NCBI GenBank assembly: GCA_965206775.1
Contig: CBDBKU010000002.1
Location: 2,115,705 to 2,179,704, forward strand
Direction: 5' to 3'
Length of the DNA stretch: 64,000 bases
DNA from: Bryobacterales bacterium
Lineage (GTDB): Bacteria > Acidobacteriota > Terriglobia > Bryobacterales > UBA6623
The position numbers and the translations under genes were made by a program. The stretch's first letter is position 1, and each line of letters opens with the position of its first letter. Below are positions 1-64,000 of the stretch, piece after piece. Under the pieces are notes generated by a model. The model made no database searches, was not told the DNA's origin, and was given only the letters and a program-made list of their open reading frames with translations.

Positions 1-1
1 G

Positions 2-313
2 TTCGTCCCGGCACTCTGGCCGATCGAGACTGGAAACGTGCTGTTGATGGCGACCCGCAGGGGACGGATTGACACGGATGACTGGCAACGGATTCGGGTG
101 GATCTCGAGGAATTGCCTATCCACATCGATCCCGTCTCCACGGATCGAGTGTGGGGTGCGGTCCTCGATCTCGCCCACGCGCACCGGATTTCGGTGTATG
201 ACGCGATGTACCTCGAACTAGCGCTGCGGATGCGGCTGCCCCTCGCGACATTGGACCGGGCGCTCGCAGCCGCCGCACAGGCTACAGGAGTCGAAGCGCT
301 TTGGGGCACGTAG
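2..313 (+). CDS. vapC: VapC/PIN-domain toxin, 5' end outside window
   Basis: Frame is open from nt 2: FVPALWPIETGNVLL...ISVYDAMYLELALRMRLPLATLDRAL, matching PIN motifs (E-x-x-N, YDAxY, LATLD). Confidence 0.85.
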   Translation, partial: FVPALWPIETGNVLLMATRRGRIDTDDWQRIRVDLEELPIHIDPVSTDRVWGAVLDLAHAHRISVYDAMYLELALRMRLPLATLDRALAAAAQATGVEALWGT

Positions 314-937
314 CCGGGGAGAGATTCGGACTTCGCCGAGCTGTCACTTGCATGCGAACCTTCGCCAGACGAATTGCCGCGATCCCAGTCCAGCGTGCTT
401 CCGAAACTGACAGATCCCGAGCCGCTTCCGATCGAAATGGCTCGCGCTGGCGATGCAGACGTCACGGGCGCTCCGAGCGGCCATCTGCACCGCAAGCGGA
501 CCACTCTAAATGCGAGATCAACAAACAGACTGGCGGAACCGGCCTTGCAACTTCTCCGCCAACACTTGCAGACAGTTCCGTTCCCGGTCGGCGTTGCGGA
601 AACGCACGGGCAGCACAAGGTCGCTGAAGCAATCTGCAACGAGGGGCTGTGCGCGCGTGGGCTGCTGGACATCAACGAGGCGGCGAATCCACTGGCGGAC
701 CAACGGCACGGTCAAGCAATGGCGCGACTGCGGGCGCCTGGCGGCGCATCTCTGCAATGACTGGGGCGAATGCCTGTACGAATGGCCGACGTGCCGCCGA
801 AACCGCAAGGGAGGGCAAGCAAGGCTCTGGTCAGAGACGGGTCCGGCTCATCCGCTAGAGGGGGCTTGCGCCGCGGACAGCAGGAACTCGGCAGCGCCTG
901 GGCGCGTGAGCGAGGTTGAGCAGGAGCCGCTAGCCCT

Positions 938-1180
938 GAGTCTGTCTCGAACTACTGGCGCCAGCGACTCGGCCGAGTGGCGGACAAAGCTGGCGTCAAG
1001 GACTCCCGCACGCACCAACACATTCGCCGTTGAGCCGCTGCTCGCCCACGCGTCCATGGAGGACGTAAGCGCTCTACTGGGCCATAGCAGCGTGCAAGCC
1101 ATGGAGAGGTATACGCTGCGTGGCACCGGTGTAGGCGCGACCGCCTCACGCGAGTCGTGCCTAGACCAAGAACAGATCGC
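938..1180 (+). pseudogene. Tyrosine recombinase C-terminal remnant
   Basis: YWRQRLGRVADKAGVKDSRTHQ, then frameshift, then TFAVEPLLAHASMEDVSALLGHSSVQAMERY (box II LLGH...Y). Boundaries approximate. Confidence 0.65.
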
Positions 1181-1387
1181 GGCCTTTACCCGCTTGGATT
1201 GCCGTGAGCGAGCCCCGCTCACCTGTCGCCCGCCGCACTCGCCGACCACGTCGAAGACCAACACGAGGCAGCAGGACGCCGCGCAAGTCTCGCTCGGCAC
1301 GCAGTAGCGCAGGACAGAGGATTCGGGAACAGCCGGCTCGGCTCCGATGGCGACGGAGTCCTCGGGACGGACTGCCGTCCTCATCTC

Positions 1388-1753
1388 CTACAAGCGGGAA
1401 CCACGGCAGAGCAGCTTACGCGCCCCGGCAGCTCGCCTGACGTTTTGATCGGACATCACTGGCACCTGAGACAGCTCCTCGATATATGGCGCCGGAAGTC
1501 CATGCTCGATCGCACCCGTGACGACGAGATCGCGGTACCAGTCAAACGGGACGCAGGTCGCGTCGACATGCTGGGGGCCAGCGATATAGGTCATGGCCTC
1601 CTCCGTGCGGTCATCGAAGAGGCGGACCGGTACGGAACCGTCGCGATCCCGCGCGAGATCGCTGACGGGGCCCGCGACGAGGCGGTCAGCCGACGCGTCA
1701 GCATGTTCGATCCATACGTGAAGTACTTCAAGGGAGTTTCTCGCATATGTCAT
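1388..1753 (-). CDS. Gamma-glutamylcyclotransferase-like protein, probably lacking its N-terminus
   Basis: C-terminal motif TYIA...PFDWYRDLVVTGAIEHGLPAPYIEEL; no N-terminal YFAYGS motif. Confidence 0.5.
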   Translation of the reverse strand: MTYARNSLEVLHVWIEHADASADRLVAGPVSDLARDRDGSVPVRLFDDRTEEAMTYIAGPQHVDATCVPFDWYRDLVVTGAIEHGLPAPYIEELSQVPVMSDQNVRRAAGARKLLCRGSRL

Positions 1754-2294
1754 ACGCGACCTCGACGCGAACCAGGAAGTTCCTCTGCGTTATGAAGTAC
1801 TGATACAGAAGCAGCAGTCCAAGCACCAACGCGACCAACGCGACCAAGCAGACACCGATCGCCAGAGACTGGCCGCACAAATAGCTGAGGATAGGCGCAA
1901 TGAGTCCAGCACACAGCAGCGCCGTTGCCAGACCAAGACGGAGGCGCGAGAGCGTGTTACACCGCTCTATGAAAGTGGCGTGGAGTGCAGGCTGCTTGAC
2001 GAGCACCCACATCTCCAAAGGCAGGTGTGCATCCATCTCTTTGTCGGCGAACTTGGGCAAGGCTACAGGAATTTCCTTGATCTGACAAACCGCTTTCTGG
2101 TACTTCGTTTCGTGTCCGCGACAGACAGGTCTCCGCACGCTCCTGACGACGAAGGCAAGAGCGAGCAGCGCATGCCCCAAGCCGAACAAAACGATTGCGG
2201 CGACGAGCAGGAATCCGAGCTGAATGCCTGCTTCTTCGAAGATCGGCGCGGTGCCGGATTGGAGGAACCCGTGAATCTCTGGCCAACAAGGCAC
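1728..2294 (-). CDS. Hypothetical membrane protein (about 3 TM segments)
   Basis: 188-aa ORF with hydrophobic stretches; overlaps the start of the downstream ORF. Confidence 0.5.
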   Translation of the reverse strand: MPCWPEIHGFLQSGTAPIFEEAGIQLGFLLVAAIVLFGLGHALLALAFVVRSVRRPVCRGHETKYQKAVCQIKEIPVALPKFADKEMDAHLPLEMWVLVKQPALHATFIERCNTLSRLRLGLATALLCAGLIAPILSYLCGQSLAIGVCLVALVALVLGLLLLYQYFITQRNFLVRVEVAYDICEKLP

Positions 2295-2851
2295 GCTGCA
2301 GACGACAGCGAACGTTGTACCGCTGACAGCGTAGTGGAAGACGTCCCGCCCGAATCACGCTGCATTCCGGTACATGTCGCCTAGAATATTGCTCCCCGGC
2401 ACGAGAACTCCCCTCTATGCGGTCGCCAAGCGTCGCGAGCGGCTGCGCGCATTCCGGGCCGACTTGCTCGGCGCGGAAACAGATTCCCCGCGTGGTGCTG
2501 GACGACCAGGGTCAGTTGGATGCATCAGGCCGCTCCTTCCATTAGGTTACATTTCGCCCATGCTCATCTGGCAGTCCGTGGAGCGGCACTGGACCGGCCC
2601 GGCGATTGCAGGGGGAACACCGCAACGGGGAAGAGCCTCGCCTGCTGTTCCGGCCCCAGCGTGAAGCCCTGAGAAGGCACTAACGGATGAAAAAGCGATT
2701 TCGGGGACAGGTCGGACCGCGAGCCCGGCGCCTTGCGGCGGCGCCCTGGCGTGATCCCTTGCAGGACTGTCTCGTTGCGGGCAGTCCGCTCGGCAATGCC
2801 CGCCTAGCCCTTCGCCAGTTCGTTGCTCATGATCTGGAGCGCTTTGAAGTT

Positions 2852-3139
2852 TTAGTCGCTACGGTCCAAAGCTGCCTGAAACGCCCTCTCCCGGTTCTCG
2901 GCTTTCTTGTCGTACTGCGCCTCACGCTCCGCGGCCTCCCTGTCGATCCGGTCGATGAAAGCCTTGGTTGCTTGCTCCCGCTCCGCGGCCTTCTTGTCGC
3001 TTCGGGACAGCAAGATTGCAATGTGCCGCTTCTCAGCGGCCCTCAACCTGTACATGAACGCTGCAAGTAGCGCCGCGAGAGCGACCTGCACGCGAGCGTC
3101 CGGGATCTCGAAATCCAGCCAGAAGTCCATGCCTTCCAC
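2852..3139 (-). pseudogene. Small TM plus coiled-coil protein with premature stops
   Basis: N-terminal hydrophobic helix then charged coil; paralogous to the N-terminus of 51225..51827 and shares upstream CACCAACGAATCCACTGAATGAC; frame looks protein-like past the TAA. Confidence 0.55.
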
Positions 3140-3996
3140 CCTACATCACCAACGAATCCACTGAATGACTCGCCGCCCGAGCCTCCCGCTGTATCGAGTC
3201 CCGGGAACTGGTGCGGTCCCTCCGCATCCGCCACGGCGTCTCGGCGCACCAGGACTGGCGGCAGGATCGGAAGCCCTGGCGGCACGGTCAGATTAGCCAT
3301 CCCTACAGAGCCAGCGTCCAGGCGGTCCGTTCCCGGATCCGCGTGTGTTCAGCCACAGTGCCGGGCATCGGAAGCTGCGGGAAAGGGGTGTTTCGCGCAA
3401 TAGAGTGGTGACTGCGGTCAGAATGGCCTCGGCGGGCGCCGTACGCAGGACTTTGCCGGGACGATTCCGGAGATTCACGGGTACGCCTGGGCTGGGTTGC
3501 AGCGGGTTCCGGGCCTGGTCGTCCCTCGATCGCTGCTACAGGGAAGTGATGTCAATAGGCGCATGCGATTCGCCGTTCCGCCCGGTGACTGGCTTGCTCT
3601 CAGTCCCGATAGCAGGGAGTTCCCAATGGGCGCGTGGCTCTTCGAGCCGGCTGGCAGGGAAGTCGCATTTTCGGGCTGTCGGCTGGGGGCGGTGTCGCCA
3701 CCGGGCGGCGGTCCGGGGCCGCAAGCAGGGCCGGGCTGGCTCGAACGCCTGCAAGTCGCGCGCCGGGGGAGACTCTTTCGCTCGGGGCTTCGCGTGTGCC
3801 ATGAGCATGGGACTCTATTCCACGGAGCCTACTGCCAGGAGGTCCGCCACGTCCGTCGGCTGCGACTCGTACACAGCAAAAAGGGCCGCTTACCTTTCCA
3901 TCAGCATTCCTTGCTGGCGGCTGACGGGGAGCCGGCGAGCCCGCGCCTCGCCCGTCCAAACGGCCAAGAGCTGCGGCGACCCGCCGTGCCGATCGT

Positions 3997-5336
3997 CTAA
4001 TAGCGCTGGTTGCGCGACACTCGAATCCTGCGGCTGCGATTGTCGGCGAGCCAGATGTCGCCGTCGCGGTCCACCGCCATCTGCCTAACGGAAAACCCGC
4101 CGCTCCGCGCAGGCCCACCGTCGCCTCCATAGCCCGAGTCTCCCGTACCCGCAATCGCCGAGACGACACCTTCCCCGTTTATTCTCAGCACCCGATGCTC
4201 ATCCGCAACAAGCAGGTTTCCGACCTCGTCCAGTGCGAGCGCCTCAGTCACGATGCTCCAGGAGCCAAGGTTCTTCACGACGGAAATCACACCGGATGCG
4301 TCGACCCGGCGGATCTGTCGGCCGTCGGAGACGTACACGTTACCCTCCCCGTCCGGGACGAGCCCTCTGCAAGGATCGCTGAGCCGGGCCAGAGTGGCCT
4401 GGCCGCCGTCGCCGTCACTCCCTCTATCGCCCGTGCCAGCGATCGTGGAGATGCGACCCGCGGTATCAATCTTCCTGATGCGGTAACTGCTCGAGGAAGC
4501 GAAATACACAATGCCCACAGGATCCGCGGCAATCTCGCAGACCTAGCCGAGCCGGGCTTCGGAAGCCGGCCCCCCGTCGCCGGAAAACCCTCGTTCCCCG
4601 GTTCCGGCCAGCGTCGAGATCGTGCCCGCCTGGTCAGCCGTGCGAATCCTCCAATTCGAGCGGTCAGCGAAATGGACTCTTCCAATCCCGTCTGCCGCGA
4701 TTGCACCCGGGCTTCTCAGCTCTGCCGCAGTCGCCGGCCCGCCGTCCCCGCTGTAGCCCGAATCTCCGGATCCGGCGAACGGAGTCACCATCCCCGAAGC
4801 ATCCAGCTTCCATATGCGGCCTCGGTCGCTGAAGACCACCTCTCCTGGGGCGATCGGAGCAACACCCGCTGGCCCTTCAAGCGGAATCCCGAGAGCCGTG
4901 CCCCCGTCTTCGGTCCATGGCGAGGCGCCTGAACCCGCGAAGGTGCTGATAGTGCCGCCCGAGTCGATTCGGCGGATCCTGTCGTACACGGCCGCATAAG
5001 CGTTGCCCATGCCGTCCACTTCGACGGCGCGAGGATAGCTCACATAGGCCTCGACCGCGGGTCCCCCGTCCCGTCGGGTGCAGCAAGTCCCACCTCCGGC
5101 GATTGTCGTGATCACCCCGGACTGATCGACCCGACGAATTCTCCTGTTCAGGTAGTCGGCGATGTAAACCCTCCCAGCTTCGTCCACCGCGACCCCCCGG
5201 GGCCGGTCGAACCGAGCCTCGGTCGCTGGCCCTCCGTCCCCTGAGTAGCCCTCCTCGCCGGTACCCGCAAAGGTTGTGATCATACCGGCCGTATCGATCC
5301 TGCGAATCCGGCTGTTCTCGTAGGCGGCGACGTAAG
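3997..5336 (-). pseudogene. NHL-repeat protein, 5' truncated by IS, with in-frame TAG at 4543-4545
   Basis: Repeated AGTG..GYSGDGGPA..A.L..P.GVAVD..G.VYIAD..N.RIRRID units; ORFs 4543.. and 3997..4518 are in the same frame; paralog at 62901-64000. Confidence 0.85.
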
Positions 5337-5342
5337 TGTTCC

Positions 5343-6450
5343 CGCTGCTGCTGCTGTGGGACGCGCTGCGCTGCCTGATCCGGGTCACGGCGCTGGCCTG
5401 CGAGCAGCACAGCCTGGACGGCTGGCGGCAGAGCGCGCATCGGGTCCGGAAGGTGCGCAGCCTGTTCAACCGGGTGCGCTCGTCGAAGCGACGGAACCGG
5501 CAGCCGCGACGGGTGCAGGAGTACTTGCGGCAGGCGCGCTGGATTGCCGAGCGCGCGAAGGAGTCGCTGGAGCGGTTGGAGGGGGTGCAGGCGGGAGCGG
5601 AAAGCGTCCACGCAATCCAGTACTTGCTGGAACACGCGGAGCGCCAGATCGACCAGGTGGAGGGGCGCGTGCTGGGAGGGGAGACGATTCCGCAAGAGGA
5701 GAAGGTGTTCTCGATCTTCGAGCCGCACACGCGCTGGTGCGCGAAGGGCAAGGCGGCGCGCCCGGTGGAGCGGGGCGTGCCAGTCTGCATCGTGGAAGAC
5801 CAGTACCAGTTCGTGCTGGGCTGGACGATCGAGTGGTCCGGGGGGGACACCGACATCGCGGTGCCGCTGGTCAAGGCCTGCCAGGAAGCGTATCCGGAAC
5901 TGCACGCGTGCAGTTTCGACAAGGGGTTCCACAGCGCGGCAAACCGGGCGGCGCTGGACGGGATCCTGGCACTGAACGCGCTGCCGGGGAAGGGACGGCT
6001 GAGCGGCAAGGACAAGGAGCGGGAGGGCGCGGAGGAGTTCGTCTAGGCGAGGCGGCAGCATCCGGCGGTGGAGTCGGCGACCAACAACCTGGAGCGGAGG
6101 GGCCTGGATCGCGTGCGCACGCACGGCAAGGAAGGCTTCCAGCGGACGGTGGCGCTGGCGGTGGTGGCGGCGAACCTGCACCGGATCGGGCTGATCCTGC
6201 AGAGACAGGAACGCAAGACGCTCCGACTCGCTGCCTGAGAGCCGCAGGCCAGACACAATCGCAGTCTGCAAAGGACGGCTGGGAGTGCTGCGTCCGCGGG
6301 CCGGGACCGCCCAGTTTCAGTGCCCACGAGCCGGTCCCCAACACCACTCGCCGCATTGTGAGAAGCAGCCTCAATCCGCACAAAGCCCCCCCATCACGCT
6401 ACCGAAAATGGGCGCCTCCCCAATACGGGGGTTTTCGGGCAGACACTAGC
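5343..6450 (+). mobile_element. ISNCY/IS5-like transposase remnant (5' truncated, in-frame TAG at 6044-6046) with right end
   Basis: KVFSIFEPHTRW..KGK, SFDKGFHS, then HPAVESATNNLE after the stop; terminal GGGTTTTCGGGCAGACACTAG. Confidence 0.8.
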
Positions 6451-6898
6451 TAACGACTACTCCATTGACAATAAGGCACTTACCAACATTGCACTTGGCA
6501 GCGCAGCGTGAAGACGCGCCGGGCGCTCATCCTTGACCGGTAGTGCCTTCAATCGAAGCCTTCGATGCCCTATCCGCCAAGTGTATCCGGGTCTCTCTCT
6601 CATCTTTGGCGACTATCTTGAAAGCATGAGAGACATACTGTTCTCCAGCGAGTACGAGTCCTACGGAGGCAAACGTCACTTTGTTGCGTGGTTGTCGGGG
6701 GCGGATGATAGTCTGGATCTCTAGCCGTTGGTAGACCCAACAGCTAGCCCAATCGAGCAAGGCACTGGCCGGCGACAATTACTCTGGCCCGGGTCGGACG
6801 CTTGTCCGAGGTTTTCGGGCAGCACTCGGAAAAACTGCGCAAACTGGCAAGAAATAGCCTTATTAGGCGAATTTTACTGTGTTTTTCTCCGAAAATAC

Positions 6899-6927
6899 TT
6901 GATTCCTGCGATTCTATCCGATATACT
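6899..6927 (+). promoter_or_regulatory. Sigma70-like promoter of hicAB, probably leaderless
   Basis: TTGATT, 17 bp spacer, TATACT, then a TTG start 6 nt downstream. Confidence 0.55.
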
Positions 6928-6933
6928 ATAGAC

Positions 6934-7140
6934 TTGAACGGCAGGGAGTTCATGAGACGCGCCAAGCGGTACGCAGCAAGGAACCGCCTGGACTTCCGGT
7001 TCGAGCGGGGCGAGGGCAAGGGGAGCCACGGTCAGTTGTACGTCGGTCGTAGGCGGACCATGGTCAAACGCACCGAGCTCAGCAAGGGCCTGCTGCGGAA
7101 CATGCTCCGAGACCTAGGGATCAACAAGGAGGACTTCTGA
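6934..7140 (+). CDS. hicA: HicA toxin
   Basis: Small basic protein with GKGSH motif and ELSKGLLRNMLRDLGI; directly upstream of hicB. Confidence 0.8.
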   Translation: MNGREFMRRAKRYAARNRLDFRFERGEGKGSHGQLYVGRRRTMVKRTELSKGLLRNMLRDLGINKEDF

Positions 7141-7141
7141 A

Positions 7142-7585
7142 ATGCGATATGCCTACCCATGCAGGATCGACCGGGACGAGGACGGCGCGTTCGTCGTTTC
7201 CTTCCCGGACGTGACCGGAGCCAACACCGGTGCTGACGAACGTGCCGAGGCGCTGGAGCTGGCCGAGGACGCGCTCGCGGGGGCGCTCGGGATGTACGTC
7301 GAACTGCGGGAACCCATCCCTGTTCCGAGCCCCGTCATGGACGGTCAGGAGGTCGTCGCGGTGGACCTGGTGACGGCGGCCAAGCTGGAACTGTACACCG
7401 CGATGCGGGACCGGGGCGTGACCAAGCGCGCACTGGCGAAACGGCTGGGATTGTCCGATACCACCGTGGGCCGCCTGATCGCCCCGAACCGCCGTTCCCG
7501 CATCGACCGCATTGCCAAGGCGCTCCGGGCGGTGGGCCGGGGCCTCGTGGTCGAGGGCCGGACAGACCCCACTAGCGCGGACTGA
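7142..7585 (+). CDS. hicB: HicB antitoxin with C-terminal HTH
   Basis: FVVSFPDVTGANTGADERAEALELAEDAL...PIPVPS plus HTH (KRALAKRLG). Confidence 0.9.
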   Translation: MRYAYPCRIDRDEDGAFVVSFPDVTGANTGADERAEALELAEDALAGALGMYVELREPIPVPSPVMDGQEVVAVDLVTAAKLELYTAMRDRGVTKRALAKRLGLSDTTVGRLIAPNRRSRIDRIAKALRAVGRGLVVEGRTDPTSAD

Positions 7586-7596
7586 CTGGGCTACCT

Positions 7597-7848
7597 TCAA
7601 GGGCGGTTGCTATCGAAGTAATCCGGTTTGACCTTGATCACTTCACGTGCCCATAGATAGGTGTACCGAAGCGCGAAAACCACTCCGACGACGGGCGAGC
7701 TGACGGCGATCCCGCCGCCGATTGACATGGCGTCGGGGAGCATCATGAAGAACGGCCACATCGTGACGAACCCTATGATCACGGTGTAGGCGCAGGCCGA
7801 AGGCGTAGCCATCGATGAAGTGAGCACGTTGCTCGGCCATCGCTCCAT
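7597..7848 (-). CDS. Small hypothetical membrane protein or fragment
   Basis: 83-aa ORF with two hydrophobic segments. Confidence 0.3.
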   Translation of the reverse strand: MERWPSNVLTSSMATPSACAYTVIIGFVTMWPFFMMLPDAMSIGGGIAVSSPVVGVVFALRYTYLWAREVIKVKPDYFDSNRP

Positions 7849-8859
7849 ACAGACTGCGGAACGGCATTACGCTAGCTGGGACCGGCATCGGCGCGGGCGT
7901 CTCAGGGACACGATCGCCGTCCCGCTGCTCGCCGATGTGTCGATCAAGGACGTGTGAGCTTGCCGTTGGGCCACAGCAGCGTGAAAGAACCACGGAGGGC
8001 GACTATGCTCCGCGGGACCGGTCCCGGCGCGATTCGTGTGGGACGCCCACCAGCGGGACCCGCCGCTCTCGGATCTGTACGGGGATCTCACTTGGGAACC
8101 GAACCTGGGCGGCCAGATTCGAATCGAGTGCGCAAGCCCATGATTTCAGGGGATATACGGCCTATCGGCCGGTAGCCCGCAGTCAATCGCAACGCGCGAT
8201 CTCCAGTCGAGCAACCTTATCCGCACAAGAATCCCACCGCATCGACAATAGGCAAGCATCAAGGACGACGGATTCGATTCGTAGCAATTGCGGGGTTGAT
8301 CCGACTCGAACAGCGCCCAATAATGCTGGGCCAAGTGCCTGCTATGCACCTTGCCCCGCGACACACCTCCAAAGTGGGGGGGGGTGGGATTACGGCCGCA
8401 TATCCTCCTTGAACTCCGCATGCATCTCGGATAAGCGACCAAGGCCCTGGAATGGGTGCGTGCGGCCTCAAGAACTTGCCAACCAGATGGTGACCAACCA
8501 ACACGCCGCCGCCGGGAGCCCTTGGAAACAGGGTTTCCGTGGAGCCAACTGCATGCAAGCCTCTACGACACCTATTCGCCGCCGCCGCCATGCATGGCGT
8601 CCAAACGTTCTGCCCAAAGCAAGAGGACACCGACGCCTTCGCACAGAGCAAGCCATCTGCAATCGGCTGGTTCAGCCCCAACCGGATACTCAGCGGATTG
8701 ATGAACCTCGACGCCGAACTCCCGTTCCAGTCCGGTAATCAGGCCATCACGATGAATCGGACGAGCGCGGCGCTCGCCACACCGAGAATCACCCAGAAAA
8801 CCCCGATTCACGACTTCTTTGGCCCCATTAGGCGTCATCCAAAGCAACAGTTGACGGGC

Positions 8860-9062
8860 CTAGCGCCTGTCCAGCGCCTTGTACCACCTGCGCACAGTCG
8901 GACCGCCGGACGCGTCATCGTACCTAAAACACTCGGCAAGGTCGTCGATGGAGCCGATTATTGCGTGGAGCGCCGGAGCCGAGAGGCTGCTTCCCGAACT
9001 CGTCTCGTAGTGACTGACCCAGTTGCCGACAATCGCGGGCACATGCGAGTGGTCAACATCTA
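8860..9062 (-). pseudogene. C-terminal fragment of an unidentified protein, cut at the RIT palindrome
   Basis: Protein-like IVGNWVSHYETSS...IDDLAECFRY; begins right beside the 9068 palindrome. Confidence 0.3.
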
Positions 9063-9067
9063 GAATC

Positions 9068-9099
9068 TGCCGCTAATTCCGAGCTCGGAATTAGCGGCA
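9068..9099. repeat. Perfect 32-bp palindrome at a RIT junction
   Basis: TGCCGC TAATTCCGAG|CTCGGAATTA GCGGCA; contains the CGGAAT motif also seen at the RIT end 10340-10363. Confidence 0.95.
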
Positions 9100-9292
9100 C
9101 CGGTTCGCTGTCCGAACGCTGCTGCGGTGGTACCGCGACGGCGTCGATGTCGAGAGCCATCTGCCCTGTCTTGCGACCTATCTCGGACATGCGCACATGA
9201 GCGATACCTACGGGTATCTCACGGCCACCCCGGAACTGCTCCAGCTTGCTGCCAAGCGCCTCGACAGCGCAACCCGGAGGCTGCCTGCATGA
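9095..9292 (+). pseudogene. RitB-like tyrosine recombinase C-terminus, beginning exactly at the Arg-His codons
   Basis: RHRFAVRTLLRWYRDGVDVESHLPCLATYLGHAHMSDTYGYLTATPELL; homologous to the end of 24747..25691; ATGA overlap with the next gene. Confidence 0.85.
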
Positions 9293-10290
9293 CGTCCACA
9301 GCCGAATTCGCCCGCCTCCTGGCCGCCTTCTTCACCGACCGCCTCCAGCAGCAGCGGCGAGCCGGCCCCCATACCGTCGCCAGCTACCGGGACACCTTCC
9401 GCCTGCTCGTCCGTTACGCCCTGCGGGAATTGCACAAAGCGCCTGCCGCTCTGGAACTCGGCGATTTGGACACCGAGTTCCTCGGCGGCTTCCTGAACCA
9501 CCTTGAGATCGAGCGTGGCAACGACGCGCGGACCCGCAATGCCCGCTTGGTCGCAATCCGCTCCTTCTTCGGCTACGTCGCCGGGCAGGAGCCGCGGCAC
9601 GCGGCCTTGGCGCAACGCGTTCTGGCCATGCCGGCGAAGCGCTATACTCGCCGCCCGGTCGATTTCCTCGACCGCGACGAAATCGAGGCGCTGCTGGCAG
9701 CTCCGGACACGAGCACCCGGGCGTCGCGACCGCGCCCTGCTGGTCGTGGCGGTGCAGACCGGGCTGCGAGCGTCGGAACTGATCACCCTGAGTTGTGGAA
9801 TGCCCAGCTTGGCACGGGTGCCCATGTGCGCTGCGAGGGCAAGGGACGCAAGGAGCGTTGCACGCCGCTGCGCAAGGACTCGGCGGCGGCGTTGCGAACC
9901 TGGCTGGAAGAACGGCGCGGCGCACCGGACGCACCGGTCTTTCCCCACCGCAGTGGGGTCGCGCTCAGCCACGACGGGCTCGCCTACCTGCTGGCCAAGC
10001 ACGTAAAGGTCGCCCGAAAGACCTGTCCCTCGCTGACAGGGAAACGCGTCACTCCCCATGTGCTGCGCCACAGCGCGGCCATGGAATTGCTGCAGAACGG
10101 CGTCGATCGCAACGTGATTGCGCTATGGCTGGGCCACGAGTCGGTCGAGACCACCTATGTCTATCTGCACGCGAACCTCAAGCTGAAGGAGGCGGCCATG
10201 GCAAAGACCACTCCCTCTCAGGTGCCACCGAACCGGTACCGCCCCGAGGACGAGTTGCTGGCGTTCCTGAACAGCCGGTGGATATTCCGA
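9289..10290 (+). pseudogene. RitC-like tyrosine recombinase with compensating frameshifts at ~9715-9800
   Basis: Homologous to 25688..26686 (HTVASYRDTFRLL, GKGRKERCTPL, HVLRHSAAM, LWLGHESVETT); the RDRAL..QTGLRASE segment lies in another frame. Confidence 0.85.
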
Positions 10291-10364
10291 GTCAGATGTC
10301 TCATTCCGCACGAGCCCCGCCAGTCTTAAACCGTCAACTCGGAATAAGCCGAAACGCGGAATAG
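10283..10364. repeat. Right end of remnant RIT element
   Basis: TATTCCGAG followed by inverted CTCGGAATA and CGCGGAATA; the two CGGAATA copies are 17 bp apart (10340, 10357). Confidence 0.7.
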
Positions 10365-11090
10365 TGCCTTCAGTACGTGGGGATGGACGCGCTTGGCGGC
10401 CAGCGTCGGCACGGAGTTCGAGGCGACACCCGCATGCTTGCGCAGGATGCAGCGCACACCGAATCGCGTCAAGGGATGGCCAGAGCGATTGCGGAACAGC
10501 GGCTGCCTGCCGGCGGGATCCACGCCGCGGATTCGCATCAGCTCTCGCAGCAGCGCTGCGGTTTCCTTCCACAAGGGGCAATAGCGGCATTTGTCTCCCT
10601 TCCCGCGCAGTAGCGGTTGGCGCGGCCGGTCCAGTTGCAGGTCACAGGGACGCAGATCGAGGATTTCCTGGACCCGCGCCCCGGTGGTACAACAGCAGCG
10701 GCAGGGCGCGTTCCATGGCCTTCCCCTCGGCCGTGACGAGCAGCGCCCGGACCTCGCTTCTCGACAGCGGCATGGTGGGCGGCGCGTCGTCCTTGGGGAC
10801 CCGGAGCTTCGCCGCCGGCGGGCGCTCGATCCAGTCCGCATCGACCGCGAACGAGAAGAACGCCTTGGCCTGGGCGATCCGGGTCCGGCCGGTCCCCGGC
10901 GCGAGATTCCAAGACTGCCTCCAATCCCTGAGAACGCCGCTGCCCACCTGCTCGATGTCCTCGGCTCCGCGGTCGGTCGCGTACTGCCGCAGCACGCGCA
11001 GGAGGATCCCGTAGCCGCGCAGCGTCTCGCTTTTCCGCCCTTGGGCGTTCATGTCCCGCAAGAAAGCCTCGCACGTATCGGACAGCTTCG
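10365..11090 (-). pseudogene. Chimeric, frameshifted tyrosine recombinase truncated at HPHVL(RH)
   Basis: Core-binding N-terminal part (ETLRGY..KAFFSFAV..WIERPPA) joined to TGARVQEIL..GKGDK..RVHPHVL; ends at the RIT terminus. Confidence 0.75.
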
Positions 11091-11099
11091 TGCGGCGCC

Positions 11100-11572
11100 G
11101 CCCCTCCTGGGCCGCGCGATGTCGGCTCCCGGGATGGCGGGGTCCGGCAGCAGTTCCTGGTCGGCGCGGACTCGCTTGCTGTCTCGGAGCGCCGGGCGCC
11201 GGCTCCAAGGCCTGCCCGCGGCCTTGCTGGCCCGGTGTGATTCCCGCGCGCGCTCGGCCCGCAGATCCACCTCGAGCAGCGCCAGCGCGGCCATCACCGC
11301 CAACACGGCGTTTCCTCGCTGCGAACTGGTGTCGATCGCTTCGGAGATTGAGACCAGCTCGCACCCTCGGTGGCGAAGCTCAGCCGCCAGCGCGAGCATC
11401 TCGGCCGCAGGTGGCCCAGCGCGGCGTCGAACTGCGGGCGTTCGCTCTGGCGGTAGTTGCAGCGATCCGCGAAGATCCGCCCGCAGCCGCGCTCCCGCGG
11501 TTCCTGCATCTGGAAGCCGGGATCCTGGTCCGAGGTGGAAACCCGCCCGAAACCGACGACCGTGGTGTCCAT
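11100..11572 (-). pseudogene. Serine recombinase (resolvase/invertase), frameshifted
   Basis: GFGRVSTSDQDPGFQ, then ELVSISEAIDTSSQRG..VMAALALLEVDLRAER. Confidence 0.8.
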
Positions 11573-12166
11573 TGAACCAAGCCCGCGCCTGACTTCCTGT
11601 TGACTGATTCCTTGGACTCCTTGTCGGTCAATCGAGCACAGGTCAGGCGGCAATTCCGGTGCGCTCTGTGAGGTGTAACCAAATGAGCCGTCTTCGAGAT
11701 TCCCCCACGAGTCGCGGCGCTGCCACGCCGATAGCGTTTGGCCGTACCAATGTCGGGAGCAGGGATGGTGGCACCGACGGGGCCGAGTTCTTCGCGGCTG
11801 CAATTGGGACCACGGCAAGGTCCCGTGCGTGCGCGGCACCGGAACCGACCGGTCTTGTGGGATGCGTTGACGTCATCCCGGGCAAAGAGATCGTGGCCTT
11901 GGCGGAGAAAGGATTGCAAGGTCGTACCGAAGCTTCTTGTGCGGTCGCGACGGGCGCTATCTCACGACTAAGCCGATGCACGGCTTCTTCCCCCATCCTG
12001 CAGGCTCCCAGCGTTCGAAGCACGCCGATTGCGGAGCTGTACCAGCCACGTTCTCTGCGAATTGAAGGATTCTCCGTGTAACATTCAAATGTGGAGTGCG
12101 AGACGTCGAGCGCGTCGCCCCCTGCAATTCAGACCGCAGGGGTTAAGCAGGAACTGGGATAGATCG

Positions 12167-12588
12167 ATGCCACGGCGCAGATTCAATCCGAAGCGAAGGG
12201 TCGCTGGCGGTTGGAAACTAGGGACGCTTGAACTGCTAGCTAAGCGAGTAACCTACACGGGGAACCCAGAGCACCAGGAGCGGCCGGGAGATTTCGGACT
12301 GACGCCTCCCGTCCAACCGCGTCCGGACAAGTCGAAGTGCGACTGGATAGGGATTCTCGACCGGGCGACCGCGATAAGACTCTTGAGGGAGGGAGCCCGC
12401 CGAGGCCTCGTCAGTCGCCAGGTCCGCGGGGCCTTCCCGCAGAACATCTGGGCAGTGACTGACGGCGGTGATCCTGTCGAAGCGCAATTGGAGAATGCGA
12501 GCGTGGGCACTTATCACGGATATCCCATGCCTGGACAGATCCCTTCAGGGAGGTCATAGTCCGCCTCTGGGGCCAGCATGAGCAGTAG
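12167..12588 (+). CDS. Uncharacterised YHGYP-motif protein, possible nuclease toxin, with probable frameshift near 12530
   Basis: YTGNPEH..PGDFGLTPP..PRPDKSKCD..FPQNIWAV..EAQLEN..YHGYPM; the shifted-frame tail DPFREVIVRLWGQHEQ* overlaps the next start. Confidence 0.6.
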
Positions 12589-13891
12589 GTTTCGGATCGA
12601 TTGCCGGTGGGTTGAGGCCGCCTCCGGCGGCTCGGCGAGTCGTCATTTCCTGGCCGAGGTAGGAATTGAGGCCGACGGCGTTCCAGTGACAGCGCTCGCC
12701 GATACTCGCGCCCGCACCTACCGGTCAGGAATCCGGGTTTCTGCGTACGATCTGGCCGCATGGTTCATCGCGAACTGGTGGCGGTTGCGCTGGGAGGCGG
12801 ATGGAGAAGGATCGTCCTGGAACATGAGCCACCGAGTCGGTGCTGCCGGGAACGGCTACTTGTGGCCGGACTTGGAGTTCGTTGGCGGCGACGCAACCGT
12901 ACAGATCCGGTCCAATCCCATCAGCCTGGCTACGATCTCGCCCTTGCGGTTCTTGAGCGAGGTGGATATTCATGTGCCGGCGGGGGATTTCGAAAATGCG
13001 GTCCGAGACCTCGTCGAAACGGTCACCTCACGGTTGCAATCGTTGACCAGTCAAGACACGGAAGGGCTGCAGGAATTGCTGCCTGCCTGGCGCGATCTCG
13101 GCCAGGAAATCGAAGATCCGGTGCTGAGCTTTGACCGGGCGATCGAGGCCAGAATGGGGTTCGACCCGGAAGAGGCGGAACCGGCTGTACTCGGTTGCCT
13201 GCGCCAAGCCGCGCACGAGGTCGGTCGCAGCCCCGTCGAGGAACTGGCGGCGTCCTCGAAGAGCCGCGCGCTGGAAGACTTCAAGACACTCTGGGACGAT
13301 GTTCGCGGGAAATCGCGCCCCATGCGGCTGGACGTAACTCCCGAATTGAAGGCAGAAGCTGCACATGTGAAGAATCGCGACCTAAGGCCCTGGAAGAAGG
13401 GCGCGACGCTGGCTGAGCTGGCGCGCCGGGAATGGTCGATTGACCGAGACGCGGTTGACAACCACAGCCTGGCGGAACTATGTGGGGTCCCGGAGGATTG
13501 GATCCATCCGGGATTCGGCGAAGACGTTCCAATTCCTGCCGGCTTCCGCGGCCGCTCGGGCGACGACCCACTCTTGGCCTCGCTAAAAAAGCGCCATCCC
13601 ACCGGCCGGCGATTCGCTCTCGCACGTATCATCGGAGATCATCTGCTGGCGGGAGAAGGCGACAGGCTGCTTCCGGTGACGGATGCGGCCACTGAGCGGC
13701 AGCAATTCCAACGAGCCTTTGCGCAGGCCTTCCTCTGTCCATTCGAAGCGCTTCGTGATCACCTCGGAACCAAAGTGCCCGACGACGACTTCATCGAGGA
13801 CGCGGCACAGTATTTCAATGTGTCGTCGTGGCTGATTAGGTCCGCATTAATCAATCACGGGGCGCTGAATCCAGCCACACCGGCATCCTAA
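12578..13891 (+). CDS. ImmA/IrrE (DUF955)-like protein lacking HExxH
   Basis: 437 aa; C-terminal HPTGRRFALARIIGDHL...QQFQRAFAQAFLCP...AAQYFNVS. Confidence 0.7.
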   Translation: MSSRFRIDCRWVEAASGGSASRHFLAEVGIEADGVPVTALADTRARTYRSGIRVSAYDLAAWFIANWWRLRWEADGEGSSWNMSHRVGAAGNGYLWPDLEFVGGDATVQIRSNPISLATISPLRFLSEVDIHVPAGDFENAVRDLVETVTSRLQSLTSQDTEGLQELLPAWRDLGQEIEDPVLSFDRAIEARMGFDPEEAEPAVLGCLRQAAHEVGRSPVEELAASSKSRALEDFKTLWDDVRGKSRPMRLDVTPELKAEAAHVKNRDLRPWKKGATLAELARREWSIDRDAVDNHSLAELCGVPEDWIHPGFGEDVPIPAGFRGRSGDDPLLASLKKRHPTGRRFALARIIGDHLLAGEGDRLLPVTDAATERQQFQRAFAQAFLCPFEALRDHLGTKVPDDDFIEDAAQYFNVSSWLIRSALINHGALNPATPAS

Positions 13892-14261
13892 CCTGGCGTC
13901 CTCGAAAGACTCGCCAGTATTGACGGCTGCCGCCAGGGACGCGCCCGCACCGCTCCTACCCGCGCTGCTCCCGCAAACCCGTCGGCAAATGGGGGCCCCC
14001 CCAAGCCAGCCGCAGCCTGAAGCGCAAAACCCCAGCCCGATTTGCCGGAATTCCCCTTGCGGCCTCAAACGAATGCTGCAACAGCGCTAAACGAATGCCA
14101 TTGCCCGCCCCCCTACGGCGAGGACGAGCCGCCAGCCGCCGAACCGACGGTCGGCCCCTGGTCATCGGGCCGCACTGTTGGAACTGACCCTCGGGGTTTT
14201 CCTCAAGGTAGTGTTCCCGGGTAGTTCGGAGGCAGGCTCCCTGGATCCCAGGCTGCCGCTA

Positions 14262-15790
14262 TCCCCCGCCGCCGTCCACCTTGTGGTCCCCAGCGTCCGT
14301 GATGGCATGCGCTCCGAGATCGAGAACTGCGTCCGTCCCGCCCTCGCTCCGGATGCTCCCGCCGTTCAGTGTCAGCGCGTTTGCCGCGATGCCGATCCCA
14401 TCAGTGTCCACGTCCTCCGCCTGCACTTGGTAGCGGAAGAACAGGGCAGTCCCTTCACGACTCGGCGTCCAGAAGGAAGCGTGGCGCGTCTGGCTGCCCA
14501 CGGTGAGTGCCAGTCTGGGGCTTCCGGTGGCCTCGATCTGCGAGGTGAATAGGACCCAAACGGTGATGAATTCTCCCGCTCGGTAGGCGGTGCCGTTCGA
14601 GGGGCTGCTGAAAATCCCCGCGCCACTCACTTCCGGAGCAATCGCAATGCTGCCGTCCACCTTGTGGCCCGCGGAGTTCAAGATGGCGTGGGCAGCGAGA
14701 CCGAGATGCGCATCCGTCCCGCCCTCGCTCCGGATGCTGCCGCCGTTCAGAGTCAGCGCGTTCGCCGCGATGCCGATGCCATGAGTGTCCACGTCCGCCG
14801 ACTGCACCTGATAGCGGAAGAGCAGGATAGTCCCTTCGCCGCTCGGCGCCCAGAAGGAAGCGTGGCGCGTCTGACTGCCCACTGTGAGTGCCAGTCCGGG
14901 GCTTCCGGTGGCCTCGATCCGCGAGGTGAATTGGACCCAAGCGGTGATGAATTCTCCCGCCCGGTAGGCGGTGCCGTTCGAGGGACTGCTGAAAATCCCC
15001 ACGCCGCTCACTGTCGGCGCACTCGCAATGCTGCCGTCCACCTTGTGGCCCGCGGAGTTCAAGATGGCGTGGGCGCCGAGACCGACATCCGCATCCGTCC
15101 CGACCGCACTCCGGATGCTGCCGCCGTTCAGTGTCAGCGCGTTCGCCGCGATGCCAATGCCGTCCGTATCCACGTCGTCCGACTGCACCTGGTAACGGAA
15201 GAATACGAAAGTCCCGTCGCGACTCGGCGTCCAGTAGGAAGCGTGGCGCGTCTGGCTGCCCACGGCGAGTGCCAGTCGCGGGCTCCCGGCCGCCTCTATT
15301 CGGGTGGTGAATTGGACCCAAGCGACAATCGGTTCGCCCACCCCGTAAGCGGTACCGTTCGACGGGCTGCTGGAAATCCCCGCACGGCTTACCTTCGGGA
15401 CGGTCGCCATGCTGCCATCGACCTTGTGATCCGCGGCACTGGCAGTCACTGGTCCTGCAAGAGCGAGAGTCGAATCCGCGCCGCCAGCGGTCTCGATACT
15501 TCCGCCATTCAGAGTCAACGCGTCGGCCGCGATGCCGATTCCATCCGCGTCTCGATCCTCCGCCTGTACCAGGTAGTTGAATTCCAAGCTCTTGTAGCCT
15601 GCCTCGCAAACGCTCTTCGATCCATTGCCGGTCCAGGGTAACCGACGAGTGCGGTCGCCCACGCCGAGATCCAGTGCTGGTGTCCCGTCCACCTCGACAG
15701 GATCGGCGAAGCTTACGCGGACTCGGATCTCCTCGCCTGCTCCATAGGTGTCACCGTCTTGGGGATAGCCATCGATCGTCACGGCGTTCG
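14262..15790 (-). repeat. Four tandem ~381-bp (127-aa) coding repeats
   Basis: Unit SSPSNGTAY..GE.I...P.LALTVG..FRYQVQ..DVDTDGIGIAANALTLNGGSI..HKVDG; shared motif at ~14271, 14652, 15033, 15414. Confidence 0.9.
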
Positions 15791-17309
15791 CCCGCCGCCT
15801 TGCGGACGTGCTGCTGTACCGGGAAACGACCGTTGATGCCACTGGAATCTCGACACCTGTCTCGGTCCAGGTGGTTTCCCCCGGGCCGCTGCTCGCCTTC
15901 AAGACTCTCAGCAAGCCCCGGTAAGTAGAGTCGAGCACCACGCCGGCAGTGTTCGCCGTGACGGAAATCTCTTCCACGCCGCTGCCCGAACGGACCCATT
16001 CCTGCGGGTTGGCCGTGAGCCAGCTTGCATTCGAAACGATCCTGTACCGAACCGTGCCGGTTGTCTCGTGGGCCAGCCGGACCGTCTGTGGACCTGCTGG
16101 GGACACGAACGTGAGTGCCGGGGGCCAGGCCTTGACAATCCCGCTGCGACGGACTTCCACCGACAGCGCCCCCTCGATCCGCGCTAGCGTCGGCGGTACG
16201 GCAAGAGCGATGAAGTAGACCCCGTTGGACAGGCGCGGAACGGCTTCCCGATTGATCGAGATCGTCTCGGTCGCTCCTGGCGAGGTCGACTCGAAATCGG
16301 CGTGGATCAACGGCGTTTCCTCGGAGTCTCCCGGCTCCCCCCTGACGCTCCCGCCTCGGTGAACGTACAAGTCGACTTCTTCGGCCGACGACGATTGGAA
16401 CCGAACCGTCACCTCGGCCGCGTCTGGCGGTACCAGCACGTTGTAGCCCTCGCTCCCGCTGTAGAGATGAAACCGCTCGGAAGCGCCTAGCGTCACGCTC
16501 TTGGTTTCGCCAGGCCGGATCGGCTCGCTCTCAGCGAAAAAAGCTTCCAGGGTCTTGGCTGTGTCCATGACGATCGTCTGTACCGGCCCGGAGTCTGAGA
16601 CTTCGCCAGTCCATCCTGCAAAATGCCACCCGGGTCCGGGCTTCGCCGTGACCTGGACTCGCGTGCCGTCGGCATAGAAGCCATCCTCGGAGCGCGGCGA
16701 AATGTCGATGCCGGCATCGTCCGGGTGGTTGCGGCTGGCAACGCGAAGGCGATACTCCCGCGTGAACTCCAGACCGACCTTGCCACCGTTCTCGGGCACC
16801 TCGATCCGGTGGGCACGGCTTCCCCCGTCGCTCCAGCCCTTGAAGCGATACCGTATGTCGTCGAAGTCTGCTTCCTCGGGAACGGTCGCGGGTGCTTCCG
16901 CCCAGATGCCGCCGGGAAATGCGTCTGCCGGGAATGCCCACGGGATGCGTCTCGGCTCGCCGCCCAGGTGGACCCTGATCCCGTCTACGTTCGAGTCGAC
17001 GAGAAACGTGGGTTTCGCGGTGTAGATCGCGCAGAATTCAGTGATTCCGGTCCAGTGCGACGACCAGTAAGACCAAATGGGCGTGGTGCCTGATGCGGGA
17101 CTCGAAGAGGCTCCCGGGGCGGACCCTCTGCTGCGCCTGTCCGCGTCACGTCGCAGGTTCGGTACGGGATTCCACTGCAAGAAGTTGCTCGACCCGTCCG
17201 CTTTCGCCTCGACCTCGACCGGCTGTCTCTGCACGTGGAAGCCGTCCCGCGATTCGGGACGGACCGTCACGCTGCCAGCCTCGGACGGTGCGGCGCACGA
17301 CAGGATCCT

Positions 17310-19917
17310 CAGATTTCCTTACATCGGTTGTTTTACGTTGGCATGATTGTGGGAGGAGATGCCGGTTCTGGGTGGGTTGGGGCAACGATTGAGGTGAGGG
17401 GGTTGTCGGGGAGGATTTCGTAGACCAGGCGCAGGTCGGTTCCGGGAAACAGCGTCGCGGTTTCGTTCAGTTCCTTGAGCAGTGCAGCCAGGGCGGCGTC
17501 CTGGCCGCGGCTGGCTTGGTGCAGCAACCGGACGGTGAGAGTCCCGGCCGCAGAGTCGGGAAGAAGGGTGGCGTCGCTGCGGAACAGCGCCTTGAGCAGG
17601 GGGCGCACATTCTCGGGCCTGCTCAGTTCCGGCGCGACCGCGCCGGCCATGGCGGTCTCGGCGCGGTAGCAGCCGCTCATGCGCAGGGTGTCGAGTCGCC
17701 ATCGCTGGCGGCGATCATGCGCAGGGTGTCGAGCAGGTTCCGCAGCGGGGCAGGCAGGGCCTGCAGCCGCTCTTCGGGCGACAGGTCGCCGGCCCGGACA
17801 TGCTCCTGGACGTCGCTTTTCGCCAGTTCCAGGCCCGTGATGCGCCGCTCGATCGCGGCGGTCTCCGCCTGGAGCTGGAGGGCCTTCTGCGAACGCGCGC
17901 CGCGCTCGGCTGCCAGCTTGCGATGCAGGTGCCCGGCCTTGCCGCGCAGCCTCCGCAAGGCGCGCTCGAGCCAGCGCCAGAGCGGGTTGACCACCCGCTC
18001 GTCGGCATCCACCCCCACGAGCGCGTGCTCGGCCAGCGTGTCGAGACCGAATTCCGCGCGCATGTACTTGAAGAAGTTCTCCTGCGTCCAGCGTGAGCGC
18101 AGCAGGCCCGCGACCCGCTCCGCGGGCAGCGTGGGATGCGTGGTGAGGATCGCCGGCTGGCGCTCGCCCGCCGCCGGCTGGCCCGCCAGCTCCAGCGGCT
18201 TGCGCGGCTGGCCGCTCTTGCCCGGCCGGCGCAGGCGCCGGTCGATCCAGAAGCGGATCTCGCGCGCCGCGCAGGCGTTCCCCAGAGCCGCCTTGCGCTC
18301 GGCGATGCGGCCCTCCAGCGCTTGTTCGCCGCCGGGCGCGTGCACCGCCAGGCGGGCCGGGACAAACTCGCTGTCCGGCCAGCGCTCCGCCTGCGGCCCC
18401 TTGCGCCAGGTGATCACCGCGATCCCCCGCTCCGCCAGCTGCGCGAACAGCGCCGGACTCCAGCCTTCCCGGTCGAACACCAGCGTCAGGCGCGGCCGCG
18501 ACGGCTCCTGCGCGGCCGGCAGCAGGCCCAGTTCCTCCAGCTGCGGCAGCAGCCCGTCCCGCAACTCCGCCACCAGTGCGGGATCGACCTGCTTGTGCAC
18601 GCACAGCAACGGCGCCCCCCCGAGCGCCCCCACCCAGTAGCTGGCCGCGGCCGGCAGGCACAGCTTCTGCCGCGGCACGAAGTGCTTCGGCAGGCGGCCT
18701 TGGCCGCTGTAGACCTGGACGTGCCCGTCCACGAACAGCGTCGCGACGGCCTCCGGATCGGCGCCGGCCCAGTCCCGCGCCAAGGCGCCGCGCCAGGCCT
18801 CCAGCGCGGCCGTATCCGCCACCAGCTGGCGTGTCCTGCGCCGTAGCGTGCGATCGCAGGGGCAGCGGTCCAGGCCCAGCAAGGCACCCCATTCCCCGGG
18901 CTGCTCGTAGCGCAGCCGCTCCGGATTGCGCACGCGCGCCAGCAGCAGGAACGCCAGCAGCAGCAGGATCGAGCGCACCCCGTAGAAGCCCTTGGGCAGG
19001 CGCAGCAGGCCCTCGTGGCGCAGCAGGCCGGCCTGCACCAAGGCCGGAACCGCCGTCAGCACCCCGCCCCCGCTGACCGCCGAGGCCGCGGCGAAACGCG
19101 GCTCCCGTTCCTGCAGCGGCCCCAGGCTGGTCAGCGTCCGCCCGGCCGTGTCGCATGTCGCCCGGCCCTGCGGCGCCTGCGCGTCGCGCTGGTTGCGCCG
19201 CTCCTTGTCGGGCGGCTCCCGCACCTCCGCCTCCGCCGGCTCGCTCCCGGCCGGCGCTCCTTCCGCTGCCGGCCCGGCCGCCGCTCCCTGCTGGCCCGCG
19301 ACCCCCGCCAGCAGGCCTTTGCGCAGGTACGCCCGCAGCGTCGAATAGCACAGCCCCAGCTCCCGCGCCGTCCCGCGCAAGCTCGCTCCCTGCGCCAGCT
19401 TCTCCCCCGCCCGCCTCAGCAGCTCCGCATCCTCGATCCCGTGCAGGCGCCGCCGCTTGCGCGGCTTGTCAAAGTCCTGCTCTCCGCGCGCTTCCATCTG
19501 TCGCCGCGCCCGGGCCACCGTGCGCGCGCTGATCCCGTGCGCCCGGGCCAGTTCGGCGTGCGTGGCCAGCCCGAGCAGCGCGAAGCGGCCGAGGCAGCGC
19601 GCGCGGCCTGGCCGGTCGTCGACGCCGCAGCTGTCGATCGGGTCGGTGTTGAGGAAATAGACCCAGCGGCCAGCGTCCAGGAGCATGCTCAGGCGAGCGT
19701 TGACGGGGATCGCCTCACCGGGCCGCAGGCCGAGCGAAGCGGGGAGTGGGGAGGGTTCGGGGTGCGCTGGGCCGCCTTTCATGTGGACATATTAAAAAAA
19801 CCGAACCGGCCATGTCAAGCCCGCGACACCAATTGCGAGAAAAACGTAACCCCGTGCGCTAGAACGGCTTATACCGATTCACTCGATCTCGCCAAATTGT
19901 CGATGTAAGGAAGTCTG
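17310..19917 (-). mobile_element. Unclassified IS, 2608 bp, 17-bp terminal IRs, 5-bp target duplication
   Basis: Ends CAGATTTCCTTACATCG and CGATGTAAGGAAGTCTG (1 mismatch); ATCCT at 17305-17309 and 19918-19922. Confidence 0.9.
17333..19782 (-). pseudogene. DDE-type transposase with HTH, frameshifted by a short internal duplication
   Basis: LFVDGH, LVFDREGWS, RWTQENFFKYM; TCATGCGCAGGGTGTCGAG duplicated at 17677 and 17715; C-terminus YRAETAMA..FPGTDLRLVYE in another frame. Confidence 0.8.
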
Positions 19918-21212
19918 ATCCTGCGCTGTGCGATGTAGTTCGCTTCGAACCACGTGGATTCCGGATCGGCCGTTACGTTGCGCCGGCTGCGGCCGTTGTC
20001 GCTCCAGCGCCCGAACACGAACCGCTCCGCACCGACCGTCTGAGGCGAGATTATTTGCAGAGTATGCGTGCTGCCGGGACTCCAATCGAACTGTGCGGGA
20101 GTCGTGACCGTTTCGCCGTCCACGAGGATCGCCAGCCCGGCGGGGTTTGTGGTGATCGTAGTGGCTGTCGGAACCGTCCCATACAGTCTGGCCACCCCGT
20201 CAATGTCTCCCGGCGACAAGCCCCCCGATCTCACGGGGATCCCAGGGGGGATCGTACCGACCCGAATGTAGTTCATGACCGAGGAGAAGTTGTAGGGCCT
20301 TCTACCCGGCGTGTCAGCGAGGTACGCAAACCCTATATCCCCGTAGGATTGTGCGTCGGCAACAGTGATGTACTCGTCTCGATCGTGCCGCTGGTGTTCG
20401 TGCAGCAAGCCCACGGCGTGGCCGATCTCATGGATCGTGGTGTCCACTCCGCAGCCGTCCGGGCTGGAGAGCCAGATCGACTGCTCTCCGCCTTTCCGTC
20501 CCAGATTTGCACGACAATAAGGCTCTGACGGGCGAAACCCCCTAGGCTGAAATCGAACATAGTCGGACTCTGTCGTTCTTTGAACCAACGTGATGACCGT
20601 CTTGGAATTCCACGCGTGGATTGCTTTCTCGATGTCGCTCAGCCCCTTCTCCGTAAAGCCCGCTTCGATCACGTACGGGACGATTCCGTCAGGCCAAAGC
20701 AGTTCGTCCTCGACCGCTGCGAGGTCCCGTCGATCCGGCCACGAGCCCGTCAAGACCTTTGTCGAAGGCTGTCTCGTGTACTCTGCTACCACCTCCTCGA
20801 CCGGGCCTAGGACCATGTCGCCCCCGTGGACGGCCAAGCCGTCCACGATCTCGTAGTGCAGTTCTTGCCCGCGAGAGATCGCGACCCCCGTGCGGACGAA
20901 TGGAACTGCCGCCTGACCGGACGCTGCATTGCCCCGTTGCGGCCGCACCGCCTGGCCGTCCGCCATCGCTGCTGCCGCTAGCGCAAGGACGAGCAATTGA
21001 GCTTGAAGCCGGATCGCTACAAGCCGACCCCGGACAGGAGCCGACCGGCACGGATGCCGGGCTGCAGACGAACGAATGCCAAGAGCATAGGGCCTTGGGG
21101 ATAACACCCCAAGCATGACGCGAACTCGTTGTTGGTCGGCTCCACCAATGGCATTGCGGTCTTCCCTGATTCCTCAACGGGACTTCAGAATCAGCGAGGT
21201 GGCTCGTTGTGA

Positions 21213-21943
21213 CTGGACTGACTCGTGACAGGTTTCGCGTGCTCGACAGCGGCGAGCAGCAAGAGATTTCAGTGTTCGAAGCCGACGAATCCGGATGCTG
21301 ATGCGCGATCCTGCTCGACACGACTGGCAGCATGAAGCGGGCGCTTCCCACGGTCAAGCGAGCGATCCTGGAATTCATCGACGATCTGCGATCGAACGAC
21401 TCGGTTGCCGTGTACGCTTTCAGCACGCAGCTGGAGCAGCTCCAGCCGTTCAAACTGGACAAGAACGAAGCGAAACGAGCTGTTCTGAAGACGCGTGCGG
21501 ACGGTGCCACGGCGCTGTTCGATTCCGTGCATCGCGTCACGAAGGATCTTGCCGGGGTCGATGGCAAGAAGGCGCTCCTGGTCTTTACCGACGGCGACGA
21601 CAATTCCAGCGTGCTCAACGCCCGATCAGCGATCCGACAGGCTCGAGCCGTCGGGGCGCCGGTGTTCGCGGCGGCACAAGGGCAAGCTCTCGAGAACCGC
21701 GACCTAGTCAAGCAGATCCACGAGCTGTCCCGATCCACTGGAGGCCTGGCATTCGAGGTGAAGGAGAGCGGCCAGGCGCAGCGGATCTTCTTCGAGATTC
21801 CCAGAGCGCTGAATCACGGCTATCTGCTTGCATTCCGCCCGCCTCAGGCAACGAGCGGCGAATGGCGAGACATCGAGGTGGCTGTGTCTGGAGTCAGGAG
21901 ACCGCAGATCCGCGCGAAGAGCGGCTACTTCGCCGTTCCGTAG
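21213..21943 (+). pseudogene. Acidobacterial VWA-domain protein copy 1 (5' truncated, small deletion)
   Basis: LLDTTGSM, GATALFDSV, KKALLVFTDGDDNSS, IRAKSGYFAVP. Confidence 0.85.
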
Positions 21944-22754
21944 GGCAGTGCTCCTGGAGCCCGCGGGCTGCACGGCCGGGAGGGAGGCTCCAGCGCGAGC
22001 CAGTCGCGCATGGTCCTGGCTGCGATGCATGCGCGTCGGGCCTTCTCCTGCCTCGCGGTCCGGCGTGCGGGGTTCCCGCCGCAGGGACTGGAAGGTCGCG
22101 ATAGCGCGGATCCGGCACTGGGCCAGATCGCGCGGGTGTCGGGTTCGGATGTCCTGCAGGGGGATTTCAAGGGGCGATCTCGGTTGTACGGCTTGCTGTC
22201 CCGAAGCCAGGAGGCTGCGGGCGCGGGCCGGCCGGAATGCCCGCCGGATTCCAATTGCGCAGGGAGTCGAGCGGGGCTGGCGGAGAAGGCGGCTGCGCCT
22301 CGGCGACGGCGCTCAGCCGGACCGGCACCGCAGGCGGGCCAAGATGAATGCGCGATCAAGCAGACAGGCGGAACCGGCCTCGCCACTTCCCTACCAGCAC
22401 ATGCAGACGGTTCCGCTCTCGGTCGGCGCTGCGGAAAATCACGAGCAGCATTAAATCGTTGAATCGGCTCCGCAGCACGGCATCGATGCGCTCGTTCGGG
22501 GCGGGTTCCGGCGTCGGGGAAATCGAGACGCTCGTCTCATGTCCGGTCGCGCTGCAGCATCTCGCTGGTGAAATTCCGCTGCCGGTCCCTCAAGCTCTCA
22601 CCGAAGCGGGTGCGAGAACATGTCCTGCCGGTCCCTCCGCGAGGACGTGCTGGACCCGGCAGCGATCGCGCGGGACTTGCAGGGCACTGACTCATCTGGC
22701 GCATCGGAGCAGCCGATGGCGGTGACGGCAGCCACACATAGTCGACTGGTGGGT

Positions 22755-23135
22755 TCAAGCAGCTGGGCGCGGCGGAGCGGTCAGCGACACGTCCAGCCTC
22801 ACCTGGTTGTAGGGGACCCGCGGCACCAGCGTGCCGCGCCGTCCCTGCTCCAGTTCCACGAGGCCGTAGCGCGACATTGTCTTCAGGGTCCGTGACAAAT
22901 TCGACGTGCTGCGCCCTGCGAGCGCCGCCAGCTCGGTGAGCGAGTCCGGATGCTCACGGGCAATCAGCGCCAGAAGCTCTCGATTGCGTTGCGAAAGCAC
23001 TTTCGCAAAGCTCTCGATGGACGTGAACCAGACCGTCGGCTCGCCCGTGGCAGGCTTGTGCTTCCCGCGGGCAATCGCCATGGTGCGCGCCTTCATCCGA
23101 TCGTAGCCGGCGATTCCGATCTGCAATGTCTTCAT
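22755..23135 (-). CDS. HTH antitoxin/regulator paired with DUF6516 toxin
   Basis: WFTSIESFAKVLS..NRELL..PDSLTELAALAGRSTSNLSRTLKTM; identical protein at 56825..57205. Confidence 0.8.
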   Translation of the reverse strand: MKTLQIGIAGYDRMKARTMAIARGKHKPATGEPTVWFTSIESFAKVLSQRNRELLALIAREHPDSLTELAALAGRSTSNLSRTLKTMSRYGLVELEQGRRGTLVPRVPYNQVRLDVSLTAPPRPAA

Positions 23136-23513
23136 GGGATCGCTCCCCTTTCCTTCAAAACCGCGTCCACTTCCTTCCAGAAATCCTCAAGCAGTGTGGA
23201 CGCATCCTTGTACATAGGGCCGGATCGTCCGCATCCGGTGCGGATGGTCGCGCTCCCCGCGTCGCCGCCTACCCGGGCCTCGCCTTTCCCTCACCGGGTG
23301 CGCATTGTCGAAACCGACCAGCCTAGTGCCATCCGGGGCGTGCAGCGTGAGCGAATAGCTCTTATCTCTTGCAAGAGATAAGCGGCATTATCTCTTGTTC
23401 TTTTTTATCTCAGGTAAATTCGGTTTTTCCATGTTTTCCATGTAGTAATTCGACGATTACACGACATAATCGGAACTCCAATCGTTGCCCTTCAATGAGG
23501 ATAGGAGTTCAGA

Positions 23514-24750
23514 ATGAGCGATACCACCGGCAATCCACTTGTCCGCCCACAATGGCGCGACGGTCCCTTGGCGGGCTGGCTCGATGCGTTCGCGGATTGG
23601 GTGAGCGCACAGGGCTACGCTCGCACAACGATCAGTCGCAAGATCCTGCTGGCAGCCTGTTTCAGCCAATGGCTCAAGCAGGGAGCAATCGAGCTCGCTG
23701 ACATCAACTCGGATCACCCGGCCCAATACCTCCAGCATCGAGCCCGCAGGCTGCGACCCCACCAAGGCGACAGAGCCGCACTTCGGCAACTAACAGATTT
23801 TCTGCAGCAAGAGGGCGTGCTGGCGTTCGAAGAGGCGCCCGCAGGCCCCATGACCGATGCCGAGCGCTGCGTGCAGGCCTATGCACACTACTTGCGCCAG
23901 ATGCGTGGCCTGGCACCGGCGACGCTAGCGAACTACCTGCCGTTTGTCCGGAGCCTGCTGCAGCACCGGTTCGCCTCGGGGCCTGTGACACTCTCGTCCC
24001 TGTCTGCTGACGCTGTCGTGCGGTTCGTTCAACGCAAGGCGCCGGATTTGCACCCGAAGCGTGCGAAGGTCATGGCCTCCGCGCTGCGGTCCTTTCTCCG
24101 CTATGCCTGCTATCTCGGCGAGACCAGTCCGGAGTTGATCGCCGCCGTTCCAGTGGTCGCCAACTGGTGCAGGCCACAGATACCGAGAGGGATTGCAGCC
24201 GATCGTTACCGCGCTGTTGGCCAGCATCGATCGCAGTTCCGCCTTGGGCCGTCGCGACTATGCCATGCTGCTGCTGCTTGCACGGCTGGGATTGCGTGCG
24301 AGCGAGATCCAGTCGCTCGAACTCGATGACATTAACTGGATCAACGGAACGCTGCGGCCGTGGACGAAAGGCGGGAAGCGCACCACTTTGCCCCTGTCCC
24401 AGGAGGTTGGTGAGGCGATCGCCGATTACCTGCGTCACAGCCGCCCGCCGTGTCAAAGTCGGAATGTATTCCTGCGTGTCAAGGCCCCGATCGGCAGATT
24501 CCGGGGGGCGAGCGGAATTTCCTGCGTGGTCCGCCGCGCCATCCAGAGTGCCGGCGTGGTCGCTCCGACAAACGGCGCACATCAGTTCCGCCACGGTCTC
24601 GCAGCCGGCATGCTGCACAACGGGTCCTCGCTCGCCGAGATCGGCGACGTTCTGGGGCACGCCCATCCCGACACCACCAAGATCTATGCCAAGGTTGATT
24701 TGGAGGCTCTCCGCGCACTGGCCCTTCCCTGGCCGGGAGGTGTCCGATGA
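23514..24750 (+). pseudogene. ritA: RitA tyrosine recombinase, frameshift near 24200
   Basis: ORFs 23514..24329 and 24193..24750 together give SALRSFLRY, RRDYAMLLLLARLGLRASE, HQFRHGLA, VLGH..TTKIYAKVD. Confidence 0.85.
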
Positions 24751-25691
24751 ACACGCTTCGCGAAGCCATCCACGAGTACATCGATATGCGGCGCAAACTG
24801 GGGTTCAAACTGAACAGCACGCGCCGGGCGCTGCTCGCCTTCGCCACGTTCATGGAACAGAAGCAGGCGCCATTCATCACTGTGGAACTGGCCCTTGCCT
24901 GGGCGCAGCAGCCCGTGCATGCCCAACCGTCGCATTGGGCACAGCGATTGAGCTACGTGCGCGTGTTCACACGCCATCGCAAGGCCGCCGATGCACGCAC
25001 CGAGATCCCGCCGCCCGGATTGCTGCCCTTTCAGCCGCAGCGGGCAAGACCCTATCTGTATACCGACGACGAGATCCGCAAGCTGCTGCAGGCTGCGCTC
25101 GACATGCCGTATGCCTACGAACGATGCGCATTGAATCCCTGGCTCTACCATTGCCTGTTCGGCCTGTTGATCGTTGCAGGCCTCCGCGTGGGGGAGGCGT
25201 GCAATCTCGAGCTCCGGGATGTCGATATCGACGCCGCGGTGCTGACCATACGCGGTGCCAAATTCGGTCGCGACCGTCTGGTTCCGTTGCACGGTTCGAC
25301 CTGCGCGGTCCTTGCCGACTATATCGCCCGGCGCGAGCGTCACTGGCAGAGGCGTCCGGTGACGCCTTTCCTGTTTGTTTCAAGCCGGGGCAAGCGGCTC
25401 GACCAGGCGAGTATCACCCGCACGTTCCACCAACTGTCGCGCCTGATCGGCCTGCGCGGCAAGACCGCCAGTCACGGGCCACGCCTTCATGACATGCGGC
25501 ACAGTTTCGCAACGAAGGCCTTGGTGAACTGGTATCGGCACGATCAGGATCCGGACCGTCTCCTGCCAGTCCTCTCCACCTGGCTTGGTCATGTGAAGGT
25601 CGCCGATACGCAATGGTATCTCGAAGCCTCGCCCGCATTGATGCGCGAGGCCATGCGCCGCCTCGAAAGCCGCTGGGAGGACCAGTCATGA
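24747..25691 (+). CDS. ritB: RitB tyrosine recombinase
   Basis: GLRVGEA, AKFGRDRLVPLH, HDMRHSFA, LSTWLGH, TQWYL; ATGA overlaps on both sides. Confidence 0.9.
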   Translation: MNTLREAIHEYIDMRRKLGFKLNSTRRALLAFATFMEQKQAPFITVELALAWAQQPVHAQPSHWAQRLSYVRVFTRHRKAADARTEIPPPGLLPFQPQRARPYLYTDDEIRKLLQAALDMPYAYERCALNPWLYHCLFGLLIVAGLRVGEACNLELRDVDIDAAVLTIRGAKFGRDRLVPLHGSTCAVLADYIARRERHWQRRPVTPFLFVSSRGKRLDQASITRTFHQLSRLIGLRGKTASHGPRLHDMRHSFATKALVNWYRHDQDPDRLLPVLSTWLGHVKVADTQWYLEASPALMREAMRRLESRWEDQS

Positions 25692-26686
25692 CCCAAACGA
25701 CCAGCCTGTCGCCCCTGCTGGAGCGATTCTTCGTTCAGCGCCTGATGAGTCAGCGCCAGGCGAGCCCGCACACCATCAAATCCTATCGGGATACCTTCCG
25801 CCAGCTCCTGCTCTTCGCACAGCTGGGTCTGGAACGACAACCGTCGGACCTGCAATTCGAGCAGATCGATGCGCCGCTGGTCGTGGCTTTCCTCGAGGAG
25901 TTGGAAACCAAGCGTGGAGTGAGCGCTCGCAGCCGCAACACGCGGCTTGCGGCTGTTCATTCCTTCTTTCGGTTCGCGGCCTTCGAACTGCCCAGCCATG
26001 CGGAACAAATCCAGAGGGTGCTCGCCATCCCCGGCAAGCAATACACGCGCAAGCAGGTCGATTTCCTCACACCGGACGAAGTTGATGCCCTGCTCGCGGC
26101 ACCGGATACCGGCACCTGGTCGGGACGGCGCGATCACGCCTTCATTCTCACCGCCGTGCAAACGGGATTTCGGCTGTCCGAAATGACAGGACTGAAGCGC
26201 GACGACTTTGTCGATGGCCATGGCCAGCACCTGCGCGTCGTGGGAAAAGGGCGCAAGGAGCGCTGCACGCCCTTGGCCAAGCCGACCAGGAATGTACTGA
26301 GGAGGTGGTTGCAGGAACCCCCGCGCGGCTCGGACCGCGTGCTCTTCCCCAGCGCCAGGGGCAATCGGCTCAGCGTGGACGGCGTGCAGTACATATTGAA
26401 CAAGCATCGGGAGACGGCCTCGCAGCAGTGCCCGTCACTGGCAGACAAACGGGTTACCGTCCATATCCTGCGTCACACCGCCGCGATGGACCTCCTGCAG
26501 GCCGGCGTGGACCGGTCGGTCATCGCTCTCTGGCTCGGACATGAACGCGTCGAGACCACTCAGATCTATGTCGAGGCAACGCTCGCCATGAAAGAGCAGG
26601 CACTTGCCAAGACATCGCCGCGAACAGGCGATTCGGGACGATACCAGCCGCCTGACGCTCTTCTCGCCTTTCTGGGCAGCCTCTGA
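25688..26686 (+). CDS. ritC: RitC tyrosine recombinase
   Basis: HTIKSYRDTF, QTGFRLSE, GKGRKERC, HILRHTAAM, LWLGHERVETTQIY; 332 aa. Confidence 0.9.
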   Translation: MTQTTSLSPLLERFFVQRLMSQRQASPHTIKSYRDTFRQLLLFAQLGLERQPSDLQFEQIDAPLVVAFLEELETKRGVSARSRNTRLAAVHSFFRFAAFELPSHAEQIQRVLAIPGKQYTRKQVDFLTPDEVDALLAAPDTGTWSGRRDHAFILTAVQTGFRLSEMTGLKRDDFVDGHGQHLRVVGKGRKERCTPLAKPTRNVLRRWLQEPPRGSDRVLFPSARGNRLSVDGVQYILNKHRETASQQCPSLADKRVTVHILRHTAAMDLLQAGVDRSVIALWLGHERVETTQIYVEATLAMKEQALAKTSPRTGDSGRYQPPDALLAFLGSL

Positions 26687-26952
26687 ACGCCATCGGATTA
26701 TGTCTGGTGAAATGTACGCAAGTGGCGAAAACTCTTTGGGTATGCTGCCACTTGGCGTGATTTCCAACAGTAACCCGAGATAAAAATGAACAAGAGATAA
26801 TAGCTCAGCCGGTGCGGCCGTTCCGCAGTCACCTCGGTTCGCAGCACAACGAACTTCACCCAGTGTCCGATCTCGTCTATAAACAGCGTCTGGCCGTGGA
26901 GGTCGAGTAGAGTGTCAAGCCCGGGATCACGGTCAGGCGCAGCACTGAAACA

Positions 26953-26973
26953 TGTTATCAGTTTCTGATAACA
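26953..26973. promoter_or_regulatory. Palindromic operator upstream of the TumE/HTH operon (copy A)
   Basis: TGTTATCAG-TTT-CTGATAACA; same sequence at 57580-57600. Confidence 0.6.
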
Positions 26974-27347
26974 AAACAAAGGCAGACACCAGGCGTTCCG
27001 GTCTCGGCGCCAGTCGGGGAACATGGCGCCACAGCCTTGCCGACGTCCCTCTCCCACCAGAACCTTGCGCCACTTTGAACCGCTCCATACGCTTCCTATC
27101 TCCCAAGATCCCCGAGGAACCCCCTATGTCAGAAGTCTTTGCGATGGACGCCGGCATACCCTACGCCTTCGCACCCTCGCCCGATTCCATCAAAGGAGCA
27201 CCGCACCGCATTCATATGGTCTTCAATGGCTCAGACGGCCGGTGCTGGTCGACCGATACCAATCTGATGGCGGTCACACAGGAGTGCGATCGAGATCTGC
27301 GATGGACAGATTCTGCAATGGACTCTTCCTCCGCCACGGAAGTTCAC

Positions 27348-27618
27348 CGCGTCAGGATTCGGTTGCTGACCTGTAGTTCCGATCTCATTTGTGGGTAGCT
27401 TGGCGGATTGGGGGGCGGGCGCTGTTTGGCGTCGTCAGCCGACGCCCGGTTCCGGCGACGCAGCGCCGCATCCCGTTTGTTGCACTGCAAGGGCGTCGGG
27501 CCGCTGACTAGCTGGCGTCCCAGCTCGGCGAAGGCCCGGGGCAATTGGTCGAGCGTGCCGCACACGATCCGCACGTAGTCCGGATGCTGCAGGTTCGCTG
27601 CCAGGGCGGCCTGGGGTG
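27348..27618 (-). mobile_element. Transposase C-terminus and element end remnant
   Basis: PQAALAANLQHPDYVRIVCGTLDQLPRAFAEL; homologous to 38285-38735 and 57975-58245, all ending at CGCGTCAG. Confidence 0.6.
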
Positions 27619-27619
27619 G

Positions 27620-28699
27620 CGGATCGCCAGCTTCGGAACTCTGGGGCTGCAGCAGGCGAAACGCCGTTTCGAGCGTGCCGCGAACAGGCGCAAGCCCCGC
27701 CTTCCCGAACTCGACCGGCTCTCCAGGAACATGCGGGCCGAGCTGCTGCCGCATGTGGCTGCGGCGCTCATGGGAACGGTCTACGCGTACTATCTCCGCC
27801 CCGAGGACCTTCCGGTCGCCGAGGATCCCCTGTTCCTGCGCAAGCACGAGTTCTTCGATCTGGAGCGCCCGTTTCTCGAGAACTTCTTCGGCGTGACGCA
27901 ATTGAAAGGGATCGGGGAAGACACGGGCGCTTTCATCGATGGCGGTTTCGCCGGAATCGCTACGGCTGCGGGCCGAACCGCCCAGTTCGGAGTCCGGATT
28001 CTGGATCCCGATGCAGCAGCAGTGGCTCAAATCGAACTGGCTTCGCTGCGATCGACACGCTGGCGGGGGTTGCGCGAGGCCGACATGCGCCGGTTTTCGC
28101 TGACGGTACTCCTCGGGCGCGAATGGATCGTCGAAGCGGCATCCGAGGAGTCCTTGCGGTCCGGATTGCTGGGAGCCGTGGCCGGAGTCCTGTCCGCCAG
28201 CCGCACCCGCCGGGTGCTATCGTCGCTTGACGAGCGGAACTGGCCCGCTGTGCGGGGATCGTTCTCGCTGTCCGATCTCTATCGCCTGGGCCGGGCCCGG
28301 CTTTCCGCCCGTTCCGACGTGTTCCGAGAATCCCCGGTTGCCAGGGCCCTTGCAGCGTTGCCGGCAGATGCCGGGTCCTGGGACGGGATGGGGTCGATAC
28401 GGTCCAAGACCTTCGGCTATTCCCGGCCGCGCATGTGGGAGGATGCCCCGTACGAAGAATACGAGCGCTACCTTTCGGACATCATGATCGCGGAACGAAC
28501 GGCGGAACTGAAGCTGTACCTAGTCCAGGCGGCCGACAGCCTCGGCGTGCCCGTCGAGACCCTGGCCAGGGTCGCGGAACCTGCGGCGAAGCGCGTTCAG
28601 TCGGAGGTGCAGATGGGCGATCTGTGGGACTGGCGCTCCGTGCTGAGGACCATTGCCGAGCGGACCCGCCCCGCCCTGCAGGAGGCGCTGCTGCGATGA
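27620..28699 (+). pseudogene. 3' fragment of the large VWA-associated hypothetical protein
   Basis: Highly similar to the C-terminal half of 52967..55087; 5' end replaced by an IS remnant. Confidence 0.8.
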
Positions 28700-29622
28700 C
28701 CCGAGCTGCCGCCCTGCCCCTGGCCATCTCGCTCGCCCTCGGGCCCGGCGTCGGTTCGAGCCGCGCATTCGCGCAGGATCCGAATGCCGGTGTCCAATTG
28801 CCGGATGCATCCGAGGATGCGATCTTCACCGCCGTAGCGAGGCTGGTCGAGGTCCACGTGAGCGTGGCGGACGGGAAGAGGCGCTACGTCTCCGGACTGA
28901 CTCGTGACAGGTTTCGGGTGCTCGACAACGGCGAGCAGCAGGAGATTTCGGTCTTTGAAGCCGACGAATCCGGATTCTCGTGCGCGATCCTGCTCGACAC
29001 CACCGGCAGCATGAAGCGGGAGCTTCCCACGGTGAAGCGAGCGATCCTGGAATTCATCGACGATCTCCGATCGAACGACTCGGTTGCCGTGTACGCTTTC
29101 AGCACGCAGCTGTAGCAGCTCCAGCCGTTCACGCCGGACAAGAACGAAGCGAAACGAGCTGTTCTGAAGACGCGTGCGGACGGTGCCGCGGCGTTGTTCG
29201 ATTCCGTGTATCGCGTCACGAAGGATCTTGCCGGGGTCGAGGGCAAGAAGACGCTCTTGGTCTTTACCGACGGCGACGACAATTCCAGCGTGCTCAACGC
29301 CCGATCAGCGATCCGGCAGGCTCGAGCCGTCGGGACGCCGGTGTTTGCGGCGGCACAAGGGCAAGCTCTCGAGAACCGCGACCTAGTCAAGCAGATCCAC
29401 GAGCTGTCCCGATCCAGGGGAGGCCTGGCATTCGAGGTGAAGAAGAGCAGCCAGGCGCAGAGGATCTTCTTCGAGATTCCCAGAGCGCTGAAGCACGGCT
29501 ATCTGCTGGCATTTCGCCCGCCTCAGGCGACGAGCGACGAATGGCGAGACATCGAAGTGGCTGTGTCGGGAGTCAGGAGACCGCAGATCCGCGCGAAGAG
29601 CGGCTACTTCGCCGTTCCGTAG
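28696..29622 (+). pseudogene. VWA-domain protein copy 2, nonsense GAG to TAG at 29113-29115
   Basis: 927 bp, collinear with the intact copies, which read CTG GAG at this position. Confidence 0.9.
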
Positions 29623-29910
29623 GGCAGTGCTCCAGGAGCCTGGGCTGAATAGCCGGGGGGCTGCAGAGCGAGCCAGTCGTGCATGGTCTTAGCTGCGATG
29701 CGAGCGCTCCGGATGTCAGGTCCGAGAACCTGCAGGGCGGATTCTGGGGGGCGATCTCGGTCATACGGCCTCCTGTCCCGAAGTCAGGCGGCTGCGCTCG
29801 GGCGCGGTGGCGGTTGCGCGGATCGGCTCCTATGGTCTTGGGCATCTGACATGGCAAGGCTCGGCCCGGGTGCCCTTGACTTCGCACAGATGCCCGCCTA
29901 TCATCCCGCC

Positions 29911-30285
29911 ATGGCCGGTTTCAGGATTGCGCTGCTGGTTTTGGCTGTGATCCACGCACTGTTCGTAGGACTCACATCCCTCGCTGGAGCATTTGCGGAC
30001 GGTGGAGACGTCTGGCAGCGGCTGCTACTGGTGCTCCTGCATCCCCTCGGCGCCGCGGGGGTGCTTCTGCTAGTGCTTGTGCCCCGTCTCACCACGACCA
30101 GCATCCTCGCCACCGCGGCAATCCTGCTGGCAAACGCGATCGCCGACTTGGCCCTTGCGCAAAGGATTGCCGCGGGTGCAGCGAAGGGGGACTGGGAACT
30201 CGGGCTAGCGTTCTCGGTGGTTCCCGTCATCGGCATTGCCTATGCGCTGAGCCGTCTCCGGGCCAGTTGCCCAGGGGCCGGCTGA
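29911..30285 (+). CDS. Hypothetical 4-TM membrane protein
   Basis: 124 aa with four hydrophobic helices. Confidence 0.65.
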   Translation: MAGFRIALLVLAVIHALFVGLTSLAGAFADGGDVWQRLLLVLLHPLGAAGVLLLVLVPRLTTTSILATAAILLANAIADLALAQRIAAGAAKGDWELGLAFSVVPVIGIAYALSRLRASCPGAG

Positions 30286-30579
30286 CACCAAGTCGGGTGC
30301 CTGCTGCCACGACGCTGTCGGAGTCACGGATTCCAGGCGGCCGGAAAAACGGAAGCGCGTGCCGTGGGAGGGCAGGCCGCGGCCATCGCCTTTCAACAGG
30401 GATCGAGATCGTCTTCGGACTGCTTCTGCTCGCGTGCCGATTCCGGACAGGCTGGCGTGCGTGGACAGCCCCACGGGGCCACGCGACGGGGCCTCCTCCT
30501 CCCGGGGGCCGTCTCGTTCTGAGACCGGGCCTACTCGCGCGCGATCGGGAGCTGCCCATGCTTGCGTCATGCTGAGTCC

Positions 30580-31250
30580 CTGCAAATGTGGAGTCGGGTA
30601 CCGAAACCCTTGCGGCAGCAAGTCTCTGAAGGATTCCAACTCAACATAACCAAGCTCGTGACCGGGGTACCGCTGCTGGCACCCTTCCATGACCAAGGAG
30701 GTCACGATGCTCATCGACTTGTTCCCGCCGGCCCACGTCCGCTACACCTGCCTAGCCCTGCTCGGCACTCAGTTGGACGGGCTCGCCCGCTGGCTTGAGG
30801 CCCGCGGCTTCCCGGCCGAAGCGATCCGCGAGCGGATCCGCAAAGCACCCGCCCTGGAGGCTCTGCGGCTGCCCCTCGGCAAGGGCGGCCTGGGCCAGCT
30901 CTCGCGAGAGCAGCTGCTGGCGCTGGCACCGCGACCAGCCCGCGATAGCGCGTACCTGCCGGCACTCGTGCGGTCCCTCCCCGCCTATCTCGACGAGCTC
31001 GGCCTGCTCGACAGACTGTCGCCACGCCGGGCGCACGTCTCGTCAGCGCCTATCTCGAATTTCTCGGTCAAGTGCGCGGAGTCGCCGCCTCCACCCTCGG
31101 CTACCACGGCTACACCGCGCGGGAGCAGCTCGCCTTCCTGCGCTTCGACGACGAGCCGCCTGCGTTGCAGACGCTGGCCGCGCCCCGGATCGAGGCCCTC
31201 GTGCAGGCGGTCGCCGCACGCTGCGGCCAAGGAGACGTTCAACATTCGTC
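30580..31250 (+). mobile_element. Remnant left end and ritA-like 5' fragment of a third RIT-type element
   Basis: AAGGAGG RBS then MLIDLFP..LLGTQLDGLARWLEARGF..RGVAASTL (frameshifted); upstream CAACTCAACATAAC motif resembles a RIT end. Confidence 0.6.
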
Positions 31251-31802
31251 ACCGGCATGGCTTGTAAGGACATCGGGCAGCGCGGCATCCCAGGGGATCC
31301 GCGGGCGTCCGCTGCCCCGCGCTTCGTGGAATCTGTTCCAGGCGATCTGCAGATTCCAGAAGCCCACCAGGATTCGTACGCGCATCGTCACACCAAAAAC
31401 CCAGGGAGCCTCTGCGGGCTCCCTGGGGACATAGCTCCCGGTAGCAATGCGACCGGGGGAGGTAACGAAATTCGGTGTATACGTCGATCTGCAGCAGGTC
31501 AACGCATCTCGAAGTCAACATGCATCGACCAGATCGGCATCGGTCGACTGGGCACGCGACAATCGGCACGATTGCACAGGACCGCCGTCGAGACGCGGCG
31601 CGGGGCTTGCCGTACCATCCCGCGGGGTGCCTTCGCGGCGTGGTCACGCCTGCGCTTGGGGCACGACTGACCAGTCCCGCGATCGTTCATGGCGCTGACC
31701 GCTCCGCCGTACCGGACGCCCGACCACTACCGTGCTCCCCATTTCGCACGGTCTTGGTCAAGCCAGTTCCGCGGCCACAACAGATGCGCGACCGCACCTG
31801 CC

Positions 31803-32318
31803 TCACCAATTCCCGTTTCTCTCGGCCAGAACCAACTCGACAAGCGTGCTCTCGTGCCATCGCCTTGTGTACGCGTTGCGCAGGGCGGTTGCCGGCCGAT
31901 GGCCGACGTCGTCGAGCAATCCTTCCATCGATGCCAGCCTGTCGCGCAACCCCAGTCTGACGCCGCAACGGAGACTGGCCTTGTCCGGCCCGCACAGGAT
32001 CCACTCGTCGTCGCGGCCCAATGCGTGTGCCCAAAGCGAAGCTTCGCCCCGATCCAACGCGATGTCGCCAGCCCTGATCGCGAGCGTGGACCGTTGTAAG
32101 TCCGCCACGGCACGAGCGGTTGCCAGCCTGCTTCGCAATTCAGTCTCGTCAACCTGCCGCTCGGGTCGGCGACGCTGGAAACCCGTTTGGGTTTCTGTCA
32201 CGCAATCCTCCACGGTCTCCACTCGGCAGCCGCCGGTCAGCGCCCGCCACGATCCTGTCCAGTGCGCCTCCAGGATGACATTCGTATCGACCAGAACGGT
32301 GCCGCGATGCCTGGGCAT
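31803..32318 (-). CDS. PIN-like domain protein, putative toxin
   Basis: VLVDTNVILEA...DRGEASLWAHA...LCGPDKASL. Confidence 0.7.
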   Translation of the reverse strand: MPRHRGTVLVDTNVILEAHWTGSWRALTGGCRVETVEDCVTETQTGFQRRRPERQVDETELRSRLATARAVADLQRSTLAIRAGDIALDRGEASLWAHALGRDDEWILCGPDKASLRCGVRLGLRDRLASMEGLLDDVGHRPATALRNAYTRRWHESTLVELVLAERNGNW

Positions 32319-32324
32319 GACGCC

Positions 32325-33428
32325 TCATAGATCGGCCGCATGCGCGACGTCATGTGCCGCGAAAACATCCGCGAGATCGTCGACCGTCACATCCAGCAAT
32401 GCAGCGGCCCGGCGCACCGAAACCAGGCCATTCCCGATAGCAAGCCCGATCACTAGCATGAACGTTCTCGAGAACAGCGGCGGGGGGACATCCTCCGCAT
32501 CCTCGCGTCCGTTATTGCGCAATGCCGCTTCCGGCACTGCCCGCGCTGTTGCCGACGTCAGGGCGCCCAGTGCAACCAGCCGCCATTTCAGCGCCGAAGC
32601 CGTCACGTGCAACTCGTTTGCCACCGCATTCAGCCGCCCGACCAACGCATCCTGTGTGAGACGCGACCAATCGGCGAATCGCGCCAGGGTGCCTGCAGGC
32701 ATCAGAACCGCTGCCGCAAAATTGTTGGCGAGCTGTTCGACGCGATTGCCGCCGGTCTCACTCGCCTCCTCCAGGTGCTTCGGCGGCATCGCGTCCCAGG
32801 TCAGGACATGAAACAGCTCGTGAGCGAGATCGAAATGACGGCGACCGACGACCTGGTGGCGGGAAATCAGCACTGAATCCAGTTCCGGGAGCCGGCATGC
32901 AGCACCGGAAATACCCGGATCGGCGTCGACCATCAGAACCAAGATGCCCAGCTCCCTTTCCATGACTTCCGCGAGGCGCGGCGCCGGCGCATCGCCTAGA
33001 CCGTACTCGACGACGAACCGGTCGCCAGCCTGCATCGCGTCCTCAAACCGGGAATGGCGCACAAGGCCGAGCGCGCGGCGCATCAGCGGCGCCTCCCGTC
33101 GGACCTTCGGCGCAAGGATTCGGAACGCGGCAATCCAGCGACTCGCCCTCCTTTCGTAGGCTTCAAGCCGCTCCACGCCGATACCGGTCTGGCGCCATGA
33201 GAACCGGCCTTCCCCAGCGAGCAGGAAAGGATCGGTAAAGTACTCCAGCGGGGTGCCCAGCCTCTCGGCCGCGAGCACCAATTCCTCGGCCGTGACGCGT
33301 CTGGCGCCGGTCTCGATGGCCGAAATCGTCTGCCGATCGTTGAACCCAAGAACCTCTGCCAATTTCTCTTGGGAGAGGTTGCGTTCCTTACGCAACGCCT
33401 TGATCCGTTTTCCGATGAGCTGCGTCAC
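32325..33428 (-). CDS. XRE-HTH plus ImmA/IrrE metallopeptidase
   Basis: GKRIKALRKERNLSQEKLA..ISAIETG; RRHFDLAHELFH; EQLANNFAAAVLMP; GTG start after a GAGGGGAGG RBS. Confidence 0.9.
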   Translation of the reverse strand: MTQLIGKRIKALRKERNLSQEKLAEVLGFNDRQTISAIETGARRVTAEELVLAAERLGTPLEYFTDPFLLAGEGRFSWRQTGIGVERLEAYERRASRWIAAFRILAPKVRREAPLMRRALGLVRHSRFEDAMQAGDRFVVEYGLGDAPAPRLAEVMERELGILVLMVDADPGISGAACRLPELDSVLISRHQVVGRRHFDLAHELFHVLTWDAMPPKHLEEASETGGNRVEQLANNFAAAVLMPAGTLARFADWSRLTQDALVGRLNAVANELHVTASALKWRLVALGALTSATARAVPEAALRNNGREDAEDVPPPLFSRTFMLVIGLAIGNGLVSVRRAAALLDVTVDDLADVFAAHDVAHAADL

Positions 33429-33779
33429 GATCCGACCTCCCCTCGTATTCTTGCATCTTTTGATATGCAATGAAAATATGCGCTTTGGTAATTGTGTACA
33501 ACACCGAAGGTCGGCACCCGCATTCCGCAGTACCGATCATGAGTCCACCGCGGACGCACACGCGTTCACCGGGCTTTCACCAAGCGGCGCTCCCGACCCT
33601 GGTGCTGACCGGCGCGCTGTCGCACCTGCCGTCCACGTATGGCCCTCGGCCCACGTTCTCGTTACCCTAGCGCACGACCCAAGGGCCTGCCAGCCGTGCA
33701 CATACAGCCCTTGGCCGACGCCACCGTCCGGCATTCTCCAGACCTAGTGGCCGTTCATCTTCCCGTCCACATACAATCC

Positions 33780-34093
33780 CGAAAGAGCGCCTCAGTTTCG
33801 ATTGGACAGATCCTGATCACGACCCCAATGGAATGTACACCGTAGATTGCAGAGTCAACGGCGGTGCGCGGCCGTTGTTCGTTCACGCCCTCACCAATGA
33901 CGGTAGGACCCGCGATGCCACGATTACGCTGCTGCAGTTCGAGAAGTGGGGCATCGCGTTTCGCTCCCTAGCCATTTTCGAAGATCAGGAGTCGATCAAT
34001 CGAAAAGTGCTGGCGCGCTTCAGCGACGTGTGCGAGAAACAGTATTCCAGCCTGACCGCGAATCGGGAGCGGATCACCCGCTTTCTGAGCTAG
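33780..34093 (+). pseudogene. C-terminal fragment of a DUF1828-type protein
   Basis: [55 protein letters not shown]. Confidence 0.55.
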
Positions 34094-34212
34094 AGCAATT
34101 TACGGTGACCGCCAATCAGCGCCTGCAGTGACTGAAGCCGGGGGCCGCAGAGACTGGCTCTGCCCAGTTGTTGTATCCAAGATTATTTCGCTTGACGAAT
34201 GAAGGGCGGGCC

Positions 34213-34629
34213 CTAAGGTGACGGAACTGCCGAAGTCCCGAGCATCCGGGATACGAACACAAGGATTGCGAGGCCGAGGCCGGCCAAGGCGATCCCTATT
34301 CGGACCCGCTGCGGCGTTACATCCCCTTGGTGCTTCCTGTGCTCCAGCAACTCTTCGGCCGCGGGGTAGGACATTGACGGGGAGTATTCGATCCAGTGAC
34401 AGCTTTTCCCACGGCGCTTGTTGATCTCGGCAGGCGCGTCCACAGCGTGCCCCGGTTCGTACCAGACGCCTTTAGCGCAGCCTGCGCCCCCCTTGTAGTG
34501 CTTTGACAGTGCACCGTTCCGCCGCTCATCTGCTGACCATGTGCGGTCGTGTGGGGGCGAGCTTGATCCAGGGATGACAACAACGCTGTGCAGGAAGTGG
34601 CAGGTGAGGCAGGTTCTTTTCCAGGGCAC
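34213..34629 (-). CDS. Hypothetical Cys-rich protein with C-terminal TM anchor
   Basis: CxxC near the N-terminus, further Cys residues, terminal hydrophobic helix. Confidence 0.5.
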   Translation of the reverse strand: MPWKRTCLTCHFLHSVVVIPGSSSPPHDRTWSADERRNGALSKHYKGGAGCAKGVWYEPGHAVDAPAEINKRRGKSCHWIEYSPSMSYPAAEELLEHRKHQGDVTPQRVRIGIALAGLGLAILVFVSRMLGTSAVPSP

Positions 34630-34818
34630 CGCCGTACTGCAGCCAGTGTTGCACGTGCGCTCAGGCCGTTCTGAGGGGCACCAGAGGGGGCGAAAGCCAA
34701 GCGCTCAACCGCCTCCGAAAGGCGATTATCGGACACCAGGGAGGCTGGCGTCAGCGGAGGCCTGCGGCTCCATCTCGACTAGGCCGTGTCGCTCGTAGCG
34801 CGTCGCCCCCGAATACTG

Positions 34819-35103
34819 TCACGCGATGTGCAGCCGAAGGCCCAGCGCGCGCGCGATCCTCACGACGGTCGCGAAGGTCGGATTGCCGCCCGCCGACAAC
34901 GCCTTGTAGAGGCCCTCGCGGCTCATGCCCGTCTCGCGCGCGAGACCGGCCATGTTCCCGGAACGCGCCACGTCGTTCAGAGCGGCGCGGATCAGGCTGC
35001 CGTCACCCGGATCCTCGTCAGCGCATGCCTGCACGTAGAGCCGTGCGTCCTCGAGCGTCCGCAGGTGCTCGGCGGCGTCCCATTTGCTGAATCTCTCGGT
35101 CAT
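34819..35103 (-). CDS. Addiction module antidote protein (XRE-HTH)
   Basis: FSKWDAAEHL..ALNDVARS..MAGLARETGMSREGLYKALSAGGNPTFATV. Confidence 0.9.
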   Translation of the reverse strand: MTERFSKWDAAEHLRTLEDARLYVQACADEDPGDGSLIRAALNDVARSGNMAGLARETGMSREGLYKALSAGGNPTFATVVRIARALGLRLHIA

Positions 35104-35388
35104 GTCTGCCTCCATTCCTTAGCCAGCCGCAAGGCGCGTTCGATGTCCCGCTGCTGGCTACCTTTGTCGCCGCCGCACAACACGACGACGGCGTCTCCGT
35201 CGCGCAGGCAGTAGAGACGGTAGCCGGGCCCGTGGTGCACGCGCATCTCGAACAGACCGTTGCCCACCGCCCCCCGCGCTGCCGAGGGAGATGTTGCGCA
35301 AACGCGCGTTGATCCGCGCTACCGCGGCGCGATCCCTCAGGCCCCGGATCCAGCGCCGGAATGTCGCGCTTTCCAGCACGGCGACCAT
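35100..35388 (-). pseudogene. RelE/ParE-family addiction module killer, frameshifted
   Basis: FRRWIRGLRDRAAVARINARL then, in another frame, LFEMRVHHGPGYRLY..LCGGDKGSQQRDIERA. Confidence 0.85.
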
Positions 35389-35398
35389 CGACTCCGAG

Positions 35399-35416
35399 TG
35401 TAAACCGTGGTTAACA
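35399..35416. promoter_or_regulatory. TA operator palindrome
   Basis: TGTAAACC-GT-GGTTAACA, 10 bp upstream of the toxin start. Confidence 0.55.
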
Positions 35417-35700
35417 GGTCAGTCTACGGCCGTCGCATCCGTCGAACGGCCTGCCGTCGCCGCTACCCATCGCGCCGGCCTCGGTTGCCCGAAGACGACG
35501 AGCTACAGAGGCGCGCTGAGACCGCGAATCCCCAGCCAAGCTCTCAAGTGCGCGTCGCGACTGTCGGACCTGATACAGGGTGGCTTGAGGGGGCAGCATC
35601 GGGAGGGGCGGACCTCGTCTGATTGACGGCTTCCAGGAGCAGCGATTATCGATCACGGAAAGCAGCCGGCCGCTGCGGCCCCCCAGGCCAAGCAGGAGAC

Positions 35701-35994
35701 CTATGTGCGATAGCCCGCCTCGCGCTGGTGCCGCAGGGCGAGCACGCTCACTTGGCCGCCCGTGTGACGGTACAGGGCAACATAGCCGCTGTCGCCGAAA
35801 TCGATCAGCAGTTCACGGTATTCGGGCATTTCCTCCACGGGCCTGCCGATCCCGGGATGCTGCTCGAGCCCCCTGACCGCCTCAGTGATGGCCGCTGCGC
35901 CGCGCCGCGCGGCGGCGGGACTCTTGGACTCCAGGAACGCGTGGAGGCGCTCCAGATCGCGCACGGCGGCCGGGGTGAAGCTTACTCGTGGCAC
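35701..35994 (-). CDS. RelE/ParE toxin
   Basis: FTPAAVRDLERLHAFL..HPGIGRP..RELLIDFGDSGYVALYR..LRHQREAGY. Confidence 0.9.
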   Translation of the reverse strand: MPRVSFTPAAVRDLERLHAFLESKSPAAARRGAAAITEAVRGLEQHPGIGRPVEEMPEYRELLIDFGDSGYVALYRHTGGQVSVLALRHQREAGYRT

Positions 35995-36269
35995 ACCGGA
36001 GCAGCCGTCTCAGATTCCCCGCCCCAAGTGGCTAGCCACGCCAGCACCTCCCCGGCGCTGGCGTGCAGGCCGGTCTCCCGGTATTCCTGCCAGGCATCAA
36101 GCGCCTGCTGCAAGAACGCGTCGCGCGCCTCTTCTCGCTCGACGTACTGGCGGATTGCGTCGCGCATCAGCCAGTGCTGCGTGCGCCGCCGCCTTGTCGC
36201 GAGGCGCTTCATGCGCTCGCGCATTTCCGGTTCAAGTTTCACGGCCACGGAAATGGCTGGGGAGCCCAT
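35982..36269 (-). CDS. CopG/RHH antitoxin
   Basis: VAVKLEPEMRERMKRLA..HWLMRDAIRQYVEREE..TGLH; overlaps the toxin start. Confidence 0.9.
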   Translation of the reverse strand: MGSPAISVAVKLEPEMRERMKRLATRRRRTQHWLMRDAIRQYVEREEARDAFLQQALDAWQEYRETGLHASAGEVLAWLATWGGESETAAPVCHE

Positions 36270-36399
36270 TGCTGTCCCTCCAAGTATCGCTAGGTAATAC
36301 TCTACACTACCTTCCCACCAGGAAGCACCGCTTCGGTACCCCTGTTGCGACCGCTATCAACTCTTGATGCACACCTCTTGTCCGAGTGTCAATTATCGG

Positions 36400-36591
36400 A
36401 CATCGTGGAGCGCGCGGCCAATGCCTGAATCGACGCATCCCCGACCTCGCCACCATGCGCCAGCAGATCAACGCCTGGGAACAGGATCGCAACAACAGGC
36501 AGTCCAAGGTCCACTGGCAATTCACCACTCAAGGCGCTCGCATCAAGCTGAAAAGCCTATATCCGAAACTTTAGCCGGTACTGGGTACTAG
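36400..36591 (+). mobile_element. IS630 transposase 3' remnant and right end
   Basis: QCLNRRIPDL..AWEQDRN..WQFTTQGARIKLKSLYP; terminal ACTAG. Confidence 0.8.
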
Positions 36592-36593
36592 TC

Positions 36594-36860
36594 TTGCAAA
36601 ACGATGTCGCCAACAAGTCCAGCCCGGTCACCATTGTGGCTGCCATCAGTTCCAAGTTCGATCACCCTCTGTATCCCACGGAGGTCTTGATATCCGCCAA
36701 GGCACGGACAGGTCTCGCTGTGGATTCGGTAGTGCTTCTGAATCAGATTCGGACGGTCGACAAGAAAAGGCTAGTCAAGCAACTTGGCAGGCTGTCGGCG
36801 GCAAAGATGGCGGAAGTGGACCGGGCTCTGCGTATTAGCGTGGGCCTTGTGACCCTTTGA
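36594..36860 (+). pseudogene. mazF: PemK/MazF toxin, 5' truncated by IS630
   Basis: QNDVANKSSPVTIVAAIS..GLAVDSVVLLNQIRTVDKKRL; lacks the N-terminal GxEQ..RP segment. Confidence 0.85.
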
Positions 36861-36934
36861 CGGGGCGTTGTTGCACGATTCAATGCGGGCGAGTCGGACC
36901 GCTTGTCCCGCCCGTCGTTCATGACGCCACTGCG

Positions 36935-37140
36935 TCGGAGTTCGGCGACCACAAGGGGGTTGGCAAGGGCGTTTCCGAGCTTCGCATCGACTGCGGTCCC
37001 GTGTACCACGTCTACTCTGGTCTCGACGGCGAGAAACTCGTGATTCTACTGGTCGGCGGAACCAAGGAAGCGGCAGCCCCGCGACATGGAAACGGCCCAG
37101 ACCTGTGGGATGACATATCAAGCAGGAGAAGCGAAAATGC
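36935..37140 (+). pseudogene. RelE-family killer remnant
   Basis: FGDHKGVGKGVSELRIDCGPVYHVY..LVILLVGGTK. Confidence 0.75.
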
Positions 37141-37421
37141 CAGTGAAGGAACACAGAGCAAGCGACTATCTCAGCCCGCCGCAAGACATCGTCGCGTACC
37201 TGAACGCCGCGATCGAAGAATTCGAGGGTGAGCCCCGACTGCTGATGACAGCATTCCGAAACGTGGCGGCGGCGCAGGTCGGCGTATCTGAGGTCGCACG
37301 TCGTGCCGACATCGACCGCGTGCGCCTTTCCCGGGCTTTGTCGGGAAACAGGGATCCCAGGCTTGGCACGGTTACCAAGATCGCCTCTGCCTACGGAGTA
37401 CGGCTTCGGTCTGTGGCATAG
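37137..37421 (+). CDS. Addiction module antidote protein (XRE-HTH)
   Basis: ASDYL..IVAYLNAAIEE..GVSEVARRA..RALSGNRDPRLGTV. Confidence 0.8.
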   Translation: MPVKEHRASDYLSPPQDIVAYLNAAIEEFEGEPRLLMTAFRNVAAAQVGVSEVARRADIDRVRLSRALSGNRDPRLGTVTKIASAYGVRLRSVA

Positions 37422-38284
37422 ACCAGGTAGCGATCTTGCTGCGTCTTGGCATTGGCCGCGACGCTCCAGCCTTCTACGGTCATGCCCCGCCGTGTGTCTC
37501 GCGCACATGTGCGCCCCGTACGCGACGCGGTAGCGCTGGGGCCACGCCAATACCGAGGCTGGTTCCTTGACGGTTGACTCTCTCCGGCTGATCGGGGCAG
37601 CGAGGCGGACGTGAACTGAATCGGGTTGTGGCACCCTAGACCGATGTCTGCGGCGGCCCGCGGGCCGTTGCGTCAGTTCCACAATGTCGATAGCCCGACC
37701 GCCAGCCTGCAGAGCCCCCGGATTGGGGCCCTGGCGCCCTCAAGGGTGACACTCGCCTCTGTCTTGCCTCTGCCCGAGCAGCGAGGCCTGCCGGTTCGAC
37801 TGGGGTAGACGACGGATCCTGTGCCGCTTCGCTCATAGCCCTCCGGCCGGACTACCGGAATACTGAGGGGCCGGCCAACTGACACTTCGATGTGCCCGAC
37901 CGGCCCGGTGCAGAACCGCAATCAAACCCGCGCAACCGGCCCTATCGAATCGGCTCGCGCAGGGGCGGCGACCTTGAAAGACCCCCTCGCAAGAAAGCGC
38001 GACCAAATCGGCGCAAACTGTTTTCCAGTCGCACCTCCTCGCATCGTGGTGGTCCGTCCGGGTTGCCACCGAAGGCGGCTCCGGATTCAGGACCATGCGC
38101 CGGTCGCGGGCTGACACACCCTGCCTTTCCGGCGAGGCCCCGATCACACGCACCAGCTGCTCGCTTAAGTTCGCGCGAACTCCCCGCCGACCCAGGCGCA
38201 GGGAGCGTGACTGCAACTCGACCAACGGCCAGCACTCCTGGCAATCGATTAGGCTGTGCCTTCCCAGTGAGGCTGGTCTTCTAC

Positions 38285-38735
38285 CGCGTCAGAATTCAGT
38301 TACTGACCTGTAGTTCCGGGCGCATTTGGGGGTAAGTTGCCGGATTCGGGGGCGGGCACTGTCCGGCATCTTCAGCCCGCGCCCGGTTCCGTCGGCGCAG
38401 CGTCGCATCCCGGTTGCTGCGCTGCAAGGGCGACGGGCCGGTGAGTTCCCGGCGGTCCAGTTCGGCGAGGGCCCGGGGCAATCGGTCGAGCGTGCCGCAC
38501 ACGATCCGCACGTAGTCCGGATGCCGCAGGTTCGCTGCCAGGGCCGCCTGGGCCGGCTGATCCTCCATGTCGCGCCCCAATTGGGCGCGGCCCAGCAGTC
38601 GGCGCAGGCCCTGCTTGGCGCTGGCGAAGAAGTGCTCGGCGACGTTGTTGGTGCGGTCGACGACCGCCAGCGCGCGGCCCCCGTCATCGCGGGCCACCGG
38701 ATGCCCGGACAGCCCGTCGCCGTAGCGGAAAACGA
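38285..38735 (-). mobile_element. Transposase C-terminal remnant (same family as 27348 and 57975)
   Basis: VVDRTNNVAEHFF..KQGLRRLLGR..QAALAANLRHPDYVRIVCG. Confidence 0.65.
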
Positions 38736-38789
38736 CTACAAGCGCTTTATGTCCAATCTGATCCGCATTTTGTCACGGGCACTAGCTAC

Positions 38790-39089
38790 GCGACGCACAA
38801 GCATGCCAAGGTCAAGGCCTGGCTGGCCGCCCGCCCGCGCTACCACCTGCACTTCACGCCCACCTACTCGTCCTGGCTGAACCAGGTCGAGCGCTGGTTC
38901 GGGCTGATCAGCCAGCAGGCCATCCGGCGCGGCACGTTCACCAGCGTGACCGATTTGATCCGCCGCATCCACGACTTCACCAACGCCCACAACGACGACG
39001 CGAAACCCTTCGTCTGGGCCGCCACGGCTCAGTCCATCATCGACAAAATAGAACGCTTATCCCCACGTATTTGCGGGTAGGCGCACTAG
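38790..39089 (+). mobile_element. IS630 transposase 3' remnant and right end
   Basis: HKHAKVKAWLAARPRYHLHFTPTYSSWLNQVERWF..KPFVWAAT; terminal CACTAG. Confidence 0.85.
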
Positions 39090-39325
39090 GTAGCGGGCTT
39101 GGTGATGAACGATCGAGCGTTCGTGAGCGTCGATCTCGAGGAGCACTCGATCGTCCCCTTCGAACTCCCTCAGGGCACCGCACAATTCAGCCTTGACTCG
39201 CTTCTTGTCTATCAGAGTCGCCCACTATATCCACATATCGACAAACGAAACGCAGTGCCAGATCCACATCGAACCAAGGTCTAGAATATGCATCAGGATA
39301 GAGTGTCGACGTTCGGCGTTCGCGC

Positions 39326-39574
39326 CTAGTCGCCAGCGGCTTCGGAAGATTCGACAGGGCGGAACAGGCCGGATCCCTCGATCAGGCCCTCCAGCCGCGC
39401 CACGCGCTCCCCCATCGCCCGGAGCTCGGCGCGCAAGCCGTGCAGCACGCCTTCGAACCCGTCAAGACGCTTGTCAGTCCGGGATTGCAGCGTGAGCATA
39501 AGTCCGCCCAGCGCTAGCACGAGGCCGCCCAGGGCCGCGCCGACGCTCAGAATCCCGATCAGCTCCGCGCTCAC
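39326..39574 (-). CDS. Small TM plus coiled-coil protein
   Basis: N-terminal TM helix then LRAELRAMGERVARLEGLIEG. Confidence 0.65.
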   Translation of the reverse strand: MSAELIGILSVGAALGGLVLALGGLMLTLQSRTDKRLDGFEGVLHGLRAELRAMGERVARLEGLIEGSGLFRPVESSEAAGD

Positions 39575-39669
39575 ATCACTAGCCTAGCAGCGGCGACCGC
39601 CCAATCGCGAAAACGATCCTTTTCGCGACGCCGAATTGTCCAGCTGCGTGCCAGCTCCCCGGCCGACCT

Positions 39670-39935
39670 CGGGGGAACAAGTGCCGACTCCTTGACCGTG
39701 AGCCGACGGCTACCAGGCAATGTTCCCTTCCGAGGCGCGCCACCCCGAAGAAGATGAAGATCATACGGGGAATCTCTGCCCGCGGGGCGAAGAAGTGCGT
39801 CTTGTTTCCTCCCGCCGGGGCCAAGATCGCTTGACACGGGGCGTTCAAGTCAATCGGTCGACCGCCCCCATTGAACAGGTGGCCATCGTATGGGCTTGGC
39901 CGAAGGTCCGGTCGCTTGGCGTACACGACGATCGA
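39670..39935 (-). pseudogene. DNA cytosine methyltransferase internal fragment
   Basis: VYAKRPDLRPSPYDGHLFNGGGRPIDL..AGGNKTHF, frameshift, then RRLTVKESAL (motif IX-like). Confidence 0.55.
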
Positions 39936-40204
39936 CGGGGGCAGCGGCAGTCAGGGTCCGGATCGCGTGCCGAACAAGAAGCACCAACGGGGCGGTTCCG
40001 CACGAGCGGCCAAGGCACGATTCCGGACCGGCGACTAGCGCTGATTGCCTCAATCATCTTTCTCCCGCATGTCGCAGTCTGACTCGAGGCCGAAGAACGT
40101 CCATTCCTCGAGCCAGTTCGACCTGCCGGGTGCACCGACATACTGGGCACTCGTGTCCAGTATTCCGTCCGATGGCGGCACCGCCCCCGCACCGATTCTG
40201 AGTG

Positions 40205-40800
40205 CCGGGTCTTGCGCTCGTCCGGCGGCTTGCCACGCTCCGCCTGCCGGTCCGGCGCCTCGTACTGGACCGGCGGCACCCCCACCGGGATGCCTTCCCC
40301 GTTCACTGCCAGCGTCGAGTGCATTTGCAGCCCCAGCGTCCCCGCCGACCGCTTGTTCTTCCCGATATAGCCCAGTCCCACGCAGCCCCGATGCTCCGCG
40401 AAGTTCAGGTCCGTCCCGTCCTGGATGCACAGCACTGTCTCCTACCCCTGCATCCGCCCCAGCGTGCGCTCCCGGTGCGGCGCCAGGATGTTCTCCGGCG
40501 TCACCGCCGAATCCGCCGGCTGGTCGATCAGCCGGTAGTAGCCCCGCACCGCCGCCAGATCCTTCTGCGCCGCCCCCGGGAACGATTTCGCGGGCGCCTC
40601 CGCCTGAATCCGCACGCCCTCCACCAGCCTCCGGCTCAAGCGTACATCGCCCAGCGCCGCGCCGCCGAACTCGCGCTGTGCCCACACGTCCCCGGCCAGA
40701 CCCTTGCCCAGACCCCGCGCCGCCCGCGCTCCCGGCTCCTGCACGCCCAACTGCGCGCGCCAGTTGCGCACCAGCGGGTCGAGCCGGACCGCCTTCACCC
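40205..40800 (-). mobile_element. IS4-family (IS50/Tn5-like) transposase N-terminal remnant, in-frame TAG at 40442-40444
   Basis: WAQREFGGAALGDVRLSRRL..GYYRLI..MQG*ETVLCIQDGTDLNF..HSTLAV. Confidence 0.85.
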
Positions 40801-40997
40801 CCGCCCGCGAGGTGCCCGCTGTCTAACGACTAGAATTGCGCTGACTCGATTTCATGCCGTCCGGGTAAGCGGCAAGCCGATCATGCAAGTTTACGGCAGG
40901 GACCTGCTGGCGCTGCCTCCCGGCTCTCCTGAGCGGCGTCACGCCGTCATTCTACGCGCTCGGTGCGCCGTCGCGGCGGCTTCGGGCGCCTCGGGAT

Positions 40998-41648
40998 CTA
41001 CACGCGAAAGAGACTCCTGAACCAGTTGACGAACGGCCCTGACGCGGGTCGGGTGGGGTCCAGCACTCGGTCTGTTACGGCATCGTAGAGTCGCAGGCCG
41101 GGTTCATCCTGCCACGCGAGCCAAATGTGAATCTCCGCCTTCGTCCGGTGGACGTCCTTGAATGGAGCACCCCGGCGTTTCGAGTCTCAAACGCAATTCC
41201 GGGCCAGTTCGTACACAGGACCCGACTCTTCCGGAATCAGTCCGACAAGCCAGTCCTCGAGCATCCCCCTGAAGCGATTGTCCGGCATGATCCAGATGCC
41301 GAACCGCGAGCCGCCGGAATGCTCGACCTCCAGGCCTACGGCGGGAATCTGGTCCGGCAAATCCGAGAACTCGTTGCCGCACCACGCTCTGAGATCATTC
41401 CAACGGATGGCGGCGTCACCGTTCGCATCGACCACGACGCCCAGAGCTTCGAGTCCCGAGGCTCCCAATTCGGCATCGAGGACTCCCGGCTTCAGGATCT
41501 CGTCGACGCCCCCGCGCGTATCGATGAATACGGGGGAGTTGGGAGGATGGGGCCACGGGACACCGTTTGCTTCCGCCAAGCCGGCGATTACGCCCCTGTC
41601 CGTCTCGCCCTCCACGAGGAGCTTCCGGGGATGGTTCCTCGCGGGCAA
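40998..41648 (-). pseudogene. DUF3226 (TOPRIM-like) protein, in-frame TGA at 41187-41189
   Basis: LLVEGETD, GVVVDAN, GIWIMPDN..GMLED; after the stop KAEIHIWLAWQDEPG..FVNWFRSLF. Confidence 0.8.
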
Positions 41649-41649
41649 C

Positions 41650-42765
41650 TCACCGAACCTCTATGCTCCGCTCGACGGCGGCGAGGATGGCCTCGCGACT
41701 GAACCTGACCGCTTTTCCCCGGCTCCGGTCGATCCTCTGAATCGTGACGTCATCGGGCTCGGATTTCGCAATTGCCGCCAGACTTTCATAGCAGTCGCGG
41801 CTGTGGGTCGTGGCGAACACCTGGACCGACAGCGCGGCCGCCCGCTTACTGATCATCCGCCACATGCCTTCCATCACCGAGAAGTGGAGACCAGTGTCGA
41901 TCTTGTCGACTAGCAGGACTCCGCCCTCGGCGTTCGAAAGGGAGAGCGCCAGCCCCAGCATCCGCCACATACCGTCGCCCATGCTTCCTATCGGGACGCG
42001 GTCGGCAACTTCGCGAAGCTTGAGTGCCACCCCGCCGGGCGCGTTACGACCGAGGCGGCCACGGTCGTTTGCAACCGGCGCAATACGCTCGATGGCCGGT
42101 TCTACGATGCGAAGCGCCTGCGTAATGGCCTCTTCCTTGGGTGTAAGGACGAACTTGCTGAACGTGCGAACGACATCCGTCGCCGTCACGCCGCTGGTTC
42201 TGACGAACTGCACCGACTAGCTCGGTGCGTTTCGCGCCCGTATCGGCCGTAGAGGCCGCAATAGCAGCCCTTCGTCGGTGAGGACAGACTTGTACCGGGC
42301 TTCCGCATCCGACCACTGGACGTGAAGGACGAGCCGCTCGTTTTCGGCGCTCTCCGGCACTTCCGCACCCCATTCATCGGACTCGCGGGCGGTCGGGCCC
42401 TCGACGGACACCGTCAGTGTGTCGTTCCAACCCGCGGCAGCGATGTCGCCGCCACGGTCCGCCTCGACGCGTAGCCCGCCGCGCAGCTCGCGGTTCGCGA
42501 ATAGACGCGACACATCGAGGCGATCCGTTCGAGCCCCAAGAGAAGCGCTGGCGTCCTCGTCACTGGCGTCGCCCCACGCTCCCCGACGCCGCATAATTTC
42601 TGACAGCACCGTCGGGTCGCCGGCCGACCGGAGCAACTCGATGCACTCCAGAATCGAGGTCTTGCCGCAGTTGTTCGTCCCTACGAGCAGGTTGACGCGG
42701 CCGAGCCCCTGCATCCGGAACGAGTCGAGGCCACGGTAGCCCTGAATTCGTATCGATGAATACAA
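41650..42765 (-). pseudogene. AAA_15/AAA_21 ABC-type ATPase, in-frame TAG at 42217-42219
   Basis: NLLVGTNNCGKTSILE (Walker A), SMGDG, LLVDKIDTGLH (Walker B with E to K), QVFATTHS. Confidence 0.85.
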
Positions 42766-43112
42766 CGCGCTCGCTGTGACGATGCAAGTGCCGCAAGCAT
42801 GACGCGCTCGATCGTGCGCGCCAGACGCGGTGCTGCCGCGGTCGCCCGGCGGCAATCGCTCGAATTGCAGCAAGCAAAAGTCATTGGATATGCTCGCCGG
42901 GTTGCATTGTTGCATTCGCTCGGAAACCTGCAAGGCGGCCTCGCAGCCGAACAAAGCAGCCGGATGTTGGTTTGGGGCAGGCCCTCAAGCCGCGGCGAAT
43001 GGGTCAGACTGCCCCGCCTGTGCGGATGTTACAAGGCTCTGAGCCTGTGCCTAGCCAGAAACGGGATGGAATGACAATTGCAATTCTCCTCCGGAATTCT
43101 TGATTGTCGTCT

Positions 43113-43450
43113 CCCGCGTGCTCAACGCCCGATCAGCGACCCGACAGGCTCGAGCCGTCGGGGCGCCGGTATTCACGGCGGCACAAGGGCAAGCTCTCGA
43201 GAACCGCGACCTGGCCAAGCAGATCCACGAGCTGTCCCGATCCACGGGAGGTCTGGCATTCGAGGTCAAGAAGAGCGGCCAGGCGCAGCGGATCTTCTTC
43301 GAGATTTCCAGAGCGCTGAAGCATGGCTATCTGCTGGCATTTCGCCCGCCTCAGGCAACGAGCGACGAGTGGCGAGACATCGAGGTGGCTGTGTCCGGAG
43401 TCAGGAGAGCGCAGATCCGCGCGAATAGCGGCTACTTCGCCGTTCCGTAG
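43113..43450 (+). pseudogene. VWA-domain protein copy 3 (3' fragment)
   Basis: VLNARSA..IRANSGYFAVP. Confidence 0.85.
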
Positions 43451-44268
43451 GACATTGCCCCCGAGCCTGGGCTGAATGGCCGGGAGGCTGCAGGGCGAGC
43501 CAGTCGCGCATAGTCCCGGCAGCGATGCGGGCGCGCCGGGCCTTCTCCTGCCTCGCGGTCCGGCGCGCGGCCGAACCGGTACCGCAAGCGGTCCAAGCGG
43601 AATGCGGGATCAAGTGCACTGGCGGAACCTGCCTCGCAACTGCCTTGCCAGCACCTGCAGACAGTTCCATTCTCGGTCGGCGGTGCAGTAACGCACGAGC
43701 AGCACGACGTTGTTGAAGCGGGTGTGCAGCACGGTATCGATGCGCTCGTCCGGGACGGGTTCCGCCGACGGGGGAATCCAGACGCTGGTCTCATGTCCGG
43801 TCGCACTGCAGCATCTCGCAGGTGGAATTGCGCTTCCAATCTCTGAAGCTCTCACCGACGCGGGAGCGAGAACATGTCCTGCCGGGATCTCGTTGCCGAC
43901 GTGCTGGACCGGGCAGCGATCACACGAGACTTGCAGGCACTGACTCACCTGGCTCATCGGAGAAGCCGATGGCGGTGCCGGCAGCCAACTATTCTGGCAA
44001 GGCGTGGATGGCATGCCAGCGAGGGACTGCTTTCAGGCAGCAGCGATGCGCGGACTGGTCCAGTGAGCGCCCGAATCGCGATCCATGCGACTCGCTGGCG
44101 CGCGCCATCTGGCGGAGACTCGCGGCCGGGTGGGAGATAGCGGGCACCGAACTCCACTTTGCGAACTGACCCCGAAGCGCTCGACCCTCCCGTCTTTGAC
44201 GATTTGAGAAGGGCTCTCGCCGGCAATGGAGATCCCGCCAACATGTGGGTCTTGCACTACCAAGGCGC

Positions 44269-47091
44269 CTAGTTCCGTGATTCCCAAGGTTCGAGAATGC
44301 GAATCCGGCGGCTCGCTGGGTCCGTGAACCAGATCGCACCAAAGCTGTCCATCGCGACCCCGGAAACCGAAAGCTCGGCCCCCGCTGCAGGCTTTCCATC
44401 GCCGGAGAACCCTCCTGCTCCTGTTCCCGCGAGCAGTGAAGTCTCGCCTTCCGGCCCGATCGCCAGGATCCGGTGCCCCGCCCCGACGAGCAAATTGCCA
44501 GCTCCGTCAAACGCAAGGGCTTCGGGGCGGTCGACCGTCAGAATCGTCTCGACCCCTCCGGCTGTGGAGTCGACCCGCACCACTCGATTGTTCCAACGCT
44601 CGGCCACGTAGACGTTACCCTCGCCGTCCACCGCAACCTCAGTTGGACCATGAAGGTGGGGCGCGGACATGGTGCCATCATTCCCCGAAGTGCCCCCATT
44701 CGCTGTTCCCCCAACCGTCTCGATGACACCCGTCAAGCTGTCGATCCGCCGGACCCGATGATTCCGATGATCAGCGACGAACACATGCCCGGCTGAGTCC
44801 ACGGTTACGTCTTCCGGCCAGGAGAGCTGAGCCTCCGACGCCGCTCCGCCGTCTCCCGAGAAGCCTTCCTCGCCCGTTCCTGCCAAGGTATCGATCACTC
44901 CCGTTACAGCGTCGATCTTTCGAAGTCGATGGTGCACGGTGTCTGCGACGTACACATTTCCCGCCATGTCCACGGCGATCCCCTGGAGATAGCCGAATGT
45001 CGCATCGGATGCCGCTCCGCCGTCCCCTGAATCCCCGAATGATCCCGTGCCGGCCAGCTTCACAATCGTTCCTGAGGAATCGAGTTTCCAGACGCGTCTC
45101 GAATCCACGAAGAAAACGTTCCGAGAGCTATCCAGGGCAAGCGAGGCGGGTGCTTCCAATCTCGCCTGGCCGGCATCGCCGCCCTCCCAGCCCGAGGTTG
45201 GCGACCCGGAGCCGGCAATCGAGGAGATCGTTCCAGTGGCGCTGTCGACTCGACGCACCCTGTGGTTCCAGGTGTCGGCGACGTACACGTTGCCCGATCC
45301 GTCCACCGCGATCCCTTGGGGACCCGCAAGCTTGGCCGCAGTCGCCGTCTCGCCATCGCCGGAGTAGCCCCCTTCGCCGGTACCCGCCAGCGTCTCGATC
45401 GCCATCGTCACGGCATGGATCTTCCGTATCCGTTGATTCGAGGAATCGGCCATGTAGACGTTTCCCGCTGCATCCACGGCGACCCCTGTGGGAACGTTGA
45501 GCTGTGCCTCGGAGGCGGCTTCCCCGTCACCGGAGTATCCCGGATCATCGCCGCCGGCCAGTGTCTCGATCACCCTCGTCGCCGCATCGACCCGCCGCAG
45601 CCGGTGGTTCCAAGTGTCAGCCACGTAAAGGTTGCCGGACAGGTTCACGGCCAATCCGAAAGGGCTTTTCAACATAGCCTCGGTTGCCAAGCCACCGTCG
45701 CCGGAATACCCCCTATGCCCTGTCCCCGCGACGGTTTCAATGGTCCCGGTGACGGTGTCGATGCGACGCACCCGGGAAGTTCCTGCCTCGGCCAGATACA
45801 CCGCTCCTGCATTGTCCGTAGCAACTCCCTGAGGACTGGCAAGCGGGGCGGCGGCCGCAGGGCCGCCATCGGAGGAAAACCCAAGTTCCCCGTTGCCCGC
45901 CACCGTCTCGATGGTTCGAGCTTCCGCATCGACCCGCCGCACCCGATGGTTTCCGGAGTCGGTCACAAACAGATTTCCCTCGCTGTCGAGCGCCAACCCG
46001 TAGGGACGAGTCAGCCGGGCGGAGACGGCGGGCCCGCCGTCCCCGCTGAAACCCCAATCCCCGGTGCCGGCCAGCGTGGATATGATGCCCGACGGGTTGA
46101 CCATTCGGATTCGGTGATGCCGGGTGTCTGCCACGTATACATTCCCGGCATTGTCGGCAACCACAGAACTCGGACCGAAGAGGATGGATCCCGTGGCCGC
46201 GATCCCGTCCTCAACGCTGGTCTGGCCTGCGACCGAGCGTATTGCGTACCGAGCCAGCCTCCAATCCTCGTCAGCCAGCTCGAGGACGTGCGTTTGTCCG
46301 TCTCTGGTTACCTCGGATCCGTTCTCGGCGCGTTCCCCGTCAAGCATCCAAGGGCCGCTGCCGTCACGCGACAGCAGGATCTCCCCTCCACTTGAAAGCT
46401 CGACGGCCTGCGTGGTCAGGTCGTTATCCGCCAGCCGCACGAAGGCATTGGACGGTTCGCTTGCAGTGGCACCGGTCGGGAGCGCTCCGAAACCCAGAAT
46501 GAGTTGCTCGCTATCGTCGTCGGCCGAGTCGTCCGAAGCGACGACATTGAACGTCACCGAGCTCTCCCCGCTGGCGAACCGGACCTTGAGAGGCACGCCT
46601 GAATAGTCTTCGAACGACGCACCGCCCTCGGGAATCAAGGTCAACGGGATCGCGAGGTCCCCTTGCGCAGCCGCGCTTAGAGTCACTGTCACCGACGCCG
46701 CGCTGCCTCCTTCCGCCGCGGTGTAGGTCTCGGTCCCGAAGGAGAGCGTGACGGGCGGGCCTTCGACGGCCCTGTTCCGGAAGTTCGAAATGGTTTCCCG
46801 TGTCAGGTTGAGCGTTCGGACCGCGTCCGACGGCCCGTCCAACTCCGTCGAGTCACCACGGCCTGGAACGCCCATCGGGTCACCGCTGTATGTCTGCAGT
46901 GGACTCGCGAATCGGAGTAGCTTGCCGCAATCGAATCCCGCATCAAGGCATTGGTCCTCGTATGCCATGACAGTTCGCCAGCGAGCGGACACCGGCGCTC
47001 CTCTCTCGAACGCCCGCTGGTTGACATAGCCGTAACCGTAAGGAAACGCGGCGGACCCGCAGCCTGCCGTTTTCGCAATATGAATGGACAA
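44269..47091 (-). CDS. Reprolysin-like tail plus Calx-beta plus multi-NHL repeat protein, probably 5' truncated
   Basis: YGYGYVNQ..RTVMAY (Met-turn, no HExxH present); Calx-beta (YTAAEG..DY..DDSADDDSE); about 10 NHL units. Confidence 0.8.
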   Translation of the reverse strand: MSIHIAKTAGCGSAAFPYGYGYVNQRAFERGAPVSARWRTVMAYEDQCLDAGFDCGKLLRFASPLQTYSGDPMGVPGRGDSTELDGPSDAVRTLNLTRETISNFRNRAVEGPPVTLSFGTETYTAAEGGSAASVTVTLSAAAQGDLAIPLTLIPEGGASFEDYSGVPLKVRFASGESSVTFNVVASDDSADDDSEQLILGFGALPTGATASEPSNAFVRLADNDLTTQAVELSSGGEILLSRDGSGPWMLDGERAENGSEVTRDGQTHVLELADEDWRLARYAIRSVAGQTSVEDGIAATGSILFGPSSVVADNAGNVYVADTRHHRIRMVNPSGIISTLAGTGDWGFSGDGGPAVSARLTRPYGLALDSEGNLFVTDSGNHRVRRVDAEARTIETVAGNGELGFSSDGGPAAAAPLASPQGVATDNAGAVYLAEAGTSRVRRIDTVTGTIETVAGTGHRGYSGDGGLATEAMLKSPFGLAVNLSGNLYVADTWNHRLRRVDAATRVIETLAGGDDPGYSGDGEAASEAQLNVPTGVAVDAAGNVYMADSSNQRIRKIHAVTMAIETLAGTGEGGYSGDGETATAAKLAGPQGIAVDGSGNVYVADTWNHRVRRVDSATGTISSIAGSGSPTSGWEGGDAGQARLEAPASLALDSSRNVFFVDSRRVWKLDSSGTIVKLAGTGSFGDSGDGGAASDATFGYLQGIAVDMAGNVYVADTVHHRLRKIDAVTGVIDTLAGTGEEGFSGDGGAASEAQLSWPEDVTVDSAGHVFVADHRNHRVRRIDSLTGVIETVGGTANGGTSGNDGTMSAPHLHGPTEVAVDGEGNVYVAERWNNRVVRVDSTAGGVETILTVDRPEALAFDGAGNLLVGAGHRILAIGPEGETSLLAGTGAGGFSGDGKPAAGAELSVSGVAMDSFGAIWFTDPASRRIRILEPWESRN

Positions 47092-47144
47092 CGGTTGAAT
47101 ACCGCGACGCTGACGGCAACCCTACATTACCCAAAAAACTAATC

Positions 47145-47966
47145 TTGGGCACCTATCTCCGTCGGTACGAAGAAGTGCCTGAGGGAACGGAACTCAATGT
47201 TCTGGTACTAGCTGGATACAAGCCGAAGGCACTAATGCTCGCCGAGAGGAAAATATATGAGATTCACCGTCTATCAGTGCATGGATGGCGACGGCGGGGG
47301 CAAATTTCCGTAGAGGTGGAAGGCTGGCGAGATCACGAAGCCGATTGGTTCAAGGCAATGCGGAGTGTCCGGCTCGAGATTTCGGACCCCGCCCTGCCTG
47401 GCTCGCACAGCGAAAAGGCGCATTACTTTGTCTCGGAGTCGGCCTTTAAACGGAAAATCGTGGAGTCGGTTGATGAGCGCGGCAGCACCACCTCAATCCA
47501 ATTGCGCGAAGGAACGCTGGACATTACCGAGACATGGCGATCAGCTTGGCAAAGACAGGCAGCAGAGGTACTGAGCATGGGGCTCAAGTATCTTCTCCTT
47601 CCCCTGCTGACGGCACTGATAGCGGGCCTTGGTGTGTGGTGGATAGACCGACTACCGAAGACTAGCAGTCACGATTCAGCGATTCCGGAAAGCTCGGCAG
47701 AGAATCGAGTGTATGGAAGCATCGATGACTCTGTAAGCGAACCATCGGACAGGTCGACCAGCTACCCGGCTACGGAGACGCTGCCAGAGCTAACGGGAAT
47801 CGATGGACGAGACTCGACCAACACCACGCCGAAAGGTAGTTTCAGCACAGAAGGAGCCACAGGAGATGGCAAGGAAGAAAGAACTCAGGAGTCAGGGACA
47901 AACCCTGCGAACCCTGAGTTGGAAGGGCATCCGCCGGAGATTCCTAGCTCCACAGCGGGCAAGTAG
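47145..47966 (+). CDS. Hypothetical protein with one TM and a low-complexity tail
   Basis: 273-aa ORF, lower GC, TM LLLPLLTALIAGLGVWW. Confidence 0.55.
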   Translation: MGTYLRRYEEVPEGTELNVLVLAGYKPKALMLAERKIYEIHRLSVHGWRRRGQISVEVEGWRDHEADWFKAMRSVRLEISDPALPGSHSEKAHYFVSESAFKRKIVESVDERGSTTSIQLREGTLDITETWRSAWQRQAAEVLSMGLKYLLLPLLTALIAGLGVWWIDRLPKTSSHDSAIPESSAENRVYGSIDDSVSEPSDRSTSYPATETLPELTGIDGRDSTNTTPKGSFSTEGATGDGKEERTQESGTNPANPELEGHPPEIPSSTAGK

Positions 47967-48063
47967 CAGAAGACCTCTTGGAAGTTGGATTCATTGACCG
48001 ACTTCGACGACGATATGCTAGGCACTCGGGCATCCTGCGATTCGTCGACTCCTCATCTTCAAG

Positions 48064-48090
48064 CGCCGTTCAAAGGTCGCTTGAACGGCG
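48064..48090. terminator. Hairpin, possible terminator
   Basis: CGCCGTTCAA-7 nt-TTGAACGGCG about 100 bp downstream of 47145..47966; no U-tract. Confidence 0.3.
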
Positions 48091-48279
48091 TCTAATGTGC
48101 CACTCGACACGCCATACGCGGCTGTAATCCGTGTCGCTAGTTTTCGCGCCCTACAACCATGATCGGATTGCCGCGCCGGGACCGGCGCCCTGCCAGGGCT
48201 ACCCGCTGACCGGCCAGCGGATGGAACTGGTTGTGAACCGTGACCTCGTTACCCCCAATGTGGGGTTTGTGTGGCTGTC

Positions 48280-48605
48280 TTCCCCTGGATCCGCCTCCCC
48301 TCCCTAGCGTCCCATCTGCTCGCCTGCCTCCAGCGCCAGCTCCCCCTGGACTGGCACCAGCGCTACCGCATCCGCCCCGTCCTGCTGGAGACCTTCTGCG
48401 AGACCTCGCGCTTCCTCGGCACCTGCTACCGCGCCGCCAACTGGATCCATCTCGGCCAGACCCAGGGCCGGGGGAAACTCGACACTCGCCACGACTGCGC
48501 CCAGCCCGTCAAGAACGTCTTCGTCAAACCCCTCTGCCCCGACTGGAAAGACATCCTCAATCGCTAGCCCCACAGCCACCGATCACGGCCCGGTCGAACG
48601 CTTAC
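48280..48605 (+). mobile_element. DUF4338-domain (IS-associated) C-terminal remnant
   Basis: PWIRLPSLASHLL..DWHQRYRIRPVLLETF..GTCYRAANWIHLGQTQGRGK. Confidence 0.75.
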
Positions 48606-48607
48606 AG

Positions 48608-48841
48608 ATGATGGGCCTGTCAGCGCTGGTTCCTCGGCGGTTTTCCGTGACCTGCTACGACAGGCGGTTAACCTTGAACATGCCCAAAAAAGTCGACAAC
48701 GATCTTCCCATTGGAGTCGCGACGTTCACACGCTCCGGCCAGGAGCTTGCCTGGATTGCCGACGGCAAGCCTGTCGACGGGTTCTGGGAGTATGTGCGGA
48801 ACCAGTGGAAGGAGTACTTGCCGCATCTGGCTTCGAGGTAA
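48608..48841 (+). pseudogene. C-terminal fragment of a DUF2806-like protein
   Basis: IGVATFTRSGQELAWIADGKPVDGFWEYVRNQW. Confidence 0.45.
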
Positions 48842-49103
48842 TTCGACTTCGAATGCTGCGCGGCGTCCTTCGCCTGCTACGGTTAGGTTGACGCTCGCCG
48901 GGAGCGGAGGCTGCCTGCCCAAATCTCGGCACTCCCTGCCCAGTCGCGCTTTCCTGACGTTGGAGCCCGCCGGGAGCTTCGGGGCTCACGCTGAATCGAT
49001 CTCGGCACATGCCGACGCACGCCGTAGGTCATGCTGATCGATTGGGATTCGTGTATCATCGTCCGCCGTTCCTGTGAGTACACTGGAAACAGGAGAGTGA
49101 GAC

Positions 49104-49634
49104 ATGCCTGAAGCTTGGTTCGGGACGCCCTTGATCGTCACTGTTGGTATAGCAACAGTGGGCACCCTTATCGGAATCGGGATCTGGGTAGGAAAACTCA
49201 ACGCGGATCAGGCGCACCTGAAGAGTGACGCTACAGCGGATCGCTCCACGTTAAAGGATTTCATGAATGAGATCCGGGGGGATATCAAGAAGATCCTCCG
49301 GTCGCTCCCTCCGCAAACCGCTACGGGTGCGAGTCCCTCTCAGTTAACCGAGTTCGGGGAAAGGGTCGCGAAGGGCATAGATGCCATTGGCTGGGCCACC
49401 CACGAGGCTGGATCGGTCCTTGAGGATGAAGAACTGGTCGACCTTGAGCCCTTTGAGATCGAGGCATTCTGCGAAGGCTACGTGCAAGAGGAATCACGCA
49501 AGGAAGGGACTATCCGGGATAAGGTGCGGAGAGCCATCTACGACTTCGGAATTGACAGGGATCGGGCCCTTCCGGTCCTGCGCATTCCCCTTCGGGAAGC
49601 ACTTCTAAAAAGACAGGCGGCGCTTCAACGATAG
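49104..49634 (+). CDS. Hypothetical protein with N-terminal TM and coil
   Basis: AGGAG RBS; IGIGIWVGK..FMNEIRGDIKKIL..SPSQLTEFGE. Confidence 0.7.
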   Translation: MPEAWFGTPLIVTVGIATVGTLIGIGIWVGKLNADQAHLKSDATADRSTLKDFMNEIRGDIKKILRSLPPQTATGASPSQLTEFGERVAKGIDAIGWATHEAGSVLEDEELVDLEPFEIEAFCEGYVQEESRKEGTIRDKVRRAIYDFGIDRDRALPVLRIPLREALLKRQAALQR

Positions 49635-50067
49635 GCTTTCCGGTGCCAGTACCGGAGGTCGCCGACGGGAACCGCTGCGAGTGGGCGACAACCGGGATCT
49701 ATACGGAATTACCGGATTACTGAAATCCCGGCACTCCCATCCGCCCGCTAAGCTCTAACTGGAGCCCGCCGGGAGCAGAGGCTGCCTGCCCAAAACCCGG
49801 CACCTCTGAAGCGTCACTGAAAGGCCGTTCTAACGCGCTTTACATTTCGCGTAGATCCACGCTCAACCTCCCCATTTCCGCGTCGCTAGTTTTTGCGCCT
49901 TACACCTTCGCGAGTAAGACGACCGACCTGGAGTACCCCCAACCCCGAGCTGGTATCGCATAAATATGCATGCCTGCGCCCTGCACGTGCGCCGATCCGG
50001 GCCAGGTCGAGCGCGGCCGGAATTTCATGCATTGACGCGCATGGTCCCGCCCGGTAGGATCGGCCCC

Positions 50068-50928
50068 ATGTCGAGCTCCGCGATCGAGTGGACCCAGTGC
50101 ACCTGGAACCCGGTCACCGGCTGCGCGAAGATCAGCCCGGGCTGAAAGCACTGCTACGCCGAACGGCAGGCGCGCAGGCTGCGCGCCATGGGACTGGCGA
50201 AGTACTCGAGGGGCTTCGAGGTGGTGCTCCATCCGGACGCGCTCCGCCAGCCCCTCCTCTGGAAGCGCCCCCGCCTCGTCTTCGTCAACTCCATGTCCGA
50301 CCTGTTCCACGAGACCGTTCCGTTCTCGTTCGTCGACCGGGTGTGGGCGGTCATGGCCCTGTGCCCCCGGCACAGGTTCCAGCTGCTGACCAAGCGCCCG
50401 GCCCGGGCCCGGGAGTACCTGGACCGGTTCTTCGGGCATTGTTGCGACGAGGCGATCGAGGCTGTGTGCGACGCGGCGGTCGCCATCACGGGCGATCGCG
50501 CCGCGGAGGAGACCGTCTCCGGGATGAACACGCCCCTGGAAAACGTCTGGCTCGGAACGAGCATCGAGTCGTCGAGCTACCTGGGCCGCGCCGACGTCCT
50601 CCGGGACACCCCGGCAAAGATTCGGTTCCTCTCCCTGGACCCACTGCTCGGACCCCTCCCCGGCCTGGTTCTTTCGGGGATCGACTGGGTCATCGCCGGA
50701 GGCGAGTCCGGTCCTTCCGCCCGGCCGATGGATCCAGCGTGGGCGAGGGGCCTCCGGGACAGCTGCGTTGCAGGAGGAGTGCCGTTCTTCTTCAAGCAGT
50801 GGGGCGGCACGAACAAGAAGCGCGCCGGCCGAGTGCTCGACGGCCGGACCTGGGCCGAGATGCCCTCTCGCGTGACGCCGCCGCTGTGCCGCACGCCCCT
50901 ACTGGACAGACGCGCCCGGATCGCCTAG
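50068..50928 (+). CDS. DUF5131 (phage Gp37/Gp68, radical-SAM-like) protein with in-frame TGA at 50143-50145
   Basis: [69 protein letters not shown]. Confidence 0.85.
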
Positions 50929-50937
50929 AACCGAGGC

Positions 50938-51234
50938 ATGGCAGACCAGCCCACAGTCCTTCCCGACGGCGCCAGGCAATGGAGGCGGAACGGCGTCCTG
51001 CACCGCGACGGGGACCTGCCTGCGACCATCAACCGGCACGAGGACCGGGAGTGGTGGCAGAACGGCCGGCTCCACCGCGCCGGCGACCGCCCCGCCGTCG
51101 TTCTGAGCTATGGCCGCAGGGAATGGTGCCGCCATGGGCGACCTCATCCGCCCCCCAGGATTGCCTCCCAGGCCCGGGACGGCGTTGGCGCCAGCATCGA
51201 CGGCCGACTCCCGCAGGCTGCCGTTTACCCATAA
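50938..51234 (+). CDS. HRxxDxPA-repeat (MORN-variant-like) protein, truncated by IS4
   Basis: Repeats W..NG.LHRDGDLPA and W..NG.LHRAGDRPA. Confidence 0.6.
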   Translation: MADQPTVLPDGARQWRRNGVLHRDGDLPATINRHEDREWWQNGRLHRAGDRPAVVLSYGRREWCRHGRPHPPPRIASQARDGVGASIDGRLPQAAVYP

Positions 51235-51827
51235 GTCTTGTCAGGACGCATCCGCTGGTACAGCTTGCCCGCCTTGTCCAGACGCAGCGCTCGTTCGTAG
51301 GTTTGCGCAGTGGTGGTCAGCCGCGTGCAGCCCTCCCAGATGATCTTGTGGCCCGGCGCGGAGTACGTCTTGCGCTTGAAATTCAGATAGCCCCCCAGGA
51401 TCGCCATCGTCAGCACCGCCCGCCCGAGATTGTCGGGCGGCACCAGCTTGCGATCCTGCGCGAAATCCTCCAAGGCGTTGATCTCGATGTCCGTAAACAG
51501 CGTCTCCGGCGGCAGTTCCGGCGTGTCCCGCCCCAGCAGCGTCATCGCCGTCAGCCGCCAGGCGATCACCGCCTTGATCGTCCTCTCCGGCTTTTCGGCC
51601 TCCTGGTCGAACTGCGCCTGGCGCTTCGCGGCCTCCCCGTCGATCCGCCAGCTGAATGCCTTGTTTGCCTGGTCCCGCTTCTCTGCCTCCTTGTCGCTCC
51701 GGGACAGCAGGATTTCAAATCTCCGCCTGTCAGCGGCGCTCCACATGTACAGGATCGTTGCGAGCAGCGCCACGAGAGCGACCAGCACGACGGCGTCCGG
51801 AATCTCAAAATTCAACCAGCCGCCCAT
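51225..51827 (-). CDS. In-frame chimera of a TM/coiled-coil protein and an IS4 transposase C-terminus
   Basis: N-terminus paralogous to 2852..3139; C-terminus IKAVIAWRLTAMTLLGRDTPELP..LGGYL..PGHKIIWEG. Confidence 0.7.
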   Translation of the reverse strand: MGGWLNFEIPDAVVLVALVALLATILYMWSAADRRRFEILLSRSDKEAEKRDQANKAFSWRIDGEAAKRQAQFDQEAEKPERTIKAVIAWRLTAMTLLGRDTPELPPETLFTDIEINALEDFAQDRKLVPPDNLGRAVLTMAILGGYLNFKRKTYSAPGHKIIWEGCTRLTTTAQTYERALRLDKAGKLYQRMRPDKTYG

Positions 51828-51879
51828 GCCGTCTACACAAACTCACCAACGAATCCACTGAATGACCTGCCGCCCCGTG

Positions 51880-52392
51880 CCAGGATGGTTCCTGCTGGCG
51901 ACGCTGGAGTTGAAGGCGCGGCAGGACGCGGAGGGGGTGCTGGACCGGTACCGGTTGAGGTGGCGCATCGAGGACTGCCACCGGGTGGTGAAGTCGGGCT
52001 GCAACGTGGAATACCCTGGGGCATCGCACGGGGAATCGGATCGAGTGTGCGGTGACGATCACTGCGGTCATCGCCCGGCGGCTCACGGTGATGATGCTGA
52101 TGGGCCGGGACACGCCGGAACTGCCAGCCGAGATCCAGTACTCCGACATCGAGATCACGGAGCCGAGAGATTTCGCCAAGGGCAGGAAGCTGCGCGAACC
52201 CGAAAATCTCGGGTGCAAGGTGCTGACGATAGCGATCCTGTGCAGCTGCCTGAACCGCAAGAACGATGTGCAACCGGGCCATCAGAAGATAGGGAAGTCT
52301 ACACGCGCCGGGCCGTCTCGGCGCAGACCTACGAGCGACTCATGCGTCTGCAGCGGACCAGTGACCTGTATCGGCGATTGAGGTCCAAATGA
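51880..52392 (+). mobile_element. IS4-family transposase C-terminal remnant, frameshifted
   Basis: WFLLATL..YRLRWRIEDCHRVVKSGCNVE; AVIARRLTVMMLMGRDTPELP. Confidence 0.8.
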
Positions 52393-52966
52393 TTTGCAGG
52401 CAAGAGGCAGGGCGCGGGAGCCAGGGCCAAAACGGCCCGGCGACGCCCATCTGGAACCTCACGTCCGGCCTCGCTTGCGGCAGATTCCCGGCGTTGGGAG
52501 CACTCTTCCTGTTCAGGTGTACGATGTAGCGCACCCGACAGATGCCTCTGCAGGGGAACACAAGGGTGCGATTGATCTCGGTGCATAGAGCCATCGCCCT
52601 GGACGCACTTGCATGGTGCTTGTCGGGCCTGCATGCTCAGCCGGTCCTTCTTCGGCTCGATGAACCGGAACCAGACCAACTGGCAAAGGATAGTGAGCCG
52701 ATCGAGGCAAGCCCTGCATCCATGCTGCCGGAAGGGATCAGCGCTAAATTCGAAGCCAAGACACTCGCCGACACGAATTCGTTCCGGGGCCATGCCGTGG
52801 CTGCATCTGAACTCGTCATTGCGTTCGTGCTCGCCGATTCGCTGCTTGACGAAGACAGGGGGCGTGTCGAATCGGAACGCATGGCCGTACGCCAGGGGCT
52901 GGGGTCGCAAGGGTTCCTAGCGCTCGCGGTTGCAGATGGAGGCTGCTGAGGAAAGAAGAGGGACGG

Positions 52967-55087
52967 TTGCTGGGTTATTTCTCCGCCCTCGGGCAAGTGG
53001 ACGAATCCCGCCGGCGCTTCTTCACGCAGAGGAGCGGGCGCTTGCGGCAGTTCTTCGAACTGTACAAGGCTTCGCCCGAATTCCGGGAAGGGGGCCGCGC
53101 CAAGGTCCGCGAGAGCCCGTTCCTGGAGCTGCTGCGGGAATTGCCGCTCGGGTCTGACGGCACTGTCACATTCCCGGGCGCGGCGGAAGTTTGGATGGTC
53201 GCGAAGGGCGCGGCCGATGCCAGCAGGCTCGCCCGGAGGCTCCGCAGGAAGGTTGTCCCGGAGGAGGAGGACGAGATTCTGGTCCGACTCGCCAAGACAA
53301 AGTTCCAGACTCCGACCGGACTGCGGTCGCAGGTCGACAAGTTCCTCGCTGCCTCGCGGATCGACCGGCTCAGGAACCAGCCCATGGACAGCGTCGCGGC
53401 GCTGAATTTCGCGCAGGCATTCGGCTCGTTCGAGCACGTCTTCCCGTACTTCGCCACGCTGACCGGCCTGCAATCGCAGCATCTGCGCAGCTTCCTGGCG
53501 TTCGCCGGCAACCTCGAGCCCATCGAGACGGTCAGGCGCAATCATCTGCTAGCGCTGTTCCACTCCCTGGCGGAGATCCTGTGCATCGGCCAGTTGGAGG
53601 GCGTCCTGGCCGAAGACCGAGCCGCCGAGCTGTTCGGTTCGATGTGCCTGCGGCTGTCCAAGGGGAAGGACCCATCCGTCGCAACCGACGCGGCGCTCGA
53701 AATGATCGAACGGATCCTGACGGAGGTCGGGCCCGAAAGCGACGGAACGCAGCCGGATCGACTCGCGCGCAAGGTGCTCGGGGTTGAAGAGCCCGCTTGG
53801 AGACGGGCGGAATTCACGGATGTGCTGAAGCTGCAAAGCGTGCCCGAGCTCTCGGTCCTGTTCCAAGCACGGGACGCTAGCCTGGCACTGGCTTCCGGCA
53901 CGGGGGATGCGCGCGTCCAGGTCGAATCGCTTGACGAGGCGATCCGGCGAATCCCGACGGTCGGGATTCCCAAAGACCTGCGACTGGAAGAAAGGAAGCG
54001 GCTGCTCGCCGGCTTCGGGACTCTGGGGCTGCAGCAGGCGAAACGGCGCCCCGAGCGGGCTGCGAACAGGCGCAAGCCCCGCCTGCCCGAACTGGACCGG
54101 CTCTCCAGGAACATGCGGGCCGAGCTGCTGCCGCATGTGGCTGCGGCGCTCATGGGAACGGTCTACGCGTACTATCTCCGCCCCGAGGACCTTCCGGTCG
54201 CCGAGGATCCCCTGTTCCTGCGCAAGCACGAGTTCTTCGATCTGGATTTCCAGTTTCTGGACAAGTTCTTCGGCGTGACGCAACTGAAGGGGATCGGGGA
54301 AGACACGGGCGCTTTCATCGAGGGCGGTTTCGCCGGAATCGCTACCGCCGCGGGCCGAATCGCCCAGTTCGGAGTCCGGGTTCTGGATCCCGATGCAGCG
54401 GCGCTGGCTCAAATCGAACTTGCGTCGCTGCGATCGACTCGCTGGCGGGGGTTGCGCGAGGCCGACATGCGCCGGTTTTCGCTGACGGTGCTCCTCGGGT
54501 GCGAATGGATCGTCGAAGCGGCATCCGAGGAGTCCTTGCGGTCCGGATTGCTCGGAGCCGTGGCCGGAGTCCTGTACGCCAGCCGCAGCCGCCGGGTGCT
54601 ATCGTCGCTTGACGAGCGGAACTGGCCGGCTGTGCGGGGATCGTTCTCGCTGTCCGATCTCTATCGCCTGGGCCGGGCCCGGCTCTCCGCCCCTTCCGAC
54701 GCGTTCCCGGAATCCCCGGTTGCCAGGGCCGTTGCAGCGTTGCCGGCAGATGCCGGGTCCTGGGACGGGCTGGACCTGATGGGGTCGATACGGCCCAAGA
54801 CCTTCGGCTATTCCCGGCCGCGCATGTGGGAGGATGCCCCGTACGAAGAATACGAGCGCTACCTTTCGGATGTCATGATCGCGGAACGGACAGCGGAACT
54901 GAAGCTGTACCTGGTCCAGGCGGCCGACAGCCTCGGCGTGCCCGTCGAGACGCTGGCCAGGGTTGCGGAACCTGCGGCGAAGCGCGTTCTCTCGGAGGTG
55001 CAGATGGGCGATCTGTGGGACTGGCGCTCCGTGCTGAGAACCTTTGCCGAGCGGACCCGCCCCGCCCTGCAGGAGGTGCTGCCGTGA
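52967..55087 (+). CDS. Large uncharacterised helical protein coupled to the VWA gene; 5' region probably degenerate
   Basis: 706-aa ORF whose stop overlaps the VWA ATG; two further partial copies in the window. Confidence 0.7.
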   Translation: MLGYFSALGQVDESRRRFFTQRSGRLRQFFELYKASPEFREGGRAKVRESPFLELLRELPLGSDGTVTFPGAAEVWMVAKGAADASRLARRLRRKVVPEEEDEILVRLAKTKFQTPTGLRSQVDKFLAASRIDRLRNQPMDSVAALNFAQAFGSFEHVFPYFATLTGLQSQHLRSFLAFAGNLEPIETVRRNHLLALFHSLAEILCIGQLEGVLAEDRAAELFGSMCLRLSKGKDPSVATDAALEMIERILTEVGPESDGTQPDRLARKVLGVEEPAWRRAEFTDVLKLQSVPELSVLFQARDASLALASGTGDARVQVESLDEAIRRIPTVGIPKDLRLEERKRLLAGFGTLGLQQAKRRPERAANRRKPRLPELDRLSRNMRAELLPHVAAALMGTVYAYYLRPEDLPVAEDPLFLRKHEFFDLDFQFLDKFFGVTQLKGIGEDTGAFIEGGFAGIATAAGRIAQFGVRVLDPDAAALAQIELASLRSTRWRGLREADMRRFSLTVLLGCEWIVEAASEESLRSGLLGAVAGVLYASRSRRVLSSLDERNWPAVRGSFSLSDLYRLGRARLSAPSDAFPESPVARAVAALPADAGSWDGLDLMGSIRPKTFGYSRPRMWEDAPYEEYERYLSDVMIAERTAELKLYLVQAADSLGVPVETLARVAEPAAKRVLSEVQMGDLWDWRSVLRTFAERTRPALQEVLP

Positions 55088-56013
55088 TGACCCGAGCTGC
55101 CGCCCTGCCCCTGGCTATCTCGCTCTCACTCGTGCCCGGCGTCGGTTCGAGTCGCGCGTTCGCGCAGGATCCGAATGCCGGTGTCCAATGGCCGGATGCA
55201 TCCGAGGATGCGATCTTCACCGCCGTGGCGAGGCTGGTCGAGGTCCACGTGAGCGTGGCGGACGGGAAGAGGCGCTACGTCTCCGGACTGACTCGTGACA
55301 GGTTTCGCGTGCTCGACAACGGCGAGCAGCAGGAGATTTCGGTCTTTGAAGCCGACGAATCCGGATTCTCATGCGCGATCCTGCTCGACACGACTGGCAG
55401 CATGAAGCGGGCTCTTCCCACGGTGAAGCGAGCGATCCTGGAATTCATCGACGGTCTCCGGCCGAACGACTCGGTTGCCGTCTACGCTTTCAGCACGCAG
55501 CTGGAGCTGCTCCAGCCGTTCACGCTGGACAAGAACGAAGCGAAACGAGCTGTTCTGAAGACGCGAGCGGACGGTGCCACGGCGCTGTTCGATTCCGTGT
55601 ATCGCGTCACGAAGGATCTTGGTGGGGTCGAGGGCAAGAAGGCGCTCCTGGTGTTTACCGACGGCGACGACAATTCCAGCGTGCTCAACGCCCGATCAGC
55701 GATCCGGCAGGCTCGAGCCGTCGGGGCGCCGGTATTCGCGGCGGCACAAGGGCAAGCTCTCGAGAACCGCGACCTAGTCAAGCAGATCCACGAGCTGTCC
55801 CGATCCACTGGAGGCCTGGCATTCGAGGTGAAGAAGAGCAGCCAGGCGCAGAGGATCTTCTTCGAGATTTCCAGAGCGCTGAAGCATGGCTACCTGCTGG
55901 CATTTCGCCCGCCTCAGGCAACGAGCGACGAATGGCGAGACATCGAGGTGGCTGTGTCTGGAGTCAGGAGACCGCAGATCCGCGCGAAGAGCGGCTACTT
56001 CGCCGTTCCGTAG
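55087..56013 (+). CDS. Secreted acidobacterial VWA-domain protein copy 4 (intact, 308 aa)
   Basis: Signal peptide ending AFA-Q; RLVEVHVSV..GLTRDRFRVLDNG..LLDTTGSM..FTDGDDNSS. Confidence 0.9.
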   Translation: MTRAAALPLAISLSLVPGVGSSRAFAQDPNAGVQWPDASEDAIFTAVARLVEVHVSVADGKRRYVSGLTRDRFRVLDNGEQQEISVFEADESGFSCAILLDTTGSMKRALPTVKRAILEFIDGLRPNDSVAVYAFSTQLELLQPFTLDKNEAKRAVLKTRADGATALFDSVYRVTKDLGGVEGKKALLVFTDGDDNSSVLNARSAIRQARAVGAPVFAAAQGQALENRDLVKQIHELSRSTGGLAFEVKKSSQAQRIFFEISRALKHGYLLAFRPPQATSDEWRDIEVAVSGVRRPQIRAKSGYFAVP

Positions 56014-56824
56014 GGCAGTGCTCCTGGAGCCCGCGGGCTGCACGGCCGGGAGGGAGGCTCCAGAGCGAGCCAGTCGCGCATGGTCCTGGCTGCGATGCAT
56101 GCGCGTCGGGCCTTCTCCTGCCTCGCGGTCCGGCGTGCGGGGTTCCCGTCGCAGGGACTGGAAGGTCGCGATAGCGCGGATCCGGCACTGGGCCAGATCG
56201 CGCGGGTGTCGGGTTCGGATGTCCTGCAGGGGGATTTCAAGGGGCGATCTCGGTTGTACGGCTTGCTGTCCCGAAGCCAGGAGGCTGCGGGCGCGGGCCG
56301 GCCGGAATGCCCGCCGGATTCCGATCGCGCAGGGAGTCGAGCGGGGCTGGCGGAGAAGGCGGCTGCGCCTCGGCGACGGCGCTCAGCCGGACCGGCACCG
56401 CAGGCGGGCCAAGATGAATGCGCGATCAAGCAGACAGGCGGAACCGGCCTCGCCACTTCCCTACCAGCACATGCAGACGGTTCCGCTCTCGGTCGGCGCT
56501 GCGGAAAATCACGAGCAGCATGACATCGTTGAATCGGCTCCGCAGCACGGCATCGATGCGCTCGTTCGGGGCGGGTTCCGGCGTCGGGGAAATCGAGACG
56601 CTCGTCTCATGTCCGGTCGCGCTGCAGCATCTCGCTGGTGAAATTGCGCTGCCGGTCCCTCAAGCTCTCACCGAAGCGGGTGCGAGAACATGTCCTGCCG
56701 GTCCCTCCGCGAGGACGTGCTGGACCGGGCAGCGATCGCGCGAGACTTGCAGGGCACTGACTGATCTGGCGCATCGGAGCAGCCGATGGCGGTGACGGCA
56801 GCCACATATAGTCGACTGGTGGGT

Positions 56825-57205
56825 TCAAGCAGCTGGGCGCGGCGGAGCGGTCAGCGACACGTCCAGCCTCACCTGGTTGTAGGGGACCCGCGGCACCAGC
56901 GTGCCGCGCCGTCCCTGCTCCAGTTCCACGAGGCCGTAGCGCGACATTGTCTTCAGGGTCCGTGACAAATTCGACGTGCTGCGCCCTGCGAGCGCCGCCA
57001 GCTCGGTGAGCGAGTCCGGATGCTCACGGGCAATCAGCGCCAGAAGCTCTCGATTGCGTTGCGAGAGCACTTTCGCAAAGCTCTCGATGGACGTGAACCA
57101 GACCGTCGGCTCGCCCGTGGCAGGCTTGTGCTTCCCGCGGGCAATCGCCATGGTGCGCGCCTTCATCCGATCGTAGCCGGCGATTCCGATCTGCAATGTC
57201 TTCAT
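56825..57205 (-). CDS. HTH antitoxin/regulator paired with DUF6516 toxin
   Basis: Protein identical to 22755..23135. Confidence 0.8.
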   Translation of the reverse strand: MKTLQIGIAGYDRMKARTMAIARGKHKPATGEPTVWFTSIESFAKVLSQRNRELLALIAREHPDSLTELAALAGRSTSNLSRTLKTMSRYGLVELEQGRRGTLVPRVPYNQVRLDVSLTAPPRPAA

Positions 57206-57570
57206 GGGATCGCTCCCCTTTCCTTCAAAACCGCGTCCACTTCCTTCCAGAAATCCTCAAGCAGCGTGGACGCATCCTTGTACTCATAGGGCCGGATCGT
57301 CCGCATCCGGTGCCGATGGTCGCGCTCCCCGCGTCGCCGCGTACCCGGGCCTCGCCTTTCCCTCACCGGGTGCGCATTGTCGAAACCGACCAGCCTAGTG
57401 CCATCCGGGGCGTGCAGCGTGAGCGAATAGCTCAGCCGGTGCGGCCGTTCCGCAGTCACCTCGGTTCGCAGCACAACGAACTTCACCCAGTGTCCGATCT
57501 CGTCTATAAACAGCGTCTGGCCGTGGAGGTCGAGTAGAGTGTCAAGCCCGGGATCACGGTCAGGCGCAGC
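57202..57570 (-). CDS. DUF6516/TumE-like toxin (start codon uncertain)
   Basis: LDTLLDLHG..ERPHRLSYSLTLHAPDGTRLVGFDNAH..DHRH..YEYKDASTLLEDFW; ATGA overlap with the HTH gene. Confidence 0.75.
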   Translation of the reverse strand, partial: AAPDRDPGLDTLLDLHGQTLFIDEIGHWVKFVVLRTEVTAERPHRLSYSLTLHAPDGTRLVGFDNAHPVRERRGPGTRRRGERDHRHRMRTIRPYEYKDASTLLEDFWKEVDAVLKERGAIP

Positions 57571-57579
57571 ACTGAAACA

Positions 57580-57600
57580 TGTTATCAGTTTCTGATAACA
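57580..57600. promoter_or_regulatory. Palindromic operator (copy B)
   Basis: TGTTATCAG-TTT-CTGATAACA. Confidence 0.6.
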
Positions 57601-57974
57601 AAACAAAGGCAGACACCAGGCGTTCCGGTCTCGGCGCCAGTCGGGGAACATGGCGCCACAGCCTTGCCGACGTCCCTCTCCCACCAGAACCTTGCGCCAC
57701 TTTGAACCGCTCCATACGCTTCCTATCTCCCACGATCCCCGAGGAACCCCCTATGTCAGAAGTCTTTGCGATGGACGCCGGCATACCCTACGCCTTCGCA
57801 CCCTCGCCCGATTCCATCAAAGGAGCACCGCACCGCATTCATATGGTCTTCAATGGCCCAGACGGCCGGTGCTGGTCGACCGATACCAATCTGATGGCGG
57901 TCACACAGGAGTGCGATCGAGATCTGCGATGGACAGATTCTGCAATGGACTCTTCCTCCGCCACGGAAGTTCAC

Positions 57975-58245
57975 CGCGTCAGGATTCGGTTGCTGACCTG
58001 TAGTTCCGATCTCATTTGTGGGTAGCTTGGCGGATTGGGGGGCGGGCGCTGTTTGGCGTCGTCAGCCGACGCCCGGTTCCGGCGACGCAGCGCCGCATCC
58101 CGTTTGTTGCACTGCAAGGGCGTCGGGCCGCTGACTAGCTGGCGTCCCAGCTCGGCGAAGGCCCGGGGCAATTGGTCGAGCGTGCCGCACACGATCCGCA
58201 CGTAGTCCGGATGCTGCAGGTTCGCTGCCAGGGCGGCCTGGGGTG
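57975..58245 (-). mobile_element. Transposase C-terminus and element end remnant (duplicate of 27348-27618)
   Basis: Same sequence as in copy A. Confidence 0.6.
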
Positions 58246-58246
58246 G

Positions 58247-59326
58247 CGGATCGCCAGCTTCGGAACTCTGGGGCTGCAGCAGGCGAAACGCCGTTTCGAG
58301 CGTGCCGCGAACAGGCGCAAGCCCCGCCTTCCCGAACTCGACCGGCTCTCCAGGAACATGCGGGCCGAGCTGCTGCCGCATGTGGCTGCGGCGCTCATGG
58401 GAACGGTCTACGCGTACTATCTCCGCCCCGAGGACCTTCCGGTCGCCGAGGATCCCCTGTTCCTGCGCAAGCACGAGTTCTTCGATCTGGAGCGCCCGTT
58501 TCTCGAGAACTTCTTCGGCGTGACGCAATTGAAAGGGATCGGGGAAGACACGGGCGCTTTCATCGATGGCGGTTTCGCCGGAATCGCTACGGCTGCGGGC
58601 CGAACCGCCCAGTTCGGAGTCCGGATTCTGGATCCCGATGCAGCAGCAGTGGCTCAAATCGAACTGGCTTCGCTGCGATCGACACGCTGGCGGGGGTTGC
58701 GCGAGGCCGACATGCGCCGGTTTTCGCTGACGGTACTCCTCGGGCGCGAATGGATCGTCGAAGCGGCATCCGAGGAGTCCTTGCGGTCCGGATTGCTGGG
58801 AGCCGTGGCCGGAGTCCTGTCCGCCAGCCGCACCCGCCGGGTGCTATCGTCGCTTGACGAGCGGAACTGGCCCGCTGTGTGGGGATCGTTCTCGCTGTCC
58901 GATCTCTATCGCCTGGGCCGGGCCCGGCTTTCCGCCCGTTCCGACGTGTTCCGAGAATCCCCGGTTGCCAGGGCCCTTGCAGCGTTGCCGGCAGATGCCG
59001 GGTCCTGGGACGTGATGGGGTCGATACGGTCCAAGACCTTCGGCTATTCCCGGCCGCGCATGTGGGAGGATGCCCCGTACGAAGAATACGAGCGCTACCT
59101 TTCGGACACCATGATCGCGGAACGAACGGCGGAACTGAAGCTGTACCTAGTCCAGGCGGCCGACGGCCTCGGCGTGCCCGTCGAGACCCTGGCCAGGGTC
59201 GCGGAACCTGCGGCGAAGCGCGTTCTGTCGGAGGTGCAGATGGGCGATCTGTGGGACTGGCGCTCCGTGCTGAGGACCTTTGCCGAGCGGACCCGCCCCG
59301 CCCTGCAGGAGGCGCTGCTGCGATGA
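58247..59326 (+). pseudogene. 3' fragment of the large VWA-associated protein
   Basis: Near-identical to 27620..28699. Confidence 0.8.
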
Positions 59327-60249
59327 CCCGAGCTGCCGCCCTGCCCCTGGCCATCTCGCTCGCCCTCGGGCCCGGCGCCGGTTCGAGCCGCGCATTCGCG
59401 CAGGATCCGAATGCCGGTGTCCAATTGCCGGATGCATCCGAGGATGCGATCTTCACCGCCGTAGCGAGGCTGGTCGAGGTCCACGTGAGCGTGGCGGACG
59501 GGAAGAGGCGCTACGTCTCCGGACTGACTCGTGACAGGTTTCGCGTGCTCGACAACGGCGAGCAGCAGGAGATTTCGGTCTTTGAAGCCGACGAATCCGG
59601 ATTCTCGTGCGCGATCCTGCTCGACACCACCGGCAGCATGAAGCGGGAGCTTCCCACGGTGAAGCGAGCGATCCTGGAATTCATCGACGATCTCCGATCG
59701 AACGACTCGGTTGCCGTGTACGCTTTCAGCACGCAGCTGGAGCAGCTCCAGCCGTTCATGCTGGACAAGAACGAAGCGAAACGAGTTGTTCTGAAGACGC
59801 GCGCGGACGGTGCCACGGCGCTGTTGGATTCCGTGTATCGCGTCACGAAGGATCTCGCCGGTGTCGAGGGCAAGAAGACGCTCTTGGTCTTTACCGACGG
59901 CGACGACAATTCCAGCGTGCTCAACGCCCGATCAGCGATCCGGCAGGCTCGAGCCGTCGGGGCGCCGGTATTCGCGGCGGCACAAGGGCAAGCTCTCGAG
60001 AACCGCGACCTAGTCAAGCAAATCCACGAGCTGTCCCGATCCACGGGAGGCCTGGCATTCGAGGTGAAGAAGAGCAGCCAGGCGCAGAGGATCTTCTTCG
60101 AGATTCCCAGAGCGCTGAAGCATGGCTATCTGCTGGCATTTCGCCCGCCTCAGGCGACGAGCGACGAATGGCGAGACATCGAAGTGGCTGTGTCGGGAGT
60201 CAGGAGACCGCAGATCCGCGCGAAGAGCGGCTACTTCGCCGTTCCGTAG
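59323..60249 (+). CDS. Secreted acidobacterial VWA-domain protein copy 5 (intact, 308 aa)
   Basis: 927-bp open frame with the same motifs as copy 4. Confidence 0.9.
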   Translation: MTRAAALPLAISLALGPGAGSSRAFAQDPNAGVQLPDASEDAIFTAVARLVEVHVSVADGKRRYVSGLTRDRFRVLDNGEQQEISVFEADESGFSCAILLDTTGSMKRELPTVKRAILEFIDDLRSNDSVAVYAFSTQLEQLQPFMLDKNEAKRVVLKTRADGATALLDSVYRVTKDLAGVEGKKTLLVFTDGDDNSSVLNARSAIRQARAVGAPVFAAAQGQALENRDLVKQIHELSRSTGGLAFEVKKSSQAQRIFFEIPRALKHGYLLAFRPPQATSDEWRDIEVAVSGVRRPQIRAKSGYFAVP

Positions 60250-60544
60250 GGCAGTGCTCCTGGGGCCCGGGCTGAACGGCCGGGAGGCTGCAGAGCGAGC
60301 CAGTCGAGCATGGTCCCGGCAGCGATGCGGGGGCGCCGGGCCTGCTCCTGCCTCGCGGTCCGGCGCGCGGTGTTCCCGCCGCAGGGACAGGAAGTTGGCG
60401 ATAGCGCGGATGCGGCACGGCGGCGCATCGCCCCGGATGTCGGGTTCGAGGTCCTTCAGGGCTGATTCTACGGGGCGATCGCGGTGGTACGGCCTGCTGT
60501 CCCGACGCCAGGCGGCTGCCGGCGCGGCCCGGCAGGAATGCACT

Positions 60545-60740
60545 CCTCGGACAGTAGCGGCGCCAGCCGCCGCCGCAGGTGCCATTCCACGTAGTACGCC
60601 AGCATGCATAGCAGCACGTGCCCGCGCACGTGGTCCTCGCTGTAGAAGAAGACTGGCCGGACTTGCAGTTGCGTGTGCTTGAGCGAGCGGAAATCCAGCT
60701 CCACTTGTGCCAGGCTCTTGTAGGCCTCAACGGTCCCTGC
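60545..60740 (-). mobile_element. IS1634-family transposase fragment
   Basis: FRSLKHTQLQVRPVFFYSEDHVRGHVLLCMLAYYVEWHLRRRLAPLL. Confidence 0.8.
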
Positions 60741-61350
60741 CCGGCCCAGAGAACAAGGCCTTCTCCTTCCGGACTTGCGTACGTCAAGTACCGCCTGCGG
60801 CCGGCCTGCGGCGCGATTCTCACGGAAACCCGCTGCGGCTGCACCGCAAGACCGGCATTCTCCGACATTCTCACGAAGCGATCGAACTGCGCAGCCACTC
60901 CCGCATCGACGGCACGCTGACGAATTGCCTCGACGGTGAGCTCACGGGGCGGGGGAGGCGGCTCGGTCCGTTCCTTGATCGAAGAGCCTCGGGCCGCCAT
61001 CCAACTCGAAGACCTCGAAGCTGACAACGCTGATCGGCTCGCCGAATCCGCCTAGGAAGTCCATCATGCGCTCCAACCGTTGCAGAACTGTCCCTTTCCT
61101 GATCCGTCGAGATCGGGAATCGCGAGGGTCGGTGCATCGACAGCGTCATTATGGCCGCAGTGCCGATCCTTGCTTGCCAAGGCAAGGTTCGCCTCGCGCG
61201 ATTGGACCGTAGCGCCGGTCGACTGCGGGAAGCCGTGCTGCAAAGATGTCAATCAAGCCGACTCCGGACCAGGCTGCCGGGGTTCCGCATGCTCGAGCAA
61301 TCGAGGTCCGCTGAAGCGACGCGCACCGATACACCGCTCTAGCGCAAGGC

Positions 61351-61367
61351 GTAGCGGAACATGCTAC
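61351..61367. promoter_or_regulatory. higBA operator palindrome
   Basis: GTAGC-GGAACAT-GCTAC, 10 bp upstream of the higB GTG. Confidence 0.45.
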
Positions 61368-61377
61368 ATTGCAACTA

Positions 61378-61659
61378 GTGCCGATCAAGAGTTTCAGGCA
61401 CAGCGGCTTGCGGAGATTCTTTCTGAGCGGCAACGCCCAGCGGCTGCATCCGGAGCACGTGGCGCGAATCGCCGATATCCTTGTTCGGCTCAACGACGCC
61501 GACCCGCTGGCTGCGCTAGCATTGCCAGCATACCGGTTGCAACCGCTGACGGGGAATCGCAAGGGCTCTTGGTCGGTGCGCGTTTCCGCGAACTGGCGCA
61601 TTGTGTTCCAGCTAGAAGACGGCAACGCGAAGGGCGTAGACTTGACGGACTACCACTAG
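61378..61659 (+). CDS. higB: HigB toxin (RelE/ParE family)
   Basis: IKSFRHSGLRRFF..LTGNRKGSWSVRVSANWRIVF..VDLTDYH. Confidence 0.9.
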   Translation: MPIKSFRHSGLRRFFLSGNAQRLHPEHVARIADILVRLNDADPLAALALPAYRLQPLTGNRKGSWSVRVSANWRIVFQLEDGNAKGVDLTDYH

Positions 61660-61667
61660 GGGGAGTC

Positions 61668-61991
61668 ATGAGCGACGACAACGGAACGATGGATTACGAC
61701 GCTTGGTTGCTTCGCAACCCGCCGCATCCCGGCCATGCCATTCTCGACGGCTGCCTGAACGGCATGGGCGTAGGTGAGGCGGCCCGCATGCTCGGAGTCT
61801 CGCGAGCGACGCTTTCGCGCGTGCTGAACGGAAGTGCGGGTATCTCCGTTGCGCTCGCCTTGAAGCTTGAGGCGCAAGGCTGGTCGAAAGCGGACGTATG
61901 GGTCCGCTTGCAGGGTGCCTACGACCTAGCCCGAGCGCGCAACCGCACAGAGCAATGGCCGGTCGAGGACCAAGCGCGTGTATCCGCATGA
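61668..61991 (+). CDS. higA: HigA antitoxin
   Basis: NPPHPG..AARMLGVSRATLSRVLNGSAGIS..WVRLQGAYDL. Confidence 0.9.
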   Translation: MSDDNGTMDYDAWLLRNPPHPGHAILDGCLNGMGVGEAARMLGVSRATLSRVLNGSAGISVALALKLEAQGWSKADVWVRLQGAYDLARARNRTEQWPVEDQARVSA

Positions 61992-62139
61992 GCGCGGAAC
62001 TGGCTGGGCCGAAAAACCATAACTTTCGCTACGAATAGAACCCGGCACACACGGTGCAAGGGCACGGAGCGGATTTGGCGAGGGGATGCGGCCTGGCTTT
62101 TCGAATTGAGGGGGGTAAGTTGGGTCTAGCCAGTTGTGG

Positions 62140-62480
62140 ATCATCGCGGTCTTGTGCGATGGACAACGTTGCGCTGGTGTCGGCCGACCTGCTGGAGCAG
62201 GTGAACCGGGTGATCGTGGCGGTGGGGCACGAGGTGGCTGGACGCCAGCCGGGCTTGAGCTTGGCCGGTCGCTCCGACTCGTTCGCAGCGGAAACGGACG
62301 TGAAGTACCCGACGGACGCGAGCCTGCTGCGGGACGCGGTGAGGTGTCTGATCAGGGTCGCGGCTGGGGCCTGCGAGGAGGTCGGCCTGAAGGACTGGCG
62401 CAAGCGGGTCGCGCTGCAGTTGCGGCTGAAGGAACGGTTCAACGCGGTGCGACAGACGCGTCGTGCGAACCCGGCGGCGG
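62140..62480 (+). mobile_element. ISNCY/IS5-like transposase internal remnant (same family as 5343-6450)
   Basis: DNVALVS..GRSDSFAAETDVKYPTDASLLRDAVRCLIRV. Confidence 0.75.
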
Positions 62481-62900
62481 TGCGGCCCTCTCCGGCGTTG
62501 TGCCTGCGCGGGTGCCCCGTGCGATCGACAGAACGGGTAATCGACTCCACGATTCCAAAGTCGCGCACGACCAGCCGCTCGCTCCCGACAACCGGCGCTC
62601 TTGCTAGAAGGCTGCTGACGTCTGCCTCGAGCCTGGCATGAATGGAATTTGCGGACATCGACAAATTCGGGCCTGCCTGAATGGCGAGTTCGTTCGCCTT
62701 GGTCCGGGGCACGGGACTCTATTCCACGGAGCCAAGTTCCAAGAGGTGCGCCACGTCCGTCGGCTGCGAATCGTACGCAGCAAAGAGGGCCGCTTACCTT
62801 TCGATCGGCATCGCTTGCCGGCGGCTTGCGGGGAGCCGCCGAGCCCGCGCCTCGCCCGTCCGGACGGCCAAGAGCTGCGGCGATCCGCTGTGCCGATCGT

Positions 62901-64000
62901 CTAGTTGCGCTGGTTCCGCAACACTCGGATCCTGCGGCTGCGATTGTCGGCGAGCCAGATGTTGCCGTCGCGGTCCACCGCCATCTGCCTGACGGAAAAC
63001 CCGCCGCTCCGCGCAGGCCGACCGTCGCTTCCATAGCCCGAGTCTCCCGCACCCGCAATCACCGACGCGACACATTCCCCATCGATTCTCAGCACCCGAT
63101 ATTGACCCGCGACAAGCAGGTTCCCGGCCTCGTCCAGCGCGAGCGCCTCAGTGAAGATGCTCCAGGAGTAAAGGTTCTTCACGGCGGAAATCACACCGGA
63201 TGCGTCGATCCGGCGGATCTGTTGGCCGTCGGAGATGTACACGTTACCCTTCCCGTCCGGGACGAGCCCCTTGCAAGGATCGCTGAGGCGGGCCAGAGCG
63301 GCCAGGCCGCCGTCGCCGTCACTTCCCCTCTCGCCCGTGCCAGCGATCGTCGAGATGCGACCTGCGGCATCAATCTTCCTGATGCGGTAGCTGCTCGAGG
63401 AAGCGACATACACATGGCCCACCGGATCCGCCGCAATCTCGCAGACACGGCCGAGCCGGGCTTCGGAGGCCGGCCCCCCGTCGCCGGAAAAACCCTCTTC
63501 CCCGGTTCCGGCCAGGATCGAGATCATGCCCGCCTGGTCAACCGTGCGAATCCTCCAATTCGACACGTCAGCGAAATGGACTCTTCCAACCCCGTCTGCC
63601 GCGACTGCACCCGGGCTTCTCAGCTCTGCCGCAGTCGCCGGCCCGCCGTCCCCGCTGTAGCCCGATATTCCGGATTCGGCGAACGGAGTCATCATCCCCG
63701 GAGCGTCCAGCTTCCAGACGCGGCCTCGGTCGCTGAAGACCACCTCTCCGGGGGCGATCGGAGCAACACCCGCCGGTCCCTCAAGCGGAAGCTCGAGAGC
63801 CATGCCCCCGTCTTCGGTCCATGGCGAGGCCCCTGAGCCCGCGAAGGTGCTAATGATGCCGCCCGAGTCGATTCGGCGGATCGTTCGGAATTCGGCCGCT
63901 TAAACGTTACCCATGCCGTCCACATCGACGGCGCGAGGGAAGCGCACGTACGCCTCGACCGCGGGTCCCCCGTCCCGTCGGCTACAGCAAGGCCCACCCC
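62901..64000 (-). pseudogene. NHL-repeat protein, paralog of 3997-5336, in-frame TAA near 63900; continues beyond window
   Basis: NHL units; codon-level collinearity with the first copy, including ~190 bp downstream. Confidence 0.85.

Follow-up and report, generated by a model that had tools for sequence, protein, structure and literature searches.

The window (the whole 64,000-nt stretch of Bryobacterales DNA that was analysed) contains at 9068–10371 a dead remnant of a RIT element, named RIT1, made up of a ritB tail, a frameshifted ritC and the right inverted repeat (Table 1); these were the only genes, and the only inverted repeat, kept. An earlier note on this DNA had described a perfect 32-bp palindrome at 9068. 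This was confirmed: 9068–9099 forms a palindrome without mismatch in which a hexamer, a 20-bp palindrome (pal1) and the inverted hexamer follow one another. Pal1 consists of two back-to-back RIT1-type arm motifs. The GCGGCA that follows it, and a ritB remnant starting RHRFAVRTLL, were also present as described; the frame reads G-CGG-CAC-CGG-TTC, remains open for 65 codons and ends in a TGA (9290–9292) overlapping the ritC ATG at 9289 (ATGA). The remnant matched RitB residues 198–308 in a tblastn search, and in a related contig from sequencing run X10 the segment HDMRHRFAVN spans the position of the ritB break, thus representing an intact relative. The RIT1 ritC showed 50% identity to the RitC of a second element, RIT2; its match to PF00589 begins only at profile position 55, the first catalytic region being missing. 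A related ritC copy in the sequencing-run contigs carries an additional GGGCG after 9718 and an additional C after 9798. When assembled contigs from 17 sequencing runs were aligned on 8000–11500, pieces ended at the palindrome; in these contigs, which by their nature do not display circles, inversions or strand, neither a circle junction nor an excision product nor movement was seen. The right inverted repeat showed a 75% DNA match to the right end (C3:358669–358801) of a mini-RIT in the same genome.

Table 1. Features of RIT1, RIT2 copy A and their targets in the window
Feature	Position	Strand	Description
Outer hexamer TGCCGC	9068–9073		GCGGCA in reverse complement; left border of the perfect 32-bp palindrome
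pal1	9074–9093		20-bp palindrome TAATTCCGAG|CTCGGAATTA (TAATTCC-GAGCTC-GGAATTA)
Inner hexamer GCGGCA	9094–9099	+	G + CGG (Arg) + CA of CAC (His)
ritB 3′ remnant	9095–9292	+	RHRFAVRTLL...LGH...Y; 65 codons, catalytic Arg-His to stop; adjoins palindrome
ritC pseudogene	9289–10329	+	Two frameshifts; first catalytic Arg region garbled
RIT1 right inverted repeat	10339–10364	+	CGGAATA at 10340–10346 and 10357–10363 (17 bp apart); terminal 10-mer CGCGGAATAG
Target junction	10365–10371	-	G-A-AGG-CA, read as the Arg (AGG) and His (CA.) codons native to the interrupted integrase, with a single additional A
intX head	10362–11048	-	Tyrosine recombinase; ends ...KRVHPHVL before RH; frameshifted further upstream
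Outer hexamer TAGCTC, RIT2 copy A	23356–23361		Repeated at 26801–26806
pal2	23362–23381		20-bp palindrome TTATCTC-TTGCAA-GAGATAA; beside all three RIT2 copies
Inner hexamer GCGGCA, RIT2 copy A	23382–23387		Identical to the target (outer) hexamer of copies B and C
RIT2 copy A	23388–26800	+	3,413 bp; ritA (frameshifted), ritB, ritC; terminal inverted repeats of 29 nt
Second TAGCTC target hexamer	26801–26806		Other side of RIT2 copy A
Empty paralogue site	57428–57433		Lone TAGCTC in TumE toxin gene
TumE toxin gene, empty paralogue	57205–57750	-	PF20126; found by BLAST of RIT2 copy A flanks

If bases were uniform, 6.9 Mb of sequence should hold about 0.002 perfect palindromes of 32 bp; chance does not account for 9068–9099. 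A census of the genome identified 94 perfect palindromes with a half-length of at least 10; their numbers peaked sharply at half-length 16, where there were 18, and two more had half-length 17; the AT-rich arm motif allowed 17 of these 20 to be read as RIT-type. The pal1 20-mer has one further genomic occurrence (C3:359879), likewise beside ritB tails.

On the right, an integrase gene, intX, is interrupted by the RIT inverted repeat directly behind its own Arg-His codons. The minus strand at 10355–10385 reads ...CAT CCC CAC GTA CTG A AGG CAC | TATTCCGCG. The intX head matched Phage_integrase (PF00589) over profile positions 31–132 of 172, and its DNA is 77% identical to the ritC of family F6 of this genome. 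A 97.5%-identical intX paralogue has GTA CTG AGG at the corresponding place, where it reads GTACTGAGG; F6 ritC reads GTGCTGCGCCAC at the equivalent site. The earlier note had seen a recombinase cut at HPHVL(RH) on the minus strand with AAGGCA as its hexamer. A PF00589 reading frame is indeed cut there, but the hexamer is better read as native AGG-CAC with one extra A. The NNGGCA rule built on that misreading does not hold, the other hexamer of RIT2 being TAGCTC. The intX paralogue at C2:2083530 is abutted by another element.

On the left, the minus strand of the flank (8863–9072) gave no Pfam or NCBIfam match and no recognisable recombinase tail, and it has no paralogue in its own genome. BLASTP gave E = 0.045 to a RitC tail, with no support from hhalign, and a search of 40 related genomes returned a single 30-base match (E 2.5e-5). 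As the missing intX tail the flank is a doubtful candidate, and at least one further rearrangement must therefore be assumed. A fragment at 7790–7954 with an LLGH...Y tail was not counted as part of the structure, having neither palindrome nor hexamer at its edge.

RIT2 and other families of the same genome

RIT elements (Van Houdt et al. 2009, 2012; Ricker et al. 2013) share the order ritA-ritB-ritC with short overlaps, a size of ∼3.4 kb and terminal inverted repeats, and a genome may hold several identical copies. RIT2 has three such ORFs on one strand (23388–26800), and terminal inverted repeats (23387–23415 versus 26773–26801, 29 nt, 93% complementary) around a body of 3,413 bp, in keeping with the ∼3.4–3.5 kb of RIT elements. 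The repetition of end motifs 17 bp apart, previously pointed out for both elements, was verified, with TTATCTC found at 23388–23394 and 23405–23411 of RIT2. The element encodes three XerC/D-like recombinases only, a fourth gene being absent. RitA is intact in copy B (415 aa, PF00589 profile positions 3–169 plus a SAM-like domain), and both RitB and RitC match PF00589. The catalytic RH and LGH...Y could be read in ritC as well as in the ritB tail (the ritA of copy A is frameshifted), and R262, H263 and Y294 were conserved in 12 RitC sequences.

Three copies of RIT2, 99.2–99.9% identical, occupy two kinds of site, and one paralogous site is empty. Copy A lies in a TumE toxin gene, not in a recombinase gene; HRLSYSL is native TumE sequence. 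The empty paralogue natively holds a single TAGCTC, which shows that insertion is flanked by a 6-bp repeat. By analogy with this empty-site comparison, GCGGCA at 9094–9099 would be the crossover region of the RIT1 locus. Copy A is arranged as TAGCTC-pal-GCGGCA-[ritA end ... ritC end]-TAGCTC, and the GCGGCA spacer at 23382–23387 lies, as had been reported, between the second 20-bp palindrome and the left end of RIT2. Copies B and C read TGCCGC-pal-GAGCTA-[ritC end ... ritA end]-TGCCGC. The inner hexamers are thus reciprocal: that of copy A is the reverse complement of the copy B target and vice versa, with the element flipped. The arrangements of copy A and of copies B and C fit circular permutations of one circle.

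The genome contains about 30 RIT loci. Every family with definable ends showed the same anatomy: target-left, a hexamer (H), the RIT, a second hexamer (H′), a 20-bp palindrome, H again and target-right. H was ATCGAG in F1 (seven copies), TCGCAA/TTGCGA in F2 (four copies), CCCACA in F6 (three copies) and GCGCCA in the mini-RIT (C3:358419–358799). The F1 target, GGAAGATCGAGAA, was found at 12 empty and seven occupied sites. F1 and F6 copies were found facing either way with respect to palindrome and target. Junctions at Arg-His codons comprised the two of the window, the mini-RIT in a ritC (AHLL-RH-TAATHML), RIT2 copies B and C in a ritA (HCL-RH-SLAV) and a solo palindrome flanked by two ritB tails, both of which begin at RH.

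Relatives in other genomes and their targets

Relatives were searched for with an alignment of four RitC sequences, so that the survey is biased in favour of the RIT2 lineage; an alignment of 12 was too diverse for a locus search. RitC was 53–97% identical to 80 RIT loci in other genomes. Among 53 relatives from other phyla bounded by inverted repeats, 31 carried the 20-bp palindrome, in each case at a single end and never at both; in the remaining 22 it was not detected, several of these having short flanks or a weak inverted-repeat call. In one relative (L032) both halves of an RH target adjoin the element ends and the palindrome is absent, indicating that it is not obligatory.

The motif H..RH was located at the inverted-repeat boundary of 14 of 88 ends, as compared with 177 of 18,783 random positions (0.9%) and 472 of 20,000 positions within RIT genes (2.4%), and so lay there far more often than expected by chance. 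The motif reached the boundary in 15 loci, and the palindrome was at the opposite end in 12 of the 12 loci showing both. The target heads stop at positions 132–136 of the 172 of the PF00589 profile; in the cross-genome loci, target-left and target-right are putative halves of a single gene.

Hexamers were counted in 24 loci after dropping 10 (L021, L045, L054, L072, L084 and L097, which the palindrome parser had mis-set, and four with N or too little flank). The left and right hexamers were identical in 13 loci and different in 11, the differences often being synonymous for Arg or His (CGT/CGC, CGA/CGC, AGA/CGC). Hexamers varied by site (GCGCCA, GCGTCA, CAGGCA, TCGACA and others), so GCGGCA is not a fixed element end. 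The proposal that the hexamer can travel with the element is supported both by these unequal pairs and by RIT2 copies A and B carrying each other's hexamer. Other lineages were found in transposase genes (IS66, IS21-like, DDE_Tnp_1). The idea of the earlier note that these elements target HxxRH codons is hence supported in part: the enrichment is real, but it is lineage-specific, with TumE and transposase genes also used. Recombinases as such are not what is targeted; targeting depends on the DNA site and on the lineage. Self-targeting at the ritB break is plausible.

A proposed circle with two core sites, and its alternatives

These arrangements can be brought together in one model, which we consider probable as a whole, window history included. 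RITs of this lineage would move by tyrosine-recombinase strand exchange across the 6-bp crossover hexamer H. The integrated form, target-left, H, [arm...RIT...arm′], H′, palindrome (arm|arm′), H, target-right, would be excised as a circle in which the element ends flank H′-palindrome-H. Such a circle would carry two adjacent arm′-6-arm core sites with the palindrome common to both, and either could recombine with a target of matching hexamer, some mismatch presumably being tolerated. Since either core site would be usable, the element could land in either orientation, keeping the other hexamer as a record of its earlier site. The preference of this lineage would be for a hexamer and flanks equivalent to the codons CTN-CGN/AGR-CAY-...TTY-GC (L-R-H-x-F-A) of tyrosine-recombinase genes, with the result that insertions would break such genes at their catalytic Arg-His. 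The model is concrete and falsifiable in its 6-bp crossover, palindromic double site, orientation flipping and hexamer inheritance, and this one genome offers natural substrates: a RIT2 copy that looks intact, two target sites already known and an empty one.

In the window, RIT1 would first have entered intX at AGG-CAC. A palindrome-bearing site, belonging either to RIT1 itself or to a sibling RIT, would then have recombined with the GCGGCA of RIT1 ritB. The left end would have been lost by this exchange together with ritA and the 5′ portion of ritB, leaving the solo 32-bp palindrome. For this locus it is possible, with the balance somewhat against it, that RIT1 did not delete part of itself: a sibling RIT might have entered RIT1 ritB and each of its two core sites recombined with a separate target, a double-target event that would part the palindrome from its RIT and bring in the unrelated left flank. 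In its favour, the pal1 20-mer at C3:359872–359905 separates two different ritB tails, head-to-head and each starting at RH, and the pal1 arms (TAATTCCGAG) are unlike the RIT1 terminal arm (CTATTCCGCG). Palindrome arms, however, differ slightly from terminal arms in other families too, so this mismatch does not exclude RIT1's own palindrome. Further, ends of the CTATTCCGCG type occur only at the window and the mini-RIT, and for the RIT1 family no RIT lying between two recombinase heads, which would be the reciprocal product, was found.

A hairpin or fold-back process was also considered, in which the RIT enzymes would behave as telomere resolvases or hairpin-forming transposases do and would remake the 32-bp palindrome whenever the element inserts, the target hexamer and one arm being copied across a hairpin and the intermediate being linear with closed ends and not a circle. 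The perfect dyad symmetry and the sharp length peak at exactly 32 bp are what it would produce. The palindrome centre (6 nt) was self-complementary in 16 of the 24 loci and in pal1, pal2, F1 and F6, a property the two-site model does not need, and in F1, F2, F6, the mini-RIT and both pal1 sites the inner and outer hexamers were exact reverse complements of each other. In the available part of Nielsen et al. 2017 (PMC5737581), RIT DNA was protected from exonuclease, circle junctions were undetected and hairpins were proposed. Against this, the inner hexamer was the reverse complement of the right-hand one in only 11 of the 24 loci, differing in the other 13, and at two or more positions in seven of them. 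That of each RIT2 copy equals the target hexamer of the other, and was thus inherited, not copied; and the palindrome stops at the hexamer with no extension into the target. Telomere resolvase systems cleave at points 6 bp apart about the middle of a perfect palindrome and so form hairpin ends; here only the palindrome and its self-complementary centre were seen. The hairpin process is judged unlikely.

That there is no targeting, the RH breaks being products of homologous or illegitimate recombination between the many recombinase paralogues where these are most conserved, and RIT ends having come to lie there through secondary rearrangement, could draw on the many truncated or nested loci among the RITs of this genome and on the extra rearrangement required by the left flank of the window, but is very improbable, since the mini-RIT and RIT2 copies B and C are clean insertions retaining both target halves and the 6-bp repeat, the junctions are base-exact at the arm motif, unrelated phyla follow the same rule and non-recombinase targets have identical anatomy.

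The circle with two core sites has parallels in known systems. Inverted recombinase-binding arms surround a crossover region of 6–8 bp in Cre-loxP, FLP-FRT, Xer-dif, Tn916 and CTnDOT, as they do here, and Tn916-type integrases accept 6-bp coupling sequences that are not identical, these subsequently travelling along with the element. Unlike these systems, RITs apparently have two back-to-back core sites with one palindrome in common, and their target half-sites barely resemble the arms. SEs and Tn554 carry a 6-bp stretch of donor flank into the new site, according to the passages available of a 2023 paper in Mob DNA (PMC10214605). Tn554, SE and GInt share with RITs several recombinase genes, site-specific insertion and the 6-bp carry-over, the last being a likeness of behaviour only. 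Their gene sets (TnpA/B/C; IntA/Tfp/IntB/Srap) differ from that of the RITs found here, they target chromosomal att sites instead of conserved codons in the genes of other mobile elements, and those passages describe no end palindrome. Table 1 of that paper lists target specificity, empty site and movement of RITs as ‘not tested’. Compared with what was available of the RIT papers, in which the ends are not modelled, the H-RIT-H′-palindrome-H anatomy, the 6-bp crossover, the reciprocal hexamers and the targets, which differ by lineage and lie in conserved codons of genes of other mobile elements, are new, although Ricker et al. 2013 and the supplements of Van Houdt et al. 2012 may bear on insertion sites.

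A broader reading, to which we give almost even chances, is that RITs are hunters of other mobile elements. Their two-fold symmetric double core (end-H′-arm|arm′-H-end, four half-sites) would bear two exchangeable 6-bp address labels, and labels and arms would be tuned in each lineage to the most conserved catalytic codons of its rivals: the Arg-His of tyrosine recombinases, T-A-K-L-N of IS66, or motifs of IS21-like and DDE_Tnp_1 transposases. The rival would be disabled on entry and ridden, and a new hexamer would re-address the element. Work on the element arms and on the two unlike half-sites of the target may be shared out among the three recombinases. The ‘res-site hunters’ Tn5053/Tn402, homing introns and inteins also choose conserved sequences, either of other mobile elements or of essential motifs, which are abundant and safe targets; their enzymes and chemistry are unlike those of RITs, which split the catalytic Arg-His of a rival recombinase or a conserved transposase motif.

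RIT elements are widespread across bacterial phyla, and their movement, target choice and end structure are given as ‘untested’ in the literature passages available. An ecological rule by which transposons insert into the conserved catalytic codons of other mobile elements' genes would explain the nested and truncated recombinase genes that clutter many genomes, and would aid the annotation of integrase pseudogenes ending in ...LRHY.

Anatomy of RIT elements and the target hexamer

About 30 loci of RIT (Recombinase In Trio, ritA-ritB-ritC) transposons were detected by tblastn in this genome (6.9 Mb, three contigs, two of them C2 and C3 below). Their anatomy was derived from copy comparison, a motif scan and a reading of C3:358301-360000. 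Every family delimited in the genome showed the arrangement target-left, a 6-bp hexamer (H), the RIT, an inner hexamer (H′), a 20-bp palindrome, H, and target-right; the palindrome consists of the terminal arm motif of the respective family, present twice and back to back. In families F1, F2 and F6 and in a miniature RIT, H′ was the reverse complement of H, thus generating perfect 32-bp palindromes. Perfect palindromes with a half-length of at least 10 numbered 94 genome-wide, the counts peaking at half-length 16 (18 palindromes), with two more at 17; by arm motif, 17 of these 20 were of RIT type.

A paralogous stretch elsewhere in the window corresponds to both flanks of RIT2 copy A (23388-26800) and contains TAGCTC only once (57428-57433); the occupied site has TAGCTC on each side of the palindrome, GCGGCA and RIT2. 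The 13-nt F1 target, GGAAGATCGAGAA, occurred 19 times: it was uninterrupted in 12 (...RWKIENE...), within a transposase ORF with marginal DDE_Tnp_1 matches, and followed by the palindrome and F1 in seven. These comparisons indicate that H is a crossover or target repeat. The copy A target was a TumE toxin gene (PF20126), not a recombinase. The window holds four to five copies (80-99% identity) of a segment that carries this gene along with an HTH gene of HVO_A0114 type. The copy A ritA (23514-24750) is frameshifted, its ORF ending after 271 codons. In copy B (C2:104604-108030; 99.9% identical and differing by 2 nt in length), the RitA ORF spans 415 aa and includes the whole PF00589 domain; copy A is probably non-autonomous.

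Features of the remnant RIT1, the TumE/HTH segments and the delimited RIT families
Feature	Position	Copies	Sequence or remark	Basis
Outer hexamer beside RIT1	9068-9073		TGCCGC	sequence reading
20-bp palindrome beside RIT1	9074-9093		TAATTCCGAG-CTCGGAATTA	sequence reading
Inner hexamer beside RIT1	9094-9099		GCGGCA	sequence reading
RIT1 ritB tail, open frame	stop TGA 9290-9292		RHRFAVRTLLRWYRDGVDVESHLPCLATYLGHAHMSDTYGYL...	
TumE/HTH segment	21196-22600, 28875-29750, 43112-43860, 55266-56680, 59502-60480		one copy is the RIT2 target	
F1		7	H = ATCGAG	
F2		4	H = TCGCAA/TTGCGA	
F6		3	H = CCCACA	
381-bp miniature RIT (L014)	C3:358419-358799	1	H = GCGCCA	

Insertion at Arg-His codons of recombinase genes

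An earlier note had placed RIT ends on the catalytic Arg-His codons of tyrosine recombinase genes, with GCGGCA and AAGGCA as hexamers. The sequence facts it stated were all borne out on re-reading, and the palindrome at 9068-9099 is perfect over 32 bp. In RIT1, the dead remnant, a RitC-like gene begins with an ATG (9289) that overlaps the stop codon of the ritB tail; it has 50% identity to RitC of the window's RIT2 (tblastn). Read in a single frame, its PF00589 match starts only at profile position 55; this ritC is a broken gene. The right end contains CGGAATA twice (10340-10346 and 10357-10363), 17 bp apart. Beyond it, on the minus strand, lies the interrupted recombinase gene intX, a Phage_integrase head (profile positions 31-132 of 172) that reads ...KRVHPHVL, A, AGG, CAC and then the element's TATTCCGCG. 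The letters AAGGCA are present, but should be read as the native Arg-His codons AGG CAC plus one extra A, since an intX paralogue (C2:2083530; 97.5% identity) reads GTA CTG AGG and the homologous ritC of F6 reads GTG CTG CGC CAC ACC at the same place. The paralogue (C2:2083330-2083530) is interrupted at these Leu-Arg codons as well, there by a different sequence (AGGAGC-GGTTTTTGGCC...). That sequence has a 60-nt-spaced inverted repeat of its own; possibly it is one end of an element of another type that uses this site too.

RIT2 copies B and C are inserted into a neighbouring RIT's ritA gene, where the target reads CAC TGC CTG CGG CAT TCG (HCLRHS) on the coding strand; the ritA head extends as far as position 136 of 172 in the PF00589 profile. 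The miniature RIT, which has the two inverted repeats as well as a 20-bp palindrome of its own, interrupts a ritC at AHLL-RH-TAATHML, and GCGCCA flanks it on each side. Because it has no recombinase gene, yet is cleanly inserted at the ritC Arg-His codons, it is interpreted as a non-autonomous passenger of the RIT machinery. The 20-mer palindrome of 9074-9093 was found, identical, at C3:359872-359905 between two different ritB tails lying head to head, each starting CGT CAC.

Two arm-like motifs of opposite orientation, ATATTCCGAG ... TCATTCCGCA, occupy 10279-10313, immediately upstream of the RIT1 right repeat, and replace the C-terminal end that RitC normally has: after ...LLAFLNS the residues are unrelated. 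A comparable inverted arm occurs inside the miniature RIT, some 70 bp away from the right end. On the minus strand, directly upstream of intX, 11052-11627 encodes part of a serine resolvase (PF00239, profile positions 75-144).

RIT ends in other genomes

A search with a four-sequence RitC alignment yielded 80 loci (53-97% identity, many phyla); for 53, a scripted end search found inverted repeats bounding 3.2-3.6 kb. A palindrome (20 bp, at most two mismatches) was present at exactly one end in 31 of the 53, on the ritA side in 22 and the ritC side in nine, and at both ends in none. An H..RH motif ended at the boundary in 15 of the 53 (typically ...LRH before Y(A/S); one, L084, doubtful), and in all 12 loci with both features it lay opposite the palindrome. 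With at least 40 nt of flank required, the motif was found at 14/88 ends, 177/18,783 random positions and 472/20,000 coding-strand positions inside RITs. One locus, L032, showed both halves of an RH target without a palindrome.

Hexamers were counted in 24 cleanly parsed loci (10 were dropped), 12 of which had RH targets. The left and right hexamers were identical in 13, differed by one base in six and by more in five. The differences were often synonymous (CGT/CGC, CGA/CGC, AGA/CGC), as expected if one junction retains the hexamer of an earlier RH site. In 11/24, the inner hexamer and the right one were exact reverse complements. Non-recombinase targets included an IS66 transposase (PF03050, E = 4.6e-57; break after ...YSLIVTA), an HTH plus Mu-transposase-C protein and, in the case of F2, an HTH plus rve protein whose gene is interrupted seven codons from its start.

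Van Houdt et al. (2012) noted, for RITs, an inverted repeat together with an 'overlapping palindromic sequence' and reported insertions within radC and within a transposase gene, the main text offering no model. Hairpin intermediates were proposed by Nielsen et al. (2017; PMC5737581), Idola et al. (2023; PMC10214605) record both the target specificity and the movement of RITs as not tested, and the main text of Smyshlyaev et al. (2021) only classifies RitA, RitB and RitC. A further literature search, covering main texts, found nothing on RIT targets; a prior description is possible.

Reciprocal hexamers and the proposed history of RIT1

RIT2 copy A reads GCGAA-TAGCTC-palindrome-GCGGCA-(ritA end...ritC end)-TAGCTC-AGCCGG. 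Copies B and C, a single insertion duplicated later along with its surroundings, read GCGAA-TGCCGC-palindrome-GAGCTA-(ritC end...ritA end)-TGCCGC-AGGCAG. In each form, therefore, the inner hexamer matches the other form's target hexamer in reverse complement, and the orientation of the element with respect to the palindrome is switched. The F1 and F6 families likewise include copies in either orientation with regard to palindrome and target. This pattern is evidence for the inheritance of hexamers and for use of both sides of the palindrome by the element. A single circle, ...ritC end-TAGCTC-palindrome-GCGGCA-ritA end..., yields both RIT2 forms by circular permutation. We infer such a circle, which would contain two adjacent 10-6-10 core sites; integration via either one through 6-bp identity would give form A or B exactly. 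Elsewhere, the loci C3:45950-45995 and C3:1335703-1335734 share both a 20-bp palindrome, TAATGGAGAT-ATCTCCATTA, and the target flank that it faces, yet their outer hexamers differ (reverse complement of TGAGGC versus CGTGCA); this pair could represent another instance of hexamer exchange.

RIT1 would have inserted into intX at the Arg-His codons. Its left end, ritA and the 5′ part of ritB are missing, and the palindrome and GCGGCA now adjoin ritB's own G-CGG-CA. The simplest route would be site-specific recombination between a palindrome-borne core site, either RIT1's own (leading to self-deletion) or a sibling's, and the RH site of ritB. Unlike ritC tails, the ritB tails (RH-R/G-F-A/T) agree with the flank observed at other targets (C/T-NNN-TTY-GC). 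This route does not account for the left flank (8863-9072), which makes it necessary to assume a further event. A contig from sequencing run X10 reads ...HDMRHRFAVN leading into position 9116 and, judged by this reading, is an intact ritB relative across the window's break. For 9510-9810, all four public sequencing runs compared had a second contig with about 95% identity to the window's ritC; it has five additional bases after 9718 and one after 9798, and its frame is undisrupted. This copy was not found in the three-contig assembly.

Upstream of RIT1, a toxin-antitoxin pair resembling HicA (PF07927, below the curated cut-off) and HicB (PF15919) occupies 6802-7585. A 1003-aa ORF (14259-17270, minus strand) contains at least four tandem 381-bp repeat units with 73-87% identity to the reference unit.

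Follow-up and report, generated by a model that had tools for sequence, protein, structure and literature searches.

Recombinase-in-trio (RIT) elements are found in many bacterial phyla, and their movement has never been reproduced. Within the stretch of Bryobacterales DNA analysed here (64,000 nucleotides, referred to as the window), one RIT element (ritA-ritB-ritC) interrupts a tumE toxin gene, and an uninterrupted duplicate of the target resides in the same window. The locus raises the question of what the mobile unit of a RIT comprises: the insert of 3,451 bp (positions 23356-26806) contains, outside its left inverted repeat, a 20-bp palindrome followed by a 6-bp spacer. We consider it likely that the insert is explained by a RIT unit with two recombinase cores, to which a 26-bp junction module belongs. 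The window genome amounts to a natural experiment, offering a filled and an empty site, three substitution-free copies of the element in two permutations, and an intact donor copy.

Table 1. Features of the filled site (duplicate A) and the empty site (duplicate B) in the window.
Feature	Position	Strand	Remark
O_L, left copy of the 6-bp target TAGCTC	23356..23361	+	single copy in the empty duplicate, 57428-57433
Perfect 20-bp palindrome	23362..23381	.	10-bp arms TTATCTCTTG (23362-23371) and CAAGAGATAA (23372-23381), equal to the outer tips of IRL/IRR
6-bp spacer GCGGCA	23382..23387	+	candidate overlap of the intact second core CAAGAGATAA-GCGGCA-TTATCTCTTG, 23372-23397
IRL	23388..23415	+	inverted-repeat pair; two direct TTATCTC motifs, at 23388 and 23405
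ritA, frameshifted in the window copy	23514..24750	+	ORFs 23514-24329 and 24193-24750
ritB	24747..25691	+	314 aa; ATGA overlap with ritA
ritC	25688..26686	+	likely start at the ATGA overlap at 25688; longest ORF from 25613, 357 aa
IRR	26773..26800	-	junction sequence and inverted-repeat pair
O_R, right copy of TAGCTC	26801..26806	+	junction compared with the empty duplicate
tumE 3' part, interrupted, duplicate A	23131..23355	-	mapped from the intact duplicate B gene via alignment
tumE 5' part, interrupted, duplicate A	26807..27057	-	ORF 26698-27057 continues into IRR; alignment with duplicate B
tumE, intact, duplicate B	57202..57684	-	Pfam PF20126 TumE, E 1.9e-07, 31.4 bits, cut-off 23.4
HVO_A0114-type HTH gene, duplicate B	56825..57205	-	PF25212, E 1.6e-21; adjoins tumE

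The filled site reads gcgaa, TAGCTC, TTATCTCTTG, CAAGAGATAA, GCGGCA and IRL at its left end, and IRR, TAGCTC and agcc at its right end. The empty duplicate reads gcgaa, TAGCTC and agcc, with one TAGCTC and with neither the palindrome nor GCGGCA. Both junctions are exactly as the initial annotation of this DNA had written them. Duplicate A (21215-23361 and 26799-29712) shares 97.6% and 98.6% identity with the respective parts of duplicate B (55285-57433 and 57426-60339), and the two are diverged paralogous duplicates, not strict alleles. The HVO_A0114-type HTH gene next to tumE, which is found at 22755-23135 in duplicate A, is probably its antitoxin partner.

The inverted repeats of the RIT (23387-23415 and 26773-26801, 29 nt, 93% complementary) enclose three consecutive tyrosine recombinase genes on the same strand, identified by their Pfam integrase domains, and no other gene. 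Three overlapping tyrosine recombinase genes and terminal inverted repeats are also the hallmarks of the RIT elements described previously (Van Houdt 2009 and 2012; Ricker 2013). Described RITs are about 3.4 kb long and occur in several identical copies per genome, as in the window genome. The ATGA overlaps at 24747 and 25688 are likewise of the kind described between rit genes (PMC2864759). The recombinases score best against XerC and XerD models. RitB shares 69.6% identity with the product of the central gene in a trio on plasmid 2 of Aromatoleum aromaticum EbN1 and 66% with its counterpart on a Cupriavidus necator plasmid; both hosts have been named as RIT carriers (PMC3414803). The window copy of ritA bears a 2-bp deletion near 24204, with the SAM-like and integrase domains in separate frames. 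The missing AA is present in most of the depth of other public runs. As ritA is intact in another copy in the genome (copy 2, 412 aa), a transposition assay would not need the ritA repair that had initially been proposed. With at most one mismatch, the palindrome 10-mer occurs four times in the window, always at the RIT, against an expectation of 1.19 (3 of 100 shuffles reach four). Of its 13 exact matches across the whole genome, 12 belong to the three copies of the RIT.

The three copies of the RIT in the window genome (unit of 3,413-3,439 bp) show 0 substitutions and differ by indels only, and all of them carry the 20-bp palindrome. The window element (copy 1) is arranged as TAGCTC, palindrome, GCGGCA, IRL to IRR, TAGCTC. 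Copies 2 and 3 are arranged as TGCCGC, palindrome, GAGCTA, IRR' to IRL', TGCCGC, so that the palindrome sits at the opposite end of the RIT compared with copy 1. The 6-mers are swapped as well, TGCCGC being the reverse complement of GCGGCA and GAGCTA that of TAGCTC. A different RIT lineage in genome G066 repeats this pattern: one insertion (L047) reads TGCCTC, palindrome, GCGCCA and, beyond the RIT, TGCCTC, and the other (L048) reads TGGCGC, palindrome, GAGGCA and again TGGCGC, with the RIT in the opposite orientation and 3,422 bp 100% identical. The reciprocity of the 6-mers shows that the copies in the window genome are circular permutations of one unit, E-O1-arm-arm'-O2, with two complete arm-6bp-arm sites.

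Copy 2 (C2:104584) resides inside the ritA-like gene of another RIT, at Leu-Arg-His codons, and its two flanks code for residues 7-368 and 365-418 of a ritA-like protein 420 aa long. The assumption that tumE was the target of the sister copy too proved wrong; that target is the ritA-like gene. The sister target has empty homologues in five genomes (G066, G071, G070, G054 and G074), all with a single 6-mer and without the module. The palindrome and GCGGCA thus arrive with the RIT, as had been proposed, and the contrary finding named at the outset, empty sites already containing the palindrome, did not materialise in either duplicate B or these homologues. GCGGCA corresponds to the G-CGG-CA of the Leu-Arg-His codons in ritA-like targets. 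It behaves, in line with the initial annotation, as a carried 6-bp coupling sequence: its reverse complement forms the direct repeat around the sister copy, and it matches the Arg-His codons. In 8 of 34 insertions, a set described below, the flank on the palindrome side starts where box II lies in a RitA-, RitB- or RitC-like gene, and in all five insertions into ritA-like genes that we examined, the palindrome lies on the flank encoding the residues after Arg-His. The RIT lineage of the window is repeatedly found at the Arg-His codons (box II) of recombinase genes that belong to RITs. The tumE site is identical to the copy 2 site at 28 of 46 positions, whereas random 46-mers of the window average 13.3 (sd 3.1), with a maximum of 28 among 20,000. 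Judged from this resemblance, tumE appears to be a look-alike secondary site, and GCGGCA a match to the recurrent target of the lineage. A pseudo-arm in the target flank (TTCGCT against TTATCT) was also considered; it holds in the window genome, is weak in G069, and was not relied on.

We propose that the mobile unit is larger than IRL-ritABC-IRR and would include the 26-bp module of arm, inverted arm and 6-bp spacer. As a circle, the unit would read IRL-ritABC-IRR-O1-arm-arm'-O2-, with two back-to-back recombinase cores, X (IRR tip-O1-arm) and Y (arm'-O2-IRL tip). The window copy would then be the unit opened at X inside tumE, with O1 (TAGCTC) on both sides and with Y and its O2 (GCGGCA) kept intact beside the left junction. 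Copy 2 would be the same unit opened at Y, with GCGGCA (TGCCGC on the other strand) on both sides and X with its TAGCTC intact. The expectation that CAAGAGATAA-6 bp-TTATCTCTTG acts as a crossover core accords with a sister copy opened exactly there, although the single junction core envisaged at first becomes two. With the window copy opened at X and copy 2 at Y, the spacer may record a different site at which the same circle had integrated. The intermediate would be a free circle or its equivalent, and the crossover a tyrosine recombinase exchange with a 6-bp overlap and the corresponding strand chemistry, mismatched overlaps presumably segregating like coupling sequences. Two inverted cores and an overlap-directed crossover predict both a palindrome on a variable side of the RIT and a fixed target flank. 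Counting against the simplest form of the model, if unlike overlaps crossed over in a strictly conservative way, the donor 6-mer should stand at one end and the target 6-mer at the other, and the window insert carries the target 6-mer at each end. The circle might already have carried TAGCTC, e.g., from the other tumE duplicate, or the mismatch might have been corrected.

The module comes in with the RIT and is widespread among RITs. A script detected the palindrome and spacer in further RIT lineages of the family's genomes, and the module is present in many lineages, with arm sequences differing between them. It was found on named plasmids of Mycobacterium, Sphingobium, Phaeobacter, Rhodococcus and Caballeronia and, by eye and in imperfect form, on an Escherichia coli plasmid. 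In the window genome, 18 of 20 RITs carry it (12 by script, five by eye, and one truncated module by eye). With relaxed settings, about 40 of about 65 script matches in this genome were false and located in GC-rich DNA; true modules were told apart by their AT-rich arms, a repeated arm motif and a neighbouring recombinase trio. Among 20 metagenome loci with both RIT ends inside, a second script and inspection found the module in at least 13 and none in two, where inverted homologous sequences flank the RIT; the first script had matched 10 of the 20, some falsely. The expectation that palindrome and spacer would recur in other insertions was thus borne out in many RITs but not in all, four (L065, L069, L074 and L076) having no module within 70-80 bp of their ends. 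A megablast search with the RIT gave no match in the plasmid collection. An exact-palindrome scan of the whole collection returned 13 loci: three repeat the G069 insertions, one adjoins a related RIT (L045), four are solo palindromes in GC-rich records without an adjacent RIT (L034, L035, L039 and L041), and five in other taxa, mostly in AT-rich sequence, are probably chance matches.

The junctions were compared across 34 insertions with both ends present, a set uninformative about the prevalence of the module because the script demanded it. The outer 6-mers are identical in 17, one base apart in five and unequal in 12. In 17 of the 34, the spacer is the reverse complement of one or both outer 6-mers, the chance of any one such match being 1 in 4096; for O_L, the relation is exact in 14 and holds with one mismatch in eight. 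A perfect 32-bp palindrome (6-mer, arm, arm' and reverse-complement 6-mer), found in 14 insertions, is the commonest state outside the window. Such a spacer might come about where both cores act at one kind of target, or from an inversion in place, in which the RIT would flip between Y and the far junction. The palindrome is on the ritA side in 15 insertions and on the ritC side in 19; it does lie at the left end in the window, as annotated, but is not a left-end feature in general. Three insertions (L071, L077 and L168) show no relation among their three 6-mers even with one mismatch. L021, with TGCCGC and TGCCTC outside and TGGCGC as the donor 6-mer, and L063 are not simple fits and would need patchy repair or recombination between copies. 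Some RITs carry the palindrome at both ends (L160 and L162) and others at neither, with inverted homologous sequence flanking them (L096, L163 and L066 of EbN1); both forms may arise by inversion between copies.

Could the palindrome instead be rebuilt at each integration from the tips of the RIT, by an end hairpin or snap-back that is opened off-centre and filled in? The arms in the window equal the inverted-repeat tips exactly, the 32-bp palindromes resemble a fold-back product, and Nielsen et al. 2017 report exonuclease-protected RIT DNA without detectable circle junctions and propose hairpins (PMC5737581). However, the arm is one to three bases off the tip in 27 of the 34 insertions, although the IRL and IRR tips are identical in 33, and one variant palindrome is shared by independent insertions within a lineage in G069, G066, G067 and G059. 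Both observations show that the palindrome is inherited and not remade at each insertion. Local fold-back, moreover, cannot yield a spacer that is the reverse complement of another copy's 6-mer, as in the window and G066. We therefore regard rebuilding as very unlikely, and the suggestion that the palindrome is made during integration, or by way of a hairpin, is not supported. The same two-core unit might also move as single-stranded DNA, IRR-O-arm and arm'-reverse complement of O-IRL folding into one long hairpin with a double-stranded arm'-O-arm core as its stem; a single exchange of strands with the target would then be resolved by replication. This would suit the predominance of exactly symmetric or near-symmetric junctions and the unequal outer 6-mers, some of which (in L058, L060, L072 and L102) include a donor-type 6-mer on one side only, the expected product of a single strand exchange followed by replication. 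The related SE elements circularise with strand bias (PMC10214605), and paired-end mapping of RITs revealed no circle (PMC5737581). Nevertheless, the youngest pairs (the window genome and G066) transposed despite non-complementary O1 and O2, and the unequal ends show both polarities, unlike one fixed strand bias: the donor 6-mer is on the palindrome side in L058, L060, L072 and L102 and on the far side in L051, L125 and L131. Movement as a single strand seems unlikely to us.

Palindrome and spacer could also be debris, left by a tandem first RIT reduced to two 10-bp tips or by an older solo palindrome at the site. Formally, the structure does equal a mini-element, 6 bp and a full element, and the solo palindromes and two-palindrome forms would fit such an origin. 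The absence of the palindrome from the empty duplicate and the five empty homologous sites speaks against it, as does the precise 10+10 arrangement with a 5-7 bp spacer and co-varying arms in many lineages, which random deletion would not give; we hold this origin to be highly improbable. A three-copy repeat with inverted ends is the type of region prone to assembly errors, but the same junction architecture recurs at three places in the window genome, in two kinds of insertion whose permutations differ and yet agree with each other, and also in another genome of the genus and in other genomes and collections. The IRR-TAGCTC-palindrome joint is also present in contigs from three further public runs, all with the AA of ritA, and in two of these runs (X10 and X1) the contigs hold the empty form as well. 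A misassembled repeat end therefore has a practically negligible chance of being the cause. These runs are k=31 contigs, in which no circle junction was seen, and telling such a junction from copy 2 takes at least 38 bp; a joint going back 3445 (26798 to 23354) in X10, X13 and X1 is fully explained by copy 2, and a joint skipping 3445 in X10 and X1 may derive from duplicate B.

The observation is partly anticipated in print. Nielsen et al. 2017 mention imperfect palindromic repeats of 47 and 51 bp at the ends of RITs (PMC5737581), which are probably the present module. In Table 1 of Idola et al. 2023, the target specificity, the empty site and the movement of RITs are all entered as not tested (PMC10214605). 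The RIT literature that we searched contained no palindrome-plus-spacer model, no filled and empty pair, 6-bp repeat or two-core reading of the palindrome, and no spacer as a site record, variable palindrome side or preference for box II codons; Ricker et al. 2013, outside this search, may describe parts. In PMC12306157, "RIT" stands for rho-independent terminator.

We regard the observation as real, general and mechanistically informative. The proposed model replaces unexplained variable ends with a palindrome by exact boundaries, two candidate cores, and a recurrent and a look-alike target. Whether RITs in general move as units with two inverted back-to-back cores is, in our judgement, evenly balanced. 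If they do, the 6-bp core overlaps would be a readable record of the last sites used, and a RIT could insert into a polar target either way round and invert without leaving its site. In the genus, at least three RIT lineages would target the recombinase genes of other RITs at the Arg-His codons (catalytic box II) and thereby disable competitors, a form of transposon-against-transposon targeting. The tangled, truncated recombinase genes long known from plasmids such as pHG1 and EbN1 plasmid 2 would be explained as RITs that other RITs have entered and rearranged.

Tn916-type conjugative transposons hold 6-bp coupling sequences in their circle, where unlike overlaps are tolerated and segregate at replication; they use a single Int plus Xis and a single joint, with no terminal-tip palindrome and no second core. 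RITs would resemble them in carrying a 6-bp flanking sequence in a circle and differ by the second core and the tip palindrome. In the CTX phage attP, other Xer-exploiting elements and integron attC, two inverted core-like sites can pair within one strand as the substrate; for RITs, such single-strand pairing is putative. CTX-like elements borrow the host XerCD, and integron attC relies on one integrase acting on folded cassettes, whereas RITs encode three enzymes of their own. Tn554 and the SEs are tyrosine recombinase transposons with site preference; the joint of their intermediate carries 6 bp of donor-flank sequence, which is left at the new site (PMC10214605), and the unequal outer 6-mers of RITs (12 of 34) look alike. 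The window insert, however, is flanked by the target 6-mer at either end and has the donor-type 6-mer internally, instead of one on each side, and lacks the combination of an accessory gene with one large recombinase. In Tn554 and the SEs, a single joint holds a single 6-bp spacer, the target is not repeated, and an accessory protein that is not a recombinase is encoded (TnpC, or Tfp and Srap), whereas RITs have three recombinases, no fourth gene, and two candidate cores split by a zero-spacer palindrome.

The insert in the window contains three tyrosine recombinase genes joined by ATGA overlaps and is a RIT (recombinase-in-trio) element, with a RitB 69.6% identical to the middle trio gene of Aromatoleum aromaticum EbN1 plasmid 2. 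It interrupts a tumE toxin gene (PF20126), which is adjoined by an HVO_A0114-type HTH gene. Each of its 29-nt inverted repeats (IRL and IRR) contains two direct TTATCTC motifs located 17 bp apart. RitA is reported to possess two core-binding domains (PMC8138268), and one might speculate that these would suit the paired motifs. We re-read the junctions and found the filled-allele and empty-site sequences exactly as the initial annotation had given them. The filled allele consists of gcgaa, TAGCTC, TTATCTCTTG, CAAGAGATAA, GCGGCA, IRL..IRR, TAGCTC and agcc, and the empty site in the second duplicate reads gcgaa TAGCTC agcc. The duplicates share 97.6–98.6% identity across approximately 5 kb in an alignment within the window and are therefore diverged paralogous copies. 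Other repeats in the window comprise overlapping 933-bp repeats with 83% identity and several duplicates of 1–2.3 kb with 90–94% identity around duplicate B.

Coordinates of the insertion, its empty site and related features (window positions unless a replicon is named)
Feature	Positions	Remark
Left TAGCTC	23356-23361	outer 6-mer, palindrome side
GCGGCA spacer	23382-23387	
IRL	from 23388	
IRR	to 26800	
Right TAGCTC	26801-26806	outer 6-mer, far side
Empty site TAGCTC	57428-57433	second duplicate
Further repeat	14268-15575	
Further repeats	54000-56310 vs 58245-60541	
Further repeats	3805-5094 vs 62709-63998	
C2 sister copy	C2:104584-108030	same genome (G000)
C3 sister copy	C3:3370042-3373512	same genome (G000)
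RIT within RIT	G000:C2:103104-109530	L020
Palindrome-less form	A. aromaticum EbN1 plasmid 2, 2120-5580	L066

The same genome, in which the window spans C2:2115705-2179704, possesses two further copies of this RIT, on contigs C2 and C3. The three copies show no substitutions between them and differ only by indels: ritA is short by 2 bp in the window copy, ritB carries 11-bp and 13-bp insertions in the C3 copy, and the C2 sister copy is intact (ritA, 412 aa; ritB, 314 aa; ritC, 357 aa). The C2 and C3 copies lie within a shared 9.5-kb block of 99.6% identity, and we therefore treated the pair as a single insertion. At both, the junctions are agcgaa TGCCGC, palindrome, GAGCTA, IRR'...IRL', TGCCGC aggcag. 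The sister direct repeat TGCCGC is the reverse complement of the window spacer GCGGCA, and the sister spacer GAGCTA is the reverse complement of the window direct repeat TAGCTC. Whereas the palindrome resides at the ritA end in the window copy, it is found at the ritC end in the sister copies. Window and sister copies represent one cyclic order, IRL..IRR-TAGCTC-arm-arm'-GCGGCA-, opened at the TAGCTC core in the window copy and at the GCGGCA core in the sister copies, a core being a putative arm-6bp-arm crossover site.

The comparison shows that the palindrome and spacer, together termed the module, come in with the element, are inherited and are able to sit at either element end, and that recent copies are circular permutations of each other. 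The finding is real and no artefact. The initial annotation had considered both an arrival with the element, accompanied by a 6-bp coupling sequence, and a formation during integration through a hairpin. The former is supported by the absence of palindrome and spacer from empty sites and by the spacer being the reverse complement of the sister repeat; the latter is not supported, the palindrome being inherited.

The genome G066 contains two copies of a RIT with other arms (CTATTCCGAG), 100% identical across 3,422 bp, which read TGCCTC / palindrome / GCGCCA / E / TGCCTC (L047) and TGGCGC / palindrome / GAGGCA / E' / TGGCGC (L048), where E and E' denote the element in either orientation. Here too, the repeat 6-mer of each copy is the reverse complement of the spacer of the other, and the two elements point in opposite directions. 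The window RIT lineage is present in G069 with 94–95% identity, where an insertion occurring twice reads TGGCGC / palindrome / GCGCCA / .. / TGGCGC and another reads TGCCGC / palindrome / GCGCCA / .. / TGCCTC. All G069 insertions have one variant base in common, which lies in the second arm of the palindrome (CACGAGATAA). Near both ends of contig C1 of G056, two inverted 332-bp fragments (L004, L022) contain only the IRR end of the window lineage, with 99% identity, and abut TGCCTC and a target-like flank.

We analyzed 34 module-bearing insertions with both ends, a set selected by script for the module, so that its counts do not measure prevalence. The outer 6-mers are identical in 17/34, have one mismatch in 5/34 and are unlike in 12/34. 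In reverse complement, the spacer equals the palindrome-side 6-mer in 14 of the 34, the far 6-mer in 13, and at least one of the two in 17. The palindrome lies beside the ritA side in 15/34 and the ritC side in 19/34. The IRL and IRR tips are identical in all insertions except one (33/34), and the palindrome arm is unlike the tips by 1–3 bases in 27/34.

The flanks of the C2 sister copy encode residues 7–368 and 365–418 of a 420-aa ritA-like recombinase, and the interrupted gene is followed by a ritB-like gene with a 4-bp overlap. The 6-mer of this copy corresponds to G-CGG-CA within ...His-Cys-Leu-Arg-His-Ser-Leu-Ala.... At the same place, empty homologues from five other genomes have TGGCGC, TGCCTC, TGCCGC, TGACGC and TGCCGC, all synonymous Arg-His variants, and no palindrome was found at these five. 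Across three of the genus's RIT lineages, the same Arg-His 6-mers are seen again, both as repeats and as spacers. In 8/34 insertions, the palindrome-side flank begins at the position of box II in a RitA-, RitB- or RitC-like gene, and the palindrome is on the side encoding the residues after Arg-His in 5/5 examined insertions into ritA-like genes. A RIT within a RIT was observed at L020 and in G066 (L079), the sister copy splitting the ritA-like gene of the other RIT exactly at the Leu-Arg-His codons. The 9.5-kb block holding this composite is present twice and was possibly mobilized as a whole.

At 28/46 positions, the tumE site (Arg-Leu-Ser-Tyr-Ser-Leu) is identical to the C2 sister site, a value equal to the highest among 20,000 random window 46-mers (mean 13.3, sd 3.1), and we read it as a look-alike secondary site. 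A contig of another public run (X10) extends from the IRR tip (window 26802) into sequence unlike all three flanks in G000, and this joint possibly marks another site of insertion in the X10 strain. The RITs of Phaeobacter and Sphingobium in ardC belong to other lineages with other target genes. On Phaeobacter piscinae pP13_h (L072) and Sphingobium pMI2 (L071), another RIT lineage splits an ardC-type gene, separating the ArdC N-terminal part from the zincin-like C-terminal part. The flank is nearly alike on both plasmids (ccagtgggtc or ccagtgggcc), suggesting that target genes are specific to the RIT lineage.

As the best model, we propose a circular mobile unit, or an equivalent of one, whose two arm-6bp-arm cores lie in inverted order on either side of the palindrome centre. 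Integration would be a crossover at one core, leaving the other core intact next to the junction. With a symmetric junction, in which one overlap is the reverse complement of the other, either core could pair with a polar target; the palindrome would then always come to lie on the same side of the target, whichever way round the element is inserted, as observed. If unlike overlaps were tolerated and segregated at replication, three insertion classes would be expected, and all three were found among the 34 insertions: three 6-mers all related (10/34); a symmetric palindrome unit with a different far 6-mer (L058, L060, L072, L102); and a far 6-mer fitting the spacer with a different near 6-mer (L051, L125, L131). 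The reciprocal non-symmetric pairs in G000 and G066 would be young descendants of one circle after use of two different sites.

Symmetry of the spacer would be restored by a subsequent inversion in place, with the intact core and the far junction as its endpoints. L050 and L052 have flank, palindrome and spacer in common with opposite element orientation, as do copies of the lineage with arms AAATGTGCAA in G000. Two metagenome contigs (L160, L162) carry the module at both ends, with both flanks of the palindrome-side type. Palindrome-less forms occur on EbN1 plasmid 2 (L066), on a C. necator plasmid (L067), and at L096 and L163; in each, the two flanks are homologous fragments of recombinase genes in inverted orientation, and both stop at Arg-His codons (654 bp and 76% identity at L066). 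All four resemble the outcome of an inversion involving two nested copies. The two-palindrome forms and the no-palindrome forms L066, L096 and L163 would be the reciprocal outcomes of such inversions between copies.

The window insertion has TAGCTC at both ends, whereas one end would be expected to show a donor 6-mer after a conservative exchange between unlike overlaps. Possibly TAGCTC was present in the incoming circle beforehand, e.g., from an earlier visit to the other tumE duplicate, or mismatches may have been corrected. To explain the insertions L021 and L063, correction in patches or recombination between copies has to be invoked. Neither a free circle nor a hairpin or single-stranded form was observed; the available public runs are k=31 contigs, in which a circle junction is indistinguishable from a sister copy.

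The module belongs to RIT anatomy in general. Our script searched for a zero-spacer 10+10 palindrome with an arm copy 5–7 bp beyond and the inverse arm 2.6–5.2 kb off. It detected the module in further RIT lineages from genomes of the family (G048, G071, G060, G067, G059), on plasmids of Mycobacterium intracellulare, Sphingobium, Phaeobacter (inside ardC), Rhodococcus and Caballeronia, and in many of 80 metagenome contigs; an imperfect module was recognized by eye on an E. coli IncFIA plasmid. No module was found within 70–80 bp of the ends at L065, L069 (Rhizobium johnstonii), L074 and L076. G000 contains 20 RITs, namely 18 intact ritA-ritB-ritC trios and two broken copies of the window element, and the module was recognized at 18 of them (12 by script, five by eye and one truncated by eye). 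Its three contigs (C1–C3) are RIT-rich: they hold 82 recombinase-like regions, and the intact trios, at least 18 in number, fall into about nine lineages; the AAATGTGCAA lineage, with the 6-mers ATCGAG and CTCGAT, accounts for at least seven module copies. Solo 20-bp palindromes of the same sequence, with no RIT beside them, occur in Rhodobacterales and Cupriavidus records (L034, L035, L039, L041), and at two of these the 6-mers are fully symmetric. Such solo palindromes might be either footprints or independent sites.

G000 catches the RIT palindrome feature in an unusually informative state. We found no description of two cores or circular permutation in the literature searched, with Ricker et al. 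2013 outside its coverage. As far as the available portions of the publications go, the palindrome has been partly noticed in print and left unexplained there. Janssen et al. 2010 reported ATGA overlaps as well as insertions of rit genes into radC and a tnpA gene (PMC2864759), and Van Houdt et al. 2012 variable RIT ends and a palindrome overlapping the inverted repeat (PMC3414803). Nielsen et al. 2017 described palindromic repeats of 47 and 51 bp and proposed hairpins (PMC5737581). Idola et al. 2023 classed the target specificity, empty site and movement of RITs as untested; for SEs and Tn554, they described a 6-bp fingerprint and footprint (PMC10214605).
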